Source: a virus (Duplodnaviria; Caudoviricetes). Taken from it: a DNA stretch of 56,086 nt. Positions 1 to 56,086 of the stretch are shown here, piece by piece. Every line of letters begins with the position of its first letter. Positions within the stretch are counted from its first letter, which is position 1. The notes below the pieces were generated by a model that was not told the origin of the DNA, searched no databases, and worked only from the letters and a program-made list of their open reading frames with translations. The translations under genes were made by a program, and so were the position numbers. The stretch is taken from positions 1 through 56,086 of the IMG/VR virus record IMGVR_UViG_3300010396_000051. The stretch is one strand, 5' to 3'.

Positions 1-123
1 ACAATGGCGCAGGCTGTGTCTGCTTCCCCGTCCATGTATTCGCATGACCCAGCGCAAGGTCGAGCGTCGTGTTGGTTGGTGTCCCGCCAACCGCGAGTGT
101 CCCGCCAGGGCTGGTAATAGTGT
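1..123. repeat. Terminal direct repeat, left copy (123 bp); circular assembly overlap
   Basis: Bases 1-123 are identical to 55964-56086, and a minus-strand ORF reads in frame through the junction. Confidence 0.95.
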
Positions 124-1672
124 CGCCACCACCCCCGCCGCCTCCTCCGTACGCCGTCCACGCAGAGCCATTCCAAGAACAGAGGACCGGGCTCGAACCT
201 CCACCGGTCGTACAATCTGTCCCGCTTGCGCCATCTCTCACGTAAGCAAGCTGGTAATACTCGCTCGCCACGCTGCCCAACTGAGAGACTGTGATGCCGT
301 TCAATCCCCACGGAAACGCGCCATCCACGCCGATGGTGTTGGTCGCCGTGTTGAGGCTGAGAGGATACTTGACGCCGAGCAAATTCGGATTAGGCACGAC
401 TGTTCCGGTGTACTCGACAATCAGCCCAATCGCATCCATTCTCGTTTCGGTAAATCCAGACTCCGGCGCGGATTGAGACACGTGCAACTGGCAGGTAGCT
501 GTTGAGATTGTCGAGCCAGTTATTCCGGTGAGGTTGGTCACCTGTTGCCCCGGCCACACGACGAGATTGGGAATGACGTTTTTCCCAACGCCACCGCATT
601 CGCCCGTATCGAACTGCATCGCAAATCCAGATGTCGAGGAAACGCCGAACGCATAGACATTCGTCACGTTACCGGCCGGGATGCCTGCGGGAAGAGCAAA
701 TCCCGAGTAGTTGACCGTTACCTGCGCTGGCGGAAAACCGAAAGCAAATGCCTGCTGAACAATATCCGCAGATGCCGATGTTCCGGTCGCCGAACAGGTA
801 CTGGAAATTCTGGGCGGCACGGTATCATGCGCGCAATCGGCAACAGTCGGATACAGGATGTAATACTGGTGCGTGTTGTCGGGAAGTTGAATGAGGGGCT
901 GGAGTTGCGCACTGGAACATCCAGGGCAGGAGATATTCGCCGTCCCGCTTGATACCGGACCATTCGCGCCATTCACCTTGATTGGATCAGTAGTGGTCAC
1001 TGACAGTCCGCTCGAAGTCGGAACGTCGAAGTTGATCGTGTTCGTGCCAACGTTGTAATTGCAACTCAATAGCCCTGTGCAGGTGTAGAGAGCGGAGAAG
1101 TACGCGCCGAGGGAGCCGGTAAAATTCCCCACCATCGACTGCGCCGGCTGGTTCGTCACTCCCCAGTGCAGTTGCGGGGTCGTCCCGCCGTTCGTCACAC
1201 TGCATCCCAGCAATGGCCCCATCGTCGGATCGCAGTTGACGCTGGTAACACCTGTCCCGCCGCCGCTGCCTCCCGGCTGGTAGGTTCTGGTTACCGGCTG
1301 CGTAAAGCAGTTGGGAGCGGTTGTGCAGGAGGGATTCGCTCCACCGCCCGTCATCACCACATCGTAGGTAAGACCCTGAGCCGCGTAGAAGATCCAAAGT
1401 CCCGGCGCCACAGAAGCACTATCGTTAGCCGTGAAGGGATTAGCAAGAACGGTCCCAGCCTGATCCGAATAGATCGTCGGCTTGCTGGTTGTTCCGTGTG
1501 TGTACACCGTGACTGTACAGGCCGGGATTGCTCCGACTTGCCAGTTGGTCGCGCTCAATCCTTGCGTAATCGAATGCCGGCCACCGTTGGAGCAGTAGTC
1601 ACTCACGGGGGCAAGCTGCGCCACCGCCGAAAGCGGGGTTAAAAGCAACGCCAACAGCAGTATTCTGCGCAT
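1..1672 (-). CDS. 5' part of origin-spanning ~1455-aa tailspike/tail-fibre-like protein with N-terminal signal peptide (not in ORF track)
   Basis: Manual translation from ATG 1672: MRRILLLALLLTPLSAVAQLAPVSDYC...TVTVYTHGTTSKPTIYSDQAGTVLANPFTAN...; open to base 1 and joins in frame to LLPNLAGGGTQ of ORF 53268..55967. Confidence 0.85.
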   Translation of the reverse strand, partial: MRRILLLALLLTPLSAVAQLAPVSDYCSNGGRHSITQGLSATNWQVGAIPACTVTVYTHGTTSKPTIYSDQAGTVLANPFTANDSASVAPGLWIFYAAQGLTYDVVMTGGGANPSCTTAPNCFTQPVTRTYQPGGSGGGTGVTSVNCDPTMGPLLGCSVTNGGTTPQLHWGVTNQPAQSMVGNFTGSLGAYFSALYTCTGLLSCNYNVGTNTINFDVPTSSGLSVTTTDPIKVNGANGPVSSGTANISCPGCSSAQLQPLIQLPDNTHQYYILYPTVADCAHDTVPPRISSTCSATGTSASADIVQQAFAFGFPPAQVTVNYSGFALPAGIPAGNVTNVYAFGVSSTSGFAMQFDTGECGGVGKNVIPNLVVWPGQQVTNLTGITGSTISTATCQLHVSQSAPESGFTETRMDAIGLIVEYTGTVVPNPNLLGVKYPLSLNTATNTIGVDGAFPWGLNGITVSQLGSVASEYYQLAYVRDGASGTDCTTGGGSSPVLCSWNGSAWTAYGGGGGGGGDTITSPGGTLAVGGTPTNTTLDLALGHANTWTGKQTQPAPL

Positions 1673-1748
1673 CGTGTCAATTCCTAGGCCAATGGTAGGC
1701 GATTTGGAAATGACAAAGATTTTTATTCCGGTTATGCCAAGCGGATGC

Positions 1749-1757
1749 TGGTATGAT
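1749..1757 (+). promoter_or_regulatory. Extended -10 promoter element for glycosyltransferase operon
   Basis: TG-G-TATGAT about 30 nt upstream of ATG 1787. Confidence 0.5.
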
Positions 1758-1767
1758 TAAGGGCGTT

Positions 1768-1786
1768 TACTGCCAACTTGACAATT
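1768..1786. promoter_or_regulatory. Palindrome family A (AATTGYCAASTTGRCAATT), copy 1
   Basis: TACTGCCAACTTGACAATT directly abutting ATG 1787. Confidence 0.8.
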
Positions 1787-2932
1787 ATGAGACGAAAGAT
1801 TCTGTTTCTCAGCGATTCCGTATCCTCGACATCGGGGTTGGGTCGCATTGCCCGCGATCTTGCCTTGCGAGTCCACAAGCACCTTGGAGACGTGTACGAG
1901 GTAGCAACAGTGGGCTATGGAGGGCCGGGGTCCACTTCAATTCCCTTCACTGAATTTCACGTCCACGACATCAAGAACTGGCTCGTTCCCGAGCTACCCG
2001 GCATATGGAATGACTTCGTAGGTCAGGACGAAGGGATTCTGTTCTCCATATGGGACTTGAGCCGTCTCTACTGGCTTGGCATTCCGCAACTCTGCCCGGT
2101 TCCTTTCCTTCGCCAGTGGGTCGAGACAGCGAAGATGAAGAAGTACGTGTACCATGCGATCGACGCAGAGGGTCCGAATGGGAAACTGAGTACGCGCATT
2201 GCGGAGACCATGAAGGGCTTTGACCGGGTACTCGACTACTCGGCCTTTTCCTGCCGGATTACCGGGAATGAAGAGTACCTACCTCATGGGATTGACCGAA
2301 CAGTGTTCTATCCCCGCGATCATGCCCAGGCGCGTCAGAGTTTCATCGAGAAGGGATTTCAGGGACTCACCCCGGATTCGCTCCTCATCGGGATCGTGGC
2401 TACCAACCAGGCGCGGAAGAACTGGCAGCTTGGGATGGAGACAGCCCGCATACTCCTAGACCGCGGCCATGATGTGCGCGTATGGGCTCACACGGACGTT
2501 CTGGACCGTTACTGGTCAATGGGGAACCTCATCTCCGACTACGGGCTTGTCGGGCGCGTGGCGATGACTCTGGACCGCTTTACGGACGATCAGATGGCGT
2601 GGATGTACTCCGCGTGCGACGTCACCCTTGGAATCGCCCCCGAGGGCTTTGGATTTCCTCTGGCTGAGTCCTTGGCCTGCGGAGTGCCGTGCATCGCGGG
2701 AAGCTACGGAGCGCAGGCCGAGTTCGTTCCGAAGCCGATGCAGGTTGATCCCATCGGCTACTTCTACGAGGGAGCCTACTGCTCGAAGCGTCCTGTCCAT
2801 GAACCTGCAAAGTGGGCTCTCCGGGTTGAGATGGTGCTGGAAAAGAAGTATCAGGGGAACATGCTGCCGCCGTCTGTGGATTGGGAGACACTTTGGGGAG
2901 CGTGGGAATCGTGGTTCAGGGAGGGTCTATGA
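1787..2932 (+). CDS. GT-B fold glycosyltransferase (GT4-like)
   Basis: KILFLSDS..SGLGRI N-terminus; VATNQARKN; EGFGFPLAESLACGVPCI (EX7E motif). Confidence 0.9.
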   Translation: MRRKILFLSDSVSSTSGLGRIARDLALRVHKHLGDVYEVATVGYGGPGSTSIPFTEFHVHDIKNWLVPELPGIWNDFVGQDEGILFSIWDLSRLYWLGIPQLCPVPFLRQWVETAKMKKYVYHAIDAEGPNGKLSTRIAETMKGFDRVLDYSAFSCRITGNEEYLPHGIDRTVFYPRDHAQARQSFIEKGFQGLTPDSLLIGIVATNQARKNWQLGMETARILLDRGHDVRVWAHTDVLDRYWSMGNLISDYGLVGRVAMTLDRFTDDQMAWMYSACDVTLGIAPEGFGFPLAESLACGVPCIAGSYGAQAEFVPKPMQVDPIGYFYEGAYCSKRPVHEPAKWALRVEMVLEKKYQGNMLPPSVDWETLWGAWESWFREGL

Positions 2933-3141
2933 GTGAACGTGACTGTATTTCTTGCAAACGATTTCTATCCAACAAGGAAGCGCACACGATTGTGTGGAAA
3001 GTGGGCGGGGAGAGCCGATTTACCGATAGTTTCTATATCTCCTATCCGGCCCAAACCGATGGACCCGTCATCTGTGAAACCTGTATCCCATCCCAAATTC
3101 AGCGTTACCTTACGACAGTCAAAGAGAGGTTTTCGTTTTGA
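2929..3141 (+). CDS. Small Zn-binding hypothetical protein
   Basis: CxxC...CxxC; 4-nt overlaps with both neighbours. Confidence 0.6.
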   Translation: MSERDCISCKRFLSNKEAHTIVWKVGGESRFTDSFYISYPAQTDGPVICETCIPSQIQRYLTTVKERFSF

Positions 3142-3824
3142 AGCATCTGAACATGGACTACTGCATCGCCACTGTCTTCCAGCCGAAGTGGAAGGACTGT
3201 ATCAAGACTTGGTGGCTCACAGAAACCGCAGAGCACCCCATGAGGCTCGCTCAGAACATGGGCGTGGTGGATGCCTACCAGTGGTGCTTCGAGAGGTCCG
3301 ATGCTGACGTGCTGGCGTTCCTGCACGACGACGTAATCATCTCCGAGTTCGGATGGGATAAGCGCGTTCTGAAGGAGTTTGAAGATCCCACCGTGGGACT
3401 CGTCGGATTCTTCGGTGCCAAGGCTCACGGCGATCCCGAGATGTACAAGAAGCCCTACCAACTCTCTCAGCTTGGCCGCTCCGGGTGCCTGTCGAACATG
3501 GTAGACGCGGAGCACCATGGACAGCGGTTCACCGGAGAAACCGATGTGGCAGTCCTTGACGCCTTTTCGATGTTCGTTCGGCGCGAGGTGCTGGAGAAGG
3601 CGGGAGGATGGCCGGTCAACACGCCGGTTGATTACATATCGCCGGATTATTGGATTTCCTGCATGACACGCAGGTTGGGTTACAGGATTCGCGTGGTCGG
3701 GGTTGCCTGCCAGCACTTGAGTGGAGGATCAAATGGACGCAACGTCAAGCCCATCGACTTCGAGGGAGCGCACCGCTACATCTACGAAACCTTTAAAGAT
3801 TGCCTGCCAGCGAGGGTTCCATGA
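3138..3824 (+). CDS. GT-A fold glycosyltransferase (GT2-like)
   Basis: ADVLAFLHDDV; VGLVGFFGA; VAVLDAFSMFVRREV; terminal CQHLSG. Confidence 0.85.
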   Translation: MKHLNMDYCIATVFQPKWKDCIKTWWLTETAEHPMRLAQNMGVVDAYQWCFERSDADVLAFLHDDVIISEFGWDKRVLKEFEDPTVGLVGFFGAKAHGDPEMYKKPYQLSQLGRSGCLSNMVDAEHHGQRFTGETDVAVLDAFSMFVRREVLEKAGGWPVNTPVDYISPDYWISCMTRRLGYRIRVVGVACQHLSGGSNGRNVKPIDFEGAHRYIYETFKDCLPARVP

Positions 3825-4516
3825 TCGTTAATTTTGTAATGCTTTTTCACGGAAGGCCGACCCTGCTAAAGCAGAGCCTTGAGTCGATCGGAGACACGTC
3901 AGGCATTATTTTCACGCTGCACGGAGAAGACCCTCAGCCTGAAGCATTGACAGTCGCTCGCGATTTCATGAGGGAAAACGACGGCTGTCTCAGCGCAACA
4001 GGCGAGAACCGAGGTACAGGGTTAGCGCGGAATGCTGCTATCGACATAGCCTCAAGTGTTCGCGGCGACTTCCTTTACCTGTCAGATGATGACGTGTTCT
4101 TTCTCCGTCCTGATTGGCTCGCAGTGCTGACGCAAATGTTTGAAGAAGTCGAGCAGTACGGATTCGCCGCTCTTGGAGCTTATAACCATCCCTATAATGG
4201 CCCGGTGACGATATTTCCTCCTGTCATCGACAACAAGTACATGGTTGGCGAGGTCTACGCGCTTGCTACTCAGTCCATGCTTCTCCGGTGGGAGACGTTC
4301 TACCGCTTCGGGCCTTTCTGCCAAACGCCGCCAGGGAGGGTCTGCCAGTCGGAGGATGTGGAGTTCAGCAACAAAATCCGTGCTGCCGGCCTGAAGGTGG
4401 GAACCATGATTCCGCCACTGCTGGCGAACACGGGCATCACGAACAGCTGTGGAGACAAGATACCGGGATGGGAGTTGGTTAAGTCTCAATGCCCTGAAGG
4501 AGTAATCTGCGAATGA
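3821..4516 (+). CDS. GT2-like glycosyltransferase
   Basis: ENRGTGLARNAAI; GDFLYLSDDDV (DxD); SEDVEFS. Confidence 0.9.
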   Translation: MIVNFVMLFHGRPTLLKQSLESIGDTSGIIFTLHGEDPQPEALTVARDFMRENDGCLSATGENRGTGLARNAAIDIASSVRGDFLYLSDDDVFFLRPDWLAVLTQMFEEVEQYGFAALGAYNHPYNGPVTIFPPVIDNKYMVGEVYALATQSMLLRWETFYRFGPFCQTPPGRVCQSEDVEFSNKIRAAGLKVGTMIPPLLANTGITNSCGDKIPGWELVKSQCPEGVICE

Positions 4517-5082
4517 CGTTTGCCGAGGCAATGATCGAGGTCCGTAAAACCTCATCCCATACCGCGCTTTCTGATGAAGAGGCGAGAGTTCTCTACGATG
4601 CGATGGCCGGATTGCAATCGCAAGACTTTGTGATTGAGATTGGTTCACAACTTGGAAGGTCTTCTGTGCTCATCACACAGATGGCCCTCTCCCGAGGCTT
4701 CCACTCCATCCACGTCGATCCATTCTGCGAACAGGACGTATGGGCTCACGACTTCATTAAGCGCATGTGTGAGGTACGCAGTGACCGGGACCGTGCATTC
4801 ACCTTCCTCTGCATGAGGACAGATCAGGCGCGAGACATTCTCGACCAACTGCATCCCATCCAACTCATCTACGTGGACGGTGACCACACCTATGCGGGAG
4901 TGAAGACGGACCTTGAGTTCGCCAGAGTAAACCTTGTAGAAGGCGGATACCTGCTCTGTCACGACTACGGCCGCGAGAGTCTGCCGGATGTGTACAAGGC
5001 TGTCTCGGAGTTCCTGTCAGTGAACCCGGATTTCACTCTCGTTGCCCATGAAGGCACGATGGGATGCTGGAGGCGTGGATGA
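4513..5082 (+). CDS. Class I SAM-dependent methyltransferase (Methyltransf_24-like)
   Basis: VIEIGSQLGRSS; LIYVDGDHTY; GGYLLCHDY. Confidence 0.9.
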   Translation: MTFAEAMIEVRKTSSHTALSDEEARVLYDAMAGLQSQDFVIEIGSQLGRSSVLITQMALSRGFHSIHVDPFCEQDVWAHDFIKRMCEVRSDRDRAFTFLCMRTDQARDILDQLHPIQLIYVDGDHTYAGVKTDLEFARVNLVEGGYLLCHDYGRESLPDVYKAVSEFLSVNPDFTLVAHEGTMGCWRRG

Positions 5083-5600
5083 TTGGAATCAACGTAGGCT
5101 CCGGTCAGCGTCCATTCGGAGAGAGTTGGATCAATGTCGATTCGGTTTGGCACGAGGGAATGCCGAAGCCGGACGTGATCTGCGATGGAGCACATTTGCC
5201 GTTCGAGAGTGGATACGCGGATTATGTTTGCCTTCATCACGTTCTTGAACATTTCGGCTGCGGTGAGGGCGAAGGATTGCTGCGTGAGGCGCATCGCGTT
5301 TTGACGCCGGGAGGTTCGCTGCTGGTGTTCGTTCCAGATCTGCGCAAGTTGGTTAAGTTGTGGTTTTCGGGTGAGATTTCGACACAGATTTACATGACGA
5401 ATCTCTATGGTGCCTACATGGGCCACGATGAGGACCGGCACAAATGGGGGTACGATCTCAACTCTCTCGTAGAGTTCATCGACCACTGCCCGCATGAGCC
5501 GCGCTGGAACACGATTAAGCAGTTCGACTGGACACCTATTCCCGGCGCAGACATCGCCCGAGATGACCGATGGATACTTGGAGTGGAGGCGATTAAGTGA
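5079..5600 (+). CDS. Class I SAM-dependent methyltransferase (Methyltransf_11-like)
   Basis: INVGSG..WINVD; HVLEH; EAHRVLTPGGSLLVFVPD. Confidence 0.9.
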   Translation: MIGINVGSGQRPFGESWINVDSVWHEGMPKPDVICDGAHLPFESGYADYVCLHHVLEHFGCGEGEGLLREAHRVLTPGGSLLVFVPDLRKLVKLWFSGEISTQIYMTNLYGAYMGHDEDRHKWGYDLNSLVEFIDHCPHEPRWNTIKQFDWTPIPGADIARDDRWILGVEAIK

Positions 5601-6298
5601 ACCCTGCTTGCCCTGTTCTTATTCTTGTCCGCAACTGCTTCGAACTGACCAAGCGGTGCATTGAGAGTGTTCGCGCTCAGGATGTCGATGATCTTGAGAT
5701 TTGGGTTGTAGACAATGGCTCGTCTGATGGTGTGAGCGAATGGCTGCACGATCAGGAAGACGTGTGCTCTTGGGAATTCCGAGAGAACTTGGGAGTCAGC
5801 AAGGGATGGAACTACGGCCTAGAAGAACAGTTTGCATTTCAAAAGTCGAAACACTGTCTCGTCATCAACAACGACGTGGTGCTTCCGCCGTGGTTCTACC
5901 GTACCCTGCTCTCCTATGACGCTCCCTTCGTGACCGGAGTCGCCATCGACACCATGCCGCTCGATGAGCCAGAGAGAATGCCGCTCACCCCTCACCCGGA
6001 CTTCAGCGCGTTCCTGATTCGGCGCGAGTGTTGGGAGAAAGTAGGCAAGTTCGATGAAGATATGGTGCTCTACGCATCCGACTGTTCGTACCACGTCCGC
6101 GCACATCGGCTTGGCGTTCCGCTGATGAAGGCGAATGTCCCCTTCTATCACGTAAATTCACAGACCATGAAACGCGCAAATACGGAGGAGAAGAGATGGA
6201 TTCAGGAACAAGCGAACAAGGACAGAGCGGTGTTCAAAGCGAAGTACGGATGCCTCCCAGGGACGCCCGAATACGCGAAACTATTCAGCACGCCTTAG
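5597..6298 (+). CDS. GT2 glycosyltransferase
   Basis: WVVDNGSSDG; NLGVSKGWN; VINNDV; VGKFDE. Confidence 0.9.
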   Translation: MNPACPVLILVRNCFELTKRCIESVRAQDVDDLEIWVVDNGSSDGVSEWLHDQEDVCSWEFRENLGVSKGWNYGLEEQFAFQKSKHCLVINNDVVLPPWFYRTLLSYDAPFVTGVAIDTMPLDEPERMPLTPHPDFSAFLIRRECWEKVGKFDEDMVLYASDCSYHVRAHRLGVPLMKANVPFYHVNSQTMKRANTEEKRWIQEQANKDRAVFKAKYGCLPGTPEYAKLFSTP

Positions 6299-6376
6299 CG
6301 TTGGTAAGGGTTGCGAAATTGACTCACGCTCCAGAAATGTTGGAGCAATGCTTGAACGAGATTGAGAGGCTACTGG

Positions 6377-6586
6377 ATGGCGCGACTGAAGCCAGGTGAG
6401 AAGCGGGTCCAGTTGTCCTTCCAGCGTCCCGAGGATGTGGCGCTGTTCAAGTATCTGGAGCCGCTTGCTTACAAGGCGAGACTCGGATTGCCCGACTTCA
6501 TCCTCGAATCGTTGCAACAGGCTTTTCAGGGGCAGTTCGCCGTATCTGAAACAGATGAGGCAAGTCCCCCGGTGTCGCCGGAGTAG
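6377..6586 (+). CDS. Small putative ribbon-helix-helix DNA-binding protein
   Basis: KRVQLSF beta-strand followed by two amphipathic helices. Confidence 0.5.
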   Translation: MARLKPGEKRVQLSFQRPEDVALFKYLEPLAYKARLGLPDFILESLQQAFQGQFAVSETDEASPPVSPE

Positions 6587-7451
6587 CTGAGAAGCAAACC
6601 GGTTGAAAAGGACAGGCTGCTCTTCCCATCTCATCGCAACTTGACCGCCGCATTGGTTCATCTGCCGATGCGGTTTCCATTCGATAAACCAACCGCTCCA
6701 TGTCGCTTCGCGCCTGCCTCATACGCTCATCTTCGGCGTTGAATTGGATCTTGCGCGTTACGATCAACTCGCCCAGAAGGTCATCATTCTCCATTTGCTT
6801 GAGCCACACGTCAGCCGAGTAGTTCGACTGCTCTCTCCAGACCGTCTTCCAGTTCTCCGTGAATCCTGAGTCCTTCTTTCGAGGAGCGAATCTGAGATTC
6901 TTCTGGATGGGATGCTGATATCCCTTCGCCCACGCCGAGTGCCGTCTTCCTCCCCGCTGCGCTCCGATCAGGACCACAAGCAGCGACATCGGCCGCTCCA
7001 GTGCAGCCAGTTCCCCGATGGTTCCCCATGAGTGCGCGTAGGATCGGAGAGTGTCGTCGTCCATGTGCGATGCCAGGATCACCCGGTAGAGCGTGCCGCG
7101 TGCCTCAAAGAGATTCGACTTCCACTCATGCTCCCCAAGCTTGGTCGGAGCCACACGCTCCATCAGTCCAAATTTGGACCGGAGAGCCAGCCCGATCACT
7201 TCGGCCATCGACTGAACATGTCGGACGACTGAGATAGAGCTAAGATCACCCGAAATTACGTCCACATGAGCCGCAAGGTGCTCGATGGAGGTCTGGGAAC
7301 CTACCACGGGGTCAGAATGCGTCAGCGAGCCCTCTACGCCAGCGTAAAGCAATCCCAGAGGGGATATGGTCCAGTGCTGGTAGTCCCGTTCGAAAGCGAA
7401 GCGCCGGGGGCAGCGGTCGAACACGTCAAGGAGTCGTGCGGTCAGGTTCAT
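6498..7451 (-). CDS. PD-(D/E)xK / Cas4-RecB-like protein, catalytic motif apparently degenerate
   Basis: N-terminal FDRCPRRF and C-terminal C...CPFQPVC cysteine pattern; no clear D...(D/E)xK. Confidence 0.6.
   Translation of the reverse strand: MNLTARLLDVFDRCPRRFAFERDYQHWTISPLGLLYAGVEGSLTHSDPVVGSQTSIEHLAAHVDVISGDLSSISVVRHVQSMAEVIGLALRSKFGLMERVAPTKLGEHEWKSNLFEARGTLYRVILASHMDDDTLRSYAHSWGTIGELAALERPMSLLVVLIGAQRGGRRHSAWAKGYQHPIQKNLRFAPRKKDSGFTENWKTVWREQSNYSADVWLKQMENDDLLGELIVTRKIQFNAEDERMRQARSDMERLVYRMETASADEPMRRSSCDEMGRAACPFQPVCFSATPATPGDLPHLFQIRRTAPEKPVATIRG
7166..7179. promoter_or_regulatory. Palindrome family B (GTCCRAATTYGGAC), copy 1, intragenic
   Basis: GTCCAAATTTGGAC. Confidence 0.75.
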
Positions 7452-8808
7452 CGGGATTAAACAATTCTCTCAGGGGCAGTGACATTATTTCCATACCGGG
7501 ACGTGTTCCGAGAATTTTCCCCACCTTAGATCGAGGGGTGTGCTCAAAGGCTTTTGCAACCTGCTTGTCAGCCTTGGCTGCAACGTCGGCAGGGCGAAGA
7601 ATGCCCGCCAGCCGGGTCGTAAATCCCGCATGGCCGGAACTCGACATATATCCGCGAACCGGGTCTGTCATCGGAGCGCCCTTTGCCTTGCGAGACTTTG
7701 CAGCAAGGTTTTCGACGTGCTCCTGCGTTTGATCTTCAATCGACATCAGGGCGCCACGCTTGCGCTGAAGTTGCTCGAAGTACCCGGATGGCTTCCCGGC
7801 CGCCTTGTCCATCTGCGGATAGACCACATCGCGGATCGCATCGGCTTCTGCTTTGTCGATCTCAAACTCGGGATGCTGGAAGAGGTATTGAGCCTGATCC
7901 GCTGGAGTCTTCATCGAATAGAAGCGGTTCAGTTCCCGGTTGAGAACGGTCCTGCGATCGTTCAGCCATGCGTAGGTCTTCGGTGTGGCGTAGAGCTTCG
8001 CAATGCGGTTCTTCACCGCTCCAATCTTCGCCGGATTCGCCAGAGCGTCTGAGGGGTGAGCAGCAGCAACCTTCTGAATCGAGTCCGCAATCGGCGTCAC
8101 GTCAGTTTTCACGCCTGAAAGCGGAACCATCTTTCCGCCAACGTCCACCTTGTTCATCAGGGCAGTATCGACTTCCGCGGCGATCTTCTTCTTCGCTTCC
8201 GTCACCACGTTAACGAAGTCGCCAACAGTCTTCGCTGGCTGCGTCTTCTCTATCGCTGAAATCTCAGGCATTACCGCGGCAAGGTCTGTCTTCGGGCCAA
8301 GGTCGCCAGCGAACCAGAGTTTGTTGATCGCGCTCTCAAGCGTCGGGCGAAATGCTCGTCCAAGCATCTGGCCTGTCGCTTCCGAGGCTCCCTGCCCCAC
8401 GGTCTGCGTAGCGATTCCGGTCAGAGCCTCTTTCGGAGTCATCTTCTTGTCTTCAGGATGGAAGTGCTCAGTGAGGGACTGGCGAAGAGTCTCCCCCAGA
8501 CCCCCGCCAGCACCCGCACCGGCAGCCGCTGTTGCAACGGCCCCCGGTCCTGTTTCAAGCCCCGCTCCTCCACCGACAATCCCGCCCGCAATTCCACCGA
8601 TGGTCGGAAGTTGGTTGATCGCCTTGTCTCGCAGCGTCATCAAGCTGGATTTGATCCCGGCAGGAGAAAATGGAGCGGGAGATGCGGAAACTGATGCTTC
8701 CGGTCCAATGAGCCGGTCGATTTTCTGCCTGCGCAAGTCTCCCTTTGGGAGTTTGGAACGAATCTCCGAGAGGTCTTTGCGGTCCTGGTCGCTTAGTTGG
8801 TCAGGCAT
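7426..8808 (-). CDS. Putative internal virion/ejection protein
   Basis: Helical Ala/Gly-rich protein with glycine-zipper hydrophobic segment, at end of virion operon. Confidence 0.55.
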   Translation of the reverse strand: MPDQLSDQDRKDLSEIRSKLPKGDLRRQKIDRLIGPEASVSASPAPFSPAGIKSSLMTLRDKAINQLPTIGGIAGGIVGGGAGLETGPGAVATAAAGAGAGGGLGETLRQSLTEHFHPEDKKMTPKEALTGIATQTVGQGASEATGQMLGRAFRPTLESAINKLWFAGDLGPKTDLAAVMPEISAIEKTQPAKTVGDFVNVVTEAKKKIAAEVDTALMNKVDVGGKMVPLSGVKTDVTPIADSIQKVAAAHPSDALANPAKIGAVKNRIAKLYATPKTYAWLNDRRTVLNRELNRFYSMKTPADQAQYLFQHPEFEIDKAEADAIRDVVYPQMDKAAGKPSGYFEQLQRKRGALMSIEDQTQEHVENLAAKSRKAKGAPMTDPVRGYMSSSGHAGFTTRLAGILRPADVAAKADKQVAKAFEHTPRSKVGKILGTRPGMEIMSLPLRELFNPDEPDRTTP

Positions 8809-10493
8809 TAGTGAACTCCGATAATTCTTCCACTCGCGTCTCGATCTATCTGCACAGATCCTCCAAGAGCACCGCCGACTCCAGATTCTCCAATCGGCGT
8901 GTTGCCGCGGAACTGCTCTGCTACCCGTACCTCTTGGAGCAACTGATCGAGCCGCTTCTTCGCGTCGTCGGCGCTGGCAGATTGGAGGACGTTTGGAAAC
9001 TCAATCATCAGCCTTCGGATTCCAGCCTCCGTAGGACGGTTTCCGCGTGTAATCGGCGCCAGACCCGCGACCACTCCAACCGCCGCGTTGTAGAGCCTCA
9101 CAAACTCCTGCTCGTCCTTGTTGAGCGTTCCCGCCGCGATAGGCGCTGCAAGCGAAGTCAACAGTCCCGGCTTCTCCTGAGATGCGGCGAGAATAGGTGC
9201 AATTTTCTCACGCGAAAGTGTCGAGTCGAGCACCTTTAGGGATGGCGAGTTCTGGAGCTGTACCAGTTTGGCCGTCGCCTCATTGATGAGCAGTTTTTCC
9301 TTGGGAGTAAATGCACCCTGCTCCCATCCGTACTTTCTCGCCAGGTCAGCGGCAGGAGCCTTTGCCCTCTGCGGAATGTCTTTGATGTCTTTGCCGTCGA
9401 GGAGTTGATTTGCAAACTCCCTTACCTGTGGATTAATCCCCGGAGCGTCGGGCACGTGACCCTCTGCGTCCAGCTTCGGAGGAGCGAGCGGAGTGCCGCC
9501 AACCTGCGAAGGCTGGACCGGCTTCGCTCCCGTAGTCGGTCGTTTGGGAAGGATGGCCGCAACACCCGTTCTTGGAGCGGCGTTGGGCTGCGACTGCGGG
9601 GCTGGAAGAGTCTGCGGAGTGGTCGTCGTGCGGTTGCCGTACTGATCTACTGAAACGTTCCCTACCCGAGCGGGACCGATCGAAGGGGCTTGCGGGTTCG
9701 GAGAGCCTACGGATGGCTCGTAGAGTCTCTGATTGCCCGCTGTCTGGTAGCGCCCCTTGTCAGTGCCAAGCTCAAAGTATTCCTGCCCATTCCCGGCAAA
9801 GATGGGAAGCAGAAACATGCCATCGGGAATCTGGCTGGCGTTGATCTGGTTTCCGTTTGCATCCTTGAAAACCTTCCCGGCCGCCTGCATCGCAACGGCG
9901 TTCTGCTTACCCACGGCTCCACTGAAGTACGGAACAGGCCGCGCCGTAGAAGTGCCGGAAACCGCATTCCACCCTTCCGGTTCTTCTCCCACTTGGAACC
10001 ACTGGCGAGACTTCCCATCGGGGCTCGTGTATTCCTTGTAGGGAGCCTTACCGCTCTGCCTTTGTACTGCTGCGTCGGTGTCAGCCTGAAGCGTTCCGCC
10101 TTCAGGAACAGGGTTTGGCAAAGAAGACATCGGAGCCTGCGGTCCCTGCGCAAACGCACCGTTTGGGTGAATTGCCTTGCGCAGTTTTTCCATCAACGTC
10201 GGAGCGTGGCGGGGGTGCGAGTAGAGGTCAGATATAGCCTGCGCGTACTGCTGCTGCTGATCATTTGTTAAGGTTCCGTATTTGATACCCGTGGCGAGTT
10301 GATCATCTAAAATCTTAGCCTTTGCGTTGATCTCCTCATCTTCGAGTTTTTCCTTCTGCTTGCGCTGTTCAGCGTCAATCTGTGGAGCTTGGCCGGACTC
10401 GACTTGCGCCACACGTTCGAGCACAGGGACGGCCGCTTTGCCCGCTCGGGCAACGCCGGTACCCACGTCCTTCAAAATGTCGCCAACGCCCAT
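8808..10493 (-). CDS. Putative internal virion/ejection protein
   Basis: 561 aa, Gln/Pro/Ala-rich, downstream of nozzle gene. Confidence 0.55.
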   Translation of the reverse strand: MGVGDILKDVGTGVARAGKAAVPVLERVAQVESGQAPQIDAEQRKQKEKLEDEEINAKAKILDDQLATGIKYGTLTNDQQQQYAQAISDLYSHPRHAPTLMEKLRKAIHPNGAFAQGPQAPMSSLPNPVPEGGTLQADTDAAVQRQSGKAPYKEYTSPDGKSRQWFQVGEEPEGWNAVSGTSTARPVPYFSGAVGKQNAVAMQAAGKVFKDANGNQINASQIPDGMFLLPIFAGNGQEYFELGTDKGRYQTAGNQRLYEPSVGSPNPQAPSIGPARVGNVSVDQYGNRTTTTPQTLPAPQSQPNAAPRTGVAAILPKRPTTGAKPVQPSQVGGTPLAPPKLDAEGHVPDAPGINPQVREFANQLLDGKDIKDIPQRAKAPAADLARKYGWEQGAFTPKEKLLINEATAKLVQLQNSPSLKVLDSTLSREKIAPILAASQEKPGLLTSLAAPIAAGTLNKDEQEFVRLYNAAVGVVAGLAPITRGNRPTEAGIRRLMIEFPNVLQSASADDAKKRLDQLLQEVRVAEQFRGNTPIGESGVGGALGGSVQIDRDASGRIIGVH

Positions 10494-10494
10494 T

Positions 10495-10887
10495 TTAGCT
10501 ACTCGCGTCTACAAAGCTGATTGCCACCACGCACGCCGCGCTGCCGTCCACGTACCAGGCGTTCGCGTCAATCTCGCCCTCAGTGCAGCGGGAGTTCACC
10601 GGGAGAGCCACTGTGGTTCCCGACTGGATGATGAGCGCGGTGTTGTTCCCTTTGCCTGCCGAGGGTCCGTAGTTCACGTAGACTTCGCCGGAAGGCGTGG
10701 CGTCCACCGAGAACCCGATCTGCCGGCACGTCACCGTGTACGGAGGAGTCGCCGGAACGTTGAGCGACTGACTGCCGCTGGCGAGTTTGAGGTTCGCGGT
10801 GACTTTGATGGGAGTCGCCGGAGTGATCGTGATAACCCCTCCCGGTACAACCCCTCCAAACATCTTCTGAAAATTCGGAGCTACCAT
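10495..10887 (-). CDS. Small beta-rich virion protein
   Basis: 130 aa, tightly packed in structural operon. Confidence 0.5.
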   Translation of the reverse strand: MVAPNFQKMFGGVVPGGVITITPATPIKVTANLKLASGSQSLNVPATPPYTVTCRQIGFSVDATPSGEVYVNYGPSAGKGNNTALIIQSGTTVALPVNSRCTEGEIDANAWYVDGSAACVVAISFVDASS

Positions 10888-10895
10888 AAATCTCC

Positions 10896-11537
10896 TTACT
10901 GAGTTGCGTCGAAAATGCTCATGTCTGGGCTGGTGGGCTGCCCAAAGTCCTCAAGTCCTGCCGTCGATGGAGCAGAACCCATATCAAGGTTCGTCAACTG
11001 CTCGGGCTGAAATCCGCCTGCCGCTGGAGCACCACCCAGAAACGGCTCCGCAATGCTCGCCACGCCCGACGCGATGCCGCCCACGTCACTCGTCTGCCGT
11101 TGCCGGTTAGCTGTTGCAAGGTCGGCTTGCTTCGAGAGGTTCGTTGATCCCTGCCCAAGCAGGTTTTCTCCGCCTGCTGTCAGGCTGTCGGCCGCGCCTT
11201 TTTGCAGTCCACCAATGAGGCTGATAATGTTTCCGCGCTCGTTCGTTTGCGCGTTTTGCGTGGACGAGTTCGTTCCGCCGCCACGGTTGCCGAATTGCGC
11301 ATTCGTCAAGGCTTGCTCATTGACCTGCTGCTGCCCCGCTTTGATCTCTGGAGCGAGAGCCTGCGCAATCTTGGTTGGATCGCCAGAGAGGATGTCAGAA
11401 TCAAATCCAAGCCCCTGAGAGACGGAGTTCTCGCCGAGCGGATTTTCAAACGAGGAGAGGCTTTGAAGCCCCTGCTCCTCTTTCTGGGTGGGGTCACCGG
11501 AAAACAGATCAAACAGTCCGCTCGCAATGCTTCCCAT
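10896..11537 (-). CDS. Putative small ejection (DNA transfer) protein
   Basis: Gly/Ser/Gln-rich low-complexity helical protein (QFGNRGGG, GGIASGVAS); position like podovirus pilot proteins. Confidence 0.55.
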   Translation of the reverse strand: MGSIASGLFDLFSGDPTQKEEQGLQSLSSFENPLGENSVSQGLGFDSDILSGDPTKIAQALAPEIKAGQQQVNEQALTNAQFGNRGGGTNSSTQNAQTNERGNIISLIGGLQKGAADSLTAGGENLLGQGSTNLSKQADLATANRQRQTSDVGGIASGVASIAEPFLGGAPAAGGFQPEQLTNLDMGSAPSTAGLEDFGQPTSPDMSIFDATQ

Positions 11538-11557
11538 GTCAATTATCCTACCCTTCT

Positions 11558-12250
11558 TTAAGGCGTATGCACCCAATTAGTTATGATTCCGTCCGTGACG
11601 AACAAATCCGTGCTGCTTGAATCGAGGAACGGTCCCAAATGAATCGTCCCCGTTGCCCCGGCAGTCCTGAGAAGGCCGGAACCAGAGTCAACCGTGATGG
11701 TTTGATTATCCGGCTGGACGTAACCATAGCTTGAATTTGTCGCCAGTTTCGTTGCTCCACACCAGAAGTTCGCTCCATCGAAGTAGACAATGCCGAATCC
11801 GCCCGGAGGAATCGTGTTCTCGCCAAATACACTTCCCCCCACCGGGGCCAATGACACCATCGAGGATGAATCATTGTCGATGATCGTGAACCACGGGATG
11901 AGGACGGTGTTATCGAGGCTTACGATGACCGGCGATGCGTCACCAACGATGATCTTCGCGCCATTGTCGGCCTGCTGCGTCGTGTACGCCGTCACGCCGA
12001 GTTGATCGTTCACCACGCCGAGGCTGGAAATGATGGGAGGCGTAGACCCACCGCCACCCCCGGACGAACTGGAGGACGTGGAGGTGACAGTGGTCTTTTT
12101 GGCTTCCAACTGAGACTTGAGCGCAGCGATCGCCTGGTTGAGATCGACCACCCCTGAAGCCACGTAGCGATGCGCAGCAACTCTCCCCTCCGGTGATTCG
12201 AGGTCGAATGCGGGAAGGCGAACATTGATCGGATTGAGAGGAGAACTCAT
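11558..12250 (-). CDS. Putative tail-associated protein
   Basis: Short coiled coil, Ser/Gly linker, beta-rich C-terminus. Confidence 0.5.
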   Translation of the reverse strand: MSSPLNPINVRLPAFDLESPEGRVAAHRYVASGVVDLNQAIAALKSQLEAKKTTVTSTSSSSSGGGGGSTPPIISSLGVVNDQLGVTAYTTQQADNGAKIIVGDASPVIVSLDNTVLIPWFTIIDNDSSSMVSLAPVGGSVFGENTIPPGGFGIVYFDGANFWCGATKLATNSSYGYVQPDNQTITVDSGSGLLRTAGATGTIHLGPFLDSSSTDLFVTDGIITNWVHTP

Positions 12251-14955
12251 TCTTGTGGCCCTCTGCCGCCAGCAGGCCGGAACATCGGCAGCGGCTTGAA
12301 GGTTCCCTCATCGCCCCACGGCTTTGCAGAGAGCACGCATCCTTCGAGGTTTACGCGGAGAGTCGGGTCAGTGAAGTCGAACTTCGGCTGAAGCAGCTTC
12401 CATTTGTTTTGGGTCACTTTGGTCGTGAATTTAGTAATCTCACCACCGGTCGAGCCCAGAACAATCGGTTGCGGCGCGTAGCTACCGTTATTAGCGTCGG
12501 CAGCCGTGAATGAAACTGTGGCCCCGGAATCACATGCGTACTCAAATGTAGCTTCATAGGCGCTCATCCACCCCAATCCGCCGATGGCCGGTCCCGCTAC
12601 GATGCCTTCAATCGTCTCCCCGGAATTCGACAGCATCAGCCTCACGGTGCCGTCAGAACAGCCTACCAACGTTCCCTGCTGGCTCTCTCCTTCATTCGGA
12701 GCGTGGACGGTAGGCTGAGATCCTGCGTACTGATCCCATATCCATCCCTCTGCTCTTTCGTCAAAAACCCACTGATGTGGTGCCCCGTCCGTCCCGATGT
12801 GGTCGTAGTACATGTAGCCGTTCTGATAAGAGAACCGCTGCTTTTGCGGCTTCGAGTCGTCGGGCGGGAAGATCGTCACCCCGTTGCGCGTGATGGGCTG
12901 CGGAATGGATCCAGAGGCTCCAGTGCTCTCATGCGGGAACAGGGGGTAGAGGTCACCGTCTGTAATCGAGATCGAGGCTGCACCGCCGCGGCTCAAGTGG
13001 ATTCCGTCGTCTACCCGGAAATAGATTTTTCCCGACTTGGTGACCGCGAGGCACCGGGGCATAAATAGCCCTCTGTCGATGCTCGTCGCCTGAAGCGTCC
13101 ATGTCGAGCCAGAAGTACCCGTCACGGTCGCCAGGGCATTGAAGAAGTTGGGATAGATGAACCATGCTCTCTTAATCGAGAACAGTACACCCAAACCACC
13201 CGACATGGTTCCGTTCACCAGCGGCTCGCCCGGGTCGGTCACGTCCATCTGGTTTGTGTCCGGCCAGGAGTCAAGGTTTGAACCGGCACACCAGTAGAGC
13301 GTTCCCGGCCTGTTTGGGTCACCCACGCCAAAGACGTAGTTGACGTTATCGGTGACACCGAAGATGTACGCCACCGGCTGCGCTGCCAGGTCAGGTTCTG
13401 CGATGTTCCAGATGAGATTCGTACCGCCCGGAATCTTCGGGACGTTCACATCGTTGTTCGAGAAGTCCCAGAGGGTCGGAGACGATGGCCGGCGCACGGC
13501 AGTGTAGGCAATTTGTGTAGATGGTCCGATGATAATGATGGTCCCCGGCAGCCAGCGGGTGTTGAAGTGGTCCCCTGAGACGTAAGTCAACGTCTGCGTC
13601 GAGGAATCGACATTGATGACTCCCGAGCGGGGAAGGTCAATCGAAGGCACCGGCTCGTAATTGAAGAACTCGAGTTCCGGGTTGTTCGCCGCCGCAAGGT
13701 CAGAGAGGGTGTCGGTGAAGACTGTTGCCGTGTTTGGGCCTGTCCCGACGTAGGTCGGATTCGCCAGTCCTCCACCCTGCCGGAAGAAGTCGATTGCATC
13801 TACCTGCGGGTCAGGAGACGGCGCCGGAGTGATGTCGGCGTTCTGTGTCGAGTAGGAGACGATGACCTTCATAAAATTGATGAAGGAGCGGTCACTGCCT
13901 CCCGAGGACTGCGTGGTGATGGTGACGCCGAAGCCGAAGGACGGATCGTTGACGATGGCCGGGGTAAGACTCGCTCCCCACGGGTCGTTCGATCCGCCAA
14001 TGAACGTGTCCACAGCGAAAGACTGATTCTGCACGTCCGGAAACTTTGGGTTCCCGATGGGGTTGCCGAGATAGTAGAGCGAGACTCTTGAGAGAATGCC
14101 GGTCCCGGCAAACTGACCGAGCCAGTTCAAATCAGCCGTCACGCCGTCGATGGTGACGTTCGCAGGGACCGAGAGCGAGGGACCGAAGCCAACGGCAATG
14201 ATGGGGTCGGTGATGATGCCAACCGGAATACCCTTCGTCCTGATCTGAGCGCCGTTGCCTTCATACTGCGTAGCGTTGACGGAGATGTTCGGGTTGATGA
14301 CTCCGCCAGTGGCCGCAATTTCGGTCGCAGAGGGGCTGGACTGCGAGTTTGTCCCCGGAAACGATACAGGGGATGGATTCGACCTTGCTCCCGTCTCCTT
14401 GGCCCTGTAGCGGTAGAAGTAGAAAATCTGTGATGGACCGGAGCCTCCACCGGGGAACGTCACGACGGGAGCCTGCTGAGGCTCCGCAATGCCCATCTTC
14501 CGCGAGCGCCCGTCTGAGCGAACCTTAATCATCCCCGTGCAAGGGAATCCCAACGTCATGCCGGAATCGACAAGGACGTTCGGATACGGTGCGGAGTCTC
14601 CGATGTAAGCCCACGGCTGGACTGAAGTGTTTGGCCGGAACGGGACGATGGAGACAGGGTTCCCGCTCAAGCCTTCAGCCACCAAGGCTGAATCAGCGAA
14701 GATCGAGCCTGAGTCCGTCGAGATGATTCGAACGAATCCCGAAGGAGGTCCGGCAGGGGTCAGGTCGTTCATCCGGCAGATAGCATTCACGGAGGAGTCA
14801 ACCGTAACCACCGGATCACCAAGCCCATTGCGAAGAACGAAACCACCTTCTACGTATGCTCTCGTGTTAATCGCAAGCGCAGTTTTCCCCGGCTCTAATC
14901 TGTTGATCGGAGCTGTGAGGTTTATCCCCCTGAAGTTATCGGGTCGCTGGGCCAT
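12247..14955 (-). CDS. Putative tail nozzle/hub protein (short-tail type)
   Basis: ~902 aa; N-terminal NFRGINLTAPINRL..TALAIN pattern typical of nozzle proteins; follows adaptor genes. Confidence 0.6.
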   Translation of the reverse strand: MAQRPDNFRGINLTAPINRLEPGKTALAINTRAYVEGGFVLRNGLGDPVVTVDSSVNAICRMNDLTPAGPPSGFVRIISTDSGSIFADSALVAEGLSGNPVSIVPFRPNTSVQPWAYIGDSAPYPNVLVDSGMTLGFPCTGMIKVRSDGRSRKMGIAEPQQAPVVTFPGGGSGPSQIFYFYRYRAKETGARSNPSPVSFPGTNSQSSPSATEIAATGGVINPNISVNATQYEGNGAQIRTKGIPVGIITDPIIAVGFGPSLSVPANVTIDGVTADLNWLGQFAGTGILSRVSLYYLGNPIGNPKFPDVQNQSFAVDTFIGGSNDPWGASLTPAIVNDPSFGFGVTITTQSSGGSDRSFINFMKVIVSYSTQNADITPAPSPDPQVDAIDFFRQGGGLANPTYVGTGPNTATVFTDTLSDLAAANNPELEFFNYEPVPSIDLPRSGVINVDSSTQTLTYVSGDHFNTRWLPGTIIIIGPSTQIAYTAVRRPSSPTLWDFSNNDVNVPKIPGGTNLIWNIAEPDLAAQPVAYIFGVTDNVNYVFGVGDPNRPGTLYWCAGSNLDSWPDTNQMDVTDPGEPLVNGTMSGGLGVLFSIKRAWFIYPNFFNALATVTGTSGSTWTLQATSIDRGLFMPRCLAVTKSGKIYFRVDDGIHLSRGGAASISITDGDLYPLFPHESTGASGSIPQPITRNGVTIFPPDDSKPQKQRFSYQNGYMYYDHIGTDGAPHQWVFDERAEGWIWDQYAGSQPTVHAPNEGESQQGTLVGCSDGTVRLMLSNSGETIEGIVAGPAIGGLGWMSAYEATFEYACDSGATVSFTAADANNGSYAPQPIVLGSTGGEITKFTTKVTQNKWKLLQPKFDFTDPTLRVNLEGCVLSAKPWGDEGTFKPLPMFRPAGGRGPQE

Positions 14956-16285
14956 TGTCTTTCTCAAACCGGGGGTCTAATTCATCTCCTCTAAGACCTT
15001 CCATGAGGAGTTGAGGACGGAAGACACCGAGGGCTGCATACTGTCTGTTCTTCTGGCGGCAATAAGCCTCAAACTGATCGAGGAGCGGGATGGTCGCGGT
15101 GAAGTCGCGGCCGCCGAGTTTGAAGCTGGCGAGGTGTTGGGAGTAGTTCAGGACCGCATCGACGCCCGCCTGGTCGAGTTGCACGAAGTCGCCGTCCACT
15201 GAAGGCAAGGGAGCGTTCCCGACCACAGTCAGAACTGAGGAGACGGTAGCGCCGTTGAAGTTGGTTCCGGTGTTGAACGGCGCGAGTGCCACGTAGTCCA
15301 CCCCGCCGACTACGATGTTCGGATCGTCAACCGGCTGGCGCTGCTCCCAGTTCTGGAGCCATGCGTCGATTTCCTTGAACGATGGCGTGTCTACCGGGAT
15401 TGAAGCGATCGAAGACTCGATGAGCCACGGAAGATTCAGCATCGCCTTCTTACCCTGCTCGTATCGCTTGAGACAGTATTTAGCTCTCAGGGAGTCCCGG
15501 CCTTCAGGAGAGTTCGCCAGCACGTCCGCTAGAGCACCGTACATCGCAACCCATGTCCAGTCGTTCGGCAGGCCCACCACGGTCGCCGCGGGAGGCGCAA
15601 AGGCTGCTCCGGAGTTCAGAACAAGCATGTCCCACGTTCCCGGCTGGTTCGGAGGACAACTCACGTCAAACTCCAGCGGAGCGTTCGCGGTAATCATCCA
15701 CGAGTCCGGCTGGCCGAATTCGATGTTCAGCAAGGGACCGAAAGCGTTGGCTGTGCTCACATCCTCCCGGCCAAGCGCGTAAGGCATTCCGTAGGTCGAG
15801 TCCGCCTGAATCCAGCGCACCCGAAAAAGGTCGAGAACGTTGTTTGGCAGTGCGGAGCGGACTGAGGACGTCGGAGAGGATTGTGTAATCCGCTGCACAT
15901 TGGCGGCTGATTGGAGGAGCAGTTCATCCCGGCGATACTGAAGCGCCGCCGACAGGATGCCGATGTTGTACTGGTTTGTTCCAGTCCACGTCCCGCCGCT
16001 CATCGGCTCCATGAGCATTGCTTCCATCTGTTTGTAGATATCGTCGTCGGTGACGGTCCTTTGGCGTGGGGAACCCATGACGTCGAGGGATTTCCAGGTA
16101 TCCCCGGCGTTGAAGTCGAACTTATAATCGACGTTCCAGATGTTCGCCTGAGCATTCAGGACTTGCAATGCTTCCTTGACGTAAATTCCGGCCTCGGTGT
16201 TGGTCGTAAAAATGCCAGAGGGGTCTTGCAGGCGGGAGAGGAGTTCCGCCTTCAACGCGCCGAATGTGAGGTACGCATAACTCAC
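14936..16285 (-). CDS. Putative head-tail adaptor protein
   Basis: LTFGALKAELLSRLQD N-terminus; VAMYGALA; context. Confidence 0.55.
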   Translation of the reverse strand: MSYAYLTFGALKAELLSRLQDPSGIFTTNTEAGIYVKEALQVLNAQANIWNVDYKFDFNAGDTWKSLDVMGSPRQRTVTDDDIYKQMEAMLMEPMSGGTWTGTNQYNIGILSAALQYRRDELLLQSAANVQRITQSSPTSSVRSALPNNVLDLFRVRWIQADSTYGMPYALGREDVSTANAFGPLLNIEFGQPDSWMITANAPLEFDVSCPPNQPGTWDMLVLNSGAAFAPPAATVVGLPNDWTWVAMYGALADVLANSPEGRDSLRAKYCLKRYEQGKKAMLNLPWLIESSIASIPVDTPSFKEIDAWLQNWEQRQPVDDPNIVVGGVDYVALAPFNTGTNFNGATVSSVLTVVGNAPLPSVDGDFVQLDQAGVDAVLNYSQHLASFKLGGRDFTATIPLLDQFEAYCRQKNRQYAALGVFRPQLLMEGLRGDELDPRFEKDNGPATR

Positions 16286-16542
16286 TTTGCCGCTCTTTTA
16301 CGCTGGCCTTTCTTTCTGGCTGTCTTCTTCGTGGACCCGAGTTTCGGGTTGGCGGAAGCCTTTGTTTGAGCCGCCTTGCGAAACGATTCGTTGGCTTCTT
16401 TAACCATGCCTTCGTCCGCACCCTTTGCTTGCTCCTTCGCCTCTTCCTTCTCGCCGCCCGTGTACTTGCGATATGCACGCTTGACTCTGCCTACGGTGCT
16501 GTCGAGAAGATCGTCAACAATCGCTGATCCAGTGCTGCTCAT
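16282..16542 (-). CDS. Small protein with basic C-terminus
   Basis: KKTARKKGQRKRAAK; 4-nt overlaps with neighbours. Confidence 0.65.
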   Translation of the reverse strand: MSSTGSAIVDDLLDSTVGRVKRAYRKYTGGEKEEAKEQAKGADEGMVKEANESFRKAAQTKASANPKLGSTKKTARKKGQRKRAAK

Positions 16543-16736
16543 CTCTTTTTCCTTCCTGCTCGCTTTCTAGCAATAGCTCTCATGTTTTGCGCGAATATGG
16601 CTTTCTTCTTCATCTTTCCGCCTAGCTTCTTGGCGCGTGCAATCTTCTTCGGAGTGGCTTTCCCGAAACTGCCGAGAGTGCCTTTGGCTTTCATGCGAGC
16701 CGTTGCTTTCTGAATGAAGTGGTTTTTCTTCTTCAT
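16539..16736 (-). CDS. Small Lys/Arg-rich protein
   Basis: MKKKNHFIQKA...KRAGRKKR; GGAGG RBS. Confidence 0.7.
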   Translation of the reverse strand: MKKKNHFIQKATARMKAKGTLGSFGKATPKKIARAKKLGGKMKKKAIFAQNMRAIARKRAGRKKR

Positions 16737-17740
16737 CGCCACCCTCCCATGTTTGCTTTCCCCGCCGTCGAGTTGAAATACGGCATTAGGCCGTTACAAT
16801 TCGCCTTCATTTGCACCATGTACGAATCCACTGCATCGCGGTCCATCAGGCGCAACGTCTTCAGGCGCGTGAGAAAGTCGGATTCGGAATCCTTTTTGAG
16901 TCCGAGGAAGTTCCCGACAGAGCCCTTCGCCGCCATGATGTCCCGGCGTGCTTCCGCATCGCGGTAGGCCCACGTCAGAGCCTTTTGCACCACCACCTCT
17001 TCATCAATCGGGTCGGGAAGGGTGTCGTTGTTGTTGACCAGATACGGCGCTTCGGCCACGTAGTAGGTCTGGTAAGAAATCTTCGTTTGAGGGTTCGGGT
17101 AGAGTTCGAACAACTGCTGGCCGAGAGTCGCGGAAGCGTTCGGTGTCCCCGCTCCGCGCTGATCCTGGCCAAGCCCCAAAACCATCGTCGGGTTCGAGGT
17201 GTAAAGCCGCGCCGGGTCCGCGAGGTCGATGGTTCTCCGAGGAGTCCAGATGTCGAGCGACCAGACGTTGAACATATCCGCAACCGTGAGCCAGCGTTTG
17301 AATCTGGGAGGTGCAGGGATGTACGCCTGAAACATCATGTATCCGACGTTCGAGAAGTTCGGCAGAGGGTCGATGAATGGACGGTCCAGCGTCAGAACCA
17401 CCGCGGCCGGGTTTGTCGTGTCCATCGCAATAATGGAGTAGATCGAGAACCCTTGAGCGCGAATTTGCTGGAGTGTAGGAGCCCAATAGAACGGAAGCGC
17501 CTGCCATGCCGCGGAAGCCGTCGCATCCCCAATCATCTGATTCGATCCAAGGAACGGCACGGAGATGGTCCCCGCATCGGTCAGCGCAGGCGTAGAGAAG
17601 CCTCCCTGCCCCAACTGGAATGACCAGAGACACGAGTCCTGCACGTACTTCCAAGCGCGGTTGATAAGCTCTCCGGCGCGGATTCTCGACCCTGCCGGGA
17701 TAAGTTGTGCCACCTCGGACTTCATATCAACGAAGGCCAT
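16733..17740 (-). CDS. Putative head-tail adaptor protein
   Basis: LINRAWKYVQDSCLWSF and FELYPNP motifs typical of adaptors; GGAG RBS. Confidence 0.6.
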   Translation of the reverse strand: MAFVDMKSEVAQLIPAGSRIRAGELINRAWKYVQDSCLWSFQLGQGGFSTPALTDAGTISVPFLGSNQMIGDATASAAWQALPFYWAPTLQQIRAQGFSIYSIIAMDTTNPAAVVLTLDRPFIDPLPNFSNVGYMMFQAYIPAPPRFKRWLTVADMFNVWSLDIWTPRRTIDLADPARLYTSNPTMVLGLGQDQRGAGTPNASATLGQQLFELYPNPQTKISYQTYYVAEAPYLVNNNDTLPDPIDEEVVVQKALTWAYRDAEARRDIMAAKGSVGNFLGLKKDSESDFLTRLKTLRLMDRDAVDSYMVQMKANCNGLMPYFNSTAGKANMGGWR

Positions 17741-17750
17741 GTCGCTCCAT

Positions 17751-17787
17751 AAAAAAGGGGGCCGAGGCGATTTAAGCCTCTAGCCCC
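17751..17787 (-). terminator. Intrinsic terminator after capsid/decoration genes
   Basis: GGGGC-TA-GAGGC loop GCCTC-G-GCCCC followed by TTTTTT on minus strand. Confidence 0.75.
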
Positions 17788-17809
17788 ATTAGGCCGCACG
17801 AAAACTCGG

Positions 17810-18148
17810 TCAGTAGCCGATTGCTGAAAGCCTCACTGTGAACGTTGAAAGATTCACTGCCGCGGCAACTTCGGCGCCAGTTGACTGCACGATCCAGACC
17901 AGACGCCACCCGGTCACACCGTTCTGCAACGGCAGAGGGCGAGTGACGTAGGTGTTGCCGTGGTCGCATGAACCGATGAGGGTCAGGATGGTATTCGGGA
18001 ACCCGAAAATCTTGGGGTCGATCGAATCGCCGCCCTGCACGTAAGACGTTGGGCCTTTGTAATCGACGGCCCCGAAAAGGTGACCGCCGAATACGTCCTG
18101 ATTGTTGAACGGCCCTTGATTGACCGTGCTACCTACGCCTTGCGCCAT
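17810..18148 (-). CDS. Putative capsid decoration protein
   Basis: GPTSYVQGG..EVAAAVNLS pattern; second gene after the capsid gene, before terminator. Confidence 0.55.
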   Translation of the reverse strand: MAQGVGSTVNQGPFNNQDVFGGHLFGAVDYKGPTSYVQGGDSIDPKIFGFPNTILTLIGSCDHGNTYVTRPLPLQNGVTGWRLVWIVQSTGAEVAAAVNLSTFTVRLSAIGY

Positions 18149-18151
18149 GAC

Positions 18152-18829
18152 TTAAACCCCCTGGTTGCCGACACGGATTCTCACCGCATCCACCCAGACC
18201 ACACAGCCGTTTGCAGTCGATGGAACCGTTGCCGCCACGCCAAGCGTAGTAGCGTCCACCGTGTTCGAGTTGTTCGACGTGAACCCGGAATTGGTCGAGC
18301 CGTTGTAGCTGACCGAGTTTCCGATTGTGGTTCCGGTTGCCGTCGCAATGTTGACCTTGACGCGCCCGCCGCCGACAAAGATGAAGCACCAGTTGCCGGG
18401 AGTCGGAGCCGTCGCCACGCCGCCAACCGTCGCCGGGTTGATGAACACACCCGCCGCGAGAGAGGCTGCCGACTGATTCGTCACCTGGTCGTAAGTCGTG
18501 ACGCTCAGATTGTCGTAATCGGACTCAGGAATGGATCCAACCGTCGCGCCGGAGTCAAGCCGGATGTACGCGGCCATGCCTGCCAGTGCATTCGCGGCTG
18601 TCGCGCCGGAGTCGAGAAGCACCCACTGGTACGCACCGTCGAAGAGAGTTGTGCCGGGAGCCGCGAGACTCTGCGCTTCCGAGGTGCCAAGCTGCACCAC
18701 TTTCCCCGGTGCAAGGCCGCTCGGATACACGTTGCCGTAGGCGTCCCCCTGTCCTGAAGGAGACGTGGAGTTGCACGTGTTAAGAAAACCGGGTACAAAA
18801 ACTCCCGCTGCTGTCGGTAAATTCGGCAT
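18152..18829 (-). CDS. Putative capsid cement/decoration protein
   Basis: Ala/Gly/Thr-rich beta protein directly after the capsid gene; AGGAG RBS. Confidence 0.55.
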   Translation of the reverse strand: MPNLPTAAGVFVPGFLNTCNSTSPSGQGDAYGNVYPSGLAPGKVVQLGTSEAQSLAAPGTTLFDGAYQWVLLDSGATAANALAGMAAYIRLDSGATVGSIPESDYDNLSVTTYDQVTNQSAASLAAGVFINPATVGGVATAPTPGNWCFIFVGGGRVKVNIATATGTTIGNSVSYNGSTNSGFTSNNSNTVDATTLGVAATVPSTANGCVVWVDAVRIRVGNQGV

Positions 18830-18859
18830 TTCTGTCTCCTAGCCAGTTCAAAACAAAAA

Positions 18860-20077
18860 CTATCCGCGAATTCCGTAACCCTGGAAGTGACGCCGCGGTG
18901 TTGGCGTGTAGAAATTGAGCGCGTGCCGCAAGAACTGCGTGTAAAGCGTCGGGTTCTGCGGATAGCGAATCGGGTCCATCATGTGATAGTTGAATGTCCC
19001 CGTGTTGGCCGGACGATACTTCCACGAATCGACGTCCAGACCGAAGATTGGTTCTCCGACAACGATGGTGTTCAATCCACCCGTCAGTGATGCAGTCGCG
19101 TTCGATGTGAACCCGAGGTTCGGGAGCAGCGAGGTCGCCTGGTTCACAAGCATGGCCTGCGTCAGCGTGAACTGGCCGGTCTGAATCGCGCCCGGTGCCG
19201 GAGCAGTGCCATCCGGCGACTGGAAGAGGTTTGCGATCGAAGGCTTCGGGCTGGACGACGGAACGATGTCATCCTCGAAGATCGTCGCATCCTCAAACTT
19301 GATGCCGGACCAGTTGATGTTCTGGTCATCGCGTGTCTCGTACCGCTGTTGGCGCTGGAATGCCGAAGCAATCGCGGAGTACCCGATCCACGAGGTCACC
19401 ATCAGGTCAACGCGGCCGATGGTGCTCATGTAGAGTTTGAGTAATTCCTGATAGTTCGGAGGAGCCGGGTTGCCGCTGGCGTCACCCAACCACACCGGAG
19501 TCGAGTTCATCGAAGCGGCGATGGCGCCGTTGCGTGTCTGCGAGGAGTACGTCGGGAAGACGTTGCCATCCCATGAGGGAGTTACGCCGTCATTCACCGC
19601 TTCCGAGATGCCGTTGATTGAGGCGAGACGGTCGTCCGAAACGCCTGTGCCTGCCGCCTGCCCGTGCCGGAACATATCGCCTTCCAACTGGAAGTCAATG
19701 CCTTCCTGCATCTGGTTGAGGTAGGCTTCGAGGATCGAGACGCGAGCTTCGGGGCCAGTGTTCTGCACCTCCAGCGAAAACTCTTCCACGAGGATGTGCT
19801 TCTCGTAGAGCTTTGGCTGGAAGAGGCCGGCAGTAATCATCTGCACGCGGTTGACCGAGACATCCTGGCCGGGGAAGATTGCCCCGCCCTGTGCGCCTTG
19901 GTACAACTGCGGGATCTGCATCGCCGCACCGCCGCCGAACGGGTCATACGCACCCGAGGCACGCATACGCCGCTGAAACGGGGTCGCGATGTAAGAATTT
20001 TGGAAGATTAAGCCGTCAATAATCTCATTAACGGTGACTGCCGGTACCTCAGGAAAAAGTGGTCCGAATGCGGGAAT
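18860..20077 (-). CDS. Major capsid protein (HK97 fold); true start unresolved, frame open 37+ codons upstream of ATG 19966 without a canonical start
   Basis: Position between scaffold and decoration genes; PAFGPLFPEVPAVTVNEIIDGLIFQNSYIATPFQRRMRASG...FGGG..QIP; SINGISEAV; IFEDDIVP. Confidence 0.8.
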   Translation of the reverse strand: MPAFGPLFPEVPAVTVNEIIDGLIFQNSYIATPFQRRMRASGAYDPFGGGAAMQIPQLYQGAQGGAIFPGQDVSVNRVQMITAGLFQPKLYEKHILVEEFSLEVQNTGPEARVSILEAYLNQMQEGIDFQLEGDMFRHGQAAGTGVSDDRLASINGISEAVNDGVTPSWDGNVFPTYSSQTRNGAIAASMNSTPVWLGDASGNPAPPNYQELLKLYMSTIGRVDLMVTSWIGYSAIASAFQRQQRYETRDDQNINWSGIKFEDATIFEDDIVPSSSPKPSIANLFQSPDGTAPAPGAIQTGQFTLTQAMLVNQATSLLPNLGFTSNATASLTGGLNTIVVGEPIFGLDVDSWKYRPANTGTFNYHMMDPIRYPQNPTLYTQFLRHALNFYTPTPRRHFQGYGIRG

Positions 20078-20693
20078 AGCACACCCCCAAAACTACTGAA
20101 CTGTCAACGTCTGTTCGGTAGCCTTTCTTGGCCGATAGCCAAATTTTTTACGCTGAAACTCGCGATCCTTTTGCCGGTTATGTTCGAGATGGAGCTTGCG
20201 ATTGTGCTCCTTGCTCTCCAGATACTTTTCGTGAGCGTCCATCGTGGCCCGCTTCGCAATCCGTTCTGGCGTGAGCTTCGGAGAAACGCGAGCTATCCTG
20301 TTCGACAACTTCAGCGAAACCTTGTCGATTTGCCCCTTACGGCGACTTGAAAGGTAGGGGTATATCGATTTCAAAAACACTCTCGCTCGGTCACCGCTTA
20401 TCTGCCATCTGTAGACAGGGTTGTTCCACGAGTCGTAGCCTTCAAAGGCTTCACTCGGACCAGAGGTGTTGACGCGAAAAGTAATGCTACCGCCCCATAG
20501 ATCACGAGCTTTGAATAGCAACTCGGGGTCTTTTTGGACCACATGGACAGATACGACGTTGTATCCCTTGCGCCCGCAGACGCTTCCCTCTCCGTCGTAG
20601 AAGCCAGCAAAGAACGCGGCGTCCAGTTCGCTCGGAGTGAGCGTCGGTTCAAGACTCTGACCGGGTTTTAGGGGCTCGTATGCCATGTTTCCC
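20072..20693 (-). mobile_element. 622-nt endonuclease-containing insert with complementary termini
   Basis: 20693-20665 pairs with 20093-20072 (22 bp including 3 G-U) on the sense strand. Confidence 0.6.
20093..20686 (-). CDS. LAGLIDADG homing endonuclease (single motif, 197 aa)
   Basis: FFAGFYDGEGSV; YRWQISG; FLKSIYPYL. Confidence 0.9.
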   Translation of the reverse strand: MAYEPLKPGQSLEPTLTPSELDAAFFAGFYDGEGSVCGRKGYNVVSVHVVQKDPELLFKARDLWGGSITFRVNTSGPSEAFEGYDSWNNPVYRWQISGDRARVFLKSIYPYLSSRRKGQIDKVSLKLSNRIARVSPKLTPERIAKRATMDAHEKYLESKEHNRKLHLEHNRQKDREFQRKKFGYRPRKATEQTLTVQ

Positions 20694-21527
20694 TTATGCT
20701 GCTGTTGCTGCACGAACCTTCGCCACAGCGTTCTCACGCCATGAGCGATTTGCCTCCTGCTTGGACTTCGGAGCCTTCCAAGGTTCCTTGCCCGCGTCAG
20801 TGGCTTTGTACGTCGAAAATCTGCTCGGAACACCGGAGCGCACGTTGGGGTTCGCGCCCTGCGATTCGTTCCACTTCTTCTTCTCTGCGGCCACGGCAGC
20901 GTCGATGACCTTCTGCTGTTCCGCCTTCTGGAGTTCTTCGCGCTTGGCCGGGACGTTGTGCTTCCGCTCCCACGCCTGCTGTAAAGTAAATGATTTGTTG
21001 CCGAGAGTGTGTTCGCGGGTCACGTCGTCAACGAGTGCCTGCGTTTCGCCCAGGGGCGAACCGAACAACCGGAAGTGCTCCGCGTTGAGGTCGTTGAGCG
21101 CAATGATAGTGCGGGACTGTCTGTTTTCAAATCGGCCAAAATCGTCGCGGGAGATGGAATTGGGGTCCGGAGAGCCGGGAGCGCGGGGCGGTTCGTTGCT
21201 CGCAGCCGGGGGAGTCACTGCCTCAGGAACGATTCCATACTCACGCGCTTTTTCGAGTTCCGCTTTCAGTCGGGCATTCTCGCCAACAGCGTCGATGGCT
21301 TCCTTTGTAACCCTGCGGAGTTCAGGAACGACCTGATTCCTGTGGTTGTTCTCGTTGATGAGGAGATTTTCCTCTGCGGCCTTCCGCGCCGCTTCTGCGG
21401 CAGAGACGGATGCCTGAATCTTCTGGAGCATCGTGACAAACTTCGCACTGCCCATCACAGATTCAAATGCTTTGAGTTCGTCGTCCGTGTAACCTGACTG
21501 TTGCTTGAGCCATTCGAGTTCTGTCAT
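20694..21527 (-). CDS. Putative capsid scaffolding protein
   Basis: Charged coiled-coil protein upstream of the capsid gene; GGAG RBS. Confidence 0.65.
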   Translation of the reverse strand: MTELEWLKQQSGYTDDELKAFESVMGSAKFVTMLQKIQASVSAAEAARKAAEENLLINENNHRNQVVPELRRVTKEAIDAVGENARLKAELEKAREYGIVPEAVTPPAASNEPPRAPGSPDPNSISRDDFGRFENRQSRTIIALNDLNAEHFRLFGSPLGETQALVDDVTREHTLGNKSFTLQQAWERKHNVPAKREELQKAEQQKVIDAAVAAEKKKWNESQGANPNVRSGVPSRFSTYKATDAGKEPWKAPKSKQEANRSWRENAVAKVRAATAA

Positions 21528-21545
21528 CTCGTCTCCATGTCAGGA

Positions 21546-21797
21546 TTACCGGGGTGGCGCTGCGGGTTGCTGTGGTGCCGATCCCGCCGCCGCTGACGCC
21601 TGTACCATGCGCAAGCCCTTGAGCATCATCTGAATGCCCTGCTGGCCTTGCGGGAACTGCTGTGCAAGACCCTCAATCAACTGACCGAGCATGGTGAGCT
21701 TAATCGCTGGGCTTCCCCCACCGGACGCAGGAGCACCCCCAGGAGCGTTGCCGCCGTCCGGAGGTGCCTGTGTGACCGATGGAGGAAACGATCCCAT
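21546..21797 (-). CDS. Small Pro/Gly/Gln-rich protein
   Basis: MGSFPPSVTQ..., TAATG coupling to upstream gene. Confidence 0.65.
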   Translation of the reverse strand: MGSFPPSVTQAPPDGGNAPGGAPASGGGSPAIKLTMLGQLIEGLAQQFPQGQQGIQMMLKGLRMVQASAAAGSAPQQPAAPPR

Positions 21798-21907
21798 TAG
21801 CGCTTTTTCCCACCGCGCTTGCGACCGCGACCCTTTTTGCCGCCGTGCTTGTGCCCGAGATGGGCGCCCTTCACACTCAGCTTTTTGTGACCCTTCTTGT
21901 GACGCAT
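21797..21907 (-). CDS. 36-aa highly basic peptide
   Basis: MRHKKGHKKLSVKGAHLGHKHGGKKGRGRKRGGKKR; AGGAG RBS; TAATG overlap downstream. Confidence 0.7.
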   Translation of the reverse strand: MRHKKGHKKLSVKGAHLGHKHGGKKGRGRKRGGKKR

Positions 21908-21983
21908 GTGCGTATTCTCCTGTTTGGGATTTAGGAGCCGCTGACCGCATTCATACAGAAGGGAGCAGTAATCCGTTGCCCCA

Positions 21984-22012
21984 AACATAAGGCCACGAAA
22001 TTACTGCGTCAA
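21984..22012 (-). promoter_or_regulatory. Sigma70-like promoter for head genes
   Basis: TTGACG-17 nt-TATGTT. Confidence 0.6.
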
Positions 22013-22067
22013 TTGGAAATAGGGAAGTTGGCGCGTTTATTTCAATTGTTTAGGGTGAATGATAATC

Positions 22068-22086
22068 AATTGCCAACTTGACAGCT
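22068..22086. promoter_or_regulatory. Palindrome family A, copy 2
   Basis: AATTGCCAACTTGACAGCT. Confidence 0.75.
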
Positions 22087-22336
22087 AGAGGTAGCGTTTT
22101 TCAGGCAACTTCTCCTCGACTTCGATCTCCGATTGTTTGATGCGTTCTGTCTCTACAAATTCGAGATGTGAGATCGATCCGCCAGGCCCAAACTGTGCTC
22201 GCATGGTGCCCACGCGCTTGTCGCTGTGAAGGTCGTCAAAGAGTTCCAAGAGAAGTTCGCGGCCACCATCGTTGCATTTGTGCTCCGACGTCACATTGGT
22301 CGTGTGCTGAGCGATTGTTACCGTCTTTGTGATCAT
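22085..22336 (-). CDS. Hypothetical protein
   Basis: 83 aa, GGAG RBS. Confidence 0.65.
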   Translation of the reverse strand: MITKTVTIAQHTTNVTSEHKCNDGGRELLLELFDDLHSDKRVGTMRAQFGPGGSISHLEFVETERIKQSEIEVEEKLPEKRYL

Positions 22337-22347
22337 TTCTTTCTCCA

Positions 22348-22361
22348 GTCCGAATTTGGAC
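22348..22361. promoter_or_regulatory. Palindrome family B, copy 2
   Basis: GTCCGAATTTGGAC between a stop codon and the next RBS. Confidence 0.8.
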
Positions 22362-22528
22362 TACTTCTGGCAACTGCAATGCGGGCGTGGCTCCGGGTGA
22401 AAGTGCAACATCCATAGCTTCGATCCATAAGCGAACCACATAAAGACGTGGCCGTATCGCGGACCCATGTTCTCACCCTGAGTCGATTCCTGTTCGCCGA
22501 GTCTTTTGAATTCCCTGAGTGTCCACAT
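22361..22528 (-). CDS. Hypothetical 55-aa protein (below ORF-track cutoff)
   Basis: MWTLREFKRLGEQ...CSCQK fills the gap after the portal gene. Confidence 0.45.
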   Translation of the reverse strand: MWTLREFKRLGEQESTQGENMGPRYGHVFMWFAYGSKLWMLHFHPEPRPHCSCQK

Positions 22529-22531
22529 ACT

Positions 22532-24655
22532 CTACCCCGATGTGCTGGCTACTGCCCTGCCGCCTGAAGCCAAGCCCTTCTGTTTTGCGCGAGGTGCCTG
22601 CTTGTTTGAAGCCGGACGGCCGCCATGCCCCGGCGCTGGCCCCGGCTTGCCGCCTTCCTCATCTTCTCCACCGAACCCAAGAGCTTTTGCCAGTTTCGCA
22701 ATCTCTGCCTTTTCGGTCAGTTGCTCTTTGGCCCAATTGAAAACCTTCTCTTTCACCGTCGAGCCTTCGATGGAGCCCCAATTCGGAATCTCAAAGGCGT
22801 TCGCCATCGTCTCGGGATCGACAATCACTCCCTTGCCCTGCGCTGCCAAGAGGTTCAGCTTGAACTTGTTCTGAGCGATGTAGTGCAGAGAGTGCGGAGT
22901 GATGTAGTAGCGGATATTCTTGGCGAAGTTCTCGGCGCGTTGCCCCTCATCGGCATTCGAGGGAACCGGCTTTCCTTCAGCGTCGATGGTCTGTTCGCCG
23001 GGGAGGTGCGAGGGAATCACCATGTCCGGCGCGTAGTCGAAGACTTCCGGCGCGATCGACTCCGGACCAACGTACTGCATGACCCTTGCCGTGGTGAGGT
23101 ATTGGAGGATGAGGTACTTCATCATCTCGCCCATGTCGCGCAATCCCTGCTCCATTGAGCGCGAAGTTCCCATGACCACCGGACCCTCTGCGTCGAGAGC
23201 CTTCTCGGGATCTTGAATGTTTGCCCTAAGCTTTTCGAGGGACTTGATCTGATCGAGCCCCATCTGGCGCATGATGGAGTTCTGCAAAAGTTCGATTACC
23301 TTGAATACCCACTCAGGGATGTTGTAGCACCACTCCGGCATTAGTGGACGCATCACTGGTTCTTTGTTGTCCCCGTCTACAGCGTAGGTCTGATCTGGAG
23401 AGAATGGATCAATCCCCTCTGCCTGTCGTGAGGTTAGCTTTGCGTTCTTGTCTCCGGTAGTGATATCGGCGTTATAGGATTTCCCAGGCTTCGCACGGGC
23501 CATCGCAACGCGGTAGATCGACCTTGCCAGGTCATCAATCGCATCCTGAAGCGGCCATGTCCCGTCGAAGAGGGAGTTCGCATCGCCCCATGCCCACTTG
23601 TCGAAGTAGAACGGAACCAGAGGCACCATGCCGTGCCGGTCGAAGGCGGGACCGTCGTACATCAGAGCAGAGTCACAGGAGATCATCAGCCTCCGGCGCG
23701 GGTAGACGCGGCAATCGTCCTCAGTCGCAGGACGTTCAACATTTCGACCTCCCTCAAAGCGGGTAATCGTCTGACCCACGTAGGGGACTTTGTAGTGCCA
23801 CGAGGTTCCCGGCTGGCCCATCTCCAGTTCTTTTCCGACCGGGTTCCCGTCTTCTCCGATGACCGGCTTCCCTTCCGCATCCATCTCTCCGAAGTTGATT
23901 CTCAGATCAAGGACGTAGGTGTAGTAGATGTCGCAGTATTGCTCCAACTGCCCACCGAGGCCGTGCATCTGCTGACGCGCCTTCTCCCACCGACCGCGAT
24001 TGACTTCCCCGCCCTTCGTCTTCCCGTACCGCTTTGCAGCGAATGGCTTGATGTACTGCTGATAGAGCGGGAACCGTGCATGAGCCTCTGCCACGCCAAA
24101 GGGGATCGCCAGCGTCACGATGTAGGCGCGTTGATAGTTCCGGTCACGTGGAAGCTGCACAGGGAGAACGTCGGGCTGTCCGAGAGCCATGAAGCGAAAC
24201 TCGCCCTCCCCCATGCCGAAGCAGCCACGCGAGTAGAAGGGATGGAGGAATCCACAGGAGGTAGCCGCGGCGAACTGCAAAGCCTCTTTCAGTTCTCGGT
24301 CAACGAAGTATTCGAGGTAGATCGCCTTCGCTGTCTTCGAGAGCATGTCCGCGTGTTTCTGGAATGCCTTGTTGTCCGTCGAGTATCCCCAGAAGGGACG
24401 GATGTCAGCCAGCGTCTCGACTGTCTCCGTCACAGCGCGTTTCAGGTCGCCGGTCGTGAAGGTTGACCATCCCCCGGAGCGTTCGCTGCCAGTCTTGCCG
24501 GCGAGAATGTCCATTGCCTTCTGAATGGAAGTCTGATCCAGATGGTCTTCGTTCCACTTGATTCCTTGCTCGATGGCCTGTTGAACGGATGCCAGCTTCT
24601 TGTCGTCCGGCTCCTCAAAGTTCGGAATTTGCCAATTTAGTTCATTGCTTGGCAA
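22532..24655 (-). CDS. Portal protein
   Basis: 707 aa downstream of TerL; PLVPFYF..W..SL...LQDAIDDL pattern; GAGGTG RBS with TTG start. Confidence 0.8.
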   Translation of the reverse strand: MPSNELNWQIPNFEEPDDKKLASVQQAIEQGIKWNEDHLDQTSIQKAMDILAGKTGSERSGGWSTFTTGDLKRAVTETVETLADIRPFWGYSTDNKAFQKHADMLSKTAKAIYLEYFVDRELKEALQFAAATSCGFLHPFYSRGCFGMGEGEFRFMALGQPDVLPVQLPRDRNYQRAYIVTLAIPFGVAEAHARFPLYQQYIKPFAAKRYGKTKGGEVNRGRWEKARQQMHGLGGQLEQYCDIYYTYVLDLRINFGEMDAEGKPVIGEDGNPVGKELEMGQPGTSWHYKVPYVGQTITRFEGGRNVERPATEDDCRVYPRRRLMISCDSALMYDGPAFDRHGMVPLVPFYFDKWAWGDANSLFDGTWPLQDAIDDLARSIYRVAMARAKPGKSYNADITTGDKNAKLTSRQAEGIDPFSPDQTYAVDGDNKEPVMRPLMPEWCYNIPEWVFKVIELLQNSIMRQMGLDQIKSLEKLRANIQDPEKALDAEGPVVMGTSRSMEQGLRDMGEMMKYLILQYLTTARVMQYVGPESIAPEVFDYAPDMVIPSHLPGEQTIDAEGKPVPSNADEGQRAENFAKNIRYYITPHSLHYIAQNKFKLNLLAAQGKGVIVDPETMANAFEIPNWGSIEGSTVKEKVFNWAKEQLTEKAEIAKLAKALGFGGEDEEGGKPGPAPGHGGRPASNKQAPRAKQKGLASGGRAVASTSG

Positions 24656-25254
24656 GGTGTCACCTCGTTCAAGATTGAGAACTGGCCAAACACTTGGTAA
24701 GCGTAGAAGTTATACGCGAGAGCAGCTAACTCTGCGGTTCGATATGTGCCGAGGCCGTGATTTTTCCCATCGTGCTGACATTGTGCCGAATATGGCTTTG
24801 AGCGGCAATTCTTCAGCCTGATTACTCCACGGTATCCATGCCGATTAGCATAGACACGATTAGAGGCGTTTTGGCTTGCTGTTGCGATGCGAATATTTGA
24901 TCGCCTGCAATCTAGACCGTTCCCGTTCGCGTGATCCACATGCAATCCTGCCGGAAAGCCAAGCAAGAGTCGATGAAGAGATATGACACTCTTCTGACCC
25001 GCGCAAACCAACTCGTCCTCTAACCTTTTCGCTTCGGCGTACATCTTCCCTTTGCAGCCCTTGTGAGCCCTGAGCCTCCACATGAACCTTTTCGCTAAAG
25101 GCTCATCGGCTTTGTCTATCAATGCTTCTTTTCCGTTCCTAAGTGGAATGTGAACCACGCCATCGTTGTCAGTAATCCATCCGTCGTTCATGAAACTACG
25201 ACGCCAATTGAAATACTGCTTACGACCAACAACGGTTCCTAGCTGAATGGCCAT
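24637..25254 (-). CDS. HNH homing endonuclease with AP2 domain
   Basis: LHRLLL..VDHANGNGLDCRRSNIR; LGTYRTAELAALAYN. Confidence 0.9.
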   Translation of the reverse strand: MAIQLGTVVGRKQYFNWRRSFMNDGWITDNDGVVHIPLRNGKEALIDKADEPLAKRFMWRLRAHKGCKGKMYAEAKRLEDELVCAGQKSVISLHRLLLGFPAGLHVDHANGNGLDCRRSNIRIATASQNASNRVYANRHGYRGVIRLKNCRSKPYSAQCQHDGKNHGLGTYRTAELAALAYNFYAYQVFGQFSILNEVTPCQAMN

Positions 25255-25700
25255 TACATGATCCTCGTTCTCGTCGGCTCAAGCGGAGCCTCTGATTCCT
25301 GCATCGCGCTCACACCGTACACCGTGTTCTGCTGCATCTTCGAGTCCCGCTCGTCCATCAACTTCAGCGAGGCGCGGATGATGTTCTTCTCTGCGTCCGA
25401 TACCCCGGCAGACTGGAGGCGCGTGCGCAGCGCCGAGCGGAGGCGGTCATAGTGCTCCCGGCCACGAGTCAGGATGCCTTCGATGACTTGCTCGTTCTTG
25501 GCGCGTTCCTGTTCGTGCATCCGGTTGAATAGCCGGTCCATCTCCTTAGGATTCTTGGTGCAGTGGCGAACATAGCCGTGAGGTACGGGAGACAAGGGAG
25601 ACGTGAAGAAGATGCGCTTGGTCTGGTAGTGCTCCGCGTACCAAAGCACTTCCTTGCCGTTCTCGAAGGAGTAGTCCCGCTCTTTCAGTTGAACTTTCAT
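25254..25700 (-). CDS. Hypothetical protein
   Basis: 148 aa coupled to TerL stop. Confidence 0.7.
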   Translation of the reverse strand: MKVQLKERDYSFENGKEVLWYAEHYQTKRIFFTSPLSPVPHGYVRHCTKNPKEMDRLFNRMHEQERAKNEQVIEGILTRGREHYDRLRSALRTRLQSAGVSDAEKNIIRASLKLMDERDSKMQQNTVYGVSAMQESEAPLEPTRTRIM

Positions 25701-27847
25701 ATCAGGTTCAATTCCTGTGACAATTCATCGTAACTCACGTTGTATCCAACAGGGAACGCATAATTTGTCTCCGCTTTTACGTCCTCTTCCTCAAATGGCT
25801 TCTCCAGCCTGCGGGTCATCGACTCGGTATCGTTCAGGATTGTGAACGCAATCCCCGAAGCGAAGATGCGGTCATCCTTCTTTCCCTGCTCGTGCTCAAA
25901 CTTCGTCTTTCCGCCTTCGGTCTGGTCAGCCTGAAATGAGGGAATCTCCTGCTTTATGAGGAATGGATCGTTCAACTTCAGCCAGTGATTCTCGACCGCG
26001 TTTTTGTAGAGCGAGAGCATGAAGTTGCGGGACCAGTCGTAGGTGTACCAGCCAAGTTTCTTCGACCGCTTTTTGTCCTTGTTCGGGTTCAGGCCGTCCA
26101 GACGGGAGAACTTGTAAAACCGCTTGTACCCCATCCCGATCATCTGGGTCTGCATCACGTCACCCATGCCGTAAACCTGCTCAATCGCTACCAGGGGCTC
26201 GCCATAAGGCAAGCCGTCCACCTTGTAGAGCGCAGCCAGCGCGAGGCCGTAGGTGTGCATCATGGCAGGGTTAATGGTGTTCGAGGCGAACATCGCGCAC
26301 ACTTCATCGGGCTCGTTACGAATCAGGCAATGCCGGACGACGCAAAGAATGGAGTTGTCCTGCTTGGTTCCTCCGGAGTTGTCTACGCCAATCCCGTAGT
26401 CATACCCCTCTTCCGGCCACTGGTAAATCAGGAGTTTGTTGTTGCCGTTGAAGAGTTCGACTCCCCTCTCCTGCGGCTGCTTCAAGGGGACAAACTCCCA
26501 TTCGAAAGTCTTGTTCGATCGTCCCCTCAAGTCATGAACGTGTCCGTCATAGGTGATCTTGAACCGCTCCCGGTCATAGTTGATGTCGTAGGGGTCGGGA
26601 TGGAGTTTTTCGGGGATCTGCTCACCGACAATCGCCCATGCCGAGTACGTCTCCCGCGAGTTGTCCTGCTTTTCATTCTCTGAGAGCGAGAAGTAAAGTT
26701 CCTTTTCCGGCCGGAGACCATCGATGTCGTCGCAAGGCATCTCCTGTAGCCAACCATTCTCGTTGTCCTTGCGTCGGTACTCCAGCAACTTTTGTTCCCA
26801 GAAGTAGGACTGCCAGTTCGGCATCCTCCACGCATCGCCCATAAAGCGCCGTAGAAGCGGCGTCTGGTGTACGTAGGACGCTCCCTTGTCCATCATGCGC
26901 TGCGTCTCAGGGAGTGGCATCCAGCCACCGGGAACGGGATGTTCCTTACGCCATGTGATTGTAGGGAAGAGATCGTCAGCTAGGAACCACGGGAAAAAGA
27001 TTGGCTGAAGTCGGGCGCCGCCAGATGCCCAGAAGTCCCGCGATGAGTACCACGTCTTCGCCCACCAGTTTGTGTTCCCGTTCCCTGTGGATTCAAGGAT
27101 CATGAAGGTATTCGGCGTGGGATGGACTGACTGGAAAAGTGAGTTTTCGATGATCTCGTCAGCCTTGGGAAAGACTGAAACTTCGGAGATGTGGATGACA
27201 GAGGGGGTGTCGCCGCGGGCGATGCCGGAAGCCTTTTTTCCTGAGTAGAGCGTCAGGCGAGTGTTGTTGCCAGCGAAGGCCATCAGTGATCCGGCGCGGT
27301 CTGACGTGGGGTTAGCTCGCATCCATGACGGCATTTCGTTGTACGCGAGCTGCATCATTCCGCCCATTCGCTCACAGGCGTCTGAGTCATAGGAGGCGAT
27401 TGCCGCCTTGACTCCAATTCCAAAATTAACGAGGTAGGTGATAGCGAGTTCAACAGCGGTGGAAAGACCCTGCTGGCGAGCTTTCATAACCTGCTGCTCA
27501 ATGGCTAGACTCGCTTCATTCCGTTCCGCCCAGAGTTCGAGGAGCATCTTCTGAGTGGCGCGAGGCTGGTAGCGAACAATCTTTCCGTTTGCATTGATCC
27601 ATGCGTAGTTCTCAGACCAGTAGCGGTAGTCGGCCGCACAGATGCGATATTCATTGTCGATAAACTTCATCTCATCGAAGCCGAGCAAATCTTCTAGGTC
27701 TTTGCCGTGACCATCAGCCTTCTTGCCGAGTTCGACAAAATGAGAATGGAAAGACTCTATTTGCGAGAGGGTATGGTACTCGGGAATCCATCCTGTCCGA
27801 GCGGAAACAGATTCGAGTTTCGCGTATGCCATCTGCTGGCTAAACAC
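25697..27847 (-). CDS. terL: Terminase large subunit
   Basis: VMKARQQGLST Walker A; IHISE Walker B; ILEST; GIGVDNSGG and DDRIFA RNase H-like nuclease motifs. Confidence 0.92.
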   Translation of the reverse strand: MFSQQMAYAKLESVSARTGWIPEYHTLSQIESFHSHFVELGKKADGHGKDLEDLLGFDEMKFIDNEYRICAADYRYWSENYAWINANGKIVRYQPRATQKMLLELWAERNEASLAIEQQVMKARQQGLSTAVELAITYLVNFGIGVKAAIASYDSDACERMGGMMQLAYNEMPSWMRANPTSDRAGSLMAFAGNNTRLTLYSGKKASGIARGDTPSVIHISEVSVFPKADEIIENSLFQSVHPTPNTFMILESTGNGNTNWWAKTWYSSRDFWASGGARLQPIFFPWFLADDLFPTITWRKEHPVPGGWMPLPETQRMMDKGASYVHQTPLLRRFMGDAWRMPNWQSYFWEQKLLEYRRKDNENGWLQEMPCDDIDGLRPEKELYFSLSENEKQDNSRETYSAWAIVGEQIPEKLHPDPYDINYDRERFKITYDGHVHDLRGRSNKTFEWEFVPLKQPQERGVELFNGNNKLLIYQWPEEGYDYGIGVDNSGGTKQDNSILCVVRHCLIRNEPDEVCAMFASNTINPAMMHTYGLALAALYKVDGLPYGEPLVAIEQVYGMGDVMQTQMIGMGYKRFYKFSRLDGLNPNKDKKRSKKLGWYTYDWSRNFMLSLYKNAVENHWLKLNDPFLIKQEIPSFQADQTEGGKTKFEHEQGKKDDRIFASGIAFTILNDTESMTRRLEKPFEEEDVKAETNYAFPVGYNVSYDELSQELNLI

Positions 27848-28542
27848 TAGTCCCTCATAATTTCGACAGTCTCGGACTGCATCTGATCGATATGCCCGCC
27901 AATGGTGACAGGTGGTGTTGCGGGGGATGGAAGTCTCTTCGGATCGGTCATCGCATGGAATTCATGGAGTCGATCTTCAGCGTCACGCCACGCAGGAGTG
28001 CTGCTTTCCGGCTTCTCTTCCTTGTCCGCAAAGACGTTCTGGATGGCGACCTGTGCGCCCTTGGGGATGGGGAGAATCTTTCCTGCCTTCAGCATCCACT
28101 CGCGGTCGATGAATCCCTTCGCTTTCTTTGCTTCTTTGAGGGACCGTTCCACGATGCCGGGAAGGTGTGAGGACATCAGGAGATTGGTCTTCAGTTGTCC
28201 GTGAAGGAAGAGGGCGGTTTGCGCCAATTCGGCAAGGCGTAGGCTGCCGATTCCCGATACAAACGCCAGCGTTTCAAGAGGGAGGTTTCGACGGTCCCCC
28301 AATCCGGTAGAGTCGTAGACTCCAAGAAATTCTCTGGCGTCATCGTCGTCGTGGGCTCTGAGGGCTTCGATGACACGCTCAATTCCACCATCCACCGCCC
28401 GAAGCATAGGCGTAATGATCGGCTCCGATTGCGGATCCCACTCTTCGCTTTCATGCCCCTTCTCCCATCGCATACGAAGCCGCGCAATAGCTTCGGCCTT
28501 GCGGTCGCGCTTCTGCTTCGGCTTGAATTTCTTAGGCGGCAT
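27847..28542 (-). CDS. Hypothetical protein, terminase small subunit candidate
   Basis: Immediately upstream of TerL, helical; assignment positional only. Confidence 0.45.
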   Translation of the reverse strand: MPPKKFKPKQKRDRKAEAIARLRMRWEKGHESEEWDPQSEPIITPMLRAVDGGIERVIEALRAHDDDDAREFLGVYDSTGLGDRRNLPLETLAFVSGIGSLRLAELAQTALFLHGQLKTNLLMSSHLPGIVERSLKEAKKAKGFIDREWMLKAGKILPIPKGAQVAIQNVFADKEEKPESSTPAWRDAEDRLHEFHAMTDPKRLPSPATPPVTIGGHIDQMQSETVEIMRD

Positions 28543-28774
28543 CGTAAGTGGCTGCGAAGATGTCAGGCTTGCAGGGATAAAACTCTCCCTTGACACCCTT
28601 GATAATCCAGTCGCCGGGAAGCGCCTTGTGGTTTCCCTCTAGCGTCGGAATGATGAGGGAGGGACCACGATCTTCCGGGTCTACGGCGATGGGACAGAAC
28701 GCCATCACTTCAGCATCATTGCGTCCTGTGAATTGAACAGCCTCGATAACGACTGGCTTCTTTCGGAATTTCAC
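28532..28774 (-). CDS. Conserved small phage protein (KKPVVIEAVQ...PGDWIIKG family)
   Basis: MKFRKKPVVIEAVQF...TLEG...PGDWIIKGVKGEFYPCKPDIF. Confidence 0.85.
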   Translation of the reverse strand: MKFRKKPVVIEAVQFTGRNDAEVMAFCPIAVDPEDRGPSLIIPTLEGNHKALPGDWIIKGVKGEFYPCKPDIFAATYDAA

Positions 28775-29244
28775 GCGGTAACCTCTTCCTTCCCTACAGG
28801 GATCGCTGTCGGGACCATCGTCACCTCCGGCTCACCGCCGTGGACGTGACCGCCCTTGACTTTGTTCTTCGGCACCCTGCCGGAACGCTTAACCCACTTC
28901 TCGACGTTGTTTCCCTGTTCGTCCTGCGTGAGCACGGGAGTGGGCATGTCGCTCTCTTCGCGCACCTGGTTGGGAGGACGTACCGGAATCTCCACCGTTT
29001 CCTCCACGGTCGCCGTCTGGCTCACCACGGAGCCCTCAGGAGCGGTGTCGAGTTCGACGGTCTGCTCGATCGCCGGAATGAAGCTGGCAGCCGGGTAGTA
29101 TTCAAGAGTGACTCTGGCCCTGTAGCCGGGGTAGGCCATGTGAGGCTGGAACCTGCCGTTCATGCGCCACTTTTTGCGGAGTTCGAACAGGATCGACTCC
29201 AGAGCTTCCGGGCCGGACAGTTGCTTGGGAAGGGATACTTCCAT
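28771..29244 (-). CDS. Hypothetical protein
   Basis: GAGGAG RBS before MEVSLPKQ. Confidence 0.7.
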   Translation of the reverse strand: MEVSLPKQLSGPEALESILFELRKKWRMNGRFQPHMAYPGYRARVTLEYYPAASFIPAIEQTVELDTAPEGSVVSQTATVEETVEIPVRPPNQVREESDMPTPVLTQDEQGNNVEKWVKRSGRVPKNKVKGGHVHGGEPEVTMVPTAIPVGKEEVTA

Positions 29245-29470
29245 TGGGATTCTCCTCAAAGACTTTTTCGACGTTGTTCCAGTACTGGATCTTCATTGCG
29301 TAGAGGTTCAGGAGCTTTTGGAGGGTGTTGGTCTGCGCCTTGCGAGTGCCTCGCTCCAGATAGCAGAGCGTGGCTTCTGAGATTCCGGTGAGCTTGAGGA
29401 CTTCGGCCTGAGTCAGCCTGGATCTCTTCCTCAACGACCGAAGGCGCTCTCCTGAGTAATCGTGAATCAT
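29102..29470 (-). CDS. XRE-family HTH regulator
   Basis: GERLRSLRKRSRLTQAEV..GISEATLCYLERG. Confidence 0.85.
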   Translation of the reverse strand: MIHDYSGERLRSLRKRSRLTQAEVLKLTGISEATLCYLERGTRKAQTNTLQKLLNLYAMKIQYWNNVEKVFEENPNGSIPSQATVRPGSSGVDPVRTPQKVAHERQVPASHGLPRLQGQSHS

Positions 29471-29494
29471 CTGCCCACAACTTTACCACAAGCT

Positions 29495-29513
29495 AATTGT
29501 CAAGTTGGCAGTA
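29495..29513. promoter_or_regulatory. Palindrome family A, copy 3
   Basis: AATTGTCAAGTTGGCAGTA, exact reverse complement of copy 1, 24 nt upstream of the XRE gene. Confidence 0.8.
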
Positions 29514-29604
29514 GACACCAGAAACACCAAACCCCCACCGGGCGGTGAGGGTCAGTGCGTGGGACTTTGTCAGGAGTGACCACGGGTGCCGGGCAACTGG
29601 CTAA

Positions 29605-29633
29605 TTGACACCTTACCTCATTTGATGCATTAT
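29605..29633 (+). promoter_or_regulatory. Sigma70-like promoter
   Basis: TTGACA-17 nt-CATTAT. Confidence 0.6.
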
Positions 29634-29639
29634 TGCAAT

Positions 29640-29930
29640 TGTCAGGTTGTGACTTTGGAAAAACTCTCGAACAATTCGACTTGTTTATCCCCGTCAAACC
29701 GGATACGTGTATCCGTGCAAGGGGAATAGTCACCCCAAGCTGATCCGGCAGCCCTGCGCGTGGTGCGCGTGGTCCTGGTCGATAGGGCACAGACTTCTGC
29801 GGGAGCCTGCGTAAGTGGACCTTTGCACCCGTTGATGGGACCCATACTGACGGACGGCGTACCCCTGATGCGAAAGGATTTGTGCCCTGCCTTTCGTGTC
29901 TCCCACCTAACCCCGGCGTAGTCTTTAGAA
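29640..29930 (+). ncRNA. Candidate structured leader/ncRNA
   Basis: Nested complementarities GTGACT/AGTCAC, TCCCC/GGGGA, CGGATA/TATCCG, AGGGCACAGA/TTTGTGCCCT. Confidence 0.4.
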
Positions 29931-29939
29931 GGGATCTCA

Positions 29940-30716
29940 ATGGAAACTAAGAGGGAAAATAGGATAGTCTGCCAATTCTCATGCGGTGCAGCATCGGCGG
30001 TGGCGACGAAGTTAACTCTGGCTCATTACGGCCATGAGAACGTCATCATCGTTAATGCTTTCCTGAAGGAAGAAGACTCCGACAATCGACGTTTCGCTGC
30101 TGACTGTGAGAAGTGGTTCGACCATCCCATCACAACCCTGCGTGACGAGAAGTACGGAGCATCGGCCCGTGAGGTATGGACGCGGGTTCGGTTCATTAAG
30201 GGGCCACACGGAGCTCCATGCTCTCTCAAGCTGAAGCGTGAACTGCTTGCGGAGATTGCGCAGGATGGCGACATTAACATTCTGGGATTCACTGCCGAGG
30301 AGTGGGACCGTCTCGAAGACTTTAGAGAGAACTTCCCATCAAAGAACGCGCAGTCTCCGCTAGTGGAAAAGGGGCTCACGAAAGCGGACTGCCTTTCGAT
30401 GGTCGAACGCGCAGGGATTGAACTTCCGCACATGTATCGACTTGGGTATCAGAATACCAACTGTATCGGCTGCCCTAAGGGTGGTCAGAACTACTGGATG
30501 AATATTCGTGAAGACTTCCCGCAGGATTTCGTGCAAATCAAGGCGATTCAGGAAGACATCGGAGAGGGAGCGTACTTCCTCCAGTTCCGCAGCGGTCCCC
30601 GTAAGGGTGAGCGCATGAGCCTTTCCGATCTTCCTCCTGGACGTGGGAACATGGCACTGGACCCGAACTTCTCATGCTCGTTTTACTGCGAACTGGCAGA
30701 GCGAGAATACCGATAG
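29940..30716 (+). CDS. PP-loop PAPS-reductase-like phage protein
   Basis: FSCGAASAVA PP-loop; GAPCS; MYRLGYQNTNCIGCPKGG. Confidence 0.8.
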   Translation: METKRENRIVCQFSCGAASAVATKLTLAHYGHENVIIVNAFLKEEDSDNRRFAADCEKWFDHPITTLRDEKYGASAREVWTRVRFIKGPHGAPCSLKLKRELLAEIAQDGDINILGFTAEEWDRLEDFRENFPSKNAQSPLVEKGLTKADCLSMVERAGIELPHMYRLGYQNTNCIGCPKGGQNYWMNIREDFPQDFVQIKAIQEDIGEGAYFLQFRSGPRKGERMSLSDLPPGRGNMALDPNFSCSFYCELAEREYR

Positions 30717-30721
30717 AATCG

Positions 30722-30735
30722 GTCCAAATTCGGAC
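30722..30735. promoter_or_regulatory. Palindrome family B, copy 3
   Basis: GTCCAAATTCGGAC 5 nt after a stop codon. Confidence 0.8.
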
Positions 30736-30773
30736 CAGTAGCTATCCTGCATCCAAGTCCTGAGAGGTGACAA

Positions 30774-30950
30774 ATGCCGCTTGGGATACTTTTTTGGGTG
30801 ATCTACGTGGTAGCCATCATCTTTGGCGTGTGGTCGAACTACGAACCTGCTCAACCGGCGTGGTTCCGGCGAGCGGGAGCTTACCTGGTTCTCTGGATCC
30901 TAGTGGGGATTATGGGATGGGAAGTGTTTGGACCTGTCGTGAGAAGGTGA
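30774..30950 (+). CDS. 58-aa two-TM membrane protein (not in ORF track)
   Basis: GAGGTG RBS; MPLGILFWVIYVVAIIFGVW...AYLVLWILVGIMGWEVFGPVVRR. Confidence 0.75.
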   Translation: MPLGILFWVIYVVAIIFGVWSNYEPAQPAWFRRAGAYLVLWILVGIMGWEVFGPVVRR

Positions 30951-30951
30951 A

Positions 30952-31175
30952 TTGCAGCGGGCAGGGCTTGATACCTGCTTGGCAAGTTGCGGCTATCCTC
31001 GGTCCCGCGGCAGGAAACTAAGAGAATTTCGGCAAAGACCGCTTGCCTGCTTCTCTCGCCCCATCTTTACCCACCTGGCTGTGTCCCTTTCGGGGCGCCT
31101 GTAGCTCCGTCGAGGTCCTACGCGATGAATCTGCCTTGACCGTCGTCAGCGTGTCCTTCCACGCCGCCGCTGCAA
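30952..31175 (-). ncRNA. tRNA-like RNA with ~170-nt insert
   Basis: Acceptor-like GCAGCGG/CCGCTGC, D-like GCGTG-GAAGGA-CACGC, T-like GCAGG-TATCAAGC-CCTGC. Confidence 0.55.
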
Positions 31176-31181
31176 ACTGGT

Positions 31182-31715
31182 TTACTTCTCTCCGATCGAC
31201 AGCGTGAACGTCACAGGGACCGTGGCCGCGATGCTCCCTGAACACGCCGACGGAATCGGGGAGATGGTGACTGCCAGGGACGCCGTGACGGTCTGCGGAG
31301 TCGAGGATGTGTTCGACGTTACAGAGGCCGATGCTGAGAGGTTGAAGGTGGTAGCGGTGTCCGAGGCCGGCACGGTGACCGTGAAGGTGTTGCCGGAGGT
31401 GTCAGAGGTGTCATGGGCGATTGTGACGTTGGTATCGTCAGCGGTGAGGGTTTGGGCGCTCAGTACCGGCGTCGAGTTGTCTGACGCGGTGGCTGAAAGA
31501 AAGAAGGTTCCCGATGAACCTGCGGTGATGGCTGGCATTGTTTTTACGCTCCAGAATTCTGATTTATTTCCATCGCCCCACTCCACAACAGTGCATTCCT
31601 TCTGTTGGATGCGAAGCGTAAATCTTGGTTCGAGTTTACGTCGAATCTGGCGCAACTCGTGCAAAATGTCACGCAAAATCTCGTCAGTGGTTCCCAGGAA
31701 TAGATCGTGACTCAT
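31182..31715 (-). CDS. Protein with Ser/Thr-rich Ig-like C-terminal domain
   Basis: GAGGA RBS; alternating beta pattern (TFTVTVPA, TVTASLAVTIS). Confidence 0.6.
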   Translation of the reverse strand: MSHDLFLGTTDEILRDILHELRQIRRKLEPRFTLRIQQKECTVVEWGDGNKSEFWSVKTMPAITAGSSGTFFLSATASDNSTPVLSAQTLTADDTNVTIAHDTSDTSGNTFTVTVPASDTATTFNLSASASVTSNTSSTPQTVTASLAVTISPIPSACSGSIAATVPVTFTLSIGEK

Positions 31716-32049
31716 TGTTTCCTCGCAGGCCGGGGTGCCTTTAGCTTCTCGGCTCCGGTAGACGTATAGCAATCTGCGTGAGAAGTTCAATGATTCCTGC
31801 CATCATCAACACCTCTCCGCCTTCTCGTGTTCCATCGTCCTTGAGCATCTGAGACAGCTTTTGATAGTAATCCCAGATTTCGTCGTTGGTCGATCCGACT
31901 ATATGCGGCCTACTCATCGTTCTCTCCCACTCACGTTATCCAGCACAATCGTGTACGCACAGTGAGCGCACTGGTACATCGACTCACCTTTGCCGATGTC
32001 GCCTACCTTCCACCACACTGTCCAAATCTGAGGAAACACAGGAACCGCT

Positions 32050-32265
32050 TCATCGCTTCACATCGCTCTCTGTTTCGATGAGCTTGTCGATGTAGTGTCG
32101 AGCCTTCTTCAGATCCTCAACGCCGCCCTTCTCTCTCCAGCGAGCGATGTACTTGATAGCGTTGCCTTCGAGAAATCCGATGCCGTTGGCAATGATGAAG
32201 TCCCACGGTTGGATCGGCTTGCTGCGGTAGTGGTCACCGCCAACCTGTTCATCGTTCGCGCTCAT
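32050..32265 (-). CDS. DUF3310 (SaV-like) protein
   Basis: QVGGDHY..IQPWDFI..FLEGNAIKYIAR..KGGVEDLKKARHYI. Confidence 0.9.
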   Translation of the reverse strand: MSANDEQVGGDHYRSKPIQPWDFIIANGIGFLEGNAIKYIARWREKGGVEDLKKARHYIDKLIETESDVKR

Positions 32266-32296
32266 CGTCCCTCCCGGTACTAGTCCAAATCAATCA

Positions 32297-32310
32297 GTCC
32301 AAATTCGGAC
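32297..32310. promoter_or_regulatory. Palindrome family B, copy 4
   Basis: GTCCAAATTCGGAC, with an extra half-site at 32283-32290. Confidence 0.8.
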
Positions 32311-32442
32311 CGGCTAGCATTTGCAAAACAGGTAGCAGCAAGCGAAGAACACGAGCCATCCGAAGTATCCTGTCGCTCTGCGAATCGTCGCGAGACGTTC
32401 TGCTCTGTACTCTTCCTCGGTCATTTTCAATTCACCTTCCGC

Positions 32443-32793
32443 TTACAGCCCTTCACTCTGACTTCCAGTTTCCGTGCCTGGTTCGGTTGGAGTGTCTGGG
32501 GAGCCTGCAATAAACGAATTCTCCCAACTCTCCTGAGTATTCCCGGTATCCGCAAGTGTCCTCGGGTCCACCCACCTCTGTACCGGAAGCGGAACCGCCT
32601 CCAGCATCTCCACGAACTTCCGTCTTCGCGGAGTGGTTATCACGTACCCCGGCTTTCCCGGCCAGTCCTGAACCAGACCGGAGTTCTCCAATGCCCTGTA
32701 TGCTCTCTCGTGCAATATCCGCCCTTGACCGTGTGCCACCATCAGGCACTCGATCGTCAACGGGCACGGCCAATACTCCTCCGGTAACGGCAT
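32443..32793 (-). CDS. Hypothetical protein
   Basis: GGTGGAG RBS before MPLPEEYW. Confidence 0.55.
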   Translation of the reverse strand: MPLPEEYWPCPLTIECLMVAHGQGRILHERAYRALENSGLVQDWPGKPGYVITTPRRRKFVEMLEAVPLPVQRWVDPRTLADTGNTQESWENSFIAGSPDTPTEPGTETGSQSEGL

Positions 32794-32893
32794 CGCTCCA
32801 CCTCCGACTCTTACAGGATGGGCACTCCTTCGGCCGCACATGCGCCTGCTTCTGACGCCACTCATACCCACATCGGCCACACTTGAGTTCCAT
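32453..32893 (-). CDS. Zn-ribbon protein
   Basis: CGRCGYEW...PKECPSCKSRRW. Confidence 0.65.
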   Translation of the reverse strand: MELKCGRCGYEWRQKQAHVRPKECPSCKSRRWSDAVTGGVLAVPVDDRVPDGGTRSRADIARESIQGIGELRSGSGLAGKAGVRDNHSAKTEVRGDAGGGSASGTEVGGPEDTCGYREYSGELGEFVYCRLPRHSNRTRHGNWKSE

Positions 32894-32921
32894 GGTGACT
32901 ATTATGATGATTATGATTATG

Positions 32922-32940
32922 AATTGTCAAGTTGGCAATT
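32922..32940. promoter_or_regulatory. Palindrome family A, copy 4 (full consensus), overlapping -35 of a leftward promoter
   Basis: AATTGTCAAGTTGGCAATT; minus strand TTGACA-18 nt-CATAAT (32930-32901). Confidence 0.85.
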
Positions 32941-33129
32941 GCGGTATTTTTGGGATGAGTGGTTTGGGACGTCAAAGCCGTCGCGCCGGCCTATGCCGGA
33001 CAAGTCCGGGCCATCACCTCAGCTCTGGACAGGACTACCGCTCTAGTTGTGTCATTAGATGTGTCAAGGTTTATGTATCGCCTTCAGAATGAGTAACGAT
33101 CCTAGGCTTGAATACCCTAGCGCATCGAA

Positions 33130-33354
33130 CTACTCGCCAATTGCCGGCCAATCCTGCGCGGATCGACTGCGCATTGACACCAGGATGGCCACGGGACGCG
33201 ATATAACCCGCGTTCCTGCGATCCATTGGCTCACAAGCGGCACAGATACCCCCAAGTCGGCCGCGATAGCTCCTAGCGGCTCCCCGTTGGCATGACGACC
33301 ACGAATATAGGCAAGGGGACCGACGGCAGAAACGTGCTCAACATCGTGACTCAC
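33130..33354 (-). CDS. Cro/CI-like HTH protein
   Basis: LGAIAADLGVSVPLVSQWIAGTR; GTG start inferred. Confidence 0.7.
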   Translation of the reverse strand: MSHDVEHVSAVGPLAYIRGRHANGEPLGAIAADLGVSVPLVSQWIAGTRVISRPVAILVSMRSRSAQDWPAIGE

Positions 33355-33378
33355 GTTTGCAGTGTAAACCCGCTGTCT

Positions 33379-33397
33379 AATTGCCAACATGACAATA
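33379..33397. promoter_or_regulatory. Palindrome family A, copy 5
   Basis: AATTGCCAACATGACAATA between divergent regulator genes. Confidence 0.75.
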
Positions 33398-33430
33398 GAC
33401 GTGAAGTAACAAAATAATTTGCGTACACTA

Positions 33431-33459
33431 TTGACACGAGTGTTATTCAGTGTCATTAT
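33431..33459 (+). promoter_or_regulatory. Sigma70-like promoter, probably leaderless transcript
   Basis: TTGACA-17 nt-CATTAT with TG extension, 7 nt before ATG 33467. Confidence 0.7.
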
Positions 33460-33466
33460 CACCTGC

Positions 33467-33601
33467 ATGAAACATCTACGTGTCAATAACGTTGATCCCA
33501 AGTTGCTTTCGGAGTTGAAGATTCAGGCTATTAAGTCTGGAACGACGCTCCGTGAGTATGTCATTTCAATCCTTCAGATCGCGGTGAAGAAGGTCGCATG
33601 A
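33467..33601 (+). CDS. Ribbon-helix-helix (Arc/CopG-like) regulator
   Basis: MKHLRVNNVDPKLLSELKIQAIKSGTTLREYVISIL. Confidence 0.75.
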   Translation: MKHLRVNNVDPKLLSELKIQAIKSGTTLREYVISILQIAVKKVA

Positions 33602-33843
33602 GGCCAGTGCAAGGCTCTCGCATTATTCCAAAGACTCTTCCAAAGGTGTGCTGCGTTTATGCGCTGTACTCCGAGGGAAAGATGATCGAGCTGTTCGACT
33701 GGGCAACCGAAACGACGCTCGCGAAGATGGGAACCGAGGAGCAGAAAGCCTCCATCCGGTCGCTGGTCGTTTCAGTTAAAGAAGATGTCCTACGTTGAAA
33801 AGCACTTCAAAGCGATGGTTGATCTTTCGATGAGGTTAGCGGC

Positions 33844-34161
33844 ATGGCCTACTCCAACCCAAGAATGAGCGCAGTGATTGAGAACTGGCCGAGCGAGAAA
33901 CACCGTGTTACGGCTCGGTTTGAGATTGAACAGGACGCCAAGCGCGGCGAGCGCGGAACCCGCGTTACTGACGGCGCAACCAAAAAACTGACCTACGCGA
34001 AGATGGCGCGGATTGTAGACGGTGACGACGGCCGCACATACATCGCAGAGCTGACCATCTACGGGACCATCTCCATCATGCAGGGAAATATGAAGTTTCA
34101 GCAGGAATCAATCCACGACCGTGATCCGCGTTATGCTGCCGCGCTCGAACTCTTCGCGTAA
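33844..34161 (+). CDS. Hypothetical early protein
   Basis: GAGG RBS, 105 aa. Confidence 0.7.
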   Translation: MAYSNPRMSAVIENWPSEKHRVTARFEIEQDAKRGERGTRVTDGATKKLTYAKMARIVDGDDGRTYIAELTIYGTISIMQGNMKFQQESIHDRDPRYAAALELFA

Positions 34162-34173
34162 CCCCGGCCTGAT

Positions 34174-34227
34174 GGCCGCAATGCAGCCGTGGACGGTGAC
34201 AAGCCCGTGTAAATGCAGAGTCAAGGC
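34174..34227 (+). ncRNA. Twister ribozyme, copy 1
   Basis: AA-UGCA-GC-N5-ACGG-U-GAC-AAGC-CCGU-GUAAA-UGCA-GA-GUC: P2, P4 and both pseudoknots present. Confidence 0.85.
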
Positions 34228-34263
34228 AGTGAATACCTTGTATTTGCAAGTGAGGAGAGACGA

Positions 34264-34522
34264 GATGAAAATGACGCGAGCACAAGAAGCATATCTTTCG
34301 GTGGCAAAGTCTTCTGATGTTCCTAAGCTGATGGAAGAATACGGTTTCGAGTTTGCAGGACCGTCATTCAAGGATGCGTGGATGTTCCGTGATGGCGACG
34401 GTAATGCGTGGCTCCTCACAGACTTTCGTGGCAAGGTTGCACCGTGCCGAATGATGCTTCCCTCGCTGTGGTGCCACGCTAATATTCTTGCACTGCTTAA
34501 GCCTCAAGGGGGTGCGCAATGA
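34264..34522 (+). CDS. Hypothetical early protein
   Basis: GAGGAG RBS downstream of twister 1; start approximate. Confidence 0.6.
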
Positions 34523-34614
34523 AGTTCTGGCGGGAGTGGTGGTTTTCAATAATCATCCTTGGGCTGATGTTTTTGAGTGCTGCCATTGTGGTTATTCGTC
34601 AAGGGGGACGCTAA

Positions 34615-34824
34615 ATGGGGCGCGTTACATGGTCACGATCTAAAGCAGAAGCGAGACGGAGAATCCTACTCAAGGGTTGTCTGACCTGTGGAAGCGTCAT
34701 CTGCAAGTGTAAGGACGATCCCGAGGTTGGGTATATTCACGATCGTTTCTGTGTTGATTGCGGATTGCCACTAAAGGTTGGGGAGATTTGCCCTAATTGT
34801 GCTCGGCATGGAATTGTTCGATGA
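34615..34824 (+). CDS. Small Cys-rich Zn-finger protein
   Basis: Multiple CxxC. Confidence 0.55.
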   Translation: MGRVTWSRSKAEARRRILLKGCLTCGSVICKCKDDPEVGYIHDRFCVDCGLPLKVGEICPNCARHGIVR

Positions 34825-34851
34825 ACTGCCCCCACTGCGGTAAGCCCTCGG

Positions 34852-34906
34852 GGCCTTAATGCAGCCGATAGACGGTGACCAGCCCGTGAAAATGCAGAGT
34901 CAGCCG
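34852..34906 (+). ncRNA. Twister ribozyme, copy 2
   Basis: UAA-UGCA-GC-N6-ACGG-U-GAC-CAGC-CCGU-GAAAA-UGCA-GA-GUC. Confidence 0.85.
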
Positions 34907-34920
34907 AAAGGAAACACCGC

Positions 34921-35154
34921 ATGAGCTACATCATTGATAAATACGCCGACCTTCCCCTGATTCAACACGCATCAGCTAAGGACGGCGAGACACTCTGGAT
35001 TTACGCGATGGGCAAACGGTTTCAGGTTCGCGCCATCACTACCACGGTTAACTCAGCCAATGAGTTCATGGATAAGCATGAGGAAACGGCGCTCATTGCC
35101 TGCTTTGGACCGTTCAACATCATCGCAAACAAATACGAAGGCGTTAGAGATTGA
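34921..35154 (+). CDS. Hypothetical early protein
   Basis: AAGGA RBS directly after twister 2. Confidence 0.7.
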   Translation: MSYIIDKYADLPLIQHASAKDGETLWIYAMGKRFQVRAITTTVNSANEFMDKHEETALIACFGPFNIIANKYEGVRD

Positions 35155-35474
35155 AAGGAACGACCATGTACATGCCAGATCCCGCCGTACTCCGAAGACT
35201 CAGCAAAGAAAGACTCCTCCGGGCTGAAGAGATTCGCAAATCAGCCTGGCTCAACGATGACACCCTGTTACGCGCACAGGCCGCACAGTACCGCGTTGCA
35301 GCCAACGAGACGGTGTACGAGACCACCAACCGCGTCTGCGACCGTCACGAGATGCCCACGAAGGATTACCCCTTTAGCGGCATTCTCAAGCCTTCCAAGG
35401 TAGAACTGAATTACACCGCGGCCGCTCTCCTGATTGCATCGACTCTTTACCTGGCTGTGGAGGTGTTGAAATGA
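35151..35474 (+). CDS. Hypothetical protein with C-terminal hydrophobic segment
   Basis: ORF in operon; start may be 35166. Confidence 0.55.
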   Translation: MKGTTMYMPDPAVLRRLSKERLLRAEEIRKSAWLNDDTLLRAQAAQYRVAANETVYETTNRVCDRHEMPTKDYPFSGILKPSKVELNYTAAALLIASTLYLAVEVLK

Positions 35475-35656
35475 ACGCCGTCAAGGATGACGAACTCGCC
35501 AACTTCTTCGCCTCTGCCGATGAGGAAGCGGAAGCCTACACCCGACTCGTCCAGTTCAATGCCTACCAGACCGGACTGGTTCGAGGATTCTTTAAGGGAT
35601 TCGGGATCGCCGCTCTCATTGCTGTCGCGGTATGGCTCTGCTGGCGGTTCCTGTGA
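35471..35656 (+). CDS. Small C-terminal TM protein
   Basis: GGAGGT RBS; FGIAALIAVAVWLCW. Confidence 0.6.
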   Translation: MNAVKDDELANFFASADEEAEAYTRLVQFNAYQTGLVRGFFKGFGIAALIAVAVWLCWRFL

Positions 35657-35806
35657 ACTGGATACGCTGTCTGCTGTCGCATCCCTTCCGCTCTCTCACG
35701 TCTGCCCGCGAACTCATGCAGGCTCACCGGGCGATGTATGGAACCAAAAGCGTAGTTGAAAACTGCCCCTGCTGTGGGCACTGGCATATCAAGCAAAGGA
35801 ACTAAA

Positions 35807-36082
35807 ATGAACAATTTTGAATGGGGTTCACGCTGCGCCGAATGCGGCAGAATCATGAAAGGTGGGCGGTCTTACCAATGCCCTAAAGGTGGACAGTGTA
35901 GCTGGCATGTTCCCGCCGCTGCCCGTGAAACGATGAGCGAACTCGTGGATGCTTTAACGTCTTTCACGACGTTGGTGTGTAACATGCGCGACCTCTACAA
36001 CGTTCCCGCCGCCAAATGGTTCGCCGAATCAGAGACGTGGAAGAAGTCCACCAAAGCACTCCAGAAAGCAGGGATTGAATGA
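35807..36082 (+). CDS. Hypothetical Zn-binding protein
   Basis: AAGGA RBS; CAECG...CP...C. Confidence 0.55.
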   Translation: MNNFEWGSRCAECGRIMKGGRSYQCPKGGQCSWHVPAAARETMSELVDALTSFTTLVCNMRDLYNVPAAKWFAESETWKKSTKALQKAGIE

Positions 36083-36291
36083 ACTCCGCACCGATCACTC
36101 ACGAATGGCTCACGCGAGCGCAAGCCGCGGAGAAGTTGCAAGTCACATCGCGCACGATCGATACCTACATCAAGGATGGAAGGCTGAAGGCTGCGAAGTT
36201 TGGCAAACCAGGTGGACGCGGAAACGTCCGCATCTCTGCCGCGAGTCTCAATGCACTGCTTGAGCCAGAACCTCTCGCACCTCGTCAATAG
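36079..36291 (+). CDS. Excisionase-like HTH_17 DNA-binding protein
   Basis: WLTRAQAAEKLQVTSRTIDTYIKDGRLKA..VRI. Confidence 0.8.
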   Translation: MNSAPITHEWLTRAQAAEKLQVTSRTIDTYIKDGRLKAAKFGKPGGRGNVRISAASLNALLEPEPLAPRQ

Positions 36292-36595
36292 CTTGCCCGG
36301 AGATGACCATCTCCGTCGAATATCGCAGGAGGCGGTAACCAAGCCGAGTCAGTGAATTGTACTTGGCAAGATCCGCGCTATAACCCGCCCCACGAACGTG
36401 GCGACCGCCCGACCACGTACCGCCTTCCACTTCTACGGCCAGATCCTTCCCGACTAGAAAATCCACTCTCCACTTCCGGGCAGGATCGAAGCGGAATTCC
36501 CGCGTGTAGGGCAGTTTGTGGATGCCAAGGTGGAGAGCTAATGTTTCCTCCCCTTCGGAGGCTACACGGGGCACTGTGGGCTTACGGCGTGGCAT
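36248..36595 (-). CDS. DUF559-like PD-(D/E)xK endonuclease
   Basis: EFRFDPARKWRVDF..AVEVEGG..GRH..D..KYN..GYRLLRY. Confidence 0.85.
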   Translation of the reverse strand: MPRRKPTVPRVASEGEETLALHLGIHKLPYTREFRFDPARKWRVDFLVGKDLAVEVEGGTWSGGRHVRGAGYSADLAKYNSLTRLGYRLLRYSTEMVISGQAIDEVREVLAQAVH

Positions 36596-36932
36596 TGTAG
36601 TTAATCCTCCGCGATCCCTTGAGGCGATTGCAGTGGCCATGTGCCGCTCCGTTGTAGGGCTTCCCGTCTTTTATAATCCTGTCGTCTCGATAAGACCCAT
36701 TAAATCCGCGGCCGTCCTGATGCTCAAACGTTGCTTCCGACGACGAAAGAGGCAACCCACACAGACAGCACTTCCCTTTTTGCCGCTCCAGCATCGCCAG
36801 GACTCGGAACTTATATTCCAGTTTACCGGCCTTGCACATCTTGTTGCAGACCTCCCGACCCCCACGGTATACATGAACAGTGACCGGATCGCGCTTAATA
36901 TCCTTTGGCTTTGGAAAGGCGTAGTCGCTCAA
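36582..36932 (-). CDS. HNH endonuclease
   Basis: QKGKCCLCG..ATFEH..N..AHGHCNRLKG; GAGGAG RBS with TTG start. Confidence 0.75.
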   Translation of the reverse strand: MSDYAFPKPKDIKRDPVTVHVYRGGREVCNKMCKAGKLEYKFRVLAMLERQKGKCCLCGLPLSSSEATFEHQDGRGFNGSYRDDRIIKDGKPYNGAAHGHCNRLKGSRRINYNATP

Positions 36933-37120
36933 TGCTTGCTCCTCGCCCCTATATTGCTGAAGACTCCGTGGATGCGGCATCCGCTGTCAGTGTAGATAAA
37001 ACCATCCAGAGGCTTGTGATCGTTTCGGCAGCAGCACACCGGTCCATGCTCCACCGTTACATTGACACTCACGCCGGATTCAGCGACAGCCTGCAACCAC
37101 TTTTCGTCAAGGTCGGTCAT
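36929..37120 (-). CDS. Hypothetical protein
   Basis: 4-nt overlaps with neighbours. Confidence 0.55.
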   Translation of the reverse strand: MTDLDEKWLQAVAESGVSVNVTVEHGPVCCCRNDHKPLDGFIYTDSGCRIHGVFSNIGARSKH

Positions 37121-37383
37121 ACGATCCCCACCAGGCTCATCATTTTGTCGATGTATTCCCGTGACTCAGGCTCCAGGTAAACCCGCTGGACCGGCTTCTT
37201 ATGTCTCGCCTTCCACTCTGCTTTGGTGAGGTTTCTGATCCCCTCAGTCTGCTGCCTGCGATTCACTACGCACCGCTGGCAAAGGTTCGTTCCGGGGTTT
37301 GGCTCATCAGCACAGTCCTGACACAGCCCTTCAGCCTTCAAACGCACCCGGCGCCGTTTCATGTACTCCGATGCGTAGCTCAT
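37117..37383 (-). CDS. Small Zn-finger protein
   Basis: GLCQDC...LCQRC. Confidence 0.6.
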   Translation of the reverse strand: MSYASEYMKRRRVRLKAEGLCQDCADEPNPGTNLCQRCVVNRRQQTEGIRNLTKAEWKARHKKPVQRVYLEPESREYIDKMMSLVGIV

Positions 37384-38030
37384 GCCGTTCTCTGACCCTC
37401 GTACTCTTCGTCGTGCTCTTGGATAAACTCAACCGCGATCGCTTCCAGTGCTTCCTCTCGCGTTTTGCAGTCAAATATGACTCTTGCCATCTCGATGGCC
37501 TGCTCGATCTTTGCCGACTGAGACTTTTCAGGATTCAGGTGTAAGGGCTTGGTTGTCTCGATGCACTGGTTTGGGTAGTTCACTTCGATGTACTGCCGGA
37601 AAACCTCTTCCTTGCCCCGTGCAGCCTCCAGAACTTCCGGCTCCTTGCGCACCGCGGAGGATAGCTTCTGCATGGTTATCAACACGCCGCGGCTCATTTG
37701 GATCTTGTCCGAGGCTGGCACGTCTGCAAGTTCCTTCCAGCGTCGTTTCGCGTCGAACCAGGTAGACCGGGAACGAGGACAGAACTTCTGGATCCACTCG
37801 TTCTGAGAGTCGCACCCTACATGCTTCCAGAGCTGGCGCTTCTCGATGTACTCAGAGAGCATCCCGATTTCAGCGAAGGTGCGCTCCCATGCCGTGTCGA
37901 TGAAACAGGCCCTCTCTGTGATGATCCTTGCCGCTTCCCCCTCGCGGAGGAGATCAAACTCAACAAGGTCAGTCGGACCGATAGGTTGCCAGTCCATCCA
38001 GTCCAAATTTGGACCACTTGCGGTCGTCAT
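37380..38030 (-). CDS. Helical putative DNA-binding protein (DUF3102-like pattern)
   Basis: FAEIGML..IEKRQLWK..SQNEWIQK..RSRSTWFDAK. Confidence 0.5.
   Translation of the reverse strand: MTTASGPNLDWMDWQPIGPTDLVEFDLLREGEAARIITERACFIDTAWERTFAEIGMLSEYIEKRQLWKHVGCDSQNEWIQKFCPRSRSTWFDAKRRWKELADVPASDKIQMSRGVLITMQKLSSAVRKEPEVLEAARGKEEVFRQYIEVNYPNQCIETTKPLHLNPEKSQSAKIEQAIEMARVIFDCKTREEALEAIAVEFIQEHDEEYEGQRTA
38001..38014. promoter_or_regulatory. Palindrome family B, copy 5, in first codons of a gene
   Basis: GTCCAAATTTGGAC. Confidence 0.75.
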
Positions 38031-39186
38031 AGATCTTTCTCCGTGATCCACGGAACATCGTGCGTGTTCGATTCGTAGGCCAGAATCCTCTTGAAGCACC
38101 CGTCTAGAATCCGCTGCATGTGGTTTGATTCCCCTTGGACGGCCATGATTTGAGCTATGGCAATACAAGACTTCCAATCTTCTTCATACTGCTCCTGGCG
38201 GTACTTCATGTGCCGCCGCATCAGGGAGAGCTCGACGGAGCGGTAGTACTCTTCGTCGCGCATATGACTGGTGATCAAAACTGAATCCCTCCCACGTCAG
38301 GGAAGGATTGATTCTCGGAGCATTCCTTGCGGGGATAGCGCGGACCAGCCAATCCCTTGTTGCGCCCGATGTAGCACTCGCATTTACACGCTGCCACCGG
38401 GCAAGCCCCGCGAGGATGGGAACCATTCCAGCAATCCTGGCACATCTCCACTCCAGTTACCGGGTCTTTCACGGTCGCCACTGGATCTCCATGACGATCC
38501 CTCGGCCAAACAAATCCGCCTGTATCAAACATCATCATCCCTCCGGCAAGTACATCCTGAGTAACTGATTCATCGTCCCTTCCGGGTTTGGCTCAAACAA
38601 CAGCCTATTAAAAAACTGCTTTGGAACCTGCTGGAGACGGTAGGACTCAACCTCTGTCTTCGAGTGGTGAATCTCCATCGTCAACAACCCATGTGGAACC
38701 CCGTCCACTGGCTTCCACCCCACTAAAAGCTGCCGGCAGTGCTTCGCCGGCCTAAGCGCAGTCAAATAACGCGGTCGCATTCACTTTCCTTATCTCCTCA
38801 ACCACAAACTGTCCTGGCGCCAGAGTCCCTTCGACCTTGACCGGCGTAAAGTCCCCAAAGAACGCATTGAAGAACACATCCCCCCACTCAGCCCTCAACC
38901 CATCCCAGAACGAAGCGCCCAGGGGCATCTCCGCTCCAGCACGGGCGGGTTCAGCAGGCATCGCAATCTTCTTTTTGATTTTCTTTGCGGGAGGTAGCAA
39001 GGCGCGTTCCACGACGGCATGAGCGTGCCACTCCTGATCGTCGTCCATAAATTTCAAGGCATCTACTTCTACGTGGAGTTCCTTTGCCAGCCACTTCCAA
39101 GAGCGGTCTACCGCCTCATGCCGGGAGTAGCCCTTGGCTTCGATGGCCTTGACAACCAAGGGCTCAAGCAATGCGCCAATGTTCAT
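38027..39186 (-). other. Four coupled hypothetical ORFs (38027-38278, 38275-38538, 38535-38780, 38752-39186)
   Basis: Contiguous overlapping ORFs in the leftward early operon. Confidence 0.6.
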
Positions 39187-40304
39187 GCGACTGGCTTCCC
39201 GTCTTTGTAGTCTTCGCCGCTAATGTTGAACACGTCGGTAACCTTGACGTACCCCCTCGCATCCACGTCGAACTCGAACAGGCATTTCTGATCGACGCAG
39301 TTCTTCAAAGCATCGAAGAGTTTCGTATCCCAGCAGGAAGCAAACGTAGCCTTACCGACCGGCGTAGGCACTTCGCCGTTCAGGGTCACGTGAATAAACG
39401 GCTTCCCTTTGTTGCTGCTGGTCTTCTCAAAGACCTCGACAGGAATACAACTCAGCCGATCGCCAACGATGGTAAAAAAATCCGAAGCGACTGGCGGCGG
39501 TGCGGGAGCCTGCTTCGCCTCCTCGACAGCAACGGATGCTTCGAGCCTTTGTACTAAGGACGGTCCTGCCACTGGAACTTGCTCGTCTTCTTTGCCCTTC
39601 GACAGCCATCCTGCGATGCTTTCCGCAATCTTCGGGTCTTGGAGGTCGATAGTCTTGTCGTTGAAGAGGCCGGTACGATCCTTCGAGACTTGCCCCATGT
39701 GATTGATGTTCAGGTCGAACACGAGGGTGAATTCGTAGTCGATCTGATCTCGCTGAATCGGAGCAAGGCCCATCTTTACCGGAACCTGCTTGCCCTTGTC
39801 GTTTGTCTGGAGCGCGTATTCCTGCTTCGAGCGCATCGTGGCGATGACGTGGATGGGAGCCTGAAGCATTACTTGCTTGAACGCCTCATGCTCTGGAGTG
39901 AACCGAGCCCAGAGCGTGTACCCGTTGACTCCAGGGTTCCGGCGCTCCATCTCTTCCTTGCGTCGGAGAATGCCGCCCTCACCGTCCCACTGCGCCGTGA
40001 TGGTGTCGATGATGAGCACGTCGTACTTTTCTCTGACTGCCTCATCAATGGCCCACACGTAGCGTTCTGTGGTGAATGGAGGACCGAGCGGGATCGTGTC
40101 GAAGTCGAACTGGTCAGCGTAGAGGCTGGCAGATTCGTTCTCTGTGTCGATCAGGCAAACTTTCGCATCCGGCCAGAGGTTCTTTGCAAGCGACAATGCT
40201 CCCCACGTCTTACCGGACCCAGACGGTCCCTGCACTGCCATCTTCAACTTGACTCTTTTCTTTTCAGCCTTGCGAGGCTTAGGTATAGCGGCAGATGTTG
40301 CCAT
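39183..40304 (-). CDS. Sak4-like (AAA_24) ATPase/ssDNA annealing protein
   Basis: GPSGSGKT Walker A; LIDTENES; VLIIDTIT; HVIATMRSK; YEFTLVF. Confidence 0.85.
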   Translation of the reverse strand: MATSAAIPKPRKAEKKRVKLKMAVQGPSGSGKTWGALSLAKNLWPDAKVCLIDTENESASLYADQFDFDTIPLGPPFTTERYVWAIDEAVREKYDVLIIDTITAQWDGEGGILRRKEEMERRNPGVNGYTLWARFTPEHEAFKQVMLQAPIHVIATMRSKQEYALQTNDKGKQVPVKMGLAPIQRDQIDYEFTLVFDLNINHMGQVSKDRTGLFNDKTIDLQDPKIAESIAGWLSKGKEDEQVPVAGPSLVQRLEASVAVEEAKQAPAPPPVASDFFTIVGDRLSCIPVEVFEKTSSNKGKPFIHVTLNGEVPTPVGKATFASCWDTKLFDALKNCVDQKCLFEFDVDARGYVKVTDVFNISGEDYKDGKPVA

Positions 40305-40313
40305 TAAATCCTC

Positions 40314-41051
40314 TCAGTTCTCAGGTGGTCCCCACGGCCAGCGGTCGAGGGAGTAAATCTTCTCAGCCTCTTCGGGGTAGAGGAAGCGCATCGCCTCTTC
40401 CATCGTCAGGTCGCCGTGATGAATCATGTCGAGCATCATGGCGCTCACTCGATGAGGTATGGTGCGTATCGGTGGAGGCTGATCCACATTGGCGTCCATC
40501 ATGTCGAGGTCGGAGTCCATCAGAGGCCCGATCCTTCCAGTGAAGACTCTTCTTCCAGCGTCAACAGGGGTTCGCAATCATAGACGGCAGGCACGGCGGG
40601 CTTGATGACCCTACAGGCGACGCTCCGAGGTGCAAGCGCCCAGATGCGAACAGCTTCCGATTCGTAATCTAGTTCGATCGATGGCGTCCCGCACCAATCT
40701 CTGTACGTCTTTTTGAATGGTCTCGGCATCAGTCGGGCGATAGCCAAAAACTCATCCTTCTCGTCGCTGCCAGCGGAGATCAGGGGCTTTTTAATCTCCG
40801 CTTCAGGTTCCCGGTCGAGCAAATCAGCCACCTTGCGGAGTTCCGCTGCGACTTCAGAGGCTTTTGGCATCGGCTTCCTCGAATCCCAGCGCCTTGAGTG
40901 CTGCGGTCAGTTCAAGAACTTCCTGTTTTGCCTTCTCCAGCGCCAGGACTGCTTTGGTCCGTTGTGCGAGGAGGTGTCTGGTTGCTACGACGATGTGCCG
41001 AGGCTGCTTCGCCTTCGGCTCCGCTTCCAAAATGAGCGTTTCTTGAGTCAT
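40314..41051 (-). other. Three small hypothetical early ORFs (40314-~40500, 40520-40870 as listed in the track, 40854-41051)
   Basis: Contiguous ORFs with RBS-like sequences. Confidence 0.55.
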
Positions 41052-41069
41052 GGGGTTCCTTCGTGGGCT

Positions 41070-41088
41070 AATTGCCAAGTTGACAATG
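41070..41088. promoter_or_regulatory. Palindrome family A, copy 6
   Basis: AATTGCCAAGTTGACAATG between leftward promoter and first gene. Confidence 0.8.
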
Positions 41089-41105
41089 GAAGTGATTCGG
41101 AGATG

Positions 41106-41134
41106 ACTATAGAAAACGCAGTGTCAATTGTCAA
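41106..41134 (-). promoter_or_regulatory. Leftward early sigma70-like promoter
   Basis: TTGACA-17 nt-TATAGT. Confidence 0.75.
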
Positions 41135-41149
41135 GACCGAATTTATCGT

Positions 41150-41178
41150 TTGACACGAGACGGATTATTCGTTACATT
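41150..41178 (+). promoter_or_regulatory. Rightward sigma70-like promoter (integrase operon)
   Basis: TTGACA-17 nt-TACATT. Confidence 0.7.
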
Positions 41179-41188
41179 TGCAGCCATT

Positions 41189-41335
41189 ATGGGTGCATTG
41201 AAAAGCATAAAATGCGCGAAAGGCCACCCGATGAGAGGTAAAAACCTCTACATCCGAGCCAATGGTACGCGGGAGTGTAAAGCCTGCTCTTTGGCGCGGA
41301 ATCGGAAGTGGCGCAAAAGGAGACTTGCGGCATGA
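41189..41335 (+). CDS. Small CxxGH...CxxC Zn-finger protein
   Basis: CAKGHPM..NLY..RECKAC. Confidence 0.7.
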   Translation: MGALKSIKCAKGHPMRGKNLYIRANGTRECKACSLARNRKWRKRRLAA

Positions 41336-41745
41336 GTCTCAGGTCGGACTGTTATCGCGAACTTCGCCACGCTCTTGCCGATGGCCGAGTTGTACGGACA
41401 GGCGTTTGCTCTTGCTGTGGATACGAGAGCGAGTCTAAAGACATCCACCCTCACCATCCGAACTACTATGAGCCGCTGAATATCATGTGGCTCTGTGTCG
41501 GATGTCACCAGAAGTGGCACCACGAGCACGGTCCAGCGGTCGGGGGTGATCTCTCAAGCCTCGCACTTAGGATCGAGCATTGGGGAACAACCGAGAAATT
41601 AGTCCGCTCATTCGTCGCAGAGCTATCCCGTCAAGTACGAGAGACGGGAAGGTTTATGGGAGAGAGTGGGATGGTAACAGCTTCACAGCAGTTGAAGCGC
41701 ATACTAGGATACCGCCGCATCGTGCAGTTCGAGCGGGTCCGTTAA
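41332..41745 (+). CDS. HNH-like protein
   Basis: CSCCG..HPHHPNYYEPLNIMWLCVGCHQKWH. Confidence 0.75.
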   Translation: MSLRSDCYRELRHALADGRVVRTGVCSCCGYESESKDIHPHHPNYYEPLNIMWLCVGCHQKWHHEHGPAVGGDLSSLALRIEHWGTTEKLVRSFVAELSRQVRETGRFMGESGMVTASQQLKRILGYRRIVQFERVR

Positions 41746-41762
41746 TTGCCAACTTGGCATGA
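41744..41762. promoter_or_regulatory. Palindrome family A, copy 7
   Basis: AATTGCCAACTTGGCATGA filling the gap between two ORFs. Confidence 0.75.
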
Positions 41763-42203
41763 AAGGCTGCATCGGAATGGAAACGCAAGAGCGCAAGCCG
41801 CCCAAGGAACCCCCTTACGCATATGTGAATCGCTTTTACGGTCTTGCCGTGAAGCCAGGTATGCGCGTGACCATGCCGGGACACCGTCCAACAGAGGAAG
41901 GCGTAGTCGTTCGCAAGCAGTCCTATGATCACTACGTTCACGTTCGCTTTTCGGGTCAGACCTTTGACGTTCCAGTGTATCCGCTGGAGTTGAAGTATGA
42001 GTAACTACCCGAGAGTTCTTGAGCGCGACAGGAACGGCAGGGAAACGCTGTGGGAGTGCTCTGATTGCGGAAAGCCCTTCACGAAGGGATGGGGATCGCG
42101 CTGTAACGCCTGTATCCTTGCCGCCGAGCGCCATGCTGAACTGATTGCCGCAGTGAAGGCTTTCAGGGATGGGGAAGAGTTTCATGGAGAGGGACGCTCA
42201 TGA
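41759..42203 (+). other. Two small hypothetical ORFs (41759-42004, 41997-42203)
   Basis: Coupled ORFs upstream of integrase. Confidence 0.6.
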
Positions 42204-43387
42204 ACGATCTGTCGAGACGTCGTTACCAGAGAGGATCGCTATCGAAAGATGGCTCCCGGTGGCGTGCAAGGTGGAGAGAGGATGTAATCGTCCCCGCTGG
42301 CATCCCTCCCCTCAAGGGGGACAAGCCACTCGGGAACGGAACCATCCTTCGCCGCGTCTCCCGCAACCGGGAGATAGGCTCGCTCAAAGAGTTCCCCACC
42401 AAACGGCTTGCTGAGCGGGAACTGGAGCGCATCCTTCAGGACATCAACCGGGAGGATTACAAGCCTGTCGTCTCCTCCACCTTCGAGTCATTCGCGGAGA
42501 AGTGGCAGAAGAACGTCATGGTTCACCACAAGCCCTCTACACAGCACGGAGAGCGGTCGGTGATCCAGAACCATCTCCTGCCTGCCTTCGGCCGCATGTC
42601 GTGGCGGGAAATCACGGCTGAGTGCCTTCAGGCGTGGGTGTCCAGACAGACTGACGCTCCCAACTCCGTCCGCAACCGCATCACGACGCTACGCGAGATG
42701 TGGGTATCAGCGAAGGCGTGGGGGTACACGACGCTGAATCCTTTCGAGGGACTGAAGCAGCCGAGCGTGGTCAAGGGTCATTCCTACTTCTTCTCCATCG
42801 AAGAGTCGCTGGCGATCCTGAATGAGTTGACCGGATGGCAGCACACCCTTGTGCGGATTCTCGTAGAGACGGGAATGCGACCTGGCGAAGCTGCCGGCCT
42901 GCGGACTCAGGACTTGGTTGGACGAGTGCTCAAAGTCTCGCAGTCAGTGTTTAATGGGAAGATCCAGACGCCGAAGACCACGAACGCTGTGCGGGAGTTC
43001 GCCATCTCTACCGAGCTTGCCGAGGAGATTGAACGGCTCACGCCGCGGAATGGCTTGCTGTTCACCACGTCCACCGGCCGTCCTATCTGCATGAAGAACT
43101 TCCTGAAGTGGACGCTCGATCCCGTACTCGACAAGTTGGGCATCAAGGCTAAGGCGAAGGCGATGGGATTGAAGTGCGGTTCCTACGCTTTCCGGCATGG
43201 CAACGTGACGGAGATGCGGCGCCGGGGAGTTCCGCTGAAGACGATTCAGAAGCGCGTTGGGCATTCAGCAGGGAGCGGAATCACAGACGAGTTCTACACT
43301 CACGCCGTCGATGCGGATGATATGGCAGCGGCGGATATGTGGGGAGAGTTGTTGAGGCCAACGGCAGAGGGAGAACCAATTCAGTGA
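42200..43387 (+). CDS. int: Tyrosine integrase
   Basis: ETGMRPGE (R), KT, YAFRH, VGH, FYTH (Y); N-terminal RRRYQRGSL arm-binding region. Confidence 0.93.
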   Translation: MNDLSRRRYQRGSLSKDGSRWRARWREDVIVPAGIPPLKGDKPLGNGTILRRVSRNREIGSLKEFPTKRLAERELERILQDINREDYKPVVSSTFESFAEKWQKNVMVHHKPSTQHGERSVIQNHLLPAFGRMSWREITAECLQAWVSRQTDAPNSVRNRITTLREMWVSAKAWGYTTLNPFEGLKQPSVVKGHSYFFSIEESLAILNELTGWQHTLVRILVETGMRPGEAAGLRTQDLVGRVLKVSQSVFNGKIQTPKTTNAVREFAISTELAEEIERLTPRNGLLFTTSTGRPICMKNFLKWTLDPVLDKLGIKAKAKAMGLKCGSYAFRHGNVTEMRRRGVPLKTIQKRVGHSAGSGITDEFYTHAVDADDMAAADMWGELLRPTAEGEPIQ

Positions 43388-43674
43388 GGGAGCGTAATCC
43401 TTCTTGCGCTTGCGGGTGCGGTAAAGAGGTGCGCTTCCCGTGGAATATGTTCATACATGGTCACTTTCAATCGTGGAACCCAGAGCACAGAGCCTTAGCT
43501 AAATCTAGAAAGGGATACCCCTATACCTACTCTGGGCGCGATTTAGTAAAGGGTCGCAGTCATATGACGCGATCTGATTTCCAAGAATTCGAATCCAAGA
43601 AACAGGAAGAGCGTAATTTTATGACAACTCGGAAGCTAATCAAAAAAATCAAACGGGAGATTTGCAAAAAATGA
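43384..43674 (+). CDS. CxCGCG-motif hypothetical protein
   Basis: CACGCGKEV...FIHGH; GTGA coupling to integrase stop. Confidence 0.55.
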   Translation: MRERNPSCACGCGKEVRFPWNMFIHGHFQSWNPEHRALAKSRKGYPYTYSGRDLVKGRSHMTRSDFQEFESKKQEERNFMTTRKLIKKIKREICKK

Positions 43675-43943
43675 GCGATGGACGCGAGCAGCCAACTTCG
43701 GCAATGGTTTCGAGTAGAGGCATCAAAACCTCCAAAGATTTCGTAGATTTCTTCGGTGCCCTGATGGATGACTTAGTTTCATCGCGCATTGACGCGGAAA
43801 CCGCGAAGGCTGCTTGTGGTGCTGGAGAGGTCATGCTTAAAGCGGTGAAGATGCAGCGCGAGTATAGTGCTTCAGAAGCATTGACGCTAAGCCCCGCTCC
43901 GAAACTCAAACAACTGCCGAAGAGCGAAGAGGAAGGAAAATAG
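43671..43943 (+). CDS. Hypothetical protein
   Basis: GGGAG RBS, ATGA overlap. Confidence 0.6.
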   Translation: MSDGREQPTSAMVSSRGIKTSKDFVDFFGALMDDLVSSRIDAETAKAACGAGEVMLKAVKMQREYSASEALTLSPAPKLKQLPKSEEEGK

Positions 43944-43948
43944 AACTT

Positions 43949-44138
43949 TGTACCACCAGATGTACCAAAATCCTGATGTCTCGTGGCAATGGATCGGAAG
44001 TCTAATATAATCTATAACTTACTTACGCTTCAAATTCACATTCTAGGCCTCAGTCACTCATCGTCTTTACAGACTCTAAACGACTTAACCTAATTGACAC
44101 GCCCAAACCTACCCTTTCTTTGTACCGCACCTGAACCA
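43949..44138. other. Putative attP region
   Basis: AT-rich non-coding gap; paired direct repeats TGTACCA (43949, 43961) and TGTACCG/TGAACCA (44121, 44132) resembling arm-type sites. Confidence 0.6.
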
Positions 44139-44241
44139 TTGCCTAACTAGTTGCAGCAGAGCACAGTGGGAAAATTGACATGACAAGACTCCCCGAAAGT
44201 GTCGTTCCCGGTTGCGTCATGGGATGTGTCGCAATGGTCAT

Positions 44242-45089
44242 TCAGTTTGCCGCCATGCTAGATGCTATATGGAGTGTGTGGTAGAGCCACCATGCGCCCA
44301 GCGGACTTGCTCCGATCGCCAGAATGACCGCAGCCTTGCCGAGCCTGTTCTTCTTGGGTTTGGGTCCACGGCGAGTCACAAAGCCCTCTGGGATGTCCTG
44401 CCGGCCAGTGTGAACCGATCCTGGGATGGCACGGGCCTGCATGACGTACCCCACGCCGGTCTGGAGCCATTCCCTGAGTTGTTCGGTGTTTCTGATCTTG
44501 GCTTGCTTCATAATGCGGAGAGTGGTGTTGAACCAGATGCGGAGAGCGAGATTCTTTTCAAGTGGTTCCGGCTTTGACTTCGACGTTCTTTCCTGACGTC
44601 TCTCCCTCAGCTTTGGTCTGATCTTCTTTTCGATGAACCCTTCAATCACCTTCGGGTCTTTGGTCTTCGGTATCTCAGACTTGAGCGCCGAGAACGCTCC
44701 GATGAGTTCCTTCATTCCTCCCCCGGCCGCACCGCGGAGCAGCATGGCGCCCTTCTCTGCCAGCGTCTTTGTGATCTGTTCCGAGTTCTCTTTGGGCAGG
44801 ATGGCCAGAAACTCTCTGAAATCGGCCTTGCGTCTCCATGCCGTCCTAAAGCCTTGCTTGAATACGGTCTGGGTGTAGTCGGTGATGTTCATTGGCTCCC
44901 CTTCTAGCTCCCTGTCTGCGTTTTCGAGCTCCACACACTGTCCTACGACTCCCAGCCCTTCCATGCTTTGAAACTGGAGCAGCCGCGAAGTGATCTCCAG
45001 CATCCGGTCCTGCTTCTCCCGACTCAATTCGTTCCAACCCGGAGTGTTCGGTAGCTCCGGAGAAAACGCTACAATCGACTTCTCTTTCA
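44242..45089 (-). CDS. Helical hypothetical protein, possible DNA-binding
   Basis: GGAGG RBS; ~282 aa; basic and hydrophobic C-terminus. Confidence 0.65.
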
Positions 45090-45224
45090 TTACAGCCAAC
45101 CCTCCCTTTCGTTATCAACCACAAGTAAGAAAGATATTGCCACTTTTGCCACTGTAGTTGCAATACCTAAATTGGGTACTTTTGCGAAAGTTGGTAAATT
45201 TGTTAAAAATTCCGTGTTCGTCAA

Positions 45225-45253
45225 TTGACATACGAAAGTGGCGGGAGCAGAAT
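45225..45253 (+). promoter_or_regulatory. Sigma70-like promoter
   Basis: TTGACA-17 nt-CAGAAT. Confidence 0.6.
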
Positions 45254-45298
45254 ACCCGTAGCAAATCCCCCGATACGGGCCAGAAAGGAATCGCGCCA

Positions 45299-45502
45299 GT
45301 GAAAGCTAAACCAGTGGCGGTTCAAAAATCTTCCTCAGTACGACTCACCCCAACCCAGTACGACAAACTCCACCAGCTTTCAGTGGCGACCAACAGCAGC
45401 ATCAATAAATGGGCGCAGAAGTGGGTCCAAAACGGGATCGACGACGAGTGGCAGGCCCGGATGGATGCAGCGGCAAAACTGGATAAAGCCCTGCGGTCGT
45501 AA
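45299..45502 (+). CDS. Putative ribbon-helix-helix regulator
   Basis: AAGGA RBS, GTG start; SSSVRLTPTQYDKLHQLSVATNSSINKW. Confidence 0.6.
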   Translation: MKAKPVAVQKSSSVRLTPTQYDKLHQLSVATNSSINKWAQKWVQNGIDDEWQARMDAAAKLDKALRS

Positions 45503-45519
45503 TTGCCAAGTTGGCAACT
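45501..45519. promoter_or_regulatory. Palindrome family A, copy 8
   Basis: AATTGCCAAGTTGGCAACT. Confidence 0.8.
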
Positions 45520-45520
45520 G

Positions 45521-45534
45521 GTCCGAATTTGGAC
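45521..45534. promoter_or_regulatory. Palindrome family B, copy 6, adjacent to family A site
   Basis: GTCCGAATTTGGAC. Confidence 0.8.
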
Positions 45535-45567
45535 CGACGACGCGGCATAACCAGGGAAGGAGCCAAG

Positions 45568-45996
45568 ATGGAGAGCGTGAAGGTAGAGAAGCGCGGAATT
45601 TCAATAGATGAAGCCATAGAAGAACTGCGCGAGATATTCAAAGAGTTGCAAGATAATCCCGATACTCACGATACATGGGATTGGCTCAATGCAGATTTCT
45701 ACGTCGAAGTGATGCATACGTGCTACCTCACAGAGCAACGCCGAGCGGAGGAAGCGGAAGAGAGCCACAAATACTTCGTGGAACTAGCCTCCAAGCATCG
45801 AGATGAGCTTGATGCGCAGGTCGCCGATCTAACCGCCCAGTTGCAGAGGGCGAGGGAAGCGCTGCAAGGGGTGAAGGATTTGATAGGCGATAGCCAGGGC
45901 GTGGCAGGCTTCCATCTAAACGGCGATATAGCCGAATGGGGCGAATTTGATGTAGTTAATCAGATCGACGCCGCTCTCACGGAGGTTCCGAAGTGA
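45568..45996 (+). CDS. Hypothetical coiled-coil protein
   Basis: AAGGAG RBS; C-terminal GVAGFHLNGDIAEW. Confidence 0.7.
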   Translation: MESVKVEKRGISIDEAIEELREIFKELQDNPDTHDTWDWLNADFYVEVMHTCYLTEQRRAEEAEESHKYFVELASKHRDELDAQVADLTAQLQRAREALQGVKDLIGDSQGVAGFHLNGDIAEWGEFDVVNQIDAALTEVPK

Positions 45997-46505
45997 AGGA
46001 AATCCAGCTTACCCAAGGACAGGTGGCTTTCGTCGATGACGAGGACTATGAGCGCATCAGCGCCCACAAGTGGTGTGCGGCGTGGCACGAAAGAACGCAT
46101 GGCTTTTATGCGACTCGAAAGACCCCGCGAAATGAGGGGAAGCATACCATCCTCATGCACCGGGAAGTAATGGGACTAGAGATCGGGGACCCGCGTCAAG
46201 TAGACCACCGCACACCGAGTGAAACCCTCAACAACTGCAAGTCGAACTTGCGCATCGCCACGCACGCCCAGCAGCAGTACAACACTCGAATTCCGCGCAA
46301 CAATACCTCTGGATTCAAGGGCGTTACAAGGCGCGGCCCGAATGAATGGGCGACTTACATTGCCGTCAACAAGAAAGGCATCTATCTCGGGTCTTTTCGG
46401 ACGGGAGAGTTGGCAGCGGAGGCTTACAAAGCGGCTTCTGCTAAGTATCACGGCGAATTTGGACGCACCGACTCCGCGCCCCGGATAGAGGAGCAAGGGG
46501 AATGA
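45993..46505 (+). CDS. HNH homing endonuclease with AP2 domain
   Basis: MHREVM..VDH..TLNNCKSNLR..NTSGFKGV..YLGSF..AAEAY..HGEF. Confidence 0.9.
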   Translation: MKEIQLTQGQVAFVDDEDYERISAHKWCAAWHERTHGFYATRKTPRNEGKHTILMHREVMGLEIGDPRQVDHRTPSETLNNCKSNLRIATHAQQQYNTRIPRNNTSGFKGVTRRGPNEWATYIAVNKKGIYLGSFRTGELAAEAYKAASAKYHGEFGRTDSAPRIEEQGE

Positions 46506-46665
46506 CGTGTCCAAATTGCAAAGCAGCGATGGATTACATAGATCATGGCTACTGCTCAAAATGTAAGCAGTATTGCGGATGCTCATTTTCGCCATGCAGT
46601 AGAAACGATTTCTGCGCTCATCATCTTTTTGAATTGAGGCGCTCATCCCAAAAGGAGGGATCGAA

Positions 46666-46905
46666 ATGACATGGATTAGCGTGAAAGAGCGTAAGCCAAC
46701 CACCGGAGCGCCTTGCTGGATTATCTGGAGCGGCGTGGTGCAGTTGGTGTCATACAGGCGTGCGGGAATTGGATTTGCGTGCGCAGATGGCTATGAATGG
46801 GAGCAGGCCATTGATATCGGATGCGATGCTATACCCGACAAGGAAGTGACGCACTGGCAGTATATTCCCGCCCCACCCGAGGAGAAACCCAAACATGGCG
46901 AGTGA
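46666..46905 (+). CDS. DUF551-like protein
   Basis: WISVKERKP...VTHWQYIPAPP. Confidence 0.8.
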   Translation: MTWISVKERKPTTGAPCWIIWSGVVQLVSYRRAGIGFACADGYEWEQAIDIGCDAIPDKEVTHWQYIPAPPEEKPKHGE

Positions 46906-47125
46906 ACTGAAACCCTGCAAGTGTGGCGAGCCGCATGATAACTGGCCGGGTAACGATGGCGGTCAGCTCTGCCAAATGTGCTGGGAGCATGAATGCGATG
47001 CCTCATGGTGGCAAATGGTGCAGGCGCTAGATGAGGCTGTAAATGGGAACCGCCGCTCAGGATCGAGCGCAAAGAGTGAGCCGCCCGAAGATGGCTCTTG
47101 TCGTACCAGTCCAAATTCGGACTAG
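46895..47125 (+). CDS. Small Zn-finger protein
   Basis: ELKPCKCG...CQMCW. Confidence 0.6.
   Translation: MASELKPCKCGEPHDNWPGNDGGQLCQMCWEHECDASWWQMVQALDEAVNGNRRSGSSAKSEPPEDGSCRTSPNSD
47109..47122. promoter_or_regulatory. Palindrome family B, copy 7
   Basis: GTCCAAATTCGGAC at the convergence of early and lysis transcription units. Confidence 0.8.
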
Positions 47126-47508
47126 GCGATCGGCTCAACGGGTTTGTAATTGTTCGGATCAAATCCGCTCTGCGCCTGAATGTATCCCGAAGTCCCCGCC
47201 TGCGCCGCAACCACATACCCGTCAATCTCCGCCAGAGTCGCCGCTGGAAGCCCCGGAGTGGCCTTTAGGGTCGTCAGCACGCCAATGATGGTGGCGTAGA
47301 TGGTCAGGATGGTAGTCGAGGCTGTCTGCGGGGTTCCTATGCTCTGGAGCGCGGGGTTTACCGCGGCTTCGAGGGATGCGACAAGGGGTTCAAAGGGAGC
47401 GCCGACGCCCGACGCTAAGAGAGCCACATTGCCGGCAAGTTCGATGGCGGGGAGAAGCTGCTTCAGGTGAGCCCAGAATCCGGTGACTGGAACGGGTGTG
47501 GTCGCCAT
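47122..47508 (-). CDS. Hydrophobic lysis-cassette protein
   Basis: MATTPVPVTGFWAHLK..., TAATG-coupled to the lipoprotein gene. Confidence 0.65.
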   Translation of the reverse strand: MATTPVPVTGFWAHLKQLLPAIELAGNVALLASGVGAPFEPLVASLEAAVNPALQSIGTPQTASTTILTIYATIIGVLTTLKATPGLPAATLAEIDGYVVAAQAGTSGYIQAQSGFDPNNYKPVEPIA

Positions 47509-47879
47509 TATTTTGCTCCCGGCAGCGGCAAGGCTGCTTGTTGAGACTGCACCTGGTTGACGGCGGTCTGCGCTGCCGCCTGGGTCGCCTGACCGTTGTG
47601 GTAGGCCAGATAGACCGTTTCGGCCGCATTGAGAGTCACGCCAAATTGGTTGAAGGCTTGCTTCACGGCCGGCTGGAGCACCAGCGTCCCCGCTTCCGAC
47701 TGGGACTTGATCGAACTGTAGAAATCTCGCGCTCCCTTGAGGATCTGGCCCATACTCTGATCGGCTGGGTTTATGTATCCTTGCCCCACTACAGGCGGAG
47801 CTGTCGGGGGAGATACCATCGATTTTTGGCAGGCCGCCAGCGGAAGGCACAGCGCGATTGCGAGGATGAGACATTTCAT
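47508..47879 (-). CDS. Lipoprotein, possible outer-membrane lysis (spanin-like) protein
   Basis: MKCLILAIALCLPLAA-C lipobox. Confidence 0.7.
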   Translation of the reverse strand: MKCLILAIALCLPLAACQKSMVSPPTAPPVVGQGYINPADQSMGQILKGARDFYSSIKSQSEAGTLVLQPAVKQAFNQFGVTLNAAETVYLAYHNGQATQAAAQTAVNQVQSQQAALPLPGAK

Positions 47880-47882
47880 CGC

Positions 47883-48146
47883 TTATTCCTTGGGCGGGGC
47901 TGCCGCCGGAGTAGGGTTTATCGTCACCGAAGTGGTGGAAGCCGGATCTGGATTAAGCGGAACCTGCACAGACTTCTCTCCAGCCTTCTTGCCCTGAATG
48001 TAGCCAAATGCGCCAGTGATGATCGACGAGGCCATTGTGATGACAGCCCCGGCGCCGGGATGAGTACTGAACATCGCCAGCGAGGCTAGAATGCTTGCGT
48101 CGACGATGAACAGCATGGCCCAAAAGGAATCAGGATAGTCTTTCAC
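47883..48146 (-). CDS. Putative holin (2 TM)
   Basis: Two hydrophobic segments, downstream of endolysin. Confidence 0.55.
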   Translation of the reverse strand: MKDYPDSFWAMLFIVDASILASLAMFSTHPGAGAVITMASSIITGAFGYIQGKKAGEKSVQVPLNPDPASTTSVTINPTPAAAPPKE

Positions 48147-48283
48147 TTATCCTCCAGACCCGGGCCGGATGCGCCCTTGAAGAAGGCGACGACAATCACC
48201 AGCGCGAATAACTCCACCAAACACGCCGCACATGCCCAAATCCAGATCATCACAGTGCCTCTTGTCAATTGCTACTTACAACG

Positions 48284-48718
48284 CTACGACGCTTTCTGCC
48301 ATAAATCAATCTCCTTCTTGCGTCTAGCGACTAGACCTGCAAGAACTTGGCCTCCAGCGTAGACCCATTTTGCCAATTGAGCTGGGACCTGATCATACTG
48401 CCCCATATTCAGCAGCCGTAGGAGGGTCGATGTTTTGAGCGCCCCGGAGCCCATATTGAACGTGAAGTCCGTCAGTGCATCCGTCTGCCCCTGCGTGAGC
48501 GGAACCTTGACCAGCGCCTGCATTTGTTCGCAGTGGATTTGGAGATCGACGGCGAGTTGAGCGTCGGCCTGCTCTTGGGTCCAGACAAGCCCGTCGTGGA
48601 CTTCCGGACCGGTGTGGCCATAGGCAATTGTCCAGACGCCCACAGGGTCTTGGTAGGCGCGCAGTTTTTCGCCTTCCGACTCCTTGGCCAAATCAACACA
48701 GTCTTGAGAGTAAGTCAT
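48284..48718 (-). CDS. GH24 lysozyme (endolysin)
   Basis: SEG..LRAYQDPVGVWTIAYGHT (E-X8-D-X5-T); DFTFNMG; GLVARRKKE. Confidence 0.95.
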   Translation of the reverse strand: MTYSQDCVDLAKESEGEKLRAYQDPVGVWTIAYGHTGPEVHDGLVWTQEQADAQLAVDLQIHCEQMQALVKVPLTQGQTDALTDFTFNMGSGALKTSTLLRLLNMGQYDQVPAQLAKWVYAGGQVLAGLVARRKKEIDLWQKAS

Positions 48719-48887
48719 AGGATCACCGATCCATTACATTCTGCTCGATACACCTGTTCCGCTACATCCACCGCATTGCATAGATTGAAGTGTGAGAGAA
48801 ATTCATATCCCTTCGCTTCAAGGAATGCGCAGGCTAAGATAACGTCATCCGGCAAGTCCTCTTCGCACTCATAAAAGTGCGTCATGC

Positions 48888-49535
48888 TTACACACTCCAA
48901 GGAATCGGATTTGCGCTTGCCATGACCCAGACTCGCGTGTAGATCGATCGCAGGAACCACGGTGCATTCTGGCATTCAGTCTGAAGTTGCGGGTGCAGGC
49001 CAGCACTCCAGTTAGTAGAGATCATAGGGAGGTTTTGGAATTGGGTAGGAGGGGTAAAGGTTTGATTGTTGAGGGACAACCCCAACACCGACCACTTGCT
49101 CCCGTCCGACTGTAGTCTCAGTTGAAAAGTGTTTGAACCCACAGACGGGGCATTGGTAAAGCTCGTGTCTACCCACGCTGTCCCGGTCGGATCCAGTTGC
49201 CACAACTTCTTCGTCGCGTTCCATTGACAGCTCCCATTCGCCTGCTTGCCACCGGAGAAGGTGACTTTCAGGTCATTCTCCCTGCGTCCGACATGCGGTA
49301 AGTCTTCGTTGGTTTCCCACCAGTCCACGTCAAGTCCGAAGTAGCCGGGACCGGGATTGGGATAGTCCGCGGAAATCAGACCGCCGCCCATCTCCGCTCC
49401 GGGTCCGGAGTCATTCAGCACCACCACGCCGCCCTTGACGGTGTAGGACTTGTACGAGGTCGGAGCGACAGGATTGATCGTGCTGCCGGTGTTGGCGCGC
49501 CACGGATCGCTGGTGGCGTCATAGACGGTAATCAC
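48888..49535 (-). CDS. Beta-rich protein, possible concanavalin A-like fold
   Basis: Trp/Asn/Gly-rich beta pattern; HPQLQTE. Confidence 0.45.
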   Translation of the reverse strand: MITVYDATSDPWRANTGSTINPVAPTSYKSYTVKGGVVVLNDSGPGAEMGGGLISADYPNPGPGYFGLDVDWWETNEDLPHVGRRENDLKVTFSGGKQANGSCQWNATKKLWQLDPTGTAWVDTSFTNAPSVGSNTFQLRLQSDGSKWSVLGLSLNNQTFTPPTQFQNLPMISTNWSAGLHPQLQTECQNAPWFLRSIYTRVWVMASANPIPWSV

Positions 49536-49537
49536 GG

Positions 49538-49693
49538 TTACTCCTGTTCATCCTCGGTGAAGTGGTATTGCCCATTCTCCTTGTGCGCCGTGCCCTTCAG
49601 CACGGTGCCGTCAACGAGAGTGAGGGTTGCGGGTGTAGGCGGGCATGGCGGCTGATTCGCTCCGCCGCAGTCTCCAATGATTGGCTTGGGCAT
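49538..49693 (-). CDS. 51-aa hypothetical protein
   Basis: MPKPIIGDCGGANQPPCPP... Confidence 0.5.
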   Translation of the reverse strand: MPKPIIGDCGGANQPPCPPTPATLTLVDGTVLKGTAHKENGQYHFTEDEQE

Positions 49694-50099
49694 TGTCTTG
49701 CCTTTCCGCGATCGTAGGATCGCTGGTGAATAAATGAGTGGGATCAAGTTTGGCGTGATGAGCGCCAGCTTGATAACCGATGTAAAGCATGGCGATAGCG
49801 ACAATCAATCCCAAGGCAGCAATAATGAGATTACTGATCCCGATGCGGGAGTTTAGATTGTCGAGTTTGTCCTGATTTTCCTGATGGCGTAGCGATTGCT
49901 GCTTATCTCGTTCCGTCTCCACCGCTTTGAAGGAAGCCACGAAGTTGCTCATTTGTTTGTGAAACTCCTTGCTCTCTTCTACCCACTGCGAGTGATCCGA
50001 AACGGTTTTTTGCAAAACGGCCATATCGCGTTCAATGTCGCCGAATCGCTGGTCGTCGCTGCGTCTCTCCCATCCCTGACCGACTCGGTTTGCCGTCAT
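49611..50099 (-). CDS. Coiled-coil plus single TM protein (holin/antiholin candidate)
   Basis: ERR motif, coiled coil, LIIAALGLIVAIAMLYIGY. Confidence 0.6.
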   Translation of the reverse strand: MTANRVGQGWERRSDDQRFGDIERDMAVLQKTVSDHSQWVEESKEFHKQMSNFVASFKAVETERDKQQSLRHQENQDKLDNLNSRIGISNLIIAALGLIVAIAMLYIGYQAGAHHAKLDPTHLFTSDPTIAERQDNAQANHWRLRRSESAAMPAYTRNPHSR

Positions 50100-50162
50100 T
50101 CCCCCAACCTTGGCCCTAAAAATACCCGCGCCTGTCAGCTTGCGGTATTACTCCGCAGCGGG

Positions 50163-50519
50163 TTATTGCGAAATCACAGTGACAATCGTACCTTTAAATC
50201 CAGTCAATCCACCAGGTAAAGCCGGGATGGTTCCGCTCCAACAGACTGCCGTCGATGGAGATCCTGTCGGGTAACCCCACCAGCTATAAACCTGAACTGC
50301 GCTGGTCTGAGTCAGACTGGTGTCAGTCCACGGCCCCTGTGCGCTGGCGGTCGTGGTCAGACTCTTGCCGCCCGTTGTCGGCATGGTCAGAGTGCAGGTG
50401 CCGGGGAAGCGGATGAGAGTAACGGCGGTTGAAGTTGAATTCGTCCACGTCAGCGATACCTGCACGGAAGCCCAGAGCGGAGAGGTGAGAAGAAACAAGA
50501 TGGGGAGAAGGTGTCTCAT
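50163..50519 (-). CDS. Signal-peptide protein with FN3-like domain
   Basis: ATGA-coupled start MRHLLPILFLLTSPLWA-SVQVSLTWT...WTDT...YSW. Confidence 0.7.
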   Translation of the reverse strand: MRHLLPILFLLTSPLWASVQVSLTWTNSTSTAVTLIRFPGTCTLTMPTTGGKSLTTTASAQGPWTDTSLTQTSAVQVYSWWGYPTGSPSTAVCWSGTIPALPGGLTGFKGTIVTVISQ

Positions 50520-53224
50520 TTGATTGTCACCGTGCCTTTGAAGTTCGCGAGGCCTGTGATCTGGACCGAGGGCGTGACCGGGATCAGCGCAAAATTCGCC
50601 GTCATGGTCGAGTTCGCCGTCAGGGTACAGGAGGCCGTGCCAGTGCCAGAGATCGCAGAGCAAGCCCCGGTTCCACTCCACCCGCTGAAGGAATACCCCG
50701 CATTCGGCGTAGCAGTGCAGGCACCGATCGCGGTGTTGTAGTTGTAGGTTCCGGCGGTGCAATTGGACCCACTCACCGAACCATTCGTCGCCGTGATCCC
50801 GAGCGTGTACGTGTTGATGGTCATCGTTGCGGTTAGCGAGGTGTTGGCGGTGATCGTGAAGGGGCCGCAGGTTCCGGTGCCCGTACATGACGCCGATCCT
50901 GTCGTAGCCCATCCCGTGAAGGTGTAGCCGGTGTTTGCTGTCGCTGTACAAGCTCCGACGGAGGTTCCTAATGCGTAAGACCCCGCCATACAGTTCGAGC
51001 CCGTCACGGTGCCATTGGTGGCCGTTACGGATAGGCTGACGGCGCCGGAGTAACAACTTGCGCTGTCAAACGTCCCAGCAAGTGATGTGGTTGAGCCGTT
51101 TGTCAATCCACCCAGTACGTTCAGATAGCAATTCGCCGCCGGGTTGAGCCATGCGTGACCCGCTGTGCTCGCGATATTTCCGCCTGTCACTTCAGGGCCA
51201 ATCCCCGGCCACGGGGCAGTAGATCCCGATGGAAACACCCACCACGATGGTGACGCGGAAAGGTAGAGCGATGGGTAAGATGTCCACATGATTGACGGCA
51301 CGGCTAGGCCAGGATAGGTCGATGCGCTTGACCCGGATTCTCCAGTGTTTGTCCTTACCGCTCCACTAACAGCATCCCAGTTTCCCCAGCGCATCGAGGA
51401 AGCATTTGAACCTGCGTTTGTCACTACGTCATTCGGAACCGGGCCGGGAGGCGAAAGCGTACCGCCGTAGCAGGTCGATGAATACTCAGACCCGATCTGG
51501 CCTGAGTCGCCGAATAGAAACACCATGCCTGAGTTTCCAATGCCGCAATCTGTGGTCGAGGTCATGGCATATTGATAAGTCGCTGCATGGCCTCCATATC
51601 CGAGCACGTTGGCCACAAAGTTCAGATAGCGCGAATACGCCATATCGTTGATGGTGAGAAGATTCTGACTCTTCGCCGCCGTAGATGTCGATGGGTCGAA
51701 GCCGCTCAGGGCGTTTCGGAAAACGGTGTTCGCAAAAGCCGTGCCATGAATCGAGTCTTCGGTATGGCAGATGCCAATGTTTCCCTCCCATAGGTTGTAA
51801 TAATCTCCAGCGTTGTGGTGGAACTGATCGCACTGCTGCCATTGCGGATCGCCGTTGTCGTAGTAGTTGTCCACGGCGTAGTGATAGCCGAAGACGTTTC
51901 CTTCGCCGCCTTCCATGATTTCGCAGGTGGCGATTTTCTGGCAGATATTATTCTGTGCCAGGTTATCCCCGGACTGCCAGAAGTCCACGCCATACGCCTC
52001 GCTCGATGGCGACGATCCGTACTCGTAATTATTCTGAATCGTGATGTGCGAAGACGACGCAACCCACACATGCTTGTGCATGGAGGTGGAGGTTGAAAGG
52101 CTATTGACGAGCGAGACATTCTGAATCCAAGAATTTGTAGCCCAGATAAACTGAACCATCGCGGCGGCATTGGTTACGGTTGAGCCTGTCGTGTTGATTT
52201 GCAGATTCTCCAACCCAAATCCTGTCATTGGCAGGGACGAGGAAAAGGTTGCGAGGGGAGATTTGCCGCTGGACCAGTTCGGCGCGTAGAGGGCAGGCGT
52301 GAAGGTTACGGTCGAGCCTGAAATGCCGGTCACGGTCACTACCTGAATCTGCGACCGGCCCGGGAATGCATTTCCTCCATCGCCTTGTTGTGAATAGGTG
52401 GTTGATCCGTTGAAAAACGCATTTCCTGTATCCGAGGCGTCGTCTAGTTGGTTGAAGATAAGCAATGAACCTGCGTGAAGATTAGCGATGCTCCCTGAAC
52501 ACGCCGACGGAATTGTGACGCTCCCGCAAATATTTCCGCTGGGAACCGCGCCTAGGACGACGCTCGTAGACCCCTGCGTCATGCCGCTGGAGACAGTCAG
52601 AACATTCGCCGTGAATCCGATCGATCCTGAGTCCCCGTTGTAAAGGCATACCGGCACCGGACCGATGCCGAGGCAGTTTGAGGAGGTGTTGGTGAAATTG
52701 AGAATGGTGCTCGTCGGGCCTGCACCGCGGAGCGTCACGTTCGATGCGGTCGAGACGAGCGACGATGACCAGTTGTAGGTTCCAGCGCCCAGCAGAACGG
52801 TTTCGCCGGCAGGGCAGGCTGTGAGCGCTGAGGCGACGGATGATGGCGTAGCTGAGGAGGTGAGTGTTGTGCAGACCGTTGTGCGCGCGGGAATTGAGCC
52901 GGCACCCGCCCCGCTCCAGTCAACGGCCCTGCTCGGTGCGAGCAGCCCCGTTGAGGACTGCCCGTAAAGTACCGTTGCCCCGAGAAGGAGCAGGGGGATA
53001 TACTTCAGCGCGAGGTTGCTTATGAGTTTGATTATCGCCATTGTAGCCGTGAGCTGTTTTATCGCCGGGGTTGTGGTAGGGACATGGCTCGGAGCTTCAA
53101 TCTTTGCCGACTGGCTGGAGGCCACGCGCAAGCCGTGACCAAAGACGAAGCCCTCGCCTACTACATCCCGCTTATCGCGTGGAGCTTGGGGTCGCTTTGG
53201 CTTGCCCTTCATCGCTAGCCTCAT
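50516..53224 (-). CDS. Exported/anchored beta-helix (pectin-lyase-like) protein with two C-terminal InlB-B-like repeats; start 53224, 53212 or 53041
   Basis: Hydrophobic YIPLLLLGATVLYG-Q; VLLGAGTY..VTLRGAG; repeats TATANTGYTFTGW and TATPNAGYSFSGW. Confidence 0.75.
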   Translation of the reverse strand: MRLAMKGKPKRPQAPRDKRDVVGEGFVFGHGLRVASSQSAKIEAPSHVPTTTPAIKQLTATMAIIKLISNLALKYIPLLLLGATVLYGQSSTGLLAPSRAVDWSGAGAGSIPARTTVCTTLTSSATPSSVASALTACPAGETVLLGAGTYNWSSSLVSTASNVTLRGAGPTSTILNFTNTSSNCLGIGPVPVCLYNGDSGSIGFTANVLTVSSGMTQGSTSVVLGAVPSGNICGSVTIPSACSGSIANLHAGSLLIFNQLDDASDTGNAFFNGSTTYSQQGDGGNAFPGRSQIQVVTVTGISGSTVTFTPALYAPNWSSGKSPLATFSSSLPMTGFGLENLQINTTGSTVTNAAAMVQFIWATNSWIQNVSLVNSLSTSTSMHKHVWVASSSHITIQNNYEYGSSPSSEAYGVDFWQSGDNLAQNNICQKIATCEIMEGGEGNVFGYHYAVDNYYDNGDPQWQQCDQFHHNAGDYYNLWEGNIGICHTEDSIHGTAFANTVFRNALSGFDPSTSTAAKSQNLLTINDMAYSRYLNFVANVLGYGGHAATYQYAMTSTTDCGIGNSGMVFLFGDSGQIGSEYSSTCYGGTLSPPGPVPNDVVTNAGSNASSMRWGNWDAVSGAVRTNTGESGSSASTYPGLAVPSIMWTSYPSLYLSASPSWWVFPSGSTAPWPGIGPEVTGGNIASTAGHAWLNPAANCYLNVLGGLTNGSTTSLAGTFDSASCYSGAVSLSVTATNGTVTGSNCMAGSYALGTSVGACTATANTGYTFTGWATTGSASCTGTGTCGPFTITANTSLTATMTINTYTLGITATNGSVSGSNCTAGTYNYNTAIGACTATPNAGYSFSGWSGTGACSAISGTGTASCTLTANSTMTANFALIPVTPSVQITGLANFKGTVTIK

Positions 53225-53267
53225 TGCTCTCCAATCAGCGTGCAACTAGTGATGGTGGGCTGCTGCA

Positions 53268-56086
53268 TCACAGCACCCCGTATATCGTGATAGTTGACCC
53301 CGCCGCAAAATGGCCGCCGCCACTATCAGTTAGAGAGATAGAATTAATCGCGGCAGATGTATTTGCCCATTCTCCGGTGTAATAAAACCCCATGTTTGTT
53401 GGATCAGGGGAACCATTACCGCGATTACTCGAAGAACTCCAATTGCGATTGAATGTTGTATTTGCATAATCGTCAATCCATACTGTCGCCTGGCCAGCTT
53501 GGCCGCTAGGAGCCCCGGCCGCGGCTAGAGATGCAAATATGGCGCTTGTGATCGTTCCGCTCTGCCCACCAGGCGTCGTTGCCCCGCCAAAAATCAGTGC
53601 TCTTGTGTAGTTTGATCCCGTGTCGCCATTGAACCGAGCTAATACATCTACAGCCTCGGCCCCTGCATCATCAAAACGTGCATGAATCATAATGACAAGA
53701 TGGTTATAGGTAGACGGGATAGAAGAAAATGTTACCGTTGACGTGCTGCTTCCTGAGATTACGCACTTCCCGCCCGATGTTGAGCCGCAGCCTGTATTGG
53801 TCACCGTTCCGGTGATGTTAGTCCATGCGCCGGAACTACCTCCGCCACCACAGGGGGCTCCTGAATCCGCAATTTGCCCCGTAGTGCCAGAAAATTGCGC
53901 GCAATCGAGGTTAGTGCTTGTCGTGGGGCCAGTAGTTAATCCCGCACCACTTCCCGCGAGGGCCTTGCTGCTGGTCGCCGTAGTCGAGCTTCCGGCAATC
54001 AATGCCTGCCCCGTTGTGGCGCCCGAAATACCCCCGGTTGCAATCTGATTATCTGTGCCCGCATCTGCGATCTTCGTTGCCAGATTCGCGCCGAAGCTAT
54101 TGTTTGTTGCGTAGTGGTTCCCATTGCTTGTTGAATCGATGTTGATGCCGGTTCCAGTGGGACTGCCTGCTGAACTGAAAAGTCCGTTTCCGCTTAGGGC
54201 ATTGGTCCCGCTGCTCGAAATCACATTGATATCGGCCTGGGTCCCAGATCCGGTAATGATGTTGTTGGTGAGGACGATCCCATTCGAGGCGCTTAACTGA
54301 ATGCCGTACCCGACACCAGACCCCGTAGCTTTGATATTCAAGCCCTGAACCACTGTGGCGTTTGAGTTAGTGATGTTCACTGACCCAGAGTTGATGACCA
54401 TATTCGTCAGGTTTGCATTGAACATATGGTCAAGGGTGATAGCAACATTCCCCGTCGCAGTACACCACCCATCCCCGCCATTAATCATTACCTGCGTCTG
54501 GGAAGATGCGCCGGTAAGATTGATGCACGTTCCGACACTATCTAGAATCGGGCTGTCGATATGGACATCTGTCATCGTGCAGCCCGTAGCAACACATCCA
54601 ATACCCGTCTTGGCCTGTGCCACCTCGAAGTGATCGATCATGTAGTCAACCGCATTCCCAGGCCAATACAGACCCCAGGTATCGGGGCCGGTTCCACACA
54701 GGTTACCAAACTCATTTCGCAACAAACGTGTGCTCACGCCGTCCTGTCCCAGATACCATCCGTACTGTGTAGTCGAATACGTGAACCCTTCGGTGCAGTT
54801 CAACACCTTGTTGTTGGAAAATATTCCGCCACCTCCCGACGGAGTGTATTCCAGATCAAATCCTCTGACTTCATCGAACCACTGCGTTTGATCGACGATC
54901 TGTCCAACAGTGAAGTGCGCGAGCATTCCCGTAGCTGTTCCGGTTGGGGCAACCGAACGATAGAATGCGAAGTTGGTGAACTTATTTCCGCTGATCAGGC
55001 TTAAAGAGTTAGCACCTTGCACTTCGATCTTGTTGGCGCTGGCAGATGTGAGCACAAACGCGGTCTGCGGCTGGTTTACCGAAGTTCCGTTGACAGACCC
55101 CTGCACGCCACCGATGCCGACCCCCGATTTCGCAATGGAGATAGCCGCAGTGGTGCGGTAGAAGCCAATGCTGGCCGTGCACTGTCCGGCATTTAGAGCA
55201 TTGACGCAGGCCTGAATTGCCGCGAGTGAGTCAGTTCCGGCGATAGCCGCAGCCTTGCTCGAATAGGAGATCGCGCCAAACCATTCGATTGGCGCGGTTG
55301 GCCCCGGAAGGACGACTGTCCCCGATCCAGCGAAATGTTGATTCGGACCGCCATCCGTTTCTTTCGGGTTCTGAGTAAACGTGACGGTCTGCCCGCTTGC
55401 AATTGTCCATAGGCCCGCCTTCGAGAACTGCACAGGCACTGTAATGGTCCCGCCGGTCGCAATGGAAAGAGGGGTTGTGGCGTAATAGGTGCCTGACCCG
55501 CCAGCCGTGTTGATCTGCGCGACCGTAGTCTCCGCTACTGATCCGGTGACGTTGGTGTACCCACCCCCGCCAGCCCCGCAGATTCCGTTGGCTGCTGTGC
55601 AGATTCGAGCTTGGGCTGCTCCATTTTCCGAAACTTCAGCATTCCCTGAAGCGTCTACGGCATAAATTGCCGATCCGGCCAAGGTCGTTGGCGTGTGAGT
55701 GTCAGGAGTCAGAACAATTTGCGATGGGTCGGCGGTGGAAGAAACCGCAATAGGCTCGGTGGAAGTCACAACTCCAGCCGTCGTCGCCCCATCATCGACA
55801 TGTGAATTTCCAACCGTCGTCGTCGTCGCGAAAGCTGGCAGGAATCCAACCGTCCCCGGTCCGACACCTCCACCGCCAGCTCCGCACGCCGCGCCTGTCC
55901 CTGCAACCTGCCCCGTATTGTCTACATCGAGGCATTGCGTTCCGCCGCCAGCGAGATTTGGCAACAATGGCGCAGGCTGTGTCTGCTTCCCCGTCCATGT
56001 ATTCGCATGACCCAGCGCAAGGTCGAGCGTCGTGTTGGTTGGTGTCCCGCCAACCGCGAGTGTCCCGCCAGGGCTGGTAATAGTGT
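53268..56086 (-). CDS. 3' part of origin-spanning tailspike-like protein; central parallel beta-helix (pectin-lyase-like) region
   Basis: IEWFGA...DSLAAIQACVNA start-of-beta-helix motif, Asn/Gly/Ile-rich rungs, Gly-rich linkers, C-terminal FSSIPSTYNHL...GSTITIYGV module common in phage fibre tips. Confidence 0.8.
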   Translation of the reverse strand, partial: TITSPGGTLAVGGTPTNTTLDLALGHANTWTGKQTQPAPLLPNLAGGGTQCLDVDNTGQVAGTGAACGAGGGGVGPGTVGFLPAFATTTTVGNSHVDDGATTAGVVTSTEPIAVSSTADPSQIVLTPDTHTPTTLAGSAIYAVDASGNAEVSENGAAQARICTAANGICGAGGGGYTNVTGSVAETTVAQINTAGGSGTYYATTPLSIATGGTITVPVQFSKAGLWTIASGQTVTFTQNPKETDGGPNQHFAGSGTVVLPGPTAPIEWFGAISYSSKAAAIAGTDSLAAIQACVNALNAGQCTASIGFYRTTAAISIAKSGVGIGGVQGSVNGTSVNQPQTAFVLTSASANKIEVQGANSLSLISGNKFTNFAFYRSVAPTGTATGMLAHFTVGQIVDQTQWFDEVRGFDLEYTPSGGGGIFSNNKVLNCTEGFTYSTTQYGWYLGQDGVSTRLLRNEFGNLCGTGPDTWGLYWPGNAVDYMIDHFEVAQAKTGIGCVATGCTMTDVHIDSPILDSVGTCINLTGASSQTQVMINGGDGWCTATGNVAITLDHMFNANLTNMVINSGSVNITNSNATVVQGLNIKATGSGVGYGIQLSASNGIVLTNNIITGSGTQADINVISSSGTNALSGNGLFSSAGSPTGTGINIDSTSNGNHYATNNSFGANLATKIADAGTDNQIATGGISGATTGQALIAGSSTTATSSKALAGSGAGLTTGPTTSTNLDCAQFSGTTGQIADSGAPCGGGGSSGAWTNITGTVTNTGCGSTSGGKCVISGSSTSTVTFSSIPSTYNHLVIMIHARFDDAGAEAVDVLARFNGDTGSNYTRALIFGGATTPGGQSGTITSAIFASLAAAGAPSGQAGQATVWIDDYANTTFNRNWSSSSNRGNGSPDPTNMGFYYTGEWANTSAAINSISLTDSGGGHFAAGSTITIYGVL
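55964..56086. repeat. Terminal direct repeat, right copy (123 bp)
   Basis: Identical to 1-123. Confidence 0.95.

Follow-up and report, generated by a model that had tools for sequence, protein, structure and literature searches.

A candidate Sec-exported tailspike with sixteen cysteine pairs in a terminally redundant phage genome

The assembly of tailed phages is taught as wholly cytoplasmic, and the locus described here raises the question of what a Sec-type signal peptide and many paired cysteines would do on a protein that resembles a tailspike. The window, i.e. the whole stretch of 56,086 nucleotides analysed (IMG/VR record IMGVR_UViG_3300010396_000051), is a terminally redundant phage genome. 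Bases 55964-56086 are identical to bases 1-123, forming an exact direct terminal repeat of 123 bp, and IMG/VR classes the record under direct terminal repeats; CheckV gave a completeness of 77%, the terminal repeats notwithstanding. When one copy of the repeat was taken out, the minus strand showed one continuous ORF of 1455 aa, running from 1672 to 1 and then from 56086 to 53268, in agreement with the initial annotation, which had described an origin-spanning ORF of about this length. The ORF continues past base 1, so that coordinates 1-1672 contain just its 557 first codons. The database protein P0065 (353 aa, 1 mismatch) corresponds to residues 468-820 of the ORF and therefore spans and independently confirms the terminal join. 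The ATG at 1672 is the earliest ATG, GTG or TTG past the upstream stop. The features of the window are collected in Table 1.

Table 1. Positions of the tailspike gene, its predicted parts and its neighbours in the window
Feature	Coordinates	Strand	Detail
Tailspike gene, 5' part	1..1672	-	557 codons; ATG start 1670-1672; exits window at base 1
Tailspike gene, remainder	53268..56086	-	residues 518-1455 and stop (53268-53270)
Predicted signal peptide	1619..1672	-	residues 1-18; MRR n-region, ILLLALLLTPLS h-region, AVA/Q cleavage site
Conserved N-terminal beta-sandwich	1268..1618	-	residues 19-135 (~115 residues); C27-C52 pair, NPFTA motif; candidate particle-binding domain
Jelly-roll domain, carbohydrate-binding-module-like	404..877	-	residues 266-423
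Cys-loop module 1	55884..55934	-	C568-C584, CLDVDNTGQVAGTGAACG; Gly run after
Right-handed parallel beta-helix, tailspike/depolymerase type	54045..55547	-	residues ~697-1197; model
Cys-loop module 2	53850..53903	-	C1245-C1262, CAQFSGTTGQIADSGAPCG; Gly run after
C-terminal tip domain, beta-sandwich	53271..53831	-	residues ~1269-1455; model
841-aa gene	50516..53041	-	internal ATG 53041; predicted signal peptide MAIIKLISNLALKYIPLLLLGATVLYG then Q; beta-helix-type enzyme; two InlB B-repeat domains
118-aa gene	50163..50519	-	ATG overlaps preceding stop (ATGA); predicted signal peptide MRHLLPILFLLTSPLWA then S; 2 Cys
Lysis cassette	47508..48718	-	same strand as tailspike gene, downstream of it
GH24 endolysin	48284-48718	-	leaderless
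41-aa protein	48143-48268	-	one TM
87-aa holin-like protein	47883-48146	-	two TM
Lipoprotein	47508-47879	-	LAAC lipobox
Glycosyltransferase/methyltransferase cluster	1778..6298	+	divergent, beside tailspike gene
Virion module	6498..27847	-	terminase, portal, major head protein, adaptor, tail and Cys-free ejection-type proteins
Adaptor	16733-17740	-	
449-aa tail protein	14936-16285	-	

The N-terminal domain was modelled with pLDDT 86-97 at residues 51-111, dropping to 46-58 at residues 31-50. Its VIA matches comprised the tailspike N-domains of Pam1 (7eeq, Z 7.6), Pan3 (9vyg, Z 6.1, 24% identity) and Sf6 (7sg7, Z 5.7) and the P22 entries 2vnl, 8eb7 and 8tvr (Z 5.9-6.2); all matches to these six tailspike entries lie at Z < 8, and generic transthyretin-like and CnaB sandwiches were equal in score. 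A profile match to Pan3 9vyg was weak (E 0.008-0.02), both sequences having the motif [YF]xTGTTTxxxxYxxxxxxxLxNP in common, and the Atlas lead reached 0.80 only. Pfam Head_binding did not match the N-terminal piece, and Pfam on 17 N-domain sequences returned chance rows only. This segment had been likened to phage fibre attachment domains; the quoted motif is present at residues 53-105, but the domain is best described, on its modelled fold, as a candidate P22-gp9-like particle-binding domain rather than a generic fibre attachment. It has invariant alignment columns and is conserved across the homologues, the remainder of the protein being variable, as is typical of receptor-binding proteins anchored on the virion. 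It occurs in just 2 of the 301 Acidobacteriota genomes sampled and so is not widespread as a protein of the hosts. A profile scan of genome contigs with a smaller alignment gave 7 loci.

Neither piece of the tailspike was assigned to a family by Pfam (E <= 0.01) or PHROGs, and no usable match was obtained in PDB sequence searches with the C-terminal piece, the 449-aa and 906-aa proteins and the adaptor. The predicted jelly-roll domain resembles CBM86, an alginate-binding CBM and a GH86 C-domain (VIA Z 6-7.4), the Foldseek CBM rows being weak; the 557-aa model gave nothing against PDB at E <= 1e-3 by Foldseek. The beta-helix (pLDDT 85-97) gave 79 PDB matches by Foldseek at E <= 1e-3 with tailspikes on top (best E 9e-8, prob 1.00); CBA120 TSP2/TSP3, Depo32, and the Acinetobacter and Sf6 tailspikes were matched with E 9e-8 to 2e-4, bearing out the beta-helix that had been read from the sequence. 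Precomputed Pfam annotation of 47 homologues of the C-terminal piece placed Beta_helix (PF13229) on 4 and Pectate_lyase_3 (PF12708) on 1. The tip domain (pLDDT ~80-92) was related by Atlas (score 0.94-0.95, TM 0.82-0.85) to clusters with 94-100% viral members, suggesting a fold found almost only in viral proteins.

In IMG/VR, all 55 loci with this N-domain have homologues of the structural genes of this phage within 10 kb. By reading of the 55 loci, the order adaptor, fibre gene, 449-aa (hub-like) gene was found in 19, 3 have the fibre gene flanked by the 449-aa and 906-aa genes, and in 7 it follows the 317-aa gene as in the window. In the relatives, the fibre gene is in the virion module, usually between adaptor and hub. 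With the modelled folds of the N-domain and beta-helix and the viral tip domain, this position indicates that the 1455-aa protein is a tailspike-type receptor-binding protein. This N-domain recurs, with 47% identity over residues 27-111 (E 7e-12), in gp12 of Tunturi_1 (PP887698) which, with Tunturi_2, is a cultured podovirus of Acidobacteriota (Tunturiibacter phages) according to PMC11924767; the main text of this paper makes no mention of signal peptides, mass spectrometry or virion proteomics. Tunturi_1 gp12, gp13, gp14, gp16 and gp17 have leaders at their deposited starts and its core proteins have none; gp14 is annotated by the depositors as 'tail spike' and gp17 as 'virion structural protein'. 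Tunturi_1 shares with the window the N-domain, the kind of leader at the gp12 start, a related head protein and a lysis cassette that follows the leader-bearing block, but the body and tip of gp12 differ and its gene lies immediately after the adaptor, within the structural module.

The N-terminus of the tailspike reads MRRILLLALLLTPLSAVA and is followed by Q after the putative cleavage site; its charge is +2, and the residues at -3 and -1 are small. The h-region ILLLALLLTPLS forms a 12-residue hydrophobic core with an 8-residue Kyte-Doolittle maximum of 3.64, and residues 2-16 are helical in the predicted model. The basic n-region (MRR), the h-region and the AVA site then Q are thus found at the start as claimed, and by every rule-based criterion the leader has the properties of a canonical Sec/SPase-I signal. 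Leader calls were made with a home-made rule which was checked against core virion proteins; in this crude form, 1 of 46 window ORFs tested was positive. The homologues do not start downstream but with the same kind of leader: 133 of the 150 listed for the N-terminal piece were positive, confirming its conservation, as were 38/47 homologues of the C-terminal piece. Leader anatomy was counted where the leader was placeable, i.e. in 102 of the 150 listed homologues. In these sequences (median leader length 19), K or R is present within the first 8 residues in 97, the -1 position is A (81), G (11) or S (7) in 99 and the -3 position is A (52), L (28) or V (10) in 90. Gln occupies the +1 position in 90% of sequences or more. 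The h-region sequence varies freely across homologues with its signal properties kept, and ends with a conserved small-x-small site and Q. A lipobox (Cys at +1) is absent from the 102 leaders and a twin-Arg occurs in only 21, which indicates a Sec and not a Tat signal; Tat export was rejected on this ground.

For the related phage loci, a looser rule accepting any Met within the first 110 residues was applied. It was positive for 47/51 fibre genes versus 2/175 core virion proteins; among the core types, adaptors (0/26), hub-like proteins (0/27) and portals (0/16) gave no positive, head proteins one (1/36) and other tail and head proteins one (1/43). An in-frame start codon close to the cleavage site is missing from 32 of 46 fibre genes and an SD-like motif accompanies such a codon in 1/46, so that initiation at an internal start, giving an additional form that lacks the leader, is not conserved. 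In the literature covered, mostly open-access, no tailed phage was found to be described as having Sec leaders on its tail fibres.

The tailspike has 32 Cys distributed as 16 sequential pairs, with 3-35 residues within a pair and gaps of 18-187 residues between pairs; no equally tight pairing arose in 100000 random placements. Its Cys content is 2.2% versus 0-1.3% in core virion proteins, and 160 of the 191 family proteins have an even Cys count. Both Cys-pair modules reported by the initial annotation were recovered (Table 1), and the module is present again in 40 of the 191 proteins. At C27/C52, 135 aligned homologues showed both Cys in 118 cases, neither in 16 and a gap in 1, a single Cys being never observed, and this state has changed at least 8 times on the tree. 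The 16 sequential pairs and the perfect co-variation of C27/C52 strongly suggest disulfide folding of the tailspike. Combined with the secretion signal, the pairs make it probable that the spike folds outside the cytoplasm and joins the particle at lysis only; predicted export and disulfide folding in the periplasm are well supported at the sequence level.

In the window, the tailspike gene lies outside the tail module and is the first gene of an operon that also contains the 841-aa predicted secreted enzyme and the lysis genes, beside the glycosyltransferases. The first glycosyltransferase also adjoins the tailspike homologue in the related loci L007, L022, L061 and L062. No terminator was found between the tailspike gene and the lysis genes, and a weak sigma-70-like site lies upstream of the tailspike gene with a match no better than chance. 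The 841-aa protein contains 22 Cys as 11 sequential pairs and has no particle-binding domain, so that it may act as a free enzyme. Its more than 430 homologues, some on contigs of more than 400 kb, raise the possibility that the phage picked up a widespread enzyme of its host, but at E <= 1e-20 it was detected in only 2 of the 301 Acidobacteriota genomes sampled. An operon uniting a free-looking secreted enzyme with lysis genes also suits a secreted non-virion enzyme. All proteins of the virion module, which also encodes a 906-aa tail protein, are leaderless; an HNH endonuclease and a 130-aa protein apart, they contain 0-1.3% Cys. The endolysin has neither a leader nor a SAR segment, and an integrase at 42200-43387 (Pfam/PHROGs annotation of the window) marks the phage as temperate.

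These data are compatible with the following explanation, which as a whole we hold to be somewhat better than an even bet. The phage would be a temperate, podovirus-like phage of soil Acidobacteriota, and its 1455-aa ORF a receptor-binding tailspike of P22-type build (particle-binding N-domain, sugar-binding module, beta-helix depolymerase and viral tip domain, in this order) made as a Sec preprotein, folded with disulfides in the periplasm and docked at lysis. The chain would be exported unfolded via SecYEG, signal peptidase I would cut after AVA to leave an N-terminal Gln, and the emerging chain would be oxidised to about 16 consecutive disulfides and would fold in the periplasm. The leader-bearing 841-aa and 118-aa proteins would take the same export route. 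DNA-filled particles without spikes would meanwhile be built in the cytoplasm and, once the inner membrane is opened by the holin, particles and spikes would meet and the N-domain would dock on the adaptor or hub; a large-hole holin would be required because the endolysin is leaderless. What the sequence shows is how the leader is built and conserved, how the Cys pair and co-vary, the folds and the gene context; that the protein is in fact exported, cut and oxidised, and when and where it attaches, we infer. The initial annotation had proposed an exported, disulfide-folded receptor-binding protein attached during or after lysis or displayed by lysogens; the tailspike-type identity gained support from folds and gene context and the disulfide folding from the Cys pairs and C27/C52, while no specific support was found for display by lysogens. 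We know of no tailed phage in which parts join the particle only after membrane opening, and docking at this stage would risk dilution of the spikes, which speaks against the proposed route. More generally, there is a slightly less than even chance that in tailed phages of Acidobacteriota the capsid and tail core are cytoplasmic whereas the whole host-recognition set is periplasmic, oxidised, disulfide-stapled and soil-hardy, both being joined just after holin opening. Such a two-compartment assembly would explain the association of spike genes that bear leaders with the lysis cassette.

A leader with Cys pairs would also fit proteins that are exported but never reach the virion. The tailspike, the 841-aa and the 118-aa proteins could be released to the periplasm or medium as free depolymerases that digest host exopolysaccharide or lipopolysaccharide, so that progeny could leave more easily or receptors on debris would be destroyed. 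The gene lies directly upstream of the lysis cassette and away from the tail genes, its neighbour is a second leader-bearing beta-helix enzyme without anchor domain, and bacterial tailspike-like glycan enzymes such as Pantoea WceF exist (PMC7949094). We consider this unlikely, given the conserved N-domain with a variable remainder, the modelled resemblance of this domain to tailspike particle-binding domains, the 19 relatives with the gene between adaptor and hub-like genes and the depositors' annotations of Tunturi_1 gp14 and gp17 as tail spike and virion structural protein; furthermore, Pfam and PHROGs name no other candidate spike in the window. Expression of the protein by the prophage, at the cell surface or in the periplasm, from the divergent promoter region shared with the glycosyltransferase cluster, is far less probable. 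Such a protein would alter the receptor glycan or strip it off, either to exclude superinfecting phages or to benefit the host, and the temperate nature of the phage, the divergence from the glycan-modifying cluster kept in four relatives and the sigma-70-like site agree with it. However, the promoter match is at chance level, the gene is within the late structural operon in most relatives, and no terminator separates it from lysis genes that a healthy lysogen cannot express.

It is also conceivable, but quite improbable, that the leader is not used for export and that a hydrophobic N-terminus is kept on a cytoplasmic protein assembled in the conventional way, where it might for instance act as a tether that gathers spikes at the cytoplasmic side of the membrane, or be buried in the joint between spike and tail. 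To our knowledge, all tailed phages studied assemble their spikes in the cytoplasm, and cleavage of the leader is deduced here from sequence. Against this, a variable h-region before a conserved small-x-small/Q site looks like a cleaved signal and not a structural element, a 12-residue core is too short for a stable membrane span, and 16 sequential Cys pairs with strict C27/C52 co-variation are ill-suited to a reducing compartment. The first 23 codons include TTG and GTG in frame, which could suggest that the true start is downstream of the hydrophobic stretch and the leader an annotation artefact. This is hardly credible and a wrong start codon was rejected: homologues have the same kind of leader at the same place, Tunturi_1 gp12 as deposited starts with it, and most relatives have no start codon close to the cleavage site.

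If export via Sec and docking at lysis are true, a whole lineage including the cultured Tunturi_1 would export disulfide-folded receptor-binding proteins and tie its last assembly step to lysis. Spike expression for depolymerase or host-range work would change, being periplasmic with the leader deliberately removed or kept, and a leader with paired cysteines would be a sequence mark for host-recognition genes in uncultured soil phages without database matches. How particles lacking spikes encounter spikes located in the periplasm would become a further question. The proposal as a whole is open to direct test, as Tunturi_1 and its host are in culture.

The predicted cleavable Sec preprotein form sets the window protein apart from known tailspikes. 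In P22-type tailspikes (P22 gp9, Sf6 gp14, Pam1, Pan3), a small N-terminal beta-sandwich that docks on the adaptor or hub precedes a right-handed beta-helix, an order matched here by the candidate N-domain and the modelled beta-helix. In P22, as in the window, the tailspike gene is located past the genes for ejection proteins, next to genes that modify glycans. These tailspikes are leaderless and fold in the cytoplasm, whereas the window protein has a conserved 18-residue Sec-type leader and 16 Cys pairs, about 30 extra residues ahead of the shared motif that bear half of the conserved Cys pair, a CBM-like domain, a separate viral tip and more than twice the length. CBA120 TSP2/TSP3, Klebsiella Depo32 and Acinetobacter tailspikes share the central beta-helix (Foldseek E 9e-8 to 3e-5, prob 1.00) but are not known to carry leaders, have different N-terminal adaptors and only 8-15% identity. 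The filamentous-phage g3p, which binds the receptor, passes through Sec and acquires its disulfides in the periplasm, and inoviruses are assembled at the membrane, without cytoplasmic capsid; here, in contrast, a cytoplasmic tailed particle would need to meet the exported part. Compared by architecture, the MAT fibres of Bdellovibrio bacteriovorus (PMC10769870) have the same arrangement of a long fibre then a variable tip, but are cellular proteins on the predator's own surface and not on a virion. The MAT C-terminal piece 8ond appeared as a weak Foldseek row only.

The window (56,086 bp, G+C 55.7%) ends on both sides in the same 123 bases, and IMG/VR classes its record under direct terminal repeats (CheckV completeness 77). 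After removal of one repeat copy, one uninterrupted ORF of 1455 codons could be read on the minus strand across the record ends. This join was confirmed by P0065, a separate database protein of 353 aa which corresponds, with one mismatch, to residues 468-820. The initial annotation had located a tailspike-like ORF at 1..1672; the ORF itself stands, but these coordinates contain its first 557 codons only. The ATG at 1672 is the earliest possible start downstream of the preceding stop. No Pfam or PHROGs family was recognised in the 1455-aa ORF. In the rest of the window, these collections identified a large terminase, a major head protein, an SU10-adaptor-like protein, an integrase, a GH24 endolysin and two HNH endonucleases, and the genome belongs to a temperate tailed phage. 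A 707-aa gene with no family match was named portal from its position, its size and the annotation of the cultured Tunturiibacter phage Tunturi_1.

The encoded protein starts with MRRILLLALLLTPLSAVA, followed by Gln. This leader contains two Arg and a hydrophobic core of 12 residues (Kyte-Doolittle maximum of 3.64 over 8 residues), and positions -3 and -1 are occupied by small residues. Leaders were called by a crude rule of our own, tested on controls, which combines a hydrophobic core of at least 2.2, a net positive n-region and a small-x-small site. One of the 46 window ORFs tested passed, as did the gene after the spike once its start had been corrected. Homologues of the N-terminal piece were collected from a library of 1.84 billion proteins (1211 representatives, E <= 1e-3), and 133 of the best 150 passed, in agreement with the Sec-type signal peptide initially proposed; the 17 others are mostly fragments or start within the leader. 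Among homologues of the C-terminal piece, many with different N-terminal modules, 38 of 47 also passed. In related phage loci a looser rule, accepting any Met among the first 110 residues, was passed by 47/51 fibre genes, 0/26 adaptors, 0/27 hub-like proteins, 0/16 portals, 1/36 head proteins and 1/43 other head and tail proteins.

The leader could be placed in 102 of the best 150 homologues, with a median length of 19. Lys or Arg is present in the n-region of 97 of these, A, G or S at -1 in 99 and A, L or V at -3 in 90; only 21 have a twin arginine. Since the h-region varies freely while the small residues at -1 and -3 and the Gln at +1 (at least 90% of sequences) are kept, the leader is, by its sequence pattern, the signature of a cleaved Sec-type signal. 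A Tat signal, a lipoprotein signal and a conserved structural helix were rejected from the homologue pattern, and a start-codon artefact was excluded. Between -4 and +8 of the cleavage site, 32 of 46 relatives have no start codon in frame, and only one of the 46 has such a codon with an SD-like motif, so that the making of an additional, leaderless form is not conserved.

Residues 1-557 were modelled with a mean pLDDT of 69.9; within the N-domain, a conserved beta-sandwich, the value reaches 86-97 at residues 51-111. Residues 19-140 were compared with about 48,000 PDB representatives. The matches were the cyanophage Pam1 tail machine (7eeq, Z 7.6, 94 residues aligned, rmsd 8.6), the P22 tailspike head-binding domain (2vnl, Z 6.2, rmsd 3.4, 83 residues), the Pan3 tail complex (9vyg, Z 6.1, 24% identity), two in-situ P22 hub-tailspike entries (8eb7 and 8tvr, Z 6.0 and 5.9) and Sf6 gp8:gp14N (7sg7, Z 5.7). 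Such Z values below 8 are middling, transthyretin-like and CnaB sandwiches reaching similar scores; the same functional domain was found again in six PDB entries. The family profile also matched the Pan3 spike by sequence (E 0.008-0.02), over the region in which the initial annotation had noticed an attachment-domain motif. The N-domain is probably common to this spike and P22-type tailspikes. Residues 266-423 resemble carbohydrate-binding jelly rolls (Z 6-7.4). When the C-terminal 938 residues were modelled (mean pLDDT 74.8), the beta-helix already expected appeared as a right-handed one (pLDDT 85-97), whose best PDB matches are CBA120 TSP2 and TSP3, Depo32 and the Acinetobacter, Sf6 and Dettilon spikes (E 9e-8 to 2e-4; 79 matches at E <= 1e-3). 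The last ~190 residues make up a domain of their own, and the Atlas clusters closest to it are 94-100% viral (score 0.94-0.95, TM 0.82-0.85).

A scan of IMG/VR for the N-domain yielded 55 loci, all with homologues of the structural genes of the window phage within 10 kb: head protein in 37, adaptor in 35, portal in 31, the hub-like 449-aa protein in 29 and the 906-aa protein in 28. In our own reading of the gene maps, the order is adaptor, fibre, 449-aa protein in 19 loci; the fibre lies between the 449-aa and 906-aa genes in three and, as in the window, after the 317-aa gene in seven. Eight loci have two N-domain genes, and the fibre slot often holds one to five more large ORFs which are Cys-rich and leader-bearing. 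Among bacterial genomes, the N-domain was found in seven contigs, all from Acidobacteriota (a Tunturiibacter gelidiferens chromosome and Solibacter, Terracidiphilus and Terriglobales MAGs). As the same phage genes adjoin it in four of the seven and only 2 of 301 sampled Acidobacteriota genomes carry it, the N-domain belongs to phages and is not a widespread protein of the hosts.

Related N-domains (47% identity over residues 27-111, E 7e-12) and head proteins (29% identity, E 2e-34) are encoded by the cultured Tunturiibacter phages Tunturi_1 and Tunturi_2. Both are described as podoviruses in an article (PMC11924767) whose main text does not contain the terms 'signal peptide' or 'mass spectrometry'. 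At the deposited starts of Tunturi_1, leaders are present on gp12 (the spike homologue), gp13, gp14 ('tail spike protein'), gp16 and gp17 ('virion structural protein', 32 Cys), and absent from the terminase, portal, head, adaptor, gp30 and gp31. The lysis cassette directly follows the leader-bearing block, as in the window; in Tunturi_1 this cassette, gp20-23 (locus L072), breaks up the structural module. In the siphovirus Tunturi_4 (L070/L071), from the same host genus, gp113 ('tail protein', 10 Cys) and gp114 ('virion structural protein', 20 Cys) have leaders whereas the annotated tail fibre gp111 has none; the habit therefore crosses tail types in one host genus without extending to every fibre.

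The 32 cysteines of the spike form 16 sequential pairs, 3-35 residues apart, with gaps of 18-187 residues between pairs; none of 100,000 random placements was equally tight. The first pair, C27-C52, lies within the N-domain. Among 135 representative homologues aligned, 118 have both residues, 16 neither, none a single one, and one is gapped. On a quick, weakly resolved tree (~110 columns, these two omitted) the state changes at least eight times. The joint replacement, mostly by Ser/Ala, leaves the leader in place (L060, L061, 16/135 representatives), and locus L054 apparently lacks both the leader and the first Cys. A C-x16/17-CG loop recurs in 40 of 191 family proteins, and the paired-cysteine modules quoted in the initial annotation proved to be copies of it; 160 of the 191 have an even Cys count. 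Core virion proteins of the phage contain 0-1.3% Cys, several having none. In sharp contrast to the spike, three tail-module proteins of 460, 561 and 226 aa, likely ejection proteins from their position only, are entirely free of Cys. Consecutive pairing is most readily obtained by co-translocational periplasmic oxidation (DsbA-type systems), and the Cys pattern suggests disulfides in the spike.

Features of the window around the tailspike gene and elsewhere
Feature	Coordinates	Strand	Remarks
Tailspike ORF	1672-1, then 56086-53268	-	ATG at 1672, stop at 53268
841-aa protein	50516-53041	-	internal ATG at 53041; leader; downstream of the spike
118-aa gene, previously unlisted	50163-50519	-	leader, 2 Cys; ATG overlaps the 841-aa stop (ATGA)
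Two further genes between 118-aa gene and lysis cassette		-	
Lysis cassette	47508-48718	-	leaderless endolysin; 41-aa one-TM protein; 87-aa two-TM holin-like protein; lipoprotein with LAAC lipobox
Glycosyl-/methyltransferase cluster	1778-6298	+	six genes; divergent, upstream of the spike
460-, 561- and 226-aa tail-module proteins	7426-11576	-	
HNH endonuclease gene	24637-25254	-	
HNH endonuclease gene	45993-46505	+	
Phosphoadenosine-phosphosulfate reductase-like gene	29940-30716	+	PHROG 424, E 4e-45

The gene after the spike had been listed as a 909-aa ORF (50516-53245, minus strand) which starts too far upstream, the true start being set by homologues. The mature N-terminus of its 841-aa product is conserved (Q.WSGLLAP.RAIDWS.AGAG.IPARTTIC; more than 430 homologues) and 91 of the 120 homologues listed pass the leader rule. 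The protein contains two InlB B-repeat domains, and its 22 Cys form 11 sequential pairs; no particle-binding domain was found in it. One homologue, P0237, carries precomputed Pfam VKOR (PF07884) and DsbA-like thioredoxin (PF13462) domains on one chain, hence a disulfide-forming module is fused to this enzyme family. The 118-aa protein may serve as a small helper in the periplasm or as a decoration protein. No terminator-like site was found between genes on the minus strand from the spike to the lysis cassette. In L030 and L049, too, an endolysin gene follows the fibre gene at a short distance. The succession of leader-bearing spike block and lysis cassette may reflect a conserved association of all late genes directed at the envelope. 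The divergent cluster comprises four glycosyltransferase-like and two methyltransferase-like genes, with an 86-aa ORF inside; its first glycosyltransferase holds the same place by the spike gene in L007, L022, L061 and L062. This block recalls the pairing of tailspike and O-antigen-conversion genes in P22.

We propose that the 1455-aa protein is a phage tailspike which would be synthesised as a Sec preprotein, exported, cleaved after AVA, oxidised to consecutive disulfides and folded in the periplasm, while spikeless particles would fill in the cytoplasm. A leaderless endolysin requires a large-hole holin; its firing would bring particles and spikes into one space, where the N-domain would dock on the adaptor or hub. 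Late addition is physically plausible, as P22 spikes bind finished heads in vitro. The protein would work like a P22-type tailspike but, unlike this leaderless, cytoplasmic protein, carries a leader. Among viruses, the closest counterpart of such an exported receptor-binding protein is g3p of filamentous phages. A literature search at abstract level, of incomplete coverage, yielded no account of tailed phages whose tail fibres carry Sec leaders.

A tailspike-type protein with a functional export signal is strongly favoured, and the complete chain, up to docking after holin opening, is somewhat more probable than its contrary. Of this chain, the sequence analysis shows the leader, the cysteine pattern, the folds and the synteny, while export, cleavage, oxidation and the moment of docking are inferred. 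The gene order of the window itself and the anchor-less 841-aa neighbour would also fit a depolymerase secreted free of the virion; the conserved N-domain and the adaptor-hub position of the gene in relatives fit this badly and make it unlikely. An unused leader, or one acting as a membrane tether, is more doubtful still, being hard to reconcile with a variable h-region beside a conserved cleavage site and with the cysteine evidence. A surface or periplasmic protein expressed by the lysogen found no specific support here and seems very improbable.

The two HNH endonuclease genes of the tailspike-bearing genome are related to each other, and one lies between the terminase and portal genes; copies occupy differing sites in the relatives L010, L011, L025, L047 and L054. 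The window also encodes the reductase-like protein listed in the table.

Follow-up and report, generated by a model that had tools for sequence, protein, structure and literature searches.

A free-standing LAGLIDADG endonuclease gene at the start of a viral major capsid gene and probable capsid initiation at a replacement AUU codon

Based on our analysis we propose that the major capsid gene of this virus (Caudoviricetes; IMG/VR record IMGVR_UViG_3300010396_000051, 56,086 nt, the whole of which is referred to here as the window) probably initiates at an AUU codon, in a manner led by a Shine-Dalgarno sequence and possibly coupled to upstream translation, a free-standing endonuclease gene having taken over the old start. 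The LAGLIDADG gene appears to sit within the first codons of the capsid gene. The capsid's former ribosome-binding region and ATG (20686-20684) would now be used by the endonuclease ORF, and the 3' end of the cassette would bring the replacement: GGGGGUG (20088-20082) as Shine-Dalgarno sequence, followed after a spacer of 4 nt by a start codon and the opening codons of the capsid. Read as fMet, the AUU at 20077-20075 would give a capsid protein of 405 aa beginning (M)PAFGPLFPE, a length and an N-terminus that are normal for the family. As this AUU lies 15 nt behind the endonuclease stop, initiation led by the Shine-Dalgarno sequence would probably be aided by ribosomes that have just terminated there.

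The three genes follow one another on the minus strand in the order scaffold gene, 197-aa LAGLIDADG endonuclease ORF and capsid frame, as found by direct reading and an ORF check. The first of them (20694-21527, minus strand; 277 aa, final GCA at 20699-20697, stop TAA at 20696-20694) matched nothing in Pfam or PHROG, and we presume its product to be a scaffold by position only; tblastn detected ORFs 44-55% identical to it that likewise lie upstream of the capsid gene in relatives, and the scaffold C-termini differ among them. The endonuclease gene occupies 20093-20686 (minus strand). Its ORF and its stop TAG (20095-20093) are as described in the initial annotation, and the position of its ATG is corrected here to 20686-20684. 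The capsid frame is the same as that of the endonuclease and reads FWGCAIPAFGPLFPEVPAVTVNEIIDGLIFQNSYIATPFQRRM after the TAG. That this frame holds no ATG, GTG or TTG before the ATG at 19966 had been noted previously, and direct reading and a mechanical check both bear it out. We re-annotate the major capsid gene as 18860-20077 (minus strand; 405 aa plus a TAG stop) on the basis of a PHROG match, the N-termini of homologs and codon-position bias. The stop-to-start gaps in the window are 7 nt from scaffold to endonuclease and 15 nt from endonuclease to AUU; in relatives, such junctions include a TGATG overlap (locus L020) and TGA-t-ATG and TAA plus 4 nt (locus L019).

The 197-aa product matches Pfam LAGLIDADG_3 (E 1.3e-6, 29 bits against a cut-off of 22.5) and phrog_5046 (E 1.8e-18), and a profile of 17 homologous endonucleases finds I-HjeMI (3.9e-5) and I-AniI (8.7e-4) in the PDB. 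In the motif FFAGFYDGEGS, residues G32, E33 and G34 are invariant in 17/17 endonuclease sequences, and differences from the L020 endonuclease fall 60, 46 and 115 times on the first, second and third codon positions. By these matches the ORF is a free-standing LAGLIDADG homing endonuclease gene, for which cleavage and homing are predicted. Inteins are in-frame, stop-free insertions with Cys, Ser or Thr as splice-junction residues; we considered an intein and rejected it, the ORF being ended by the TAG, lying in other frames in relatives and terminating in TVQ or LVN, with no Cys, Ser or Thr at the junctions.

The position of the capsid start is indicated by its homologs. We found 127 of these; the close ones are 404-407 aa long with the N-terminus MPAFGPLFPE or similar, and 17 of the 19 that were retrieved start 2-6 residues ahead of the PLFPE motif. 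Where homolog P0031 begins MPAFGPLFPE, the window has ATT-CCC-GCA-TTC-GGA (I-P-A-F-G), and this proposed start codon (20075-20077, minus strand), which is aligned with the position of the homologs' ATG, is the sole near-cognate codon in the open frame between the TAG at 20095-20093 and the conserved N-terminus. As the match to the major head protein family phrog_9953 (E 2.4e-8) places residue 27 of the extended frame at profile position 22, the N-terminus of the protein has to lie at about residue 5-6 of this frame. In the 36-codon stretch that runs from PLFPE to slightly beyond M43, comparison with nine relatives gives 6-12, 5-7 and 21-27 differences at the first, second and third codon positions, the values for L020 being 7, 5 and 23. 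Variation ahead of ATG 19966 is thus concentrated at third positions, from which we conclude that these codons are translated, and by this measure they are under purifying selection. The alignments show the AUU to be the counterpart of the family's ATG, with a canonical start absent.

The AUU is preceded, at a distance of 4 nt, by the predicted Shine-Dalgarno sequence GGGGGUG (20082-20088, minus strand), which aligns with GGAGGTG of L020 and L022, and GG(G/A)GGTGTGCT stands directly before the start codon in the window (ATT), in L020 (ATC) and in L022 (TTG). Of the three related loci with an endonuclease, one has GGAGGTGTGCT followed by ATC at this place, one has GGAGGTGTGCT followed by TTG, and one has TTG. 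Computed with a generic anti-Shine-Dalgarno motif, which may differ from that of the host, the pairing energies of the capsid Shine-Dalgarno sequences are -9.7, -10.6 and -11.5 kcal/mol in the window, L020 and L022, as against -9.3 kcal/mol in the insert-less L001. Several neighbouring structural genes have GGAG or AGGAG 4-7 nt ahead of their starts. These comparisons show a putative Shine-Dalgarno sequence and spacer that are conserved before the capsid start. The locus represented by L018, L019 and L021 has no recognisable Shine-Dalgarno sequence (-0.9 and -2.2 kcal/mol with the same generic motif), and hence initiation led by such a sequence is not the whole story at that locus.

How the arrangement came about can be read from L022. 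Its 5' flank equals that of the insert-less L006 at 53/55 positions, through SD-ATG-GCT-TT, and then runs into an endonuclease ORF beginning MAFW; likeness to L006 returns at TTG-GCA-TTT-GGC-CC, after TAG-GAGGTGTGCT. This comparison implies that the endonuclease ORF starts on the ancestral capsid Shine-Dalgarno sequence and ATG, and that the 3' end of the cassette supplies a new Shine-Dalgarno sequence, start codon and first codons. In the window, TAAGGGAAAC-ATG-GCA matches TAAGGAGAAACACCA-ATG-GCA of the insert-less L001, a homology that rests mainly on direct reading, the pairwise alignment of the two being gapped and weak. The apparent remnant of the ancestral capsid ribosome-binding site, AAGGGAAAC (20687-20695, minus strand), which was aligned with L001 by direct reading, now serves the endonuclease ATG, and with the generic motif it pairs at -5.3 kcal/mol versus -9.3 for L001. 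The flanks show a takeover of the ancestral capsid start region by the endonuclease gene; actual use of the AUU, the share of coupling and any role of the RNA structure described below are what we infer from the sequence.

For a protein more abundant in the virion than any other, AUU is a weak start codon, and the predicted fold keeps the AUU and its Shine-Dalgarno sequence almost fully base-paired; both observations count against an AUU start. That AUU can work is shown by E. coli reporter data (PMC3592434), in which AUG and GUG gave 6-8x the product of UUG and AUU, AUU being about as good as UUG. We also tried the out-of-frame GTG codons at 20084-20082 and 20082-20080 combined with a frameshift at CUUUUUC, and rejected them: their frames stop after 11 and 24 codons, and the heptamer is non-standard as a slippery site and absent from L020.

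Insert-less junctions (e.g. L001, L002 and L005-L010) were found alongside occupied ones, the latter at 29 distinct scaffold-endonuclease-capsid loci. The junction has an ATG in 25 of them, and all 25 endonucleases are 30-48% identical to that of the window. The other four (ATT, ATC, TTG and TTG) are the window and three loci whose endonucleases are 54-61% identical to its own. As these are only four distinct compact loci with endonucleases of one clade, the association with non-ATG starts may rest on few events. When viral contigs were scanned with just the endonuclease or with the profile of 17 sequences, nothing closer than 48% identity turned up, and scans that used P0072 and P0067, both truncated capsid calls, failed to recover the contigs that encode them. 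One scan of a genome collection returned only endonucleases of 27-39% identity, in unrelated MAGs, and the contigs of P0123, P0133 and P0137 were not among the best 80 of 597 stretches from one metagenome scan.

A helix of 22 pairs, three of them G-U, had been reported between the scaffold/endonuclease junction and the capsid start, and our folding reproduces it, with bulges of 3 nt and 4 nt on the 5' strand. Its 5' arm (20665-20693, minus strand) covers the endonuclease's Shine-Dalgarno remnant, ATG and codons 1-7, and its 3' arm (20072-20093, minus strand) covers the last base of the endonuclease stop, the capsid Shine-Dalgarno sequence and the AUU. GGGA (20693-20690) pairs with UCCC (20075-20072), AUGGCAUA (20686-20679) with UGUGCUAU (20083-20076), and CCCCUAAAAC (20674-20665) with GUUUUGGGGG (20093-20084). 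The helix is present in both the minimum free energy (MFE) and the centroid fold of the 686-nt RNA, the duplex amounting to -30.0 kcal/mol, and 32 pairs link junction to junction (ensemble expectation 27.4). Dinucleotide shuffles matched its energy in 29/1000 cases for the 5' arm and 35/1000 for the 3' arm, and mononucleotide shuffles reached it in 2/300; among 11208 further 46-nt segments taken from this strand, 263 pair at least as well with the 3' arm, and 2 of 60 random 691-nt genome fragments have as many end-to-end pairs. The stability of the whole 686-nt fold is not unusual (z -0.60). The predicted helix is hence a modest outlier, at about 1-3% by four null distributions, with a significance that was assessed post hoc. 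Conservation of the helix was not found in L020, L022 or L019. The junction duplexes of L020 (-19.5 kcal/mol) and L022 (-17.5 kcal/mol) are equalled by 173/300 and 227/300 shuffles, and the MFE folds contain 13, 3 and 7 junction pairs in L020, L022 and L019, at least 13 being reached by 16 of 60 random fragments.

One refinement of the AUU start, which would not exclude it, is that the Shine-Dalgarno sequence and the AUU are locked in this helix and that the site opens only upon scaffold termination or translation of the first endonuclease codons, capsid synthesis then depending on upstream translation. We regard this as unlikely, although the modelled RNA has features that would suit it. Besides lying in the upper 1-3% of the null distributions and in both folds, the helix follows immediately on the scaffold stop and takes in both start codons as well as the capsid Shine-Dalgarno sequence. 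In the predicted free RNA the stretch from that sequence to the AUU is almost fully paired (probability of being unpaired 0.01), and when a ribosome-sized stretch at the scaffold stop is held open in silico the value for the AUU becomes 0.72-0.81. Stop-to-start distances are short along the whole gene chain in the window, L020 and L019, and L019, without a Shine-Dalgarno sequence, is consistent with reinitiation. However, when the whole 5' arm is held open in silico the unpaired probability of this stretch is only 0.32-0.33 and that of the Shine-Dalgarno G-run at most 0.10, the latter being paired elsewhere; the helix is absent from relatives, the L020 and L022 duplexes being no better than shuffles, and its significance is post hoc. 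The earlier proposal that the capsid starts at AUU 20077 behind GGGGGU, at a site opened only by endonuclease translation, thus survives as to the position of the start, on the strength of homolog N-termini, Shine-Dalgarno spacing and the AUC and UUG relatives; its gate is left doubtful by three related loci that do not share the helix and by a G-run that stays paired in silico even with the 5' arm held open. In the RNA phage MS2, long-distance base pairing couples the translation of neighbouring cistrons. As in MS2, the downstream ribosome-binding site in the window would be paired with an upstream translated segment and openable by translation; unlike in MS2, the pairing is predicted only, occurs in one lineage, is missing in three relatives and covers the start of the upstream gene too.

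Other explanations leave the AUU unused. A defective or mis-assembled genome, in which the true or ancestral codon is ATG and the ATT an error or a dead variant, is very improbable. In its favour, the record was assembled from a metagenome, CheckV puts its completeness at 77, and the sequence check was made on contigs. Against it, the separate Logan assembly X1 (a single contig of 55,992 nt at word depth 14.2), made with an independent assembler, has 0 differences and 0 gaps across 19800-20900, although it may derive from the source sample and hence not be independent; the two short contigs of X2 fall short of both junctions. Furthermore, ATC stands at the equivalent position behind the same Shine-Dalgarno sequence in L020, a different contig; the upstream capsid codons are under purifying selection; direct terminal repeats are present in the record; and several capsid homologs were called from internal codons (P0035, 368 aa with 6 member sequences; P0067 and P0072, 353 aa; P0080; P0081), as expected with a non-canonical start. 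Removal of the insert at the RNA level, by a group I or II intron or a new type of splicing that joins AUG or AUG-GCA to the capsid codons, would be assisted by a helix that brings both junctions together, and joining AUG-GCA to UUC-GGA would yield MAFGPLF, an N-terminus seen in relatives such as L006. Nevertheless we give splicing hardly any credence. On the sense strand of 19800-20900, Rfam searched at E up to 10 matched no family, intron families included, and the only two matches were chance-level miRNA and lncRNA models on the opposite strand. As 591 of the ~606 inserted bases code for a protein that is conserved to its C-terminus among 17 homologs and is under codon-level selection, there is no space for a ribozyme core. 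In L022 and L019 an ordinary TTG follows the cassette as capsid start, which makes splicing unnecessary there, and no joined form was seen in the DNA contigs examined. That a standard intron does not fit an insert that is nearly all ORF had been recognised at the outset, and the lack of any Rfam intron family agrees with it.

A ribosomal bypass of ~627 nt, from the scaffold GCA-UAA or the endonuclease AUG-GCA to the GCA at 20071-20069, or else read-through of the amber codon, is just as far from probable. In the window the GCA codons match, a stop follows the first, the helix juxtaposes the two sites, and endonuclease and capsid share one frame. Known bypassing (bioRxiv 10.1101/2022.08.31.505936) skips 50 untranslated nt and relies on a nascent-peptide signal and on a local take-off stem-loop whose 5' side contains the take-off codon. 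The window would instead have a gap more than ten times as long as known ones, taken up by a conserved, selected ORF of 197 aa whose own AUG follows the scaffold stop by 7 nt. The scaffold GCA (20699-20697) is not part of the helix, whose 5' end is at 20693 and whose loop spans ~570 nt. The insert-less L006 also has Ala codons at the scaffold end and at capsid codon 2 (GCA-GCG-TAA ... ATG-GCT), hence the GCA match is not special to the insert, and in L020 (AAT-TGA) and L019 (CAC-TGA) the region of the capsid start offers no counterpart to the codon before the scaffold stop. A search covering 225-718 aa gave no fusion-length homolog among the 120 listed (229-443 aa). The initial annotation's ~630-nt bypass finds no support, given the ORF in the gap, the gap size, the Ala codons of L006, the unmatched codons of two of the three related loci and the lack of a fused capsid among the listed homologs, and we have removed this tempting claim of a ribosomal hop as unsupported. 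Its amber read-through option fares no better, as endonuclease and capsid lie in different frames in L020, L022 and L019 and the capsid gene itself ends in TAG where its homologs end.

Initiation at the AUU behind a replacement Shine-Dalgarno sequence, our preferred reading, has partial parallels. T4-like phages carry free-standing genes for homing endonucleases of the seg and mob types, segD, for instance, lying between genes 23 and 24. Like the window's element, these endonuclease ORFs belong to neither an intron nor an intein, occur in only some of the relatives, and lie beside or between essential late genes that are conserved; their stop-start junctions, short or overlapping, point to coupling, and RNA structure covers the endonuclease ribosome-binding site (PMC2988022). 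They differ in that the window's family is LAGLIDADG and not GIY-YIG or HNH, its ORF begins on the host gene's Shine-Dalgarno sequence and ATG and not in a neutral spacer, and the host gene is left with a replacement non-AUG start. The MobA element of T4-like phages combines an HNH endonuclease with a replacement 'HomR' region and the gene 60 bypass cassette. In both cases the cassette lies inside an essential gene and carries a replacement copy of the displaced host codons, and an unusual translational device keeps the host protein intact with the target site disrupted (bioRxiv 10.1101/2022.08.31.505936). Unlike in MobA, the device of the window type would be a new Shine-Dalgarno sequence with AUU, AUC or UUG in place of a bypass of 50 nt, duplication is confined to the first 2-3 codons, and no division of the host gene into two functional polypeptides takes place. 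An AUU initiator behind a Shine-Dalgarno sequence is also found in infC and pcnB, the former again a few nt after the stop of the preceding cistron, whereas these genes encode low-abundance regulators in which the weak codon serves autoregulation or limited expression (PMC3592434), unlike the window's capsid.

Standard gene callers cut the capsid by 42 residues because AUU and AUC are not considered, and other family members called from internal codons probably suffer the same truncation. For the virus, the proposed AUU start would mean that an endonuclease has captured the start of the most highly expressed late gene and that the host gene is left with a second-hand, weaker one, a parallel to the MobA/gene 60 cassette with a far simpler device. 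It is a doubtful thought that the cassette makes the capsid its hostage, capsid being made only by ribosomes that have passed through scaffold and then endonuclease, or that ATG is avoided for self-immunity. As hostage, the capsid would have as its clade's only start a weak AUU, AUC or UUG 4-15 nt behind the endonuclease stop, one relative would do without a Shine-Dalgarno sequence, and the site in the window would in addition be locked in the 22-bp helix; in the linked possibility the ancestral start region would be part of the enzyme's target and the non-ATG start the price of self-immunity. If either is true, it would represent a novel route by which a selfish gene becomes entrenched in an essential late operon. 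The loci with ATT, ATC, TTG with a Shine-Dalgarno sequence and TTG without one form a natural test system for capsid yield from AUU, and the same system is suited to asking whether selfish elements resist deletion through translational coupling.

The window record, of soil metagenome origin, is 56,086 bases long and has direct terminal repeats. On its minus strand lie, in this order, a portal-sized ORF of 707 aa, a small ORF and, in the scaffold position (21527-20694), an ORF of 277 aa that terminates with GCA-TAA. Seven bases past this stop begins an ORF of 197 aa (ATG 20686-20684 to TAG 20095-20093) that by its homology is a LAGLIDADG endonuclease: it matches LAGLIDADG_3 in Pfam (E 1.3e-6, exceeding the cut-off) and phrog_5046 in PHROG (E 1.8e-18), and a profile built from 17 endonuclease homologs matches I-HjeMI (3.9e-5) and I-AniI (8.7e-4) in the PDB. 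Its motif reads FFAGFYDGEGS, the G-E-G being unchanged in all 17 sequences. As the differences from the endonuclease of the relative L020 number 60/46/115 by codon position, the gene is under purifying selection. After the endonuclease TAG the same frame reads on as FWGCAIPAFGPLFPEVPAVTVNEIIDGLIFQNSYIATPFQRRM, and its remainder is the major capsid protein (phrog_9953, E 2.4e-8); read through from the TAG, the capsid frame holds no ATG, GTG or TTG upstream of ATG 19966. Since gene layout, endonuclease matches, start-less frame and capsid match were all found, the initial annotation described the sequence correctly. The gene after the capsid (18152-18829, minus strand) encodes 225 aa rich in Gly, Ala, Thr and Ser, with AGGAG 6 nt ahead of its ATG.

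The capsid protein start lies upstream of ATG 19966. Position 22 of the PHROG capsid profile aligns with residue 27 of the extended frame, and the protein-collection search returned 127 capsid homologs, the close ones 404-407 aa long. Among the 19 homologs retrieved, 17 begin 2-6 residues ahead of PLFPE, with N-termini such as MPTPFSPLFPE, MPAFGPLFPE, MAGFGPLFPE and MADPLFPE; the call of another begins at an internal MRASGAY, and the last has a 37-aa extension. Within the 36-codon stretch that runs from PLFPE to a point just beyond M43, the window differs from nine relatives chiefly at third positions (7/5/23 by codon position against L020, 6/5/24 against the insert-less L001), and this stretch is therefore selected as coding sequence. 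Five capsid homologs (P0035, P0067, P0072, P0080 and P0081) are called from internal codons, giving 368, 353, 353, 368 and 364 aa, as a gene caller limited to ATG, GTG and TTG would do with a non-canonical start.

In the window ATT-CCC-GCA-TTC-GGA encodes I-P-A-F-G and the homolog P0031 begins with M-P-A-F-G, so that ATT 20077-20075 occupies the position of the family's ATG. Of the five codons that separate the TAG from the conserved N-terminus, it is the sole near-cognate one, and GGGGGTG (20088-20082) lies 4 nt upstream of it; several nearby structural genes have GGAG or AGGAG 4-7 nt ahead of their starts. Pairing with a generic anti-Shine-Dalgarno motif is predicted at -9.7 kcal/mol for the capsid leader of the window, at -9.3 kcal/mol for the ordinary capsid leader of L001 and at -5.3 kcal/mol for the leader now ahead of the endonuclease. 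The initial annotation had offered a start at AUU 20077 as one option; the position in homologs, the Shine-Dalgarno spacing and the ATC and TTG starts of relatives support it, and we infer from the sequence that AUU is the start actually used. A separate assembly of the sequencing run X1, which may be the source sample (one contig, 55,992 nt, word depth 14.2), equals the window over 19800-20900 and also has ATT, and the presence of ATC in L020, a different contig, makes a mere error of ATG to ATT less likely. Nor is ATT an isolated oddity, as the aligned starts of L020 and L022 are likewise non-ATG.

Relatives were found by one metagenome scan (best 80 of 597 stretches) and several viral-contig scans, and among the matches listed there are, with duplicates removed, at least 29 distinct junctions with the order scaffold-endonuclease-capsid. 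At 25 of these at least 29 the capsid has its own ATG, the endonucleases being 30-48% identical to that of the window and the capsids mostly ~30%; four have no ATG, namely the window and three loci with endonucleases 54-61% identical to its own. The endonuclease stop is followed in the window by the capsid start ATT (TAG-TTTTGGGGGTGTGCT), in L020 by ATC (TAA-CTTGGAGGTGTGCT-ATC-CCA-GCC-TTT-GGC) and in L022 by TTG (TAG-GAGGTGTGCT-TTG-GCA-TTT-GGC), and these three align column for column across GG(G/A)GGTGTGCT plus the start codon. The single locus seen in L018, L019 and L021 reads TAA-ATGG-TTG-ATT-CCA-TTG-GCC-TTC-GAC, with two candidate TTG starts and no Shine-Dalgarno sequence. Anti-Shine-Dalgarno pairing at these TTG codons is -0.9 and -2.2 kcal/mol with the generic motif, the scaffold stop is 1 nt from the endonuclease ATG (TGA-t-ATG) and the endonuclease TAA is immediately followed by an ATG in another frame; the three genes of this locus appear to be fully coupled in one chain.

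The origin of the arrangement can be read from L022 and the nearly identical, insert-less L006, in which 53 of 55 positions agree from the scaffold end through SD-ATG-GCT-TT. Past this point L022 continues into the endonuclease ORF (MAFWRKGDSL...), and the similarity returns at TTG-GCA-TTT-GGC-CC, beyond the endonuclease stop and GAGGTGTGCT. The endonuclease therefore uses the ancestral Shine-Dalgarno sequence, ATG and first codons of the capsid gene, and the cassette brings a replacement Shine-Dalgarno sequence and start, together with a duplicate of the first capsid codons. By direct reading, TAAGGGAAAC-ATG-GCA of the window matches TAAGGAGAAACACCA-ATG-GCA of L001, the pairwise alignment of this flank being gapped and weak. 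The endonuclease N-terminus MAYEPLKPG retains a nucleotide-level resemblance to the capsid AFGPLFPE, and several endonuclease homologs show, by eye, capsid-like residues ahead of the conserved W-K-x-G-D-S-L-E-P (MPQDPLY-WKYG, MPVDPLF-WKYG, MAF-W and MPF-W).

The same endonuclease family (30-48% identical) occupies the scaffold-capsid spacer of L003, L017, L024-L055 and L100, at least 25 further distinct junctions, and because the capsids there are just ~30% identical to that of the window, the junction seems to have been in wide use as a landing place for a long time. In L013 and L014, by contrast, the match to the endonuclease is found upstream of the scaffold gene. Loci with 39-48% identical endonucleases have a short hairpin across the endonuclease stop codon, just 5' of the capsid ATG (CCGCTGATT-A/C-A-A/C-TAGCGG or GAGCTGATTAACTAGCTC; L003/L023 2960-2980, L024 3056-3076, L025 700-720). 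In the distant loci L017 (3068-3136), L038 (1155-1250) and L041 (958-1140) the capsid frame is open from an ATG far upstream of the conserved N-terminus, which would mean either a 23-60-residue, partly hydrophobic extension or a small extra ORF.

The matched Ala codons at the scaffold end and the capsid start had suggested a ribosomal bypass of ~630 nt. [quoted passage not shown] Here the ~627 nt to be crossed are coding sequence, conserved and under selection, that has an AUG of its own 7 nt past the stop, the take-off codon is not within the helix, and the matched codons are not specific to the insert, as L006 also ends its scaffold gene with an Ala codon and has Ala at capsid codon 2, and L020 and L019 are without any codon match; we therefore reject bypassing. 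No fusion-length capsid homolog was present among the matches listed (120 of 127; 225-718 aa searched). Splicing fares no better: a standard group I or II intron had been judged not to fit, and indeed the sense strand of 19800-20900 matched no Rfam family even with E values up to 10 allowed, coding sequence fills the insert and two relatives start the capsid at an ordinary TTG after the cassette. Amber read-through, for which the shared frame of endonuclease and capsid spoke, is not supported, as the frames coincide in the window alone, one of the four compact loci, and the capsid gene itself terminates at TAG, where its homologs terminate.

The long-range helix of 22 bp between the endonuclease start (20693-20665) and the capsid Shine-Dalgarno sequence with AUU (20093-20072) exists as initially described, being present in the predicted MFE and centroid folds alike. 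Dinucleotide shuffles were as strong in 29/1000 and 35/1000 cases and mononucleotide shuffles in 2/300; 263 of 11208 other genome windows pair equally well with the 3' arm and 2 of 60 random 691-nt fragments have equal end-to-end pairs, so its strength is unusual, not extreme. L020, L022 and L019 do not keep the helix: the junction duplexes of L020 and L022 do not stand out from shuffles (173/300 and 227/300 as good), and the folds of L020, L022 and L019 contain 13, 3 and 7 junction pairs, at least 13 being found in 16 of 60 random fragments. Computed folding with the 5' arm kept unpaired freed the AUU and left the G-run of the Shine-Dalgarno sequence paired elsewhere. The helix may hold back translation of the endonuclease, in the way that RNA structures act on T4 endonucleases (PMC2988022), it may tie the initiation of the capsid to translation upstream, or it may be incidental; we regard it as a lineage-specific feature of uncertain function.

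Set on the observed anatomy, homology, selection and conserved layout of Shine-Dalgarno sequence and start codon, the model that we propose is a late mRNA in which scaffold, endonuclease and capsid would follow closely on one another, with 7 and 15 nt between each stop and the next start. The endonuclease would be initiated on the old capsid leader, here weakened to AAGGGA with a 3-nt spacer, and the capsid at AUU behind a full-strength Shine-Dalgarno sequence, by free ribosomes as well as by those that have just terminated 15 nt upstream at the endonuclease stop. The efficiency of AUU in an E. coli reporter roughly equalled that of UUG and was six to eight times below that of AUG or GUG, and with stop and start 20 nt apart and a Shine-Dalgarno sequence, reinitiation made up ~40% of second-cistron translation (PMC3592434). 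A contribution of such coupling, like any role of the helix, is something we infer.

Full-text searches on LAGLIDADG homing endonucleases with phage major capsid genes gave, among the matches listed, no title or abstract on such an arrangement, and those on AUU start codons in phage none on a capsid gene; judged by these searches, we found the arrangement nowhere in print. The element works like the free-standing endonuclease genes described for T4-type phages, of which segD, located between genes 23 and 24, is one (PMC2988022), and its closest likeness is the MobA element, with replacement host codons and a translational device (bioRxiv 10.1101/2022.08.31.505936). It differs from these in its endonuclease family, in having captured the start region of the host gene itself, and in its repair device, which would be a new Shine-Dalgarno sequence with a non-AUG start.

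Follow-up and report, generated by a model that had tools for sequence, protein, structure and literature searches.

Two putative type-P1 twister ribozymes between small genes of a temperate soil phage may divide a polycistronic mRNA

A phage record assigned to Caudoviricetes (Duplodnaviria; IMG/VR record IMGVR_UViG_3300010396_000051, positions 1 to 56,086) contains two short, closely similar intergenic elements in a rightward array of small genes, which raises the question of what these elements are and what they would do to the RNA in which they lie. The window analyzed here is the whole of this 56,086-nt stretch; the phage is GC-rich, temperate, and from soil, and its terminase is nearest to those of Acidobacteriota (Tunturiibacter) phages, at an identity of only 27.8%. 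Each element is located between co-directional small ORFs, with a hairpin on its 5′ side and a ribosome-binding site (RBS) on its 3′ side (Table 1), and the ribozyme match begins 11 nt (copy 1) or 26 nt (copy 2) after the stop of the preceding ORF. The copies share repeats of 32 nt (94% identity) and 16 nt (88% identity); their likeness is limited to 34174-34223 and 34852-34902, the flanks being unrelated. A pattern describing the core has exactly two matches in the window and none in any of 100 shuffles. An earlier note on this DNA had proposed two twister ribozymes here (the type-P1 twister ribozyme is reportedly the subject of Roth et al. in 2014), each just upstream of an RBS; both were found where it placed them, with all the parts it named and with an RBS after each.

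Table 1. Predicted features of the locus, in window coordinates
Feature	Position	Strand	Remarks
Second promoter-like site	33389-33418		Head of the same array
Promoter-like site TTGACA-17-CATTAT	33431-33459	+	Head of rightward small-gene array; consensus scan
105-aa ORF	33844-34161	+	Upstream of copy 1; codon usage phage-like
P0-like hairpin CGGCC-UGAU-GGCCG	34165-34178	+	Directly 5′ of copy 1; MFE fold
Twister copy 1 (type P1, without P3)	34175-34227	+	RF03160 39.3 bits; model R2 63.8 bits
Copy 1, P1 GCC/GGC	34175-77/34225-27
Copy 1, P2	34182-85/34214-17
Copy 1, GC/GC pseudoknot	34186-87/34203-04
Copy 1, P4	34193-96/34205-08
Copy 1, GAC/GUC pseudoknot	34198-200/34220-22
RBS GAGGAG	34252-34257	+	Serves 85-aa ORF, after copy 1
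85-aa ORF	34265-34522	+	Opens three-ORF cassette between the ribozymes; ATG at 34265
31-aa hydrophobic ORF	34519-34614	+	Start overlaps stop of 85-aa ORF (ATGA)
69-aa Cys-rich (zinc-ribbon-like) ORF	34615-34824	+	Start adjoins preceding stop (TAAATG)
P0-like hairpin GCCC-UCG-GGGC	34844-34854	+	Directly 5′ of copy 2; MFE fold
Twister copy 2 (type P1, without P3)	34853-34905	+	RF03160 41.1 bits; model R2 56.4 bits
Copy 2, P2	34860-63/34893-96
Copy 2, P4	34872-75/34884-87
Copy 2, GAC/GUC pseudoknot	34877-79/34899-901
RBS AAAGGA	34907-34912	+	5 nt past copy 2, for 77-aa ORF
77-aa ORF	34921-35154	+	Downstream of copy 2; ATG at 34921

Copy 1 (34174-34227) reads ...GGCCGC/AAUGCAGCC-GUGG-ACGGUGACAAGCCCGU-GUAAA-UGCA-GAGUC-AAGGC and copy 2 (34852-34905) reads ...GGCCUU/AAUGCAGCC-GAUAG-ACGGUGACCAGCCCGU-GAAAA-UGCA-GAGUC-AGCC, where the slash marks the cut site predicted by homology (between C34179 and A34180, and between U34857 and A34858). 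In both copies P2 is UGCA/UGCA and P4 is ACGG/CCGU; the GC that follows P2 is complementary to the GC of AAGCC, giving a 2-bp pseudoknot, and GAC pairs with GUC in a 3-bp pseudoknot that is CCC/GGG in the rice twister. Both copies agree with the Rfam type-P1 twister (RF03160) in P2 and P4, in the two pseudoknots, in having A just 3′ of the predicted cut, in the GCC, GGU, AAGCC, AAA, and GAG core letters (apart from C for the first A of AAGCC in copy 2), and in 5′ and 3′ ends that lie in P1; copy 1 matches every upper-case letter of the Rfam consensus outside the pseudoknot. The window copies differ from that type in lacking P3, in having GAC/GUC rather than CCC/GGG, in a P1 of two to three pairs that is out of register or competes with the upstream hairpin, in scores under the Rfam threshold, and in their setting, a GC-rich temperate soil phage rather than Clostridia or eukaryotes. 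Both have a 5′ hairpin; P0 is optional in type-P1 twisters according to PMC5408937. Plain minimum free energy (MFE) folding recovered P2 and P4 in both copies. The MFE z-scores were not significant (0.24 and 0.81; the elements tested also gave 0.16 and -0.13), which at face value counts against a twister, but they are uninformative either way because the pseudoknots of such a small RNA fall outside the MFE model.

At the Rfam gathering thresholds the whole window gave no match; that of RF03160 is 67.2 bits, and the shortfall of both copies is a point against their being twisters. Below the threshold, both sites aligned to the whole of RF03160 (model positions 1-68), with E-values for copy 2 and copy 1 of 1.8e-7 and 6.2e-7 (local) and 2.8e-9 and 9.4e-9 (genome). 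Well-formed relatives with an intact P1 also fall short (48.1 and 47.3 bits), and across 14 loci no GAC/GUC twister reaches 67.2 bits, so the threshold excludes the whole subclass. A covariance model built from 26 relatives and no window sequence (R2), applied unfiltered to the entire window, found only two sites in 56 kb, at 63.8 bits (E = 8.6e-18) and 56.4 bits (E = 2.2e-15); the next-best match scored 12.1 bits. The expectation that Infernal would recognize both elements with the Rfam twister-P1 model was thus borne out in part: they are missed at the curated cut-off and are significant beneath it as well as under R2.

Pair counts come from an alignment of 28 rows (A3); a cmsearch alignment (A2) was set aside because P3 inserts disturbed it. 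Of all cells in A3, 93.7% pair, against 81.1 ± 0.8% in shuffles (reached by 0 of 500), and pairing drops to 13-38% when the partners are slid. Compensatory changes occur at 13 of 18 pairs (4/5 in P1, 4/4 in P2, 3/4 in P4, and 2/3 in the 3-bp pseudoknot). P2, whose pairing served as a filter for the pattern-derived rows, and P4 pair in 100%. The 3-bp pseudoknot is complementary in 28/28 rows, which upholds the earlier view of GAC/GUC as a compensatory variant of CCC/GGG, and four relatives found by covariance model carry other letters there, all complementary (GGC/GCC, CAC/GUG, and UGC/GCA twice); the GC/GC pseudoknot is invariant in 28/28 rows and hence gives no covariation signal either way. 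Experimentally, exchange of pseudoknot pairs for other Watson-Crick pairs leaves activity intact (PMC5113685), and ten core positions are given as more than 97% conserved among twisters in PMC5408937 and PMC5113685. Twister identity is supported by the RF03160 E-values, the independent R2 model, and the family covariation; judged by sequence, both elements are probably type-P1 twisters of a P3-less subclass with GAC/GUC and a 5′ hairpin, and would cleave the predicted polycistron.

P1 is weak in both copies, as had been suspected. Copy 1 forms three of the five model pairs (the outer GCC/GGC), with G.A and C.A beside the cut site, and copy 2 forms two of five (U-A and U.G); in a free register their duplex energies are -5.4 and -5.2 kcal/mol, placing them 23rd and 32nd among 55. 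The 3′ arm of the 34165-34178 hairpin overlaps the 5′ strand of the copy 1 P1, for which it would compete. Like the P1 defects, this competition counts against active twisters, as do two single letters. Immediately 5′ of the cut, copy 1 has C instead of U and is alone in this among the 24 rows of alignment A1; this nucleotide is termed "less conserved" in twisters (PMC5408937). In copy 2 the first A of AAGCC is replaced by C34880, a position that is A in every viral match listed except copy 2 itself (55 of 57 pattern matches).

One copy or both, and copy 2 in particular, could be decayed twisters with no useful cleavage rate, which persist as neutral intergenic sequence or mere structured spacers. 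Their RF03160 scores, 7-9 bits below those of well-formed relatives, are consistent with decay, as are the defective P1s and the rare A-to-C change; but the same change occurs in 3/24 genome matches (L070, L084, and L086), which are otherwise canonical Oscillospiraceae twisters, and P1 is described as phylogenetically conserved yet dispensable for cleavage in vitro in PMC5408937. A mini-twister without P1 (Kosutic et al. 2015, as reported in PMC5408937 and PMC5113685) cleaves at near wild-type rate and is a functional precedent for the window copies, although it is engineered and was assayed in vitro whereas they are natural; among single helix mutants, 33/69 retain a relative activity above 0.8 (PMC5113685). 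A near-identical phage from a second soil sample carries both copies in matching contexts. In one contig of depth 2.4 its copy 2 shows G34874A, which replaces a P4 pair with A.C and counts against an active ribozyme, A at position 34880 (C34880A), and one extra C in the hairpin. The coding sequence next to copy 2 is unchanged over the 59 bases covered. The G34874A variation could reflect relaxed constraint, as decay would predict, but the strain differences all come from that single shallow contig. (Of two DNA runs compared with the window, X2 has no cover of 34273-34757, which is not taken as absence of the cassette.) In the window itself the P2, P4, and pseudoknot pairs are all intact in both copies, as is every invariant column other than C34880. 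The two copies resemble each other up to the ribozyme borders and no further, a point in favor of active twisters that also argues for selection on the ribozyme, the flanks being unrelated. Decay is an unlikely explanation of the locus.

Read as twisters, the two elements have many relatives. A single pattern detected members of the subclass on 54 viral contigs as well as in 24 genomes, 23 of which are Clostridia, and almost the same 28-nt core is present in unrelated Clostridia phages and in soil contigs. The GAC/GUC twisters of Ruminococcus/Oscillospiraceae and of gut and rumen phages (L003-L056 and L066-L089) are nearly identical over a core of about 45 nt and, like the window copies, are arranged as hairpin, short P1, ribozyme, RBS, and small gene; multi-copy operons are common among them (L035 has three within 1 kb). 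Unlike the window copies, they have a contiguous cis P1 of 3-7 bp, and the surrounding genes are unrelated. The upstream hairpin is a feature of the family (52/59 elements, against 24/59 controls). A same-strand ORF ends within 150 nt upstream of 32/38 elements, and an ORF preceded by a Shine-Dalgarno sequence begins within 100 nt downstream of 25/38, both counts being without a matched control. ORF cover is greater on the same strand than on the opposite one for 28/38 elements and smaller for 10/38, a weak statistic, since at such a GC content chance ORFs often arise on the antisense strand. Pistol, Hammerhead_II, and Twister-P5 ribozymes scoring above the Rfam cut-offs are present on contigs that hold relatives. 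A large P3 insert in L036 has a tRNA-like look, but ARAGORN finds no tRNA in it.

The 105-aa ORF is without a family match but has relatives in seven viral contigs (62-78% identical), and twister-P1 is found downstream of it in 0/7; upstream of the 77-aa gene it is found in 0/2 viral relatives. There is therefore no syntenic conservation, an observation that weighs against the preferred reading. In one phage that shares the 105-aa gene, a Twister-P5 (53.7 bits, against a cut-off of 37.6) lies between ORFs of like direction in the same region. Model R1 gave 0 matches in the record of the Tunturiibacter phage and in the whole records of four relatives. The 85-aa ORF has no family match, and nothing related to it turned up in viral contigs or in metagenome contigs (256 pattern matches in the metagenome scan, 0 confirmed by tblastn), and the 69-aa ORF has no relatives in the viral contigs scanned; the latter is less certain as a gene because its codon usage fits poorly and its GC3 is 0.43. 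By blastn, neither INPHARED phages (distant mode) nor E. coli genomes contained a match to 33800-35200, and a lineage-specific DNA pattern had 0 matches in the metagenome scan.

This distribution bears on a second explanation, in which the ribozyme DNA, about 50 bp long, borders an exchangeable module: the three-ORF cassette would have been gained as a unit with one or both ribozymes, and recombination at ribozyme sequences common to phages would move such cassettes, which is compatible with RNA cleavage. The GC3 of the cassette ORFs (0.49, 0.56, and 0.43, in order) is below that of neighboring ORFs (0.60-0.69) and AT skew is negative inside the cassette and positive outside it, differences that are based on about 600 nt. 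Orphan cassette proteins, relatives of both flanking genes that have neither cassette nor twister-P1, and the near-identical 28-nt core in unrelated Clostridia phages and soil contigs all fit an exchange. The cassette was not found elsewhere in a second genome, hence no exchange event was seen, and a homology of 50 bp is short for efficient recombination; we consider this origin quite unlikely.

Under the preferred reading, that of two twisters in a common transcript, both would belong to a single rightward polycistronic mRNA that covers small phage genes at about 33.6-36.3 kb. A promoter consensus scan gave 7 sites, against 2.6 ± 1.6 in shuffles, and no terminator-like site was found on the + strand from 33770 to 36600; the lack of a terminator and the RBS after each copy count in favor of this reading. 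We infer that the ribozymes would be catalytically active, each folding as it emerges and cutting co-transcriptionally at its predicted site, with an effect on expression. The upstream piece would end 1-3 nt past the hairpin in a 2′,3′-cyclic phosphate. The downstream piece would begin with a 5′-OH on the compactly folded ribozyme, after which comes the RBS of the following gene. Three units would result (the genes through the 105-aa ORF, the three-ORF cassette, and the 77-aa ORF onward), whose stability and translation could be uncoupled, so that the ribozymes would act as natural insulators. Engineered insulators place a ribozyme just 5′ of an RBS or insert to give a defined 5′-OH end, as would be the case here. 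The occurrence of twister ribozymes close to phage genes and the processing of polycistronic mRNAs by bacterial and phage ribozymes have both been put forward already (PMC6765202; PMC4604425). Splitting of the polycistron, as the earlier note had suggested, is plausible and matches that proposal. Both the ribozyme class and its proposed role are in print, and the locus adds another instance of an arrangement that is already known.

The double cut would free a fragment of 678 nt, in agreement with the earlier estimate of about 680 nt, and the same note had imagined it closed into a circle by RtcB. In this scheme host RtcB or reversal of the ribozyme reaction would seal the tricistronic RNA into a circular phage mRNA: its 3′ end, GCCUU with a cyclic phosphate (34853-57), would pair with AAGGC (34223-27) near its own 5′-OH and rebuild a nicked twister. 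Engineered RNA circles flanked by twisters (Tornado) reportedly exist, in which two twisters flank an insert and the ends fit RtcB. The locus might even be a natural device of the Tornado type, with disabled cis P1s and a trans pairing that presents the nicked twister to RtcB, but we rate this as very improbable. The trans pairing between the copy 2 5′ strand and the copy 1 3′ strand is 5/5 Watson-Crick while each cis P1 is defective; yet the family consensus P1 is ccCUU/AAGgg, so any two members of the family should form 4/5 of these trans pairs. At other loci that hold two or three twisters (L020, L022, L026, L035, L048, and L013) an intact cis P1 is present in each case, and the trans strands are mismatched in L022 and L035. 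Insulators and Tornado are synthetic systems with engineered end-pairing stems, whereas the family consensus accounts for the 5-bp end pairing of the window. The trans P1 is weak evidence for a circle, given that consensus and the other multi-copy loci, in which trans pairing is not conserved. The end chemistry suits RtcB, but the buried 5′ end of a cleaved twister is a poor substrate for some ligases (both according to PMC8782182), and comparison of 67 window ORFs with PHROGs gave no family described as an RNA ligase. Circularization has end complementarity in its favor, most of it expected from the family, and we hold it to be highly unlikely; if it did occur, the orphan three-gene cassette would be carried on a circular, exonuclease-proof phage mRNA.

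Taken as twisters that may divide a phage operon, the two copies extend the arrangement to a soil phage outside the Clostridia, the group to which 23/24 genome matches belong. They also point to a gap in annotation: the Rfam cut-off misses P3-less twisters without CCC/GGG, a subclass that one pattern by itself was enough to detect in the 54 viral contigs and the 24 genomes, so phage ribozymes are undercounted by standard annotation. The near-minimal P1 of both copies is a test case for the importance of P1 in vivo, and the recurring order of hairpin, ribozyme, RBS, and small gene offers a testable model of natural insulators in phage operons.

An earlier note on this phage described two near-identical intergenic elements, and they are present in the window exactly as described. 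A repeat search recovers them as a 32-nt match (34192-34223 and 34871-34902, 94%) and a 16-nt match (34174-34189 and 34852-34867, 88%); pairwise alignment of 150-nt regions limits the likeness to 34174-34223 and 34852-34902, beyond which the sequences are unrelated. A core pattern finds two sites in the window and none in any of 100 shuffles. The gene order is co-directional: a 105-aa ORF, copy 1, ORFs of 85, 31, and 69 aa, copy 2, and a 77-aa ORF. The ribosome-binding sites (RBSs) reported after each element are also found, as RBS-like GAGGAG (34252-34257) past copy 1 and AAAGGA (34907-34912) past copy 2. Because promoter-like sites stand at the head and no terminator-like site was found on the + strand between 33770 and 36600, the ORFs at ~33598-36291 look like one rightward transcription unit beside a divergent control region; its "early" label we infer from the promoter and ORF layout.

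Features of the window and ribozymes in contigs of relatives
Feature	Position	Strand	Remark
105-aa ORF	33844-34161		upstream of copy 1
Three-ORF cassette (85, 31, 69 aa)	34265-34824		stops/starts overlap or abut
77-aa ORF	34921-35154		downstream of copy 2
Promoter-like sites	33389-33418 and 33431-33459	+	leftward ones opposite
Terminase large subunit	25697-27847	-	sequence match
Major head protein	18860-19966	-	sequence match
Endolysin	48284-48718	-	sequence match
Integrase	42200-43387	+	PHROG_1, E 1.5e-52
HTH_17 excisionase-like ORF	36079-36291		domain match
Over-cut-off ribozymes in contigs with GAC/GUC twisters	L006:1706-1776; L004:3222-3291; L053:4770-4831 and 6203-6264		

Both elements are predicted twister ribozymes of a P3-less subclass, with a GAC/GUC pseudoknot, that is missed by the Rfam cut-off. 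The check proposed earlier, a search with Rfam twister-P1 (RF03160), failed at the gathering threshold (no match in the whole window) but succeeded in E-value mode, where both elements align end to end: copy 2 (34853-34905) scores 41.1 bits (E 1.8e-7) and copy 1 (34175-34226) 39.3 bits (E 6.2e-7), both short of the 67.2-bit cut-off. Genome-level E-values are 2.8e-9 and 9.4e-9, respectively; two of 14 control genomes have a match at E <= 1, and none of the 14 has one over the cut-off. Because a relative with perfect P1 stems (L022:3646-3697 and 4225-4276) also reaches only 48.1 and 47.3 bits, and no twister-P1 was listed when 14 of the pattern-found relatives' loci were scanned at the gathering score, we read the low score as a property of the subclass and no sign of decay. 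Bits are lost through the absent P3, through pseudoknot letters for which the model expects a conserved CCC/GGG, and, for the window copies, through P1 mismatches. Well-formed P3-less twisters without CCC/GGG thus fall under 67.2 bits, and standard annotation misses the subclass. Covariance model R2, built from 26 non-window rows to avoid circularity and run on the whole window with filters off, scores copy 1 at 63.8 bits (E 8.6e-18) and copy 2 at 56.4 bits (E 2.2e-15); its next best match anywhere in the window has 12.1 bits (E 0.42). The sub-cut-off RF03160 alignments, the R2 matches, and covariation among relatives together uphold the twister identity first proposed.

The pattern GGTGACNAGCCCNNNNAAANNNNGAGTC matched 54 viral contigs and 24 species-representative genomes, 23 from Clostridia (Ruminococcus, Oscillospiraceae, and Acutalibacteraceae) and one an Ardenticatenaceae MAG. 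A full type-P1 5′ half lies directly upstream in 50 of the 57 listed matches, window included (32 distinct sequences); L003, L007, L008, L015, L016, L036, and L046 were set aside because they carry long insertions or differ in the 5′ part. Alignment A1 holds 24 distinct P3-less sequences, eight with P3 inserts having been dropped; alignment A3 has 28 rows, the two window copies and 26 picked from 67 matches to covariance model R1, and takes in four matches with other pseudoknot letters. The twister at L036:7308-7410 (also in L046) has a P3 insert of ~40 nt, tRNA-like by eye; a tRNA there was rejected, as ARAGORN finds none.

Paired cells make up 93.7% of A3 versus 81.1 +/- 0.8 after shuffling (0 of 500 shuffles reach it), pairing falls to 13-38% with partners slid by 1-3 columns, and 13 of 18 pairs show both-sided changes. 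Covariation is seen in four of four P2 pairs (100% paired, pairing of at least three of four having been a selection filter for pattern-derived rows), three of four P4 pairs (100% paired), and four of five P1 pairs (77% paired); the 2-bp GC/GC pseudoknot is invariant. In the 3-bp pseudoknot two of three pairs covary (100% paired), GAC/GUC being fixed by the search pattern in pattern-derived rows, so that the evidence for this helix rests on the four rows found by covariance model. These are L022b (GGC/GCC), L035b (CAC/GUG), and L035c and L048a (both UGC/GCA); all four are complementary, and the model that found them does not encode this pairing.

P1 is weak in both copies, as had been pointed out: copy 1 keeps only the outer GCC/GGC, with G.A and C.A adjoining the cut site, and copy 2 only U-A and U.G. 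Duplex energies of P1 in free register, -5.4 and -5.2 kcal/mol, lie in the middle of the span from -9.2 to -1.0 seen for 55 distinct elements, with the register off. The base 5′ of the cut is C in copy 1 versus U in 23 of 24 A1 rows. At position 34880 copy 2 has C, against A in all the other listed viral matches; the same C occurs in three otherwise canonical Oscillospiraceae twisters (L070, L084, and L086). A near-identical phage from a second soil sample has A at 34880, a G34874A change that makes a P4 pair A.C, and one C more in the hairpin upstream of copy 2, differences seen in one 151-nt contig of depth 2.4. Published work makes such deviations less serious: passages of one source call P1 "dispensable for cleavage activity," a P1-less twister cleaving "with almost wild-type rate," and the uridine 5′ of the scissile bond "less conserved" (PMC5408937), while relative activity stays >0.8 in 33 of 69 single helix mutants and other Watson-Crick pairs can stand in for those of the pseudoknots (PMC5113685). 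Copy 2 is the more doubtful of the two predicted ribozymes.

The P0 position of twisters is 5′ of P1. Of 59 distinct elements, 52 have an upstream 34-nt stretch that folds at -5 kcal/mol or better (median -12.8); among control stretches taken 100 nt further upstream, 24 of 59 do (median -4.1). Values for copies 1 and 2 are -9.8 and -11.8. The copy 1 hairpin (CGGCC-UGAU-GGCCG) occupies the 5′ strand of P1, with just one C remaining ahead of the cut; after that of copy 2 (GCCC-UCG-GGGC), CUU remains. An optional stem P0 is named among twister parts in a passage of PMC5408937.

That the predicted 678-nt fragment has paired ends that rebuild a nicked twister and are ligated into a circle is very improbable. 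Its 3′ end, GCCUU (34853-34857), is perfectly complementary to AAGGC (34223-34227) beside its own 5′ end, but the family consensus P1 is ccCUU/AAGgg, and four of five trans pairs are therefore expected between any two members. Moreover, cis P1 stems are intact in other multi-copy loci, the trans strands do not match in L022 and L035, and no ligase was found among the 67 window ORFs scanned.

Twister-P1 is absent at the matching junctions of seven viral contigs with 62-78% identical homologues of the 105-aa ORF and of two with 77-aa ORF homologues, and none of these contigs shares a further gene with the window in this part. For the cassette proteins, the viral and metagenome contigs scanned yielded no relatives. 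Cassette GC3 is 0.49, 0.56, and 0.43 versus 0.60-0.69 in neighbouring ORFs, its AT skew (34230-34850) is opposite to that of its neighbours, and the 69-aa Cys-rich ORF fits phage codon usage poorly. Because synteny and protein relatives are lacking and composition deviates, the ribozymes probably bracket a foreign module.

The window (56,086 bases) is a complete IMG/VR virus record that carries direct terminal repeats, and its terminase, major head protein, endolysin, and integrase matches identify it as a tailed, probably temperate phage. The nearest cultured terminase relatives belong to Tunturiibacter (Acidobacteriota) phages Tunturi_1 and Tunturi_2, at 27.8% identity across 95% of the protein, a weak hint of host lineage; a search of Tunturi_1 with model R1 found no twister. 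Both sequencing runs containing window DNA are soil metagenomes. Both soil runs also contain other contigs whose sole match to the window is a 36-nt stretch at the overlap of the excisionase-like ORF and a DUF559-like ORF (36214-36249), a short common segment with different flanks, three mismatches, and five gapped letters (CT and AGG put in). The genome also encodes two HNH endonucleases (24637-25254, -, and 45993-46505, +; PHROG_99, E 1e-26 and 2e-34), one adjoining the terminase, and genes of moron or auxiliary type: a glycosyltransferase-/methyltransferase-like cluster (1778-6298, +) and a PAPS-reductase-like ORF (29940-30716, +; PHROG_424, E 4e-45).

The layout seen in the window recurs in relatives: L020, L022, L026, L035, L048, and L013 each have two or three twisters, with one small gene between neighbours. 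At L035:915-1945, three twisters with GAC/GUC, CAC/GUG, and UGC/GCA pseudoknots lie within ~1 kb, each ahead of a small ORF. Relatives' contigs also contain Pistol, Hammerhead_II, and two Twister-P5 ribozymes over Rfam cut-offs, and the GAC/GUC-twister contigs L006, L004, and L053 are ribozyme-rich phage regions. A soil phage contig with the 105-aa gene has, 1.1 kb ahead of it, a Twister-P5 (L060:1830-1893; 53.7 bits, cut-off 37.6) flanked by co-directional ORFs (963-1829 and 1947-2672). In L048 (5938-6010), L003, L011, and two soil contigs, the P1 3′ strand (AAGGAG...) is also the Shine-Dalgarno sequence of the next ORF; because of this double use, the RBS in those relatives could be exposed once the short 5′ strand is lost after cleavage.

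In the window, self-cleavage would yield three transcript units, with each upstream piece ending in a hairpin and a 2′,3′-cyclic phosphate and each downstream piece starting with a 5′-OH and a folded ribozyme followed by an RBS. That bacterial twister and hammerhead ribozymes act in the processing of polycistronic transcripts and are important for phages has already been proposed in passages of two reviews (PMC6765202; PMC4604425). Judged from sequence, the two elements most likely serve to segment and insulate a phage operon during transcription.
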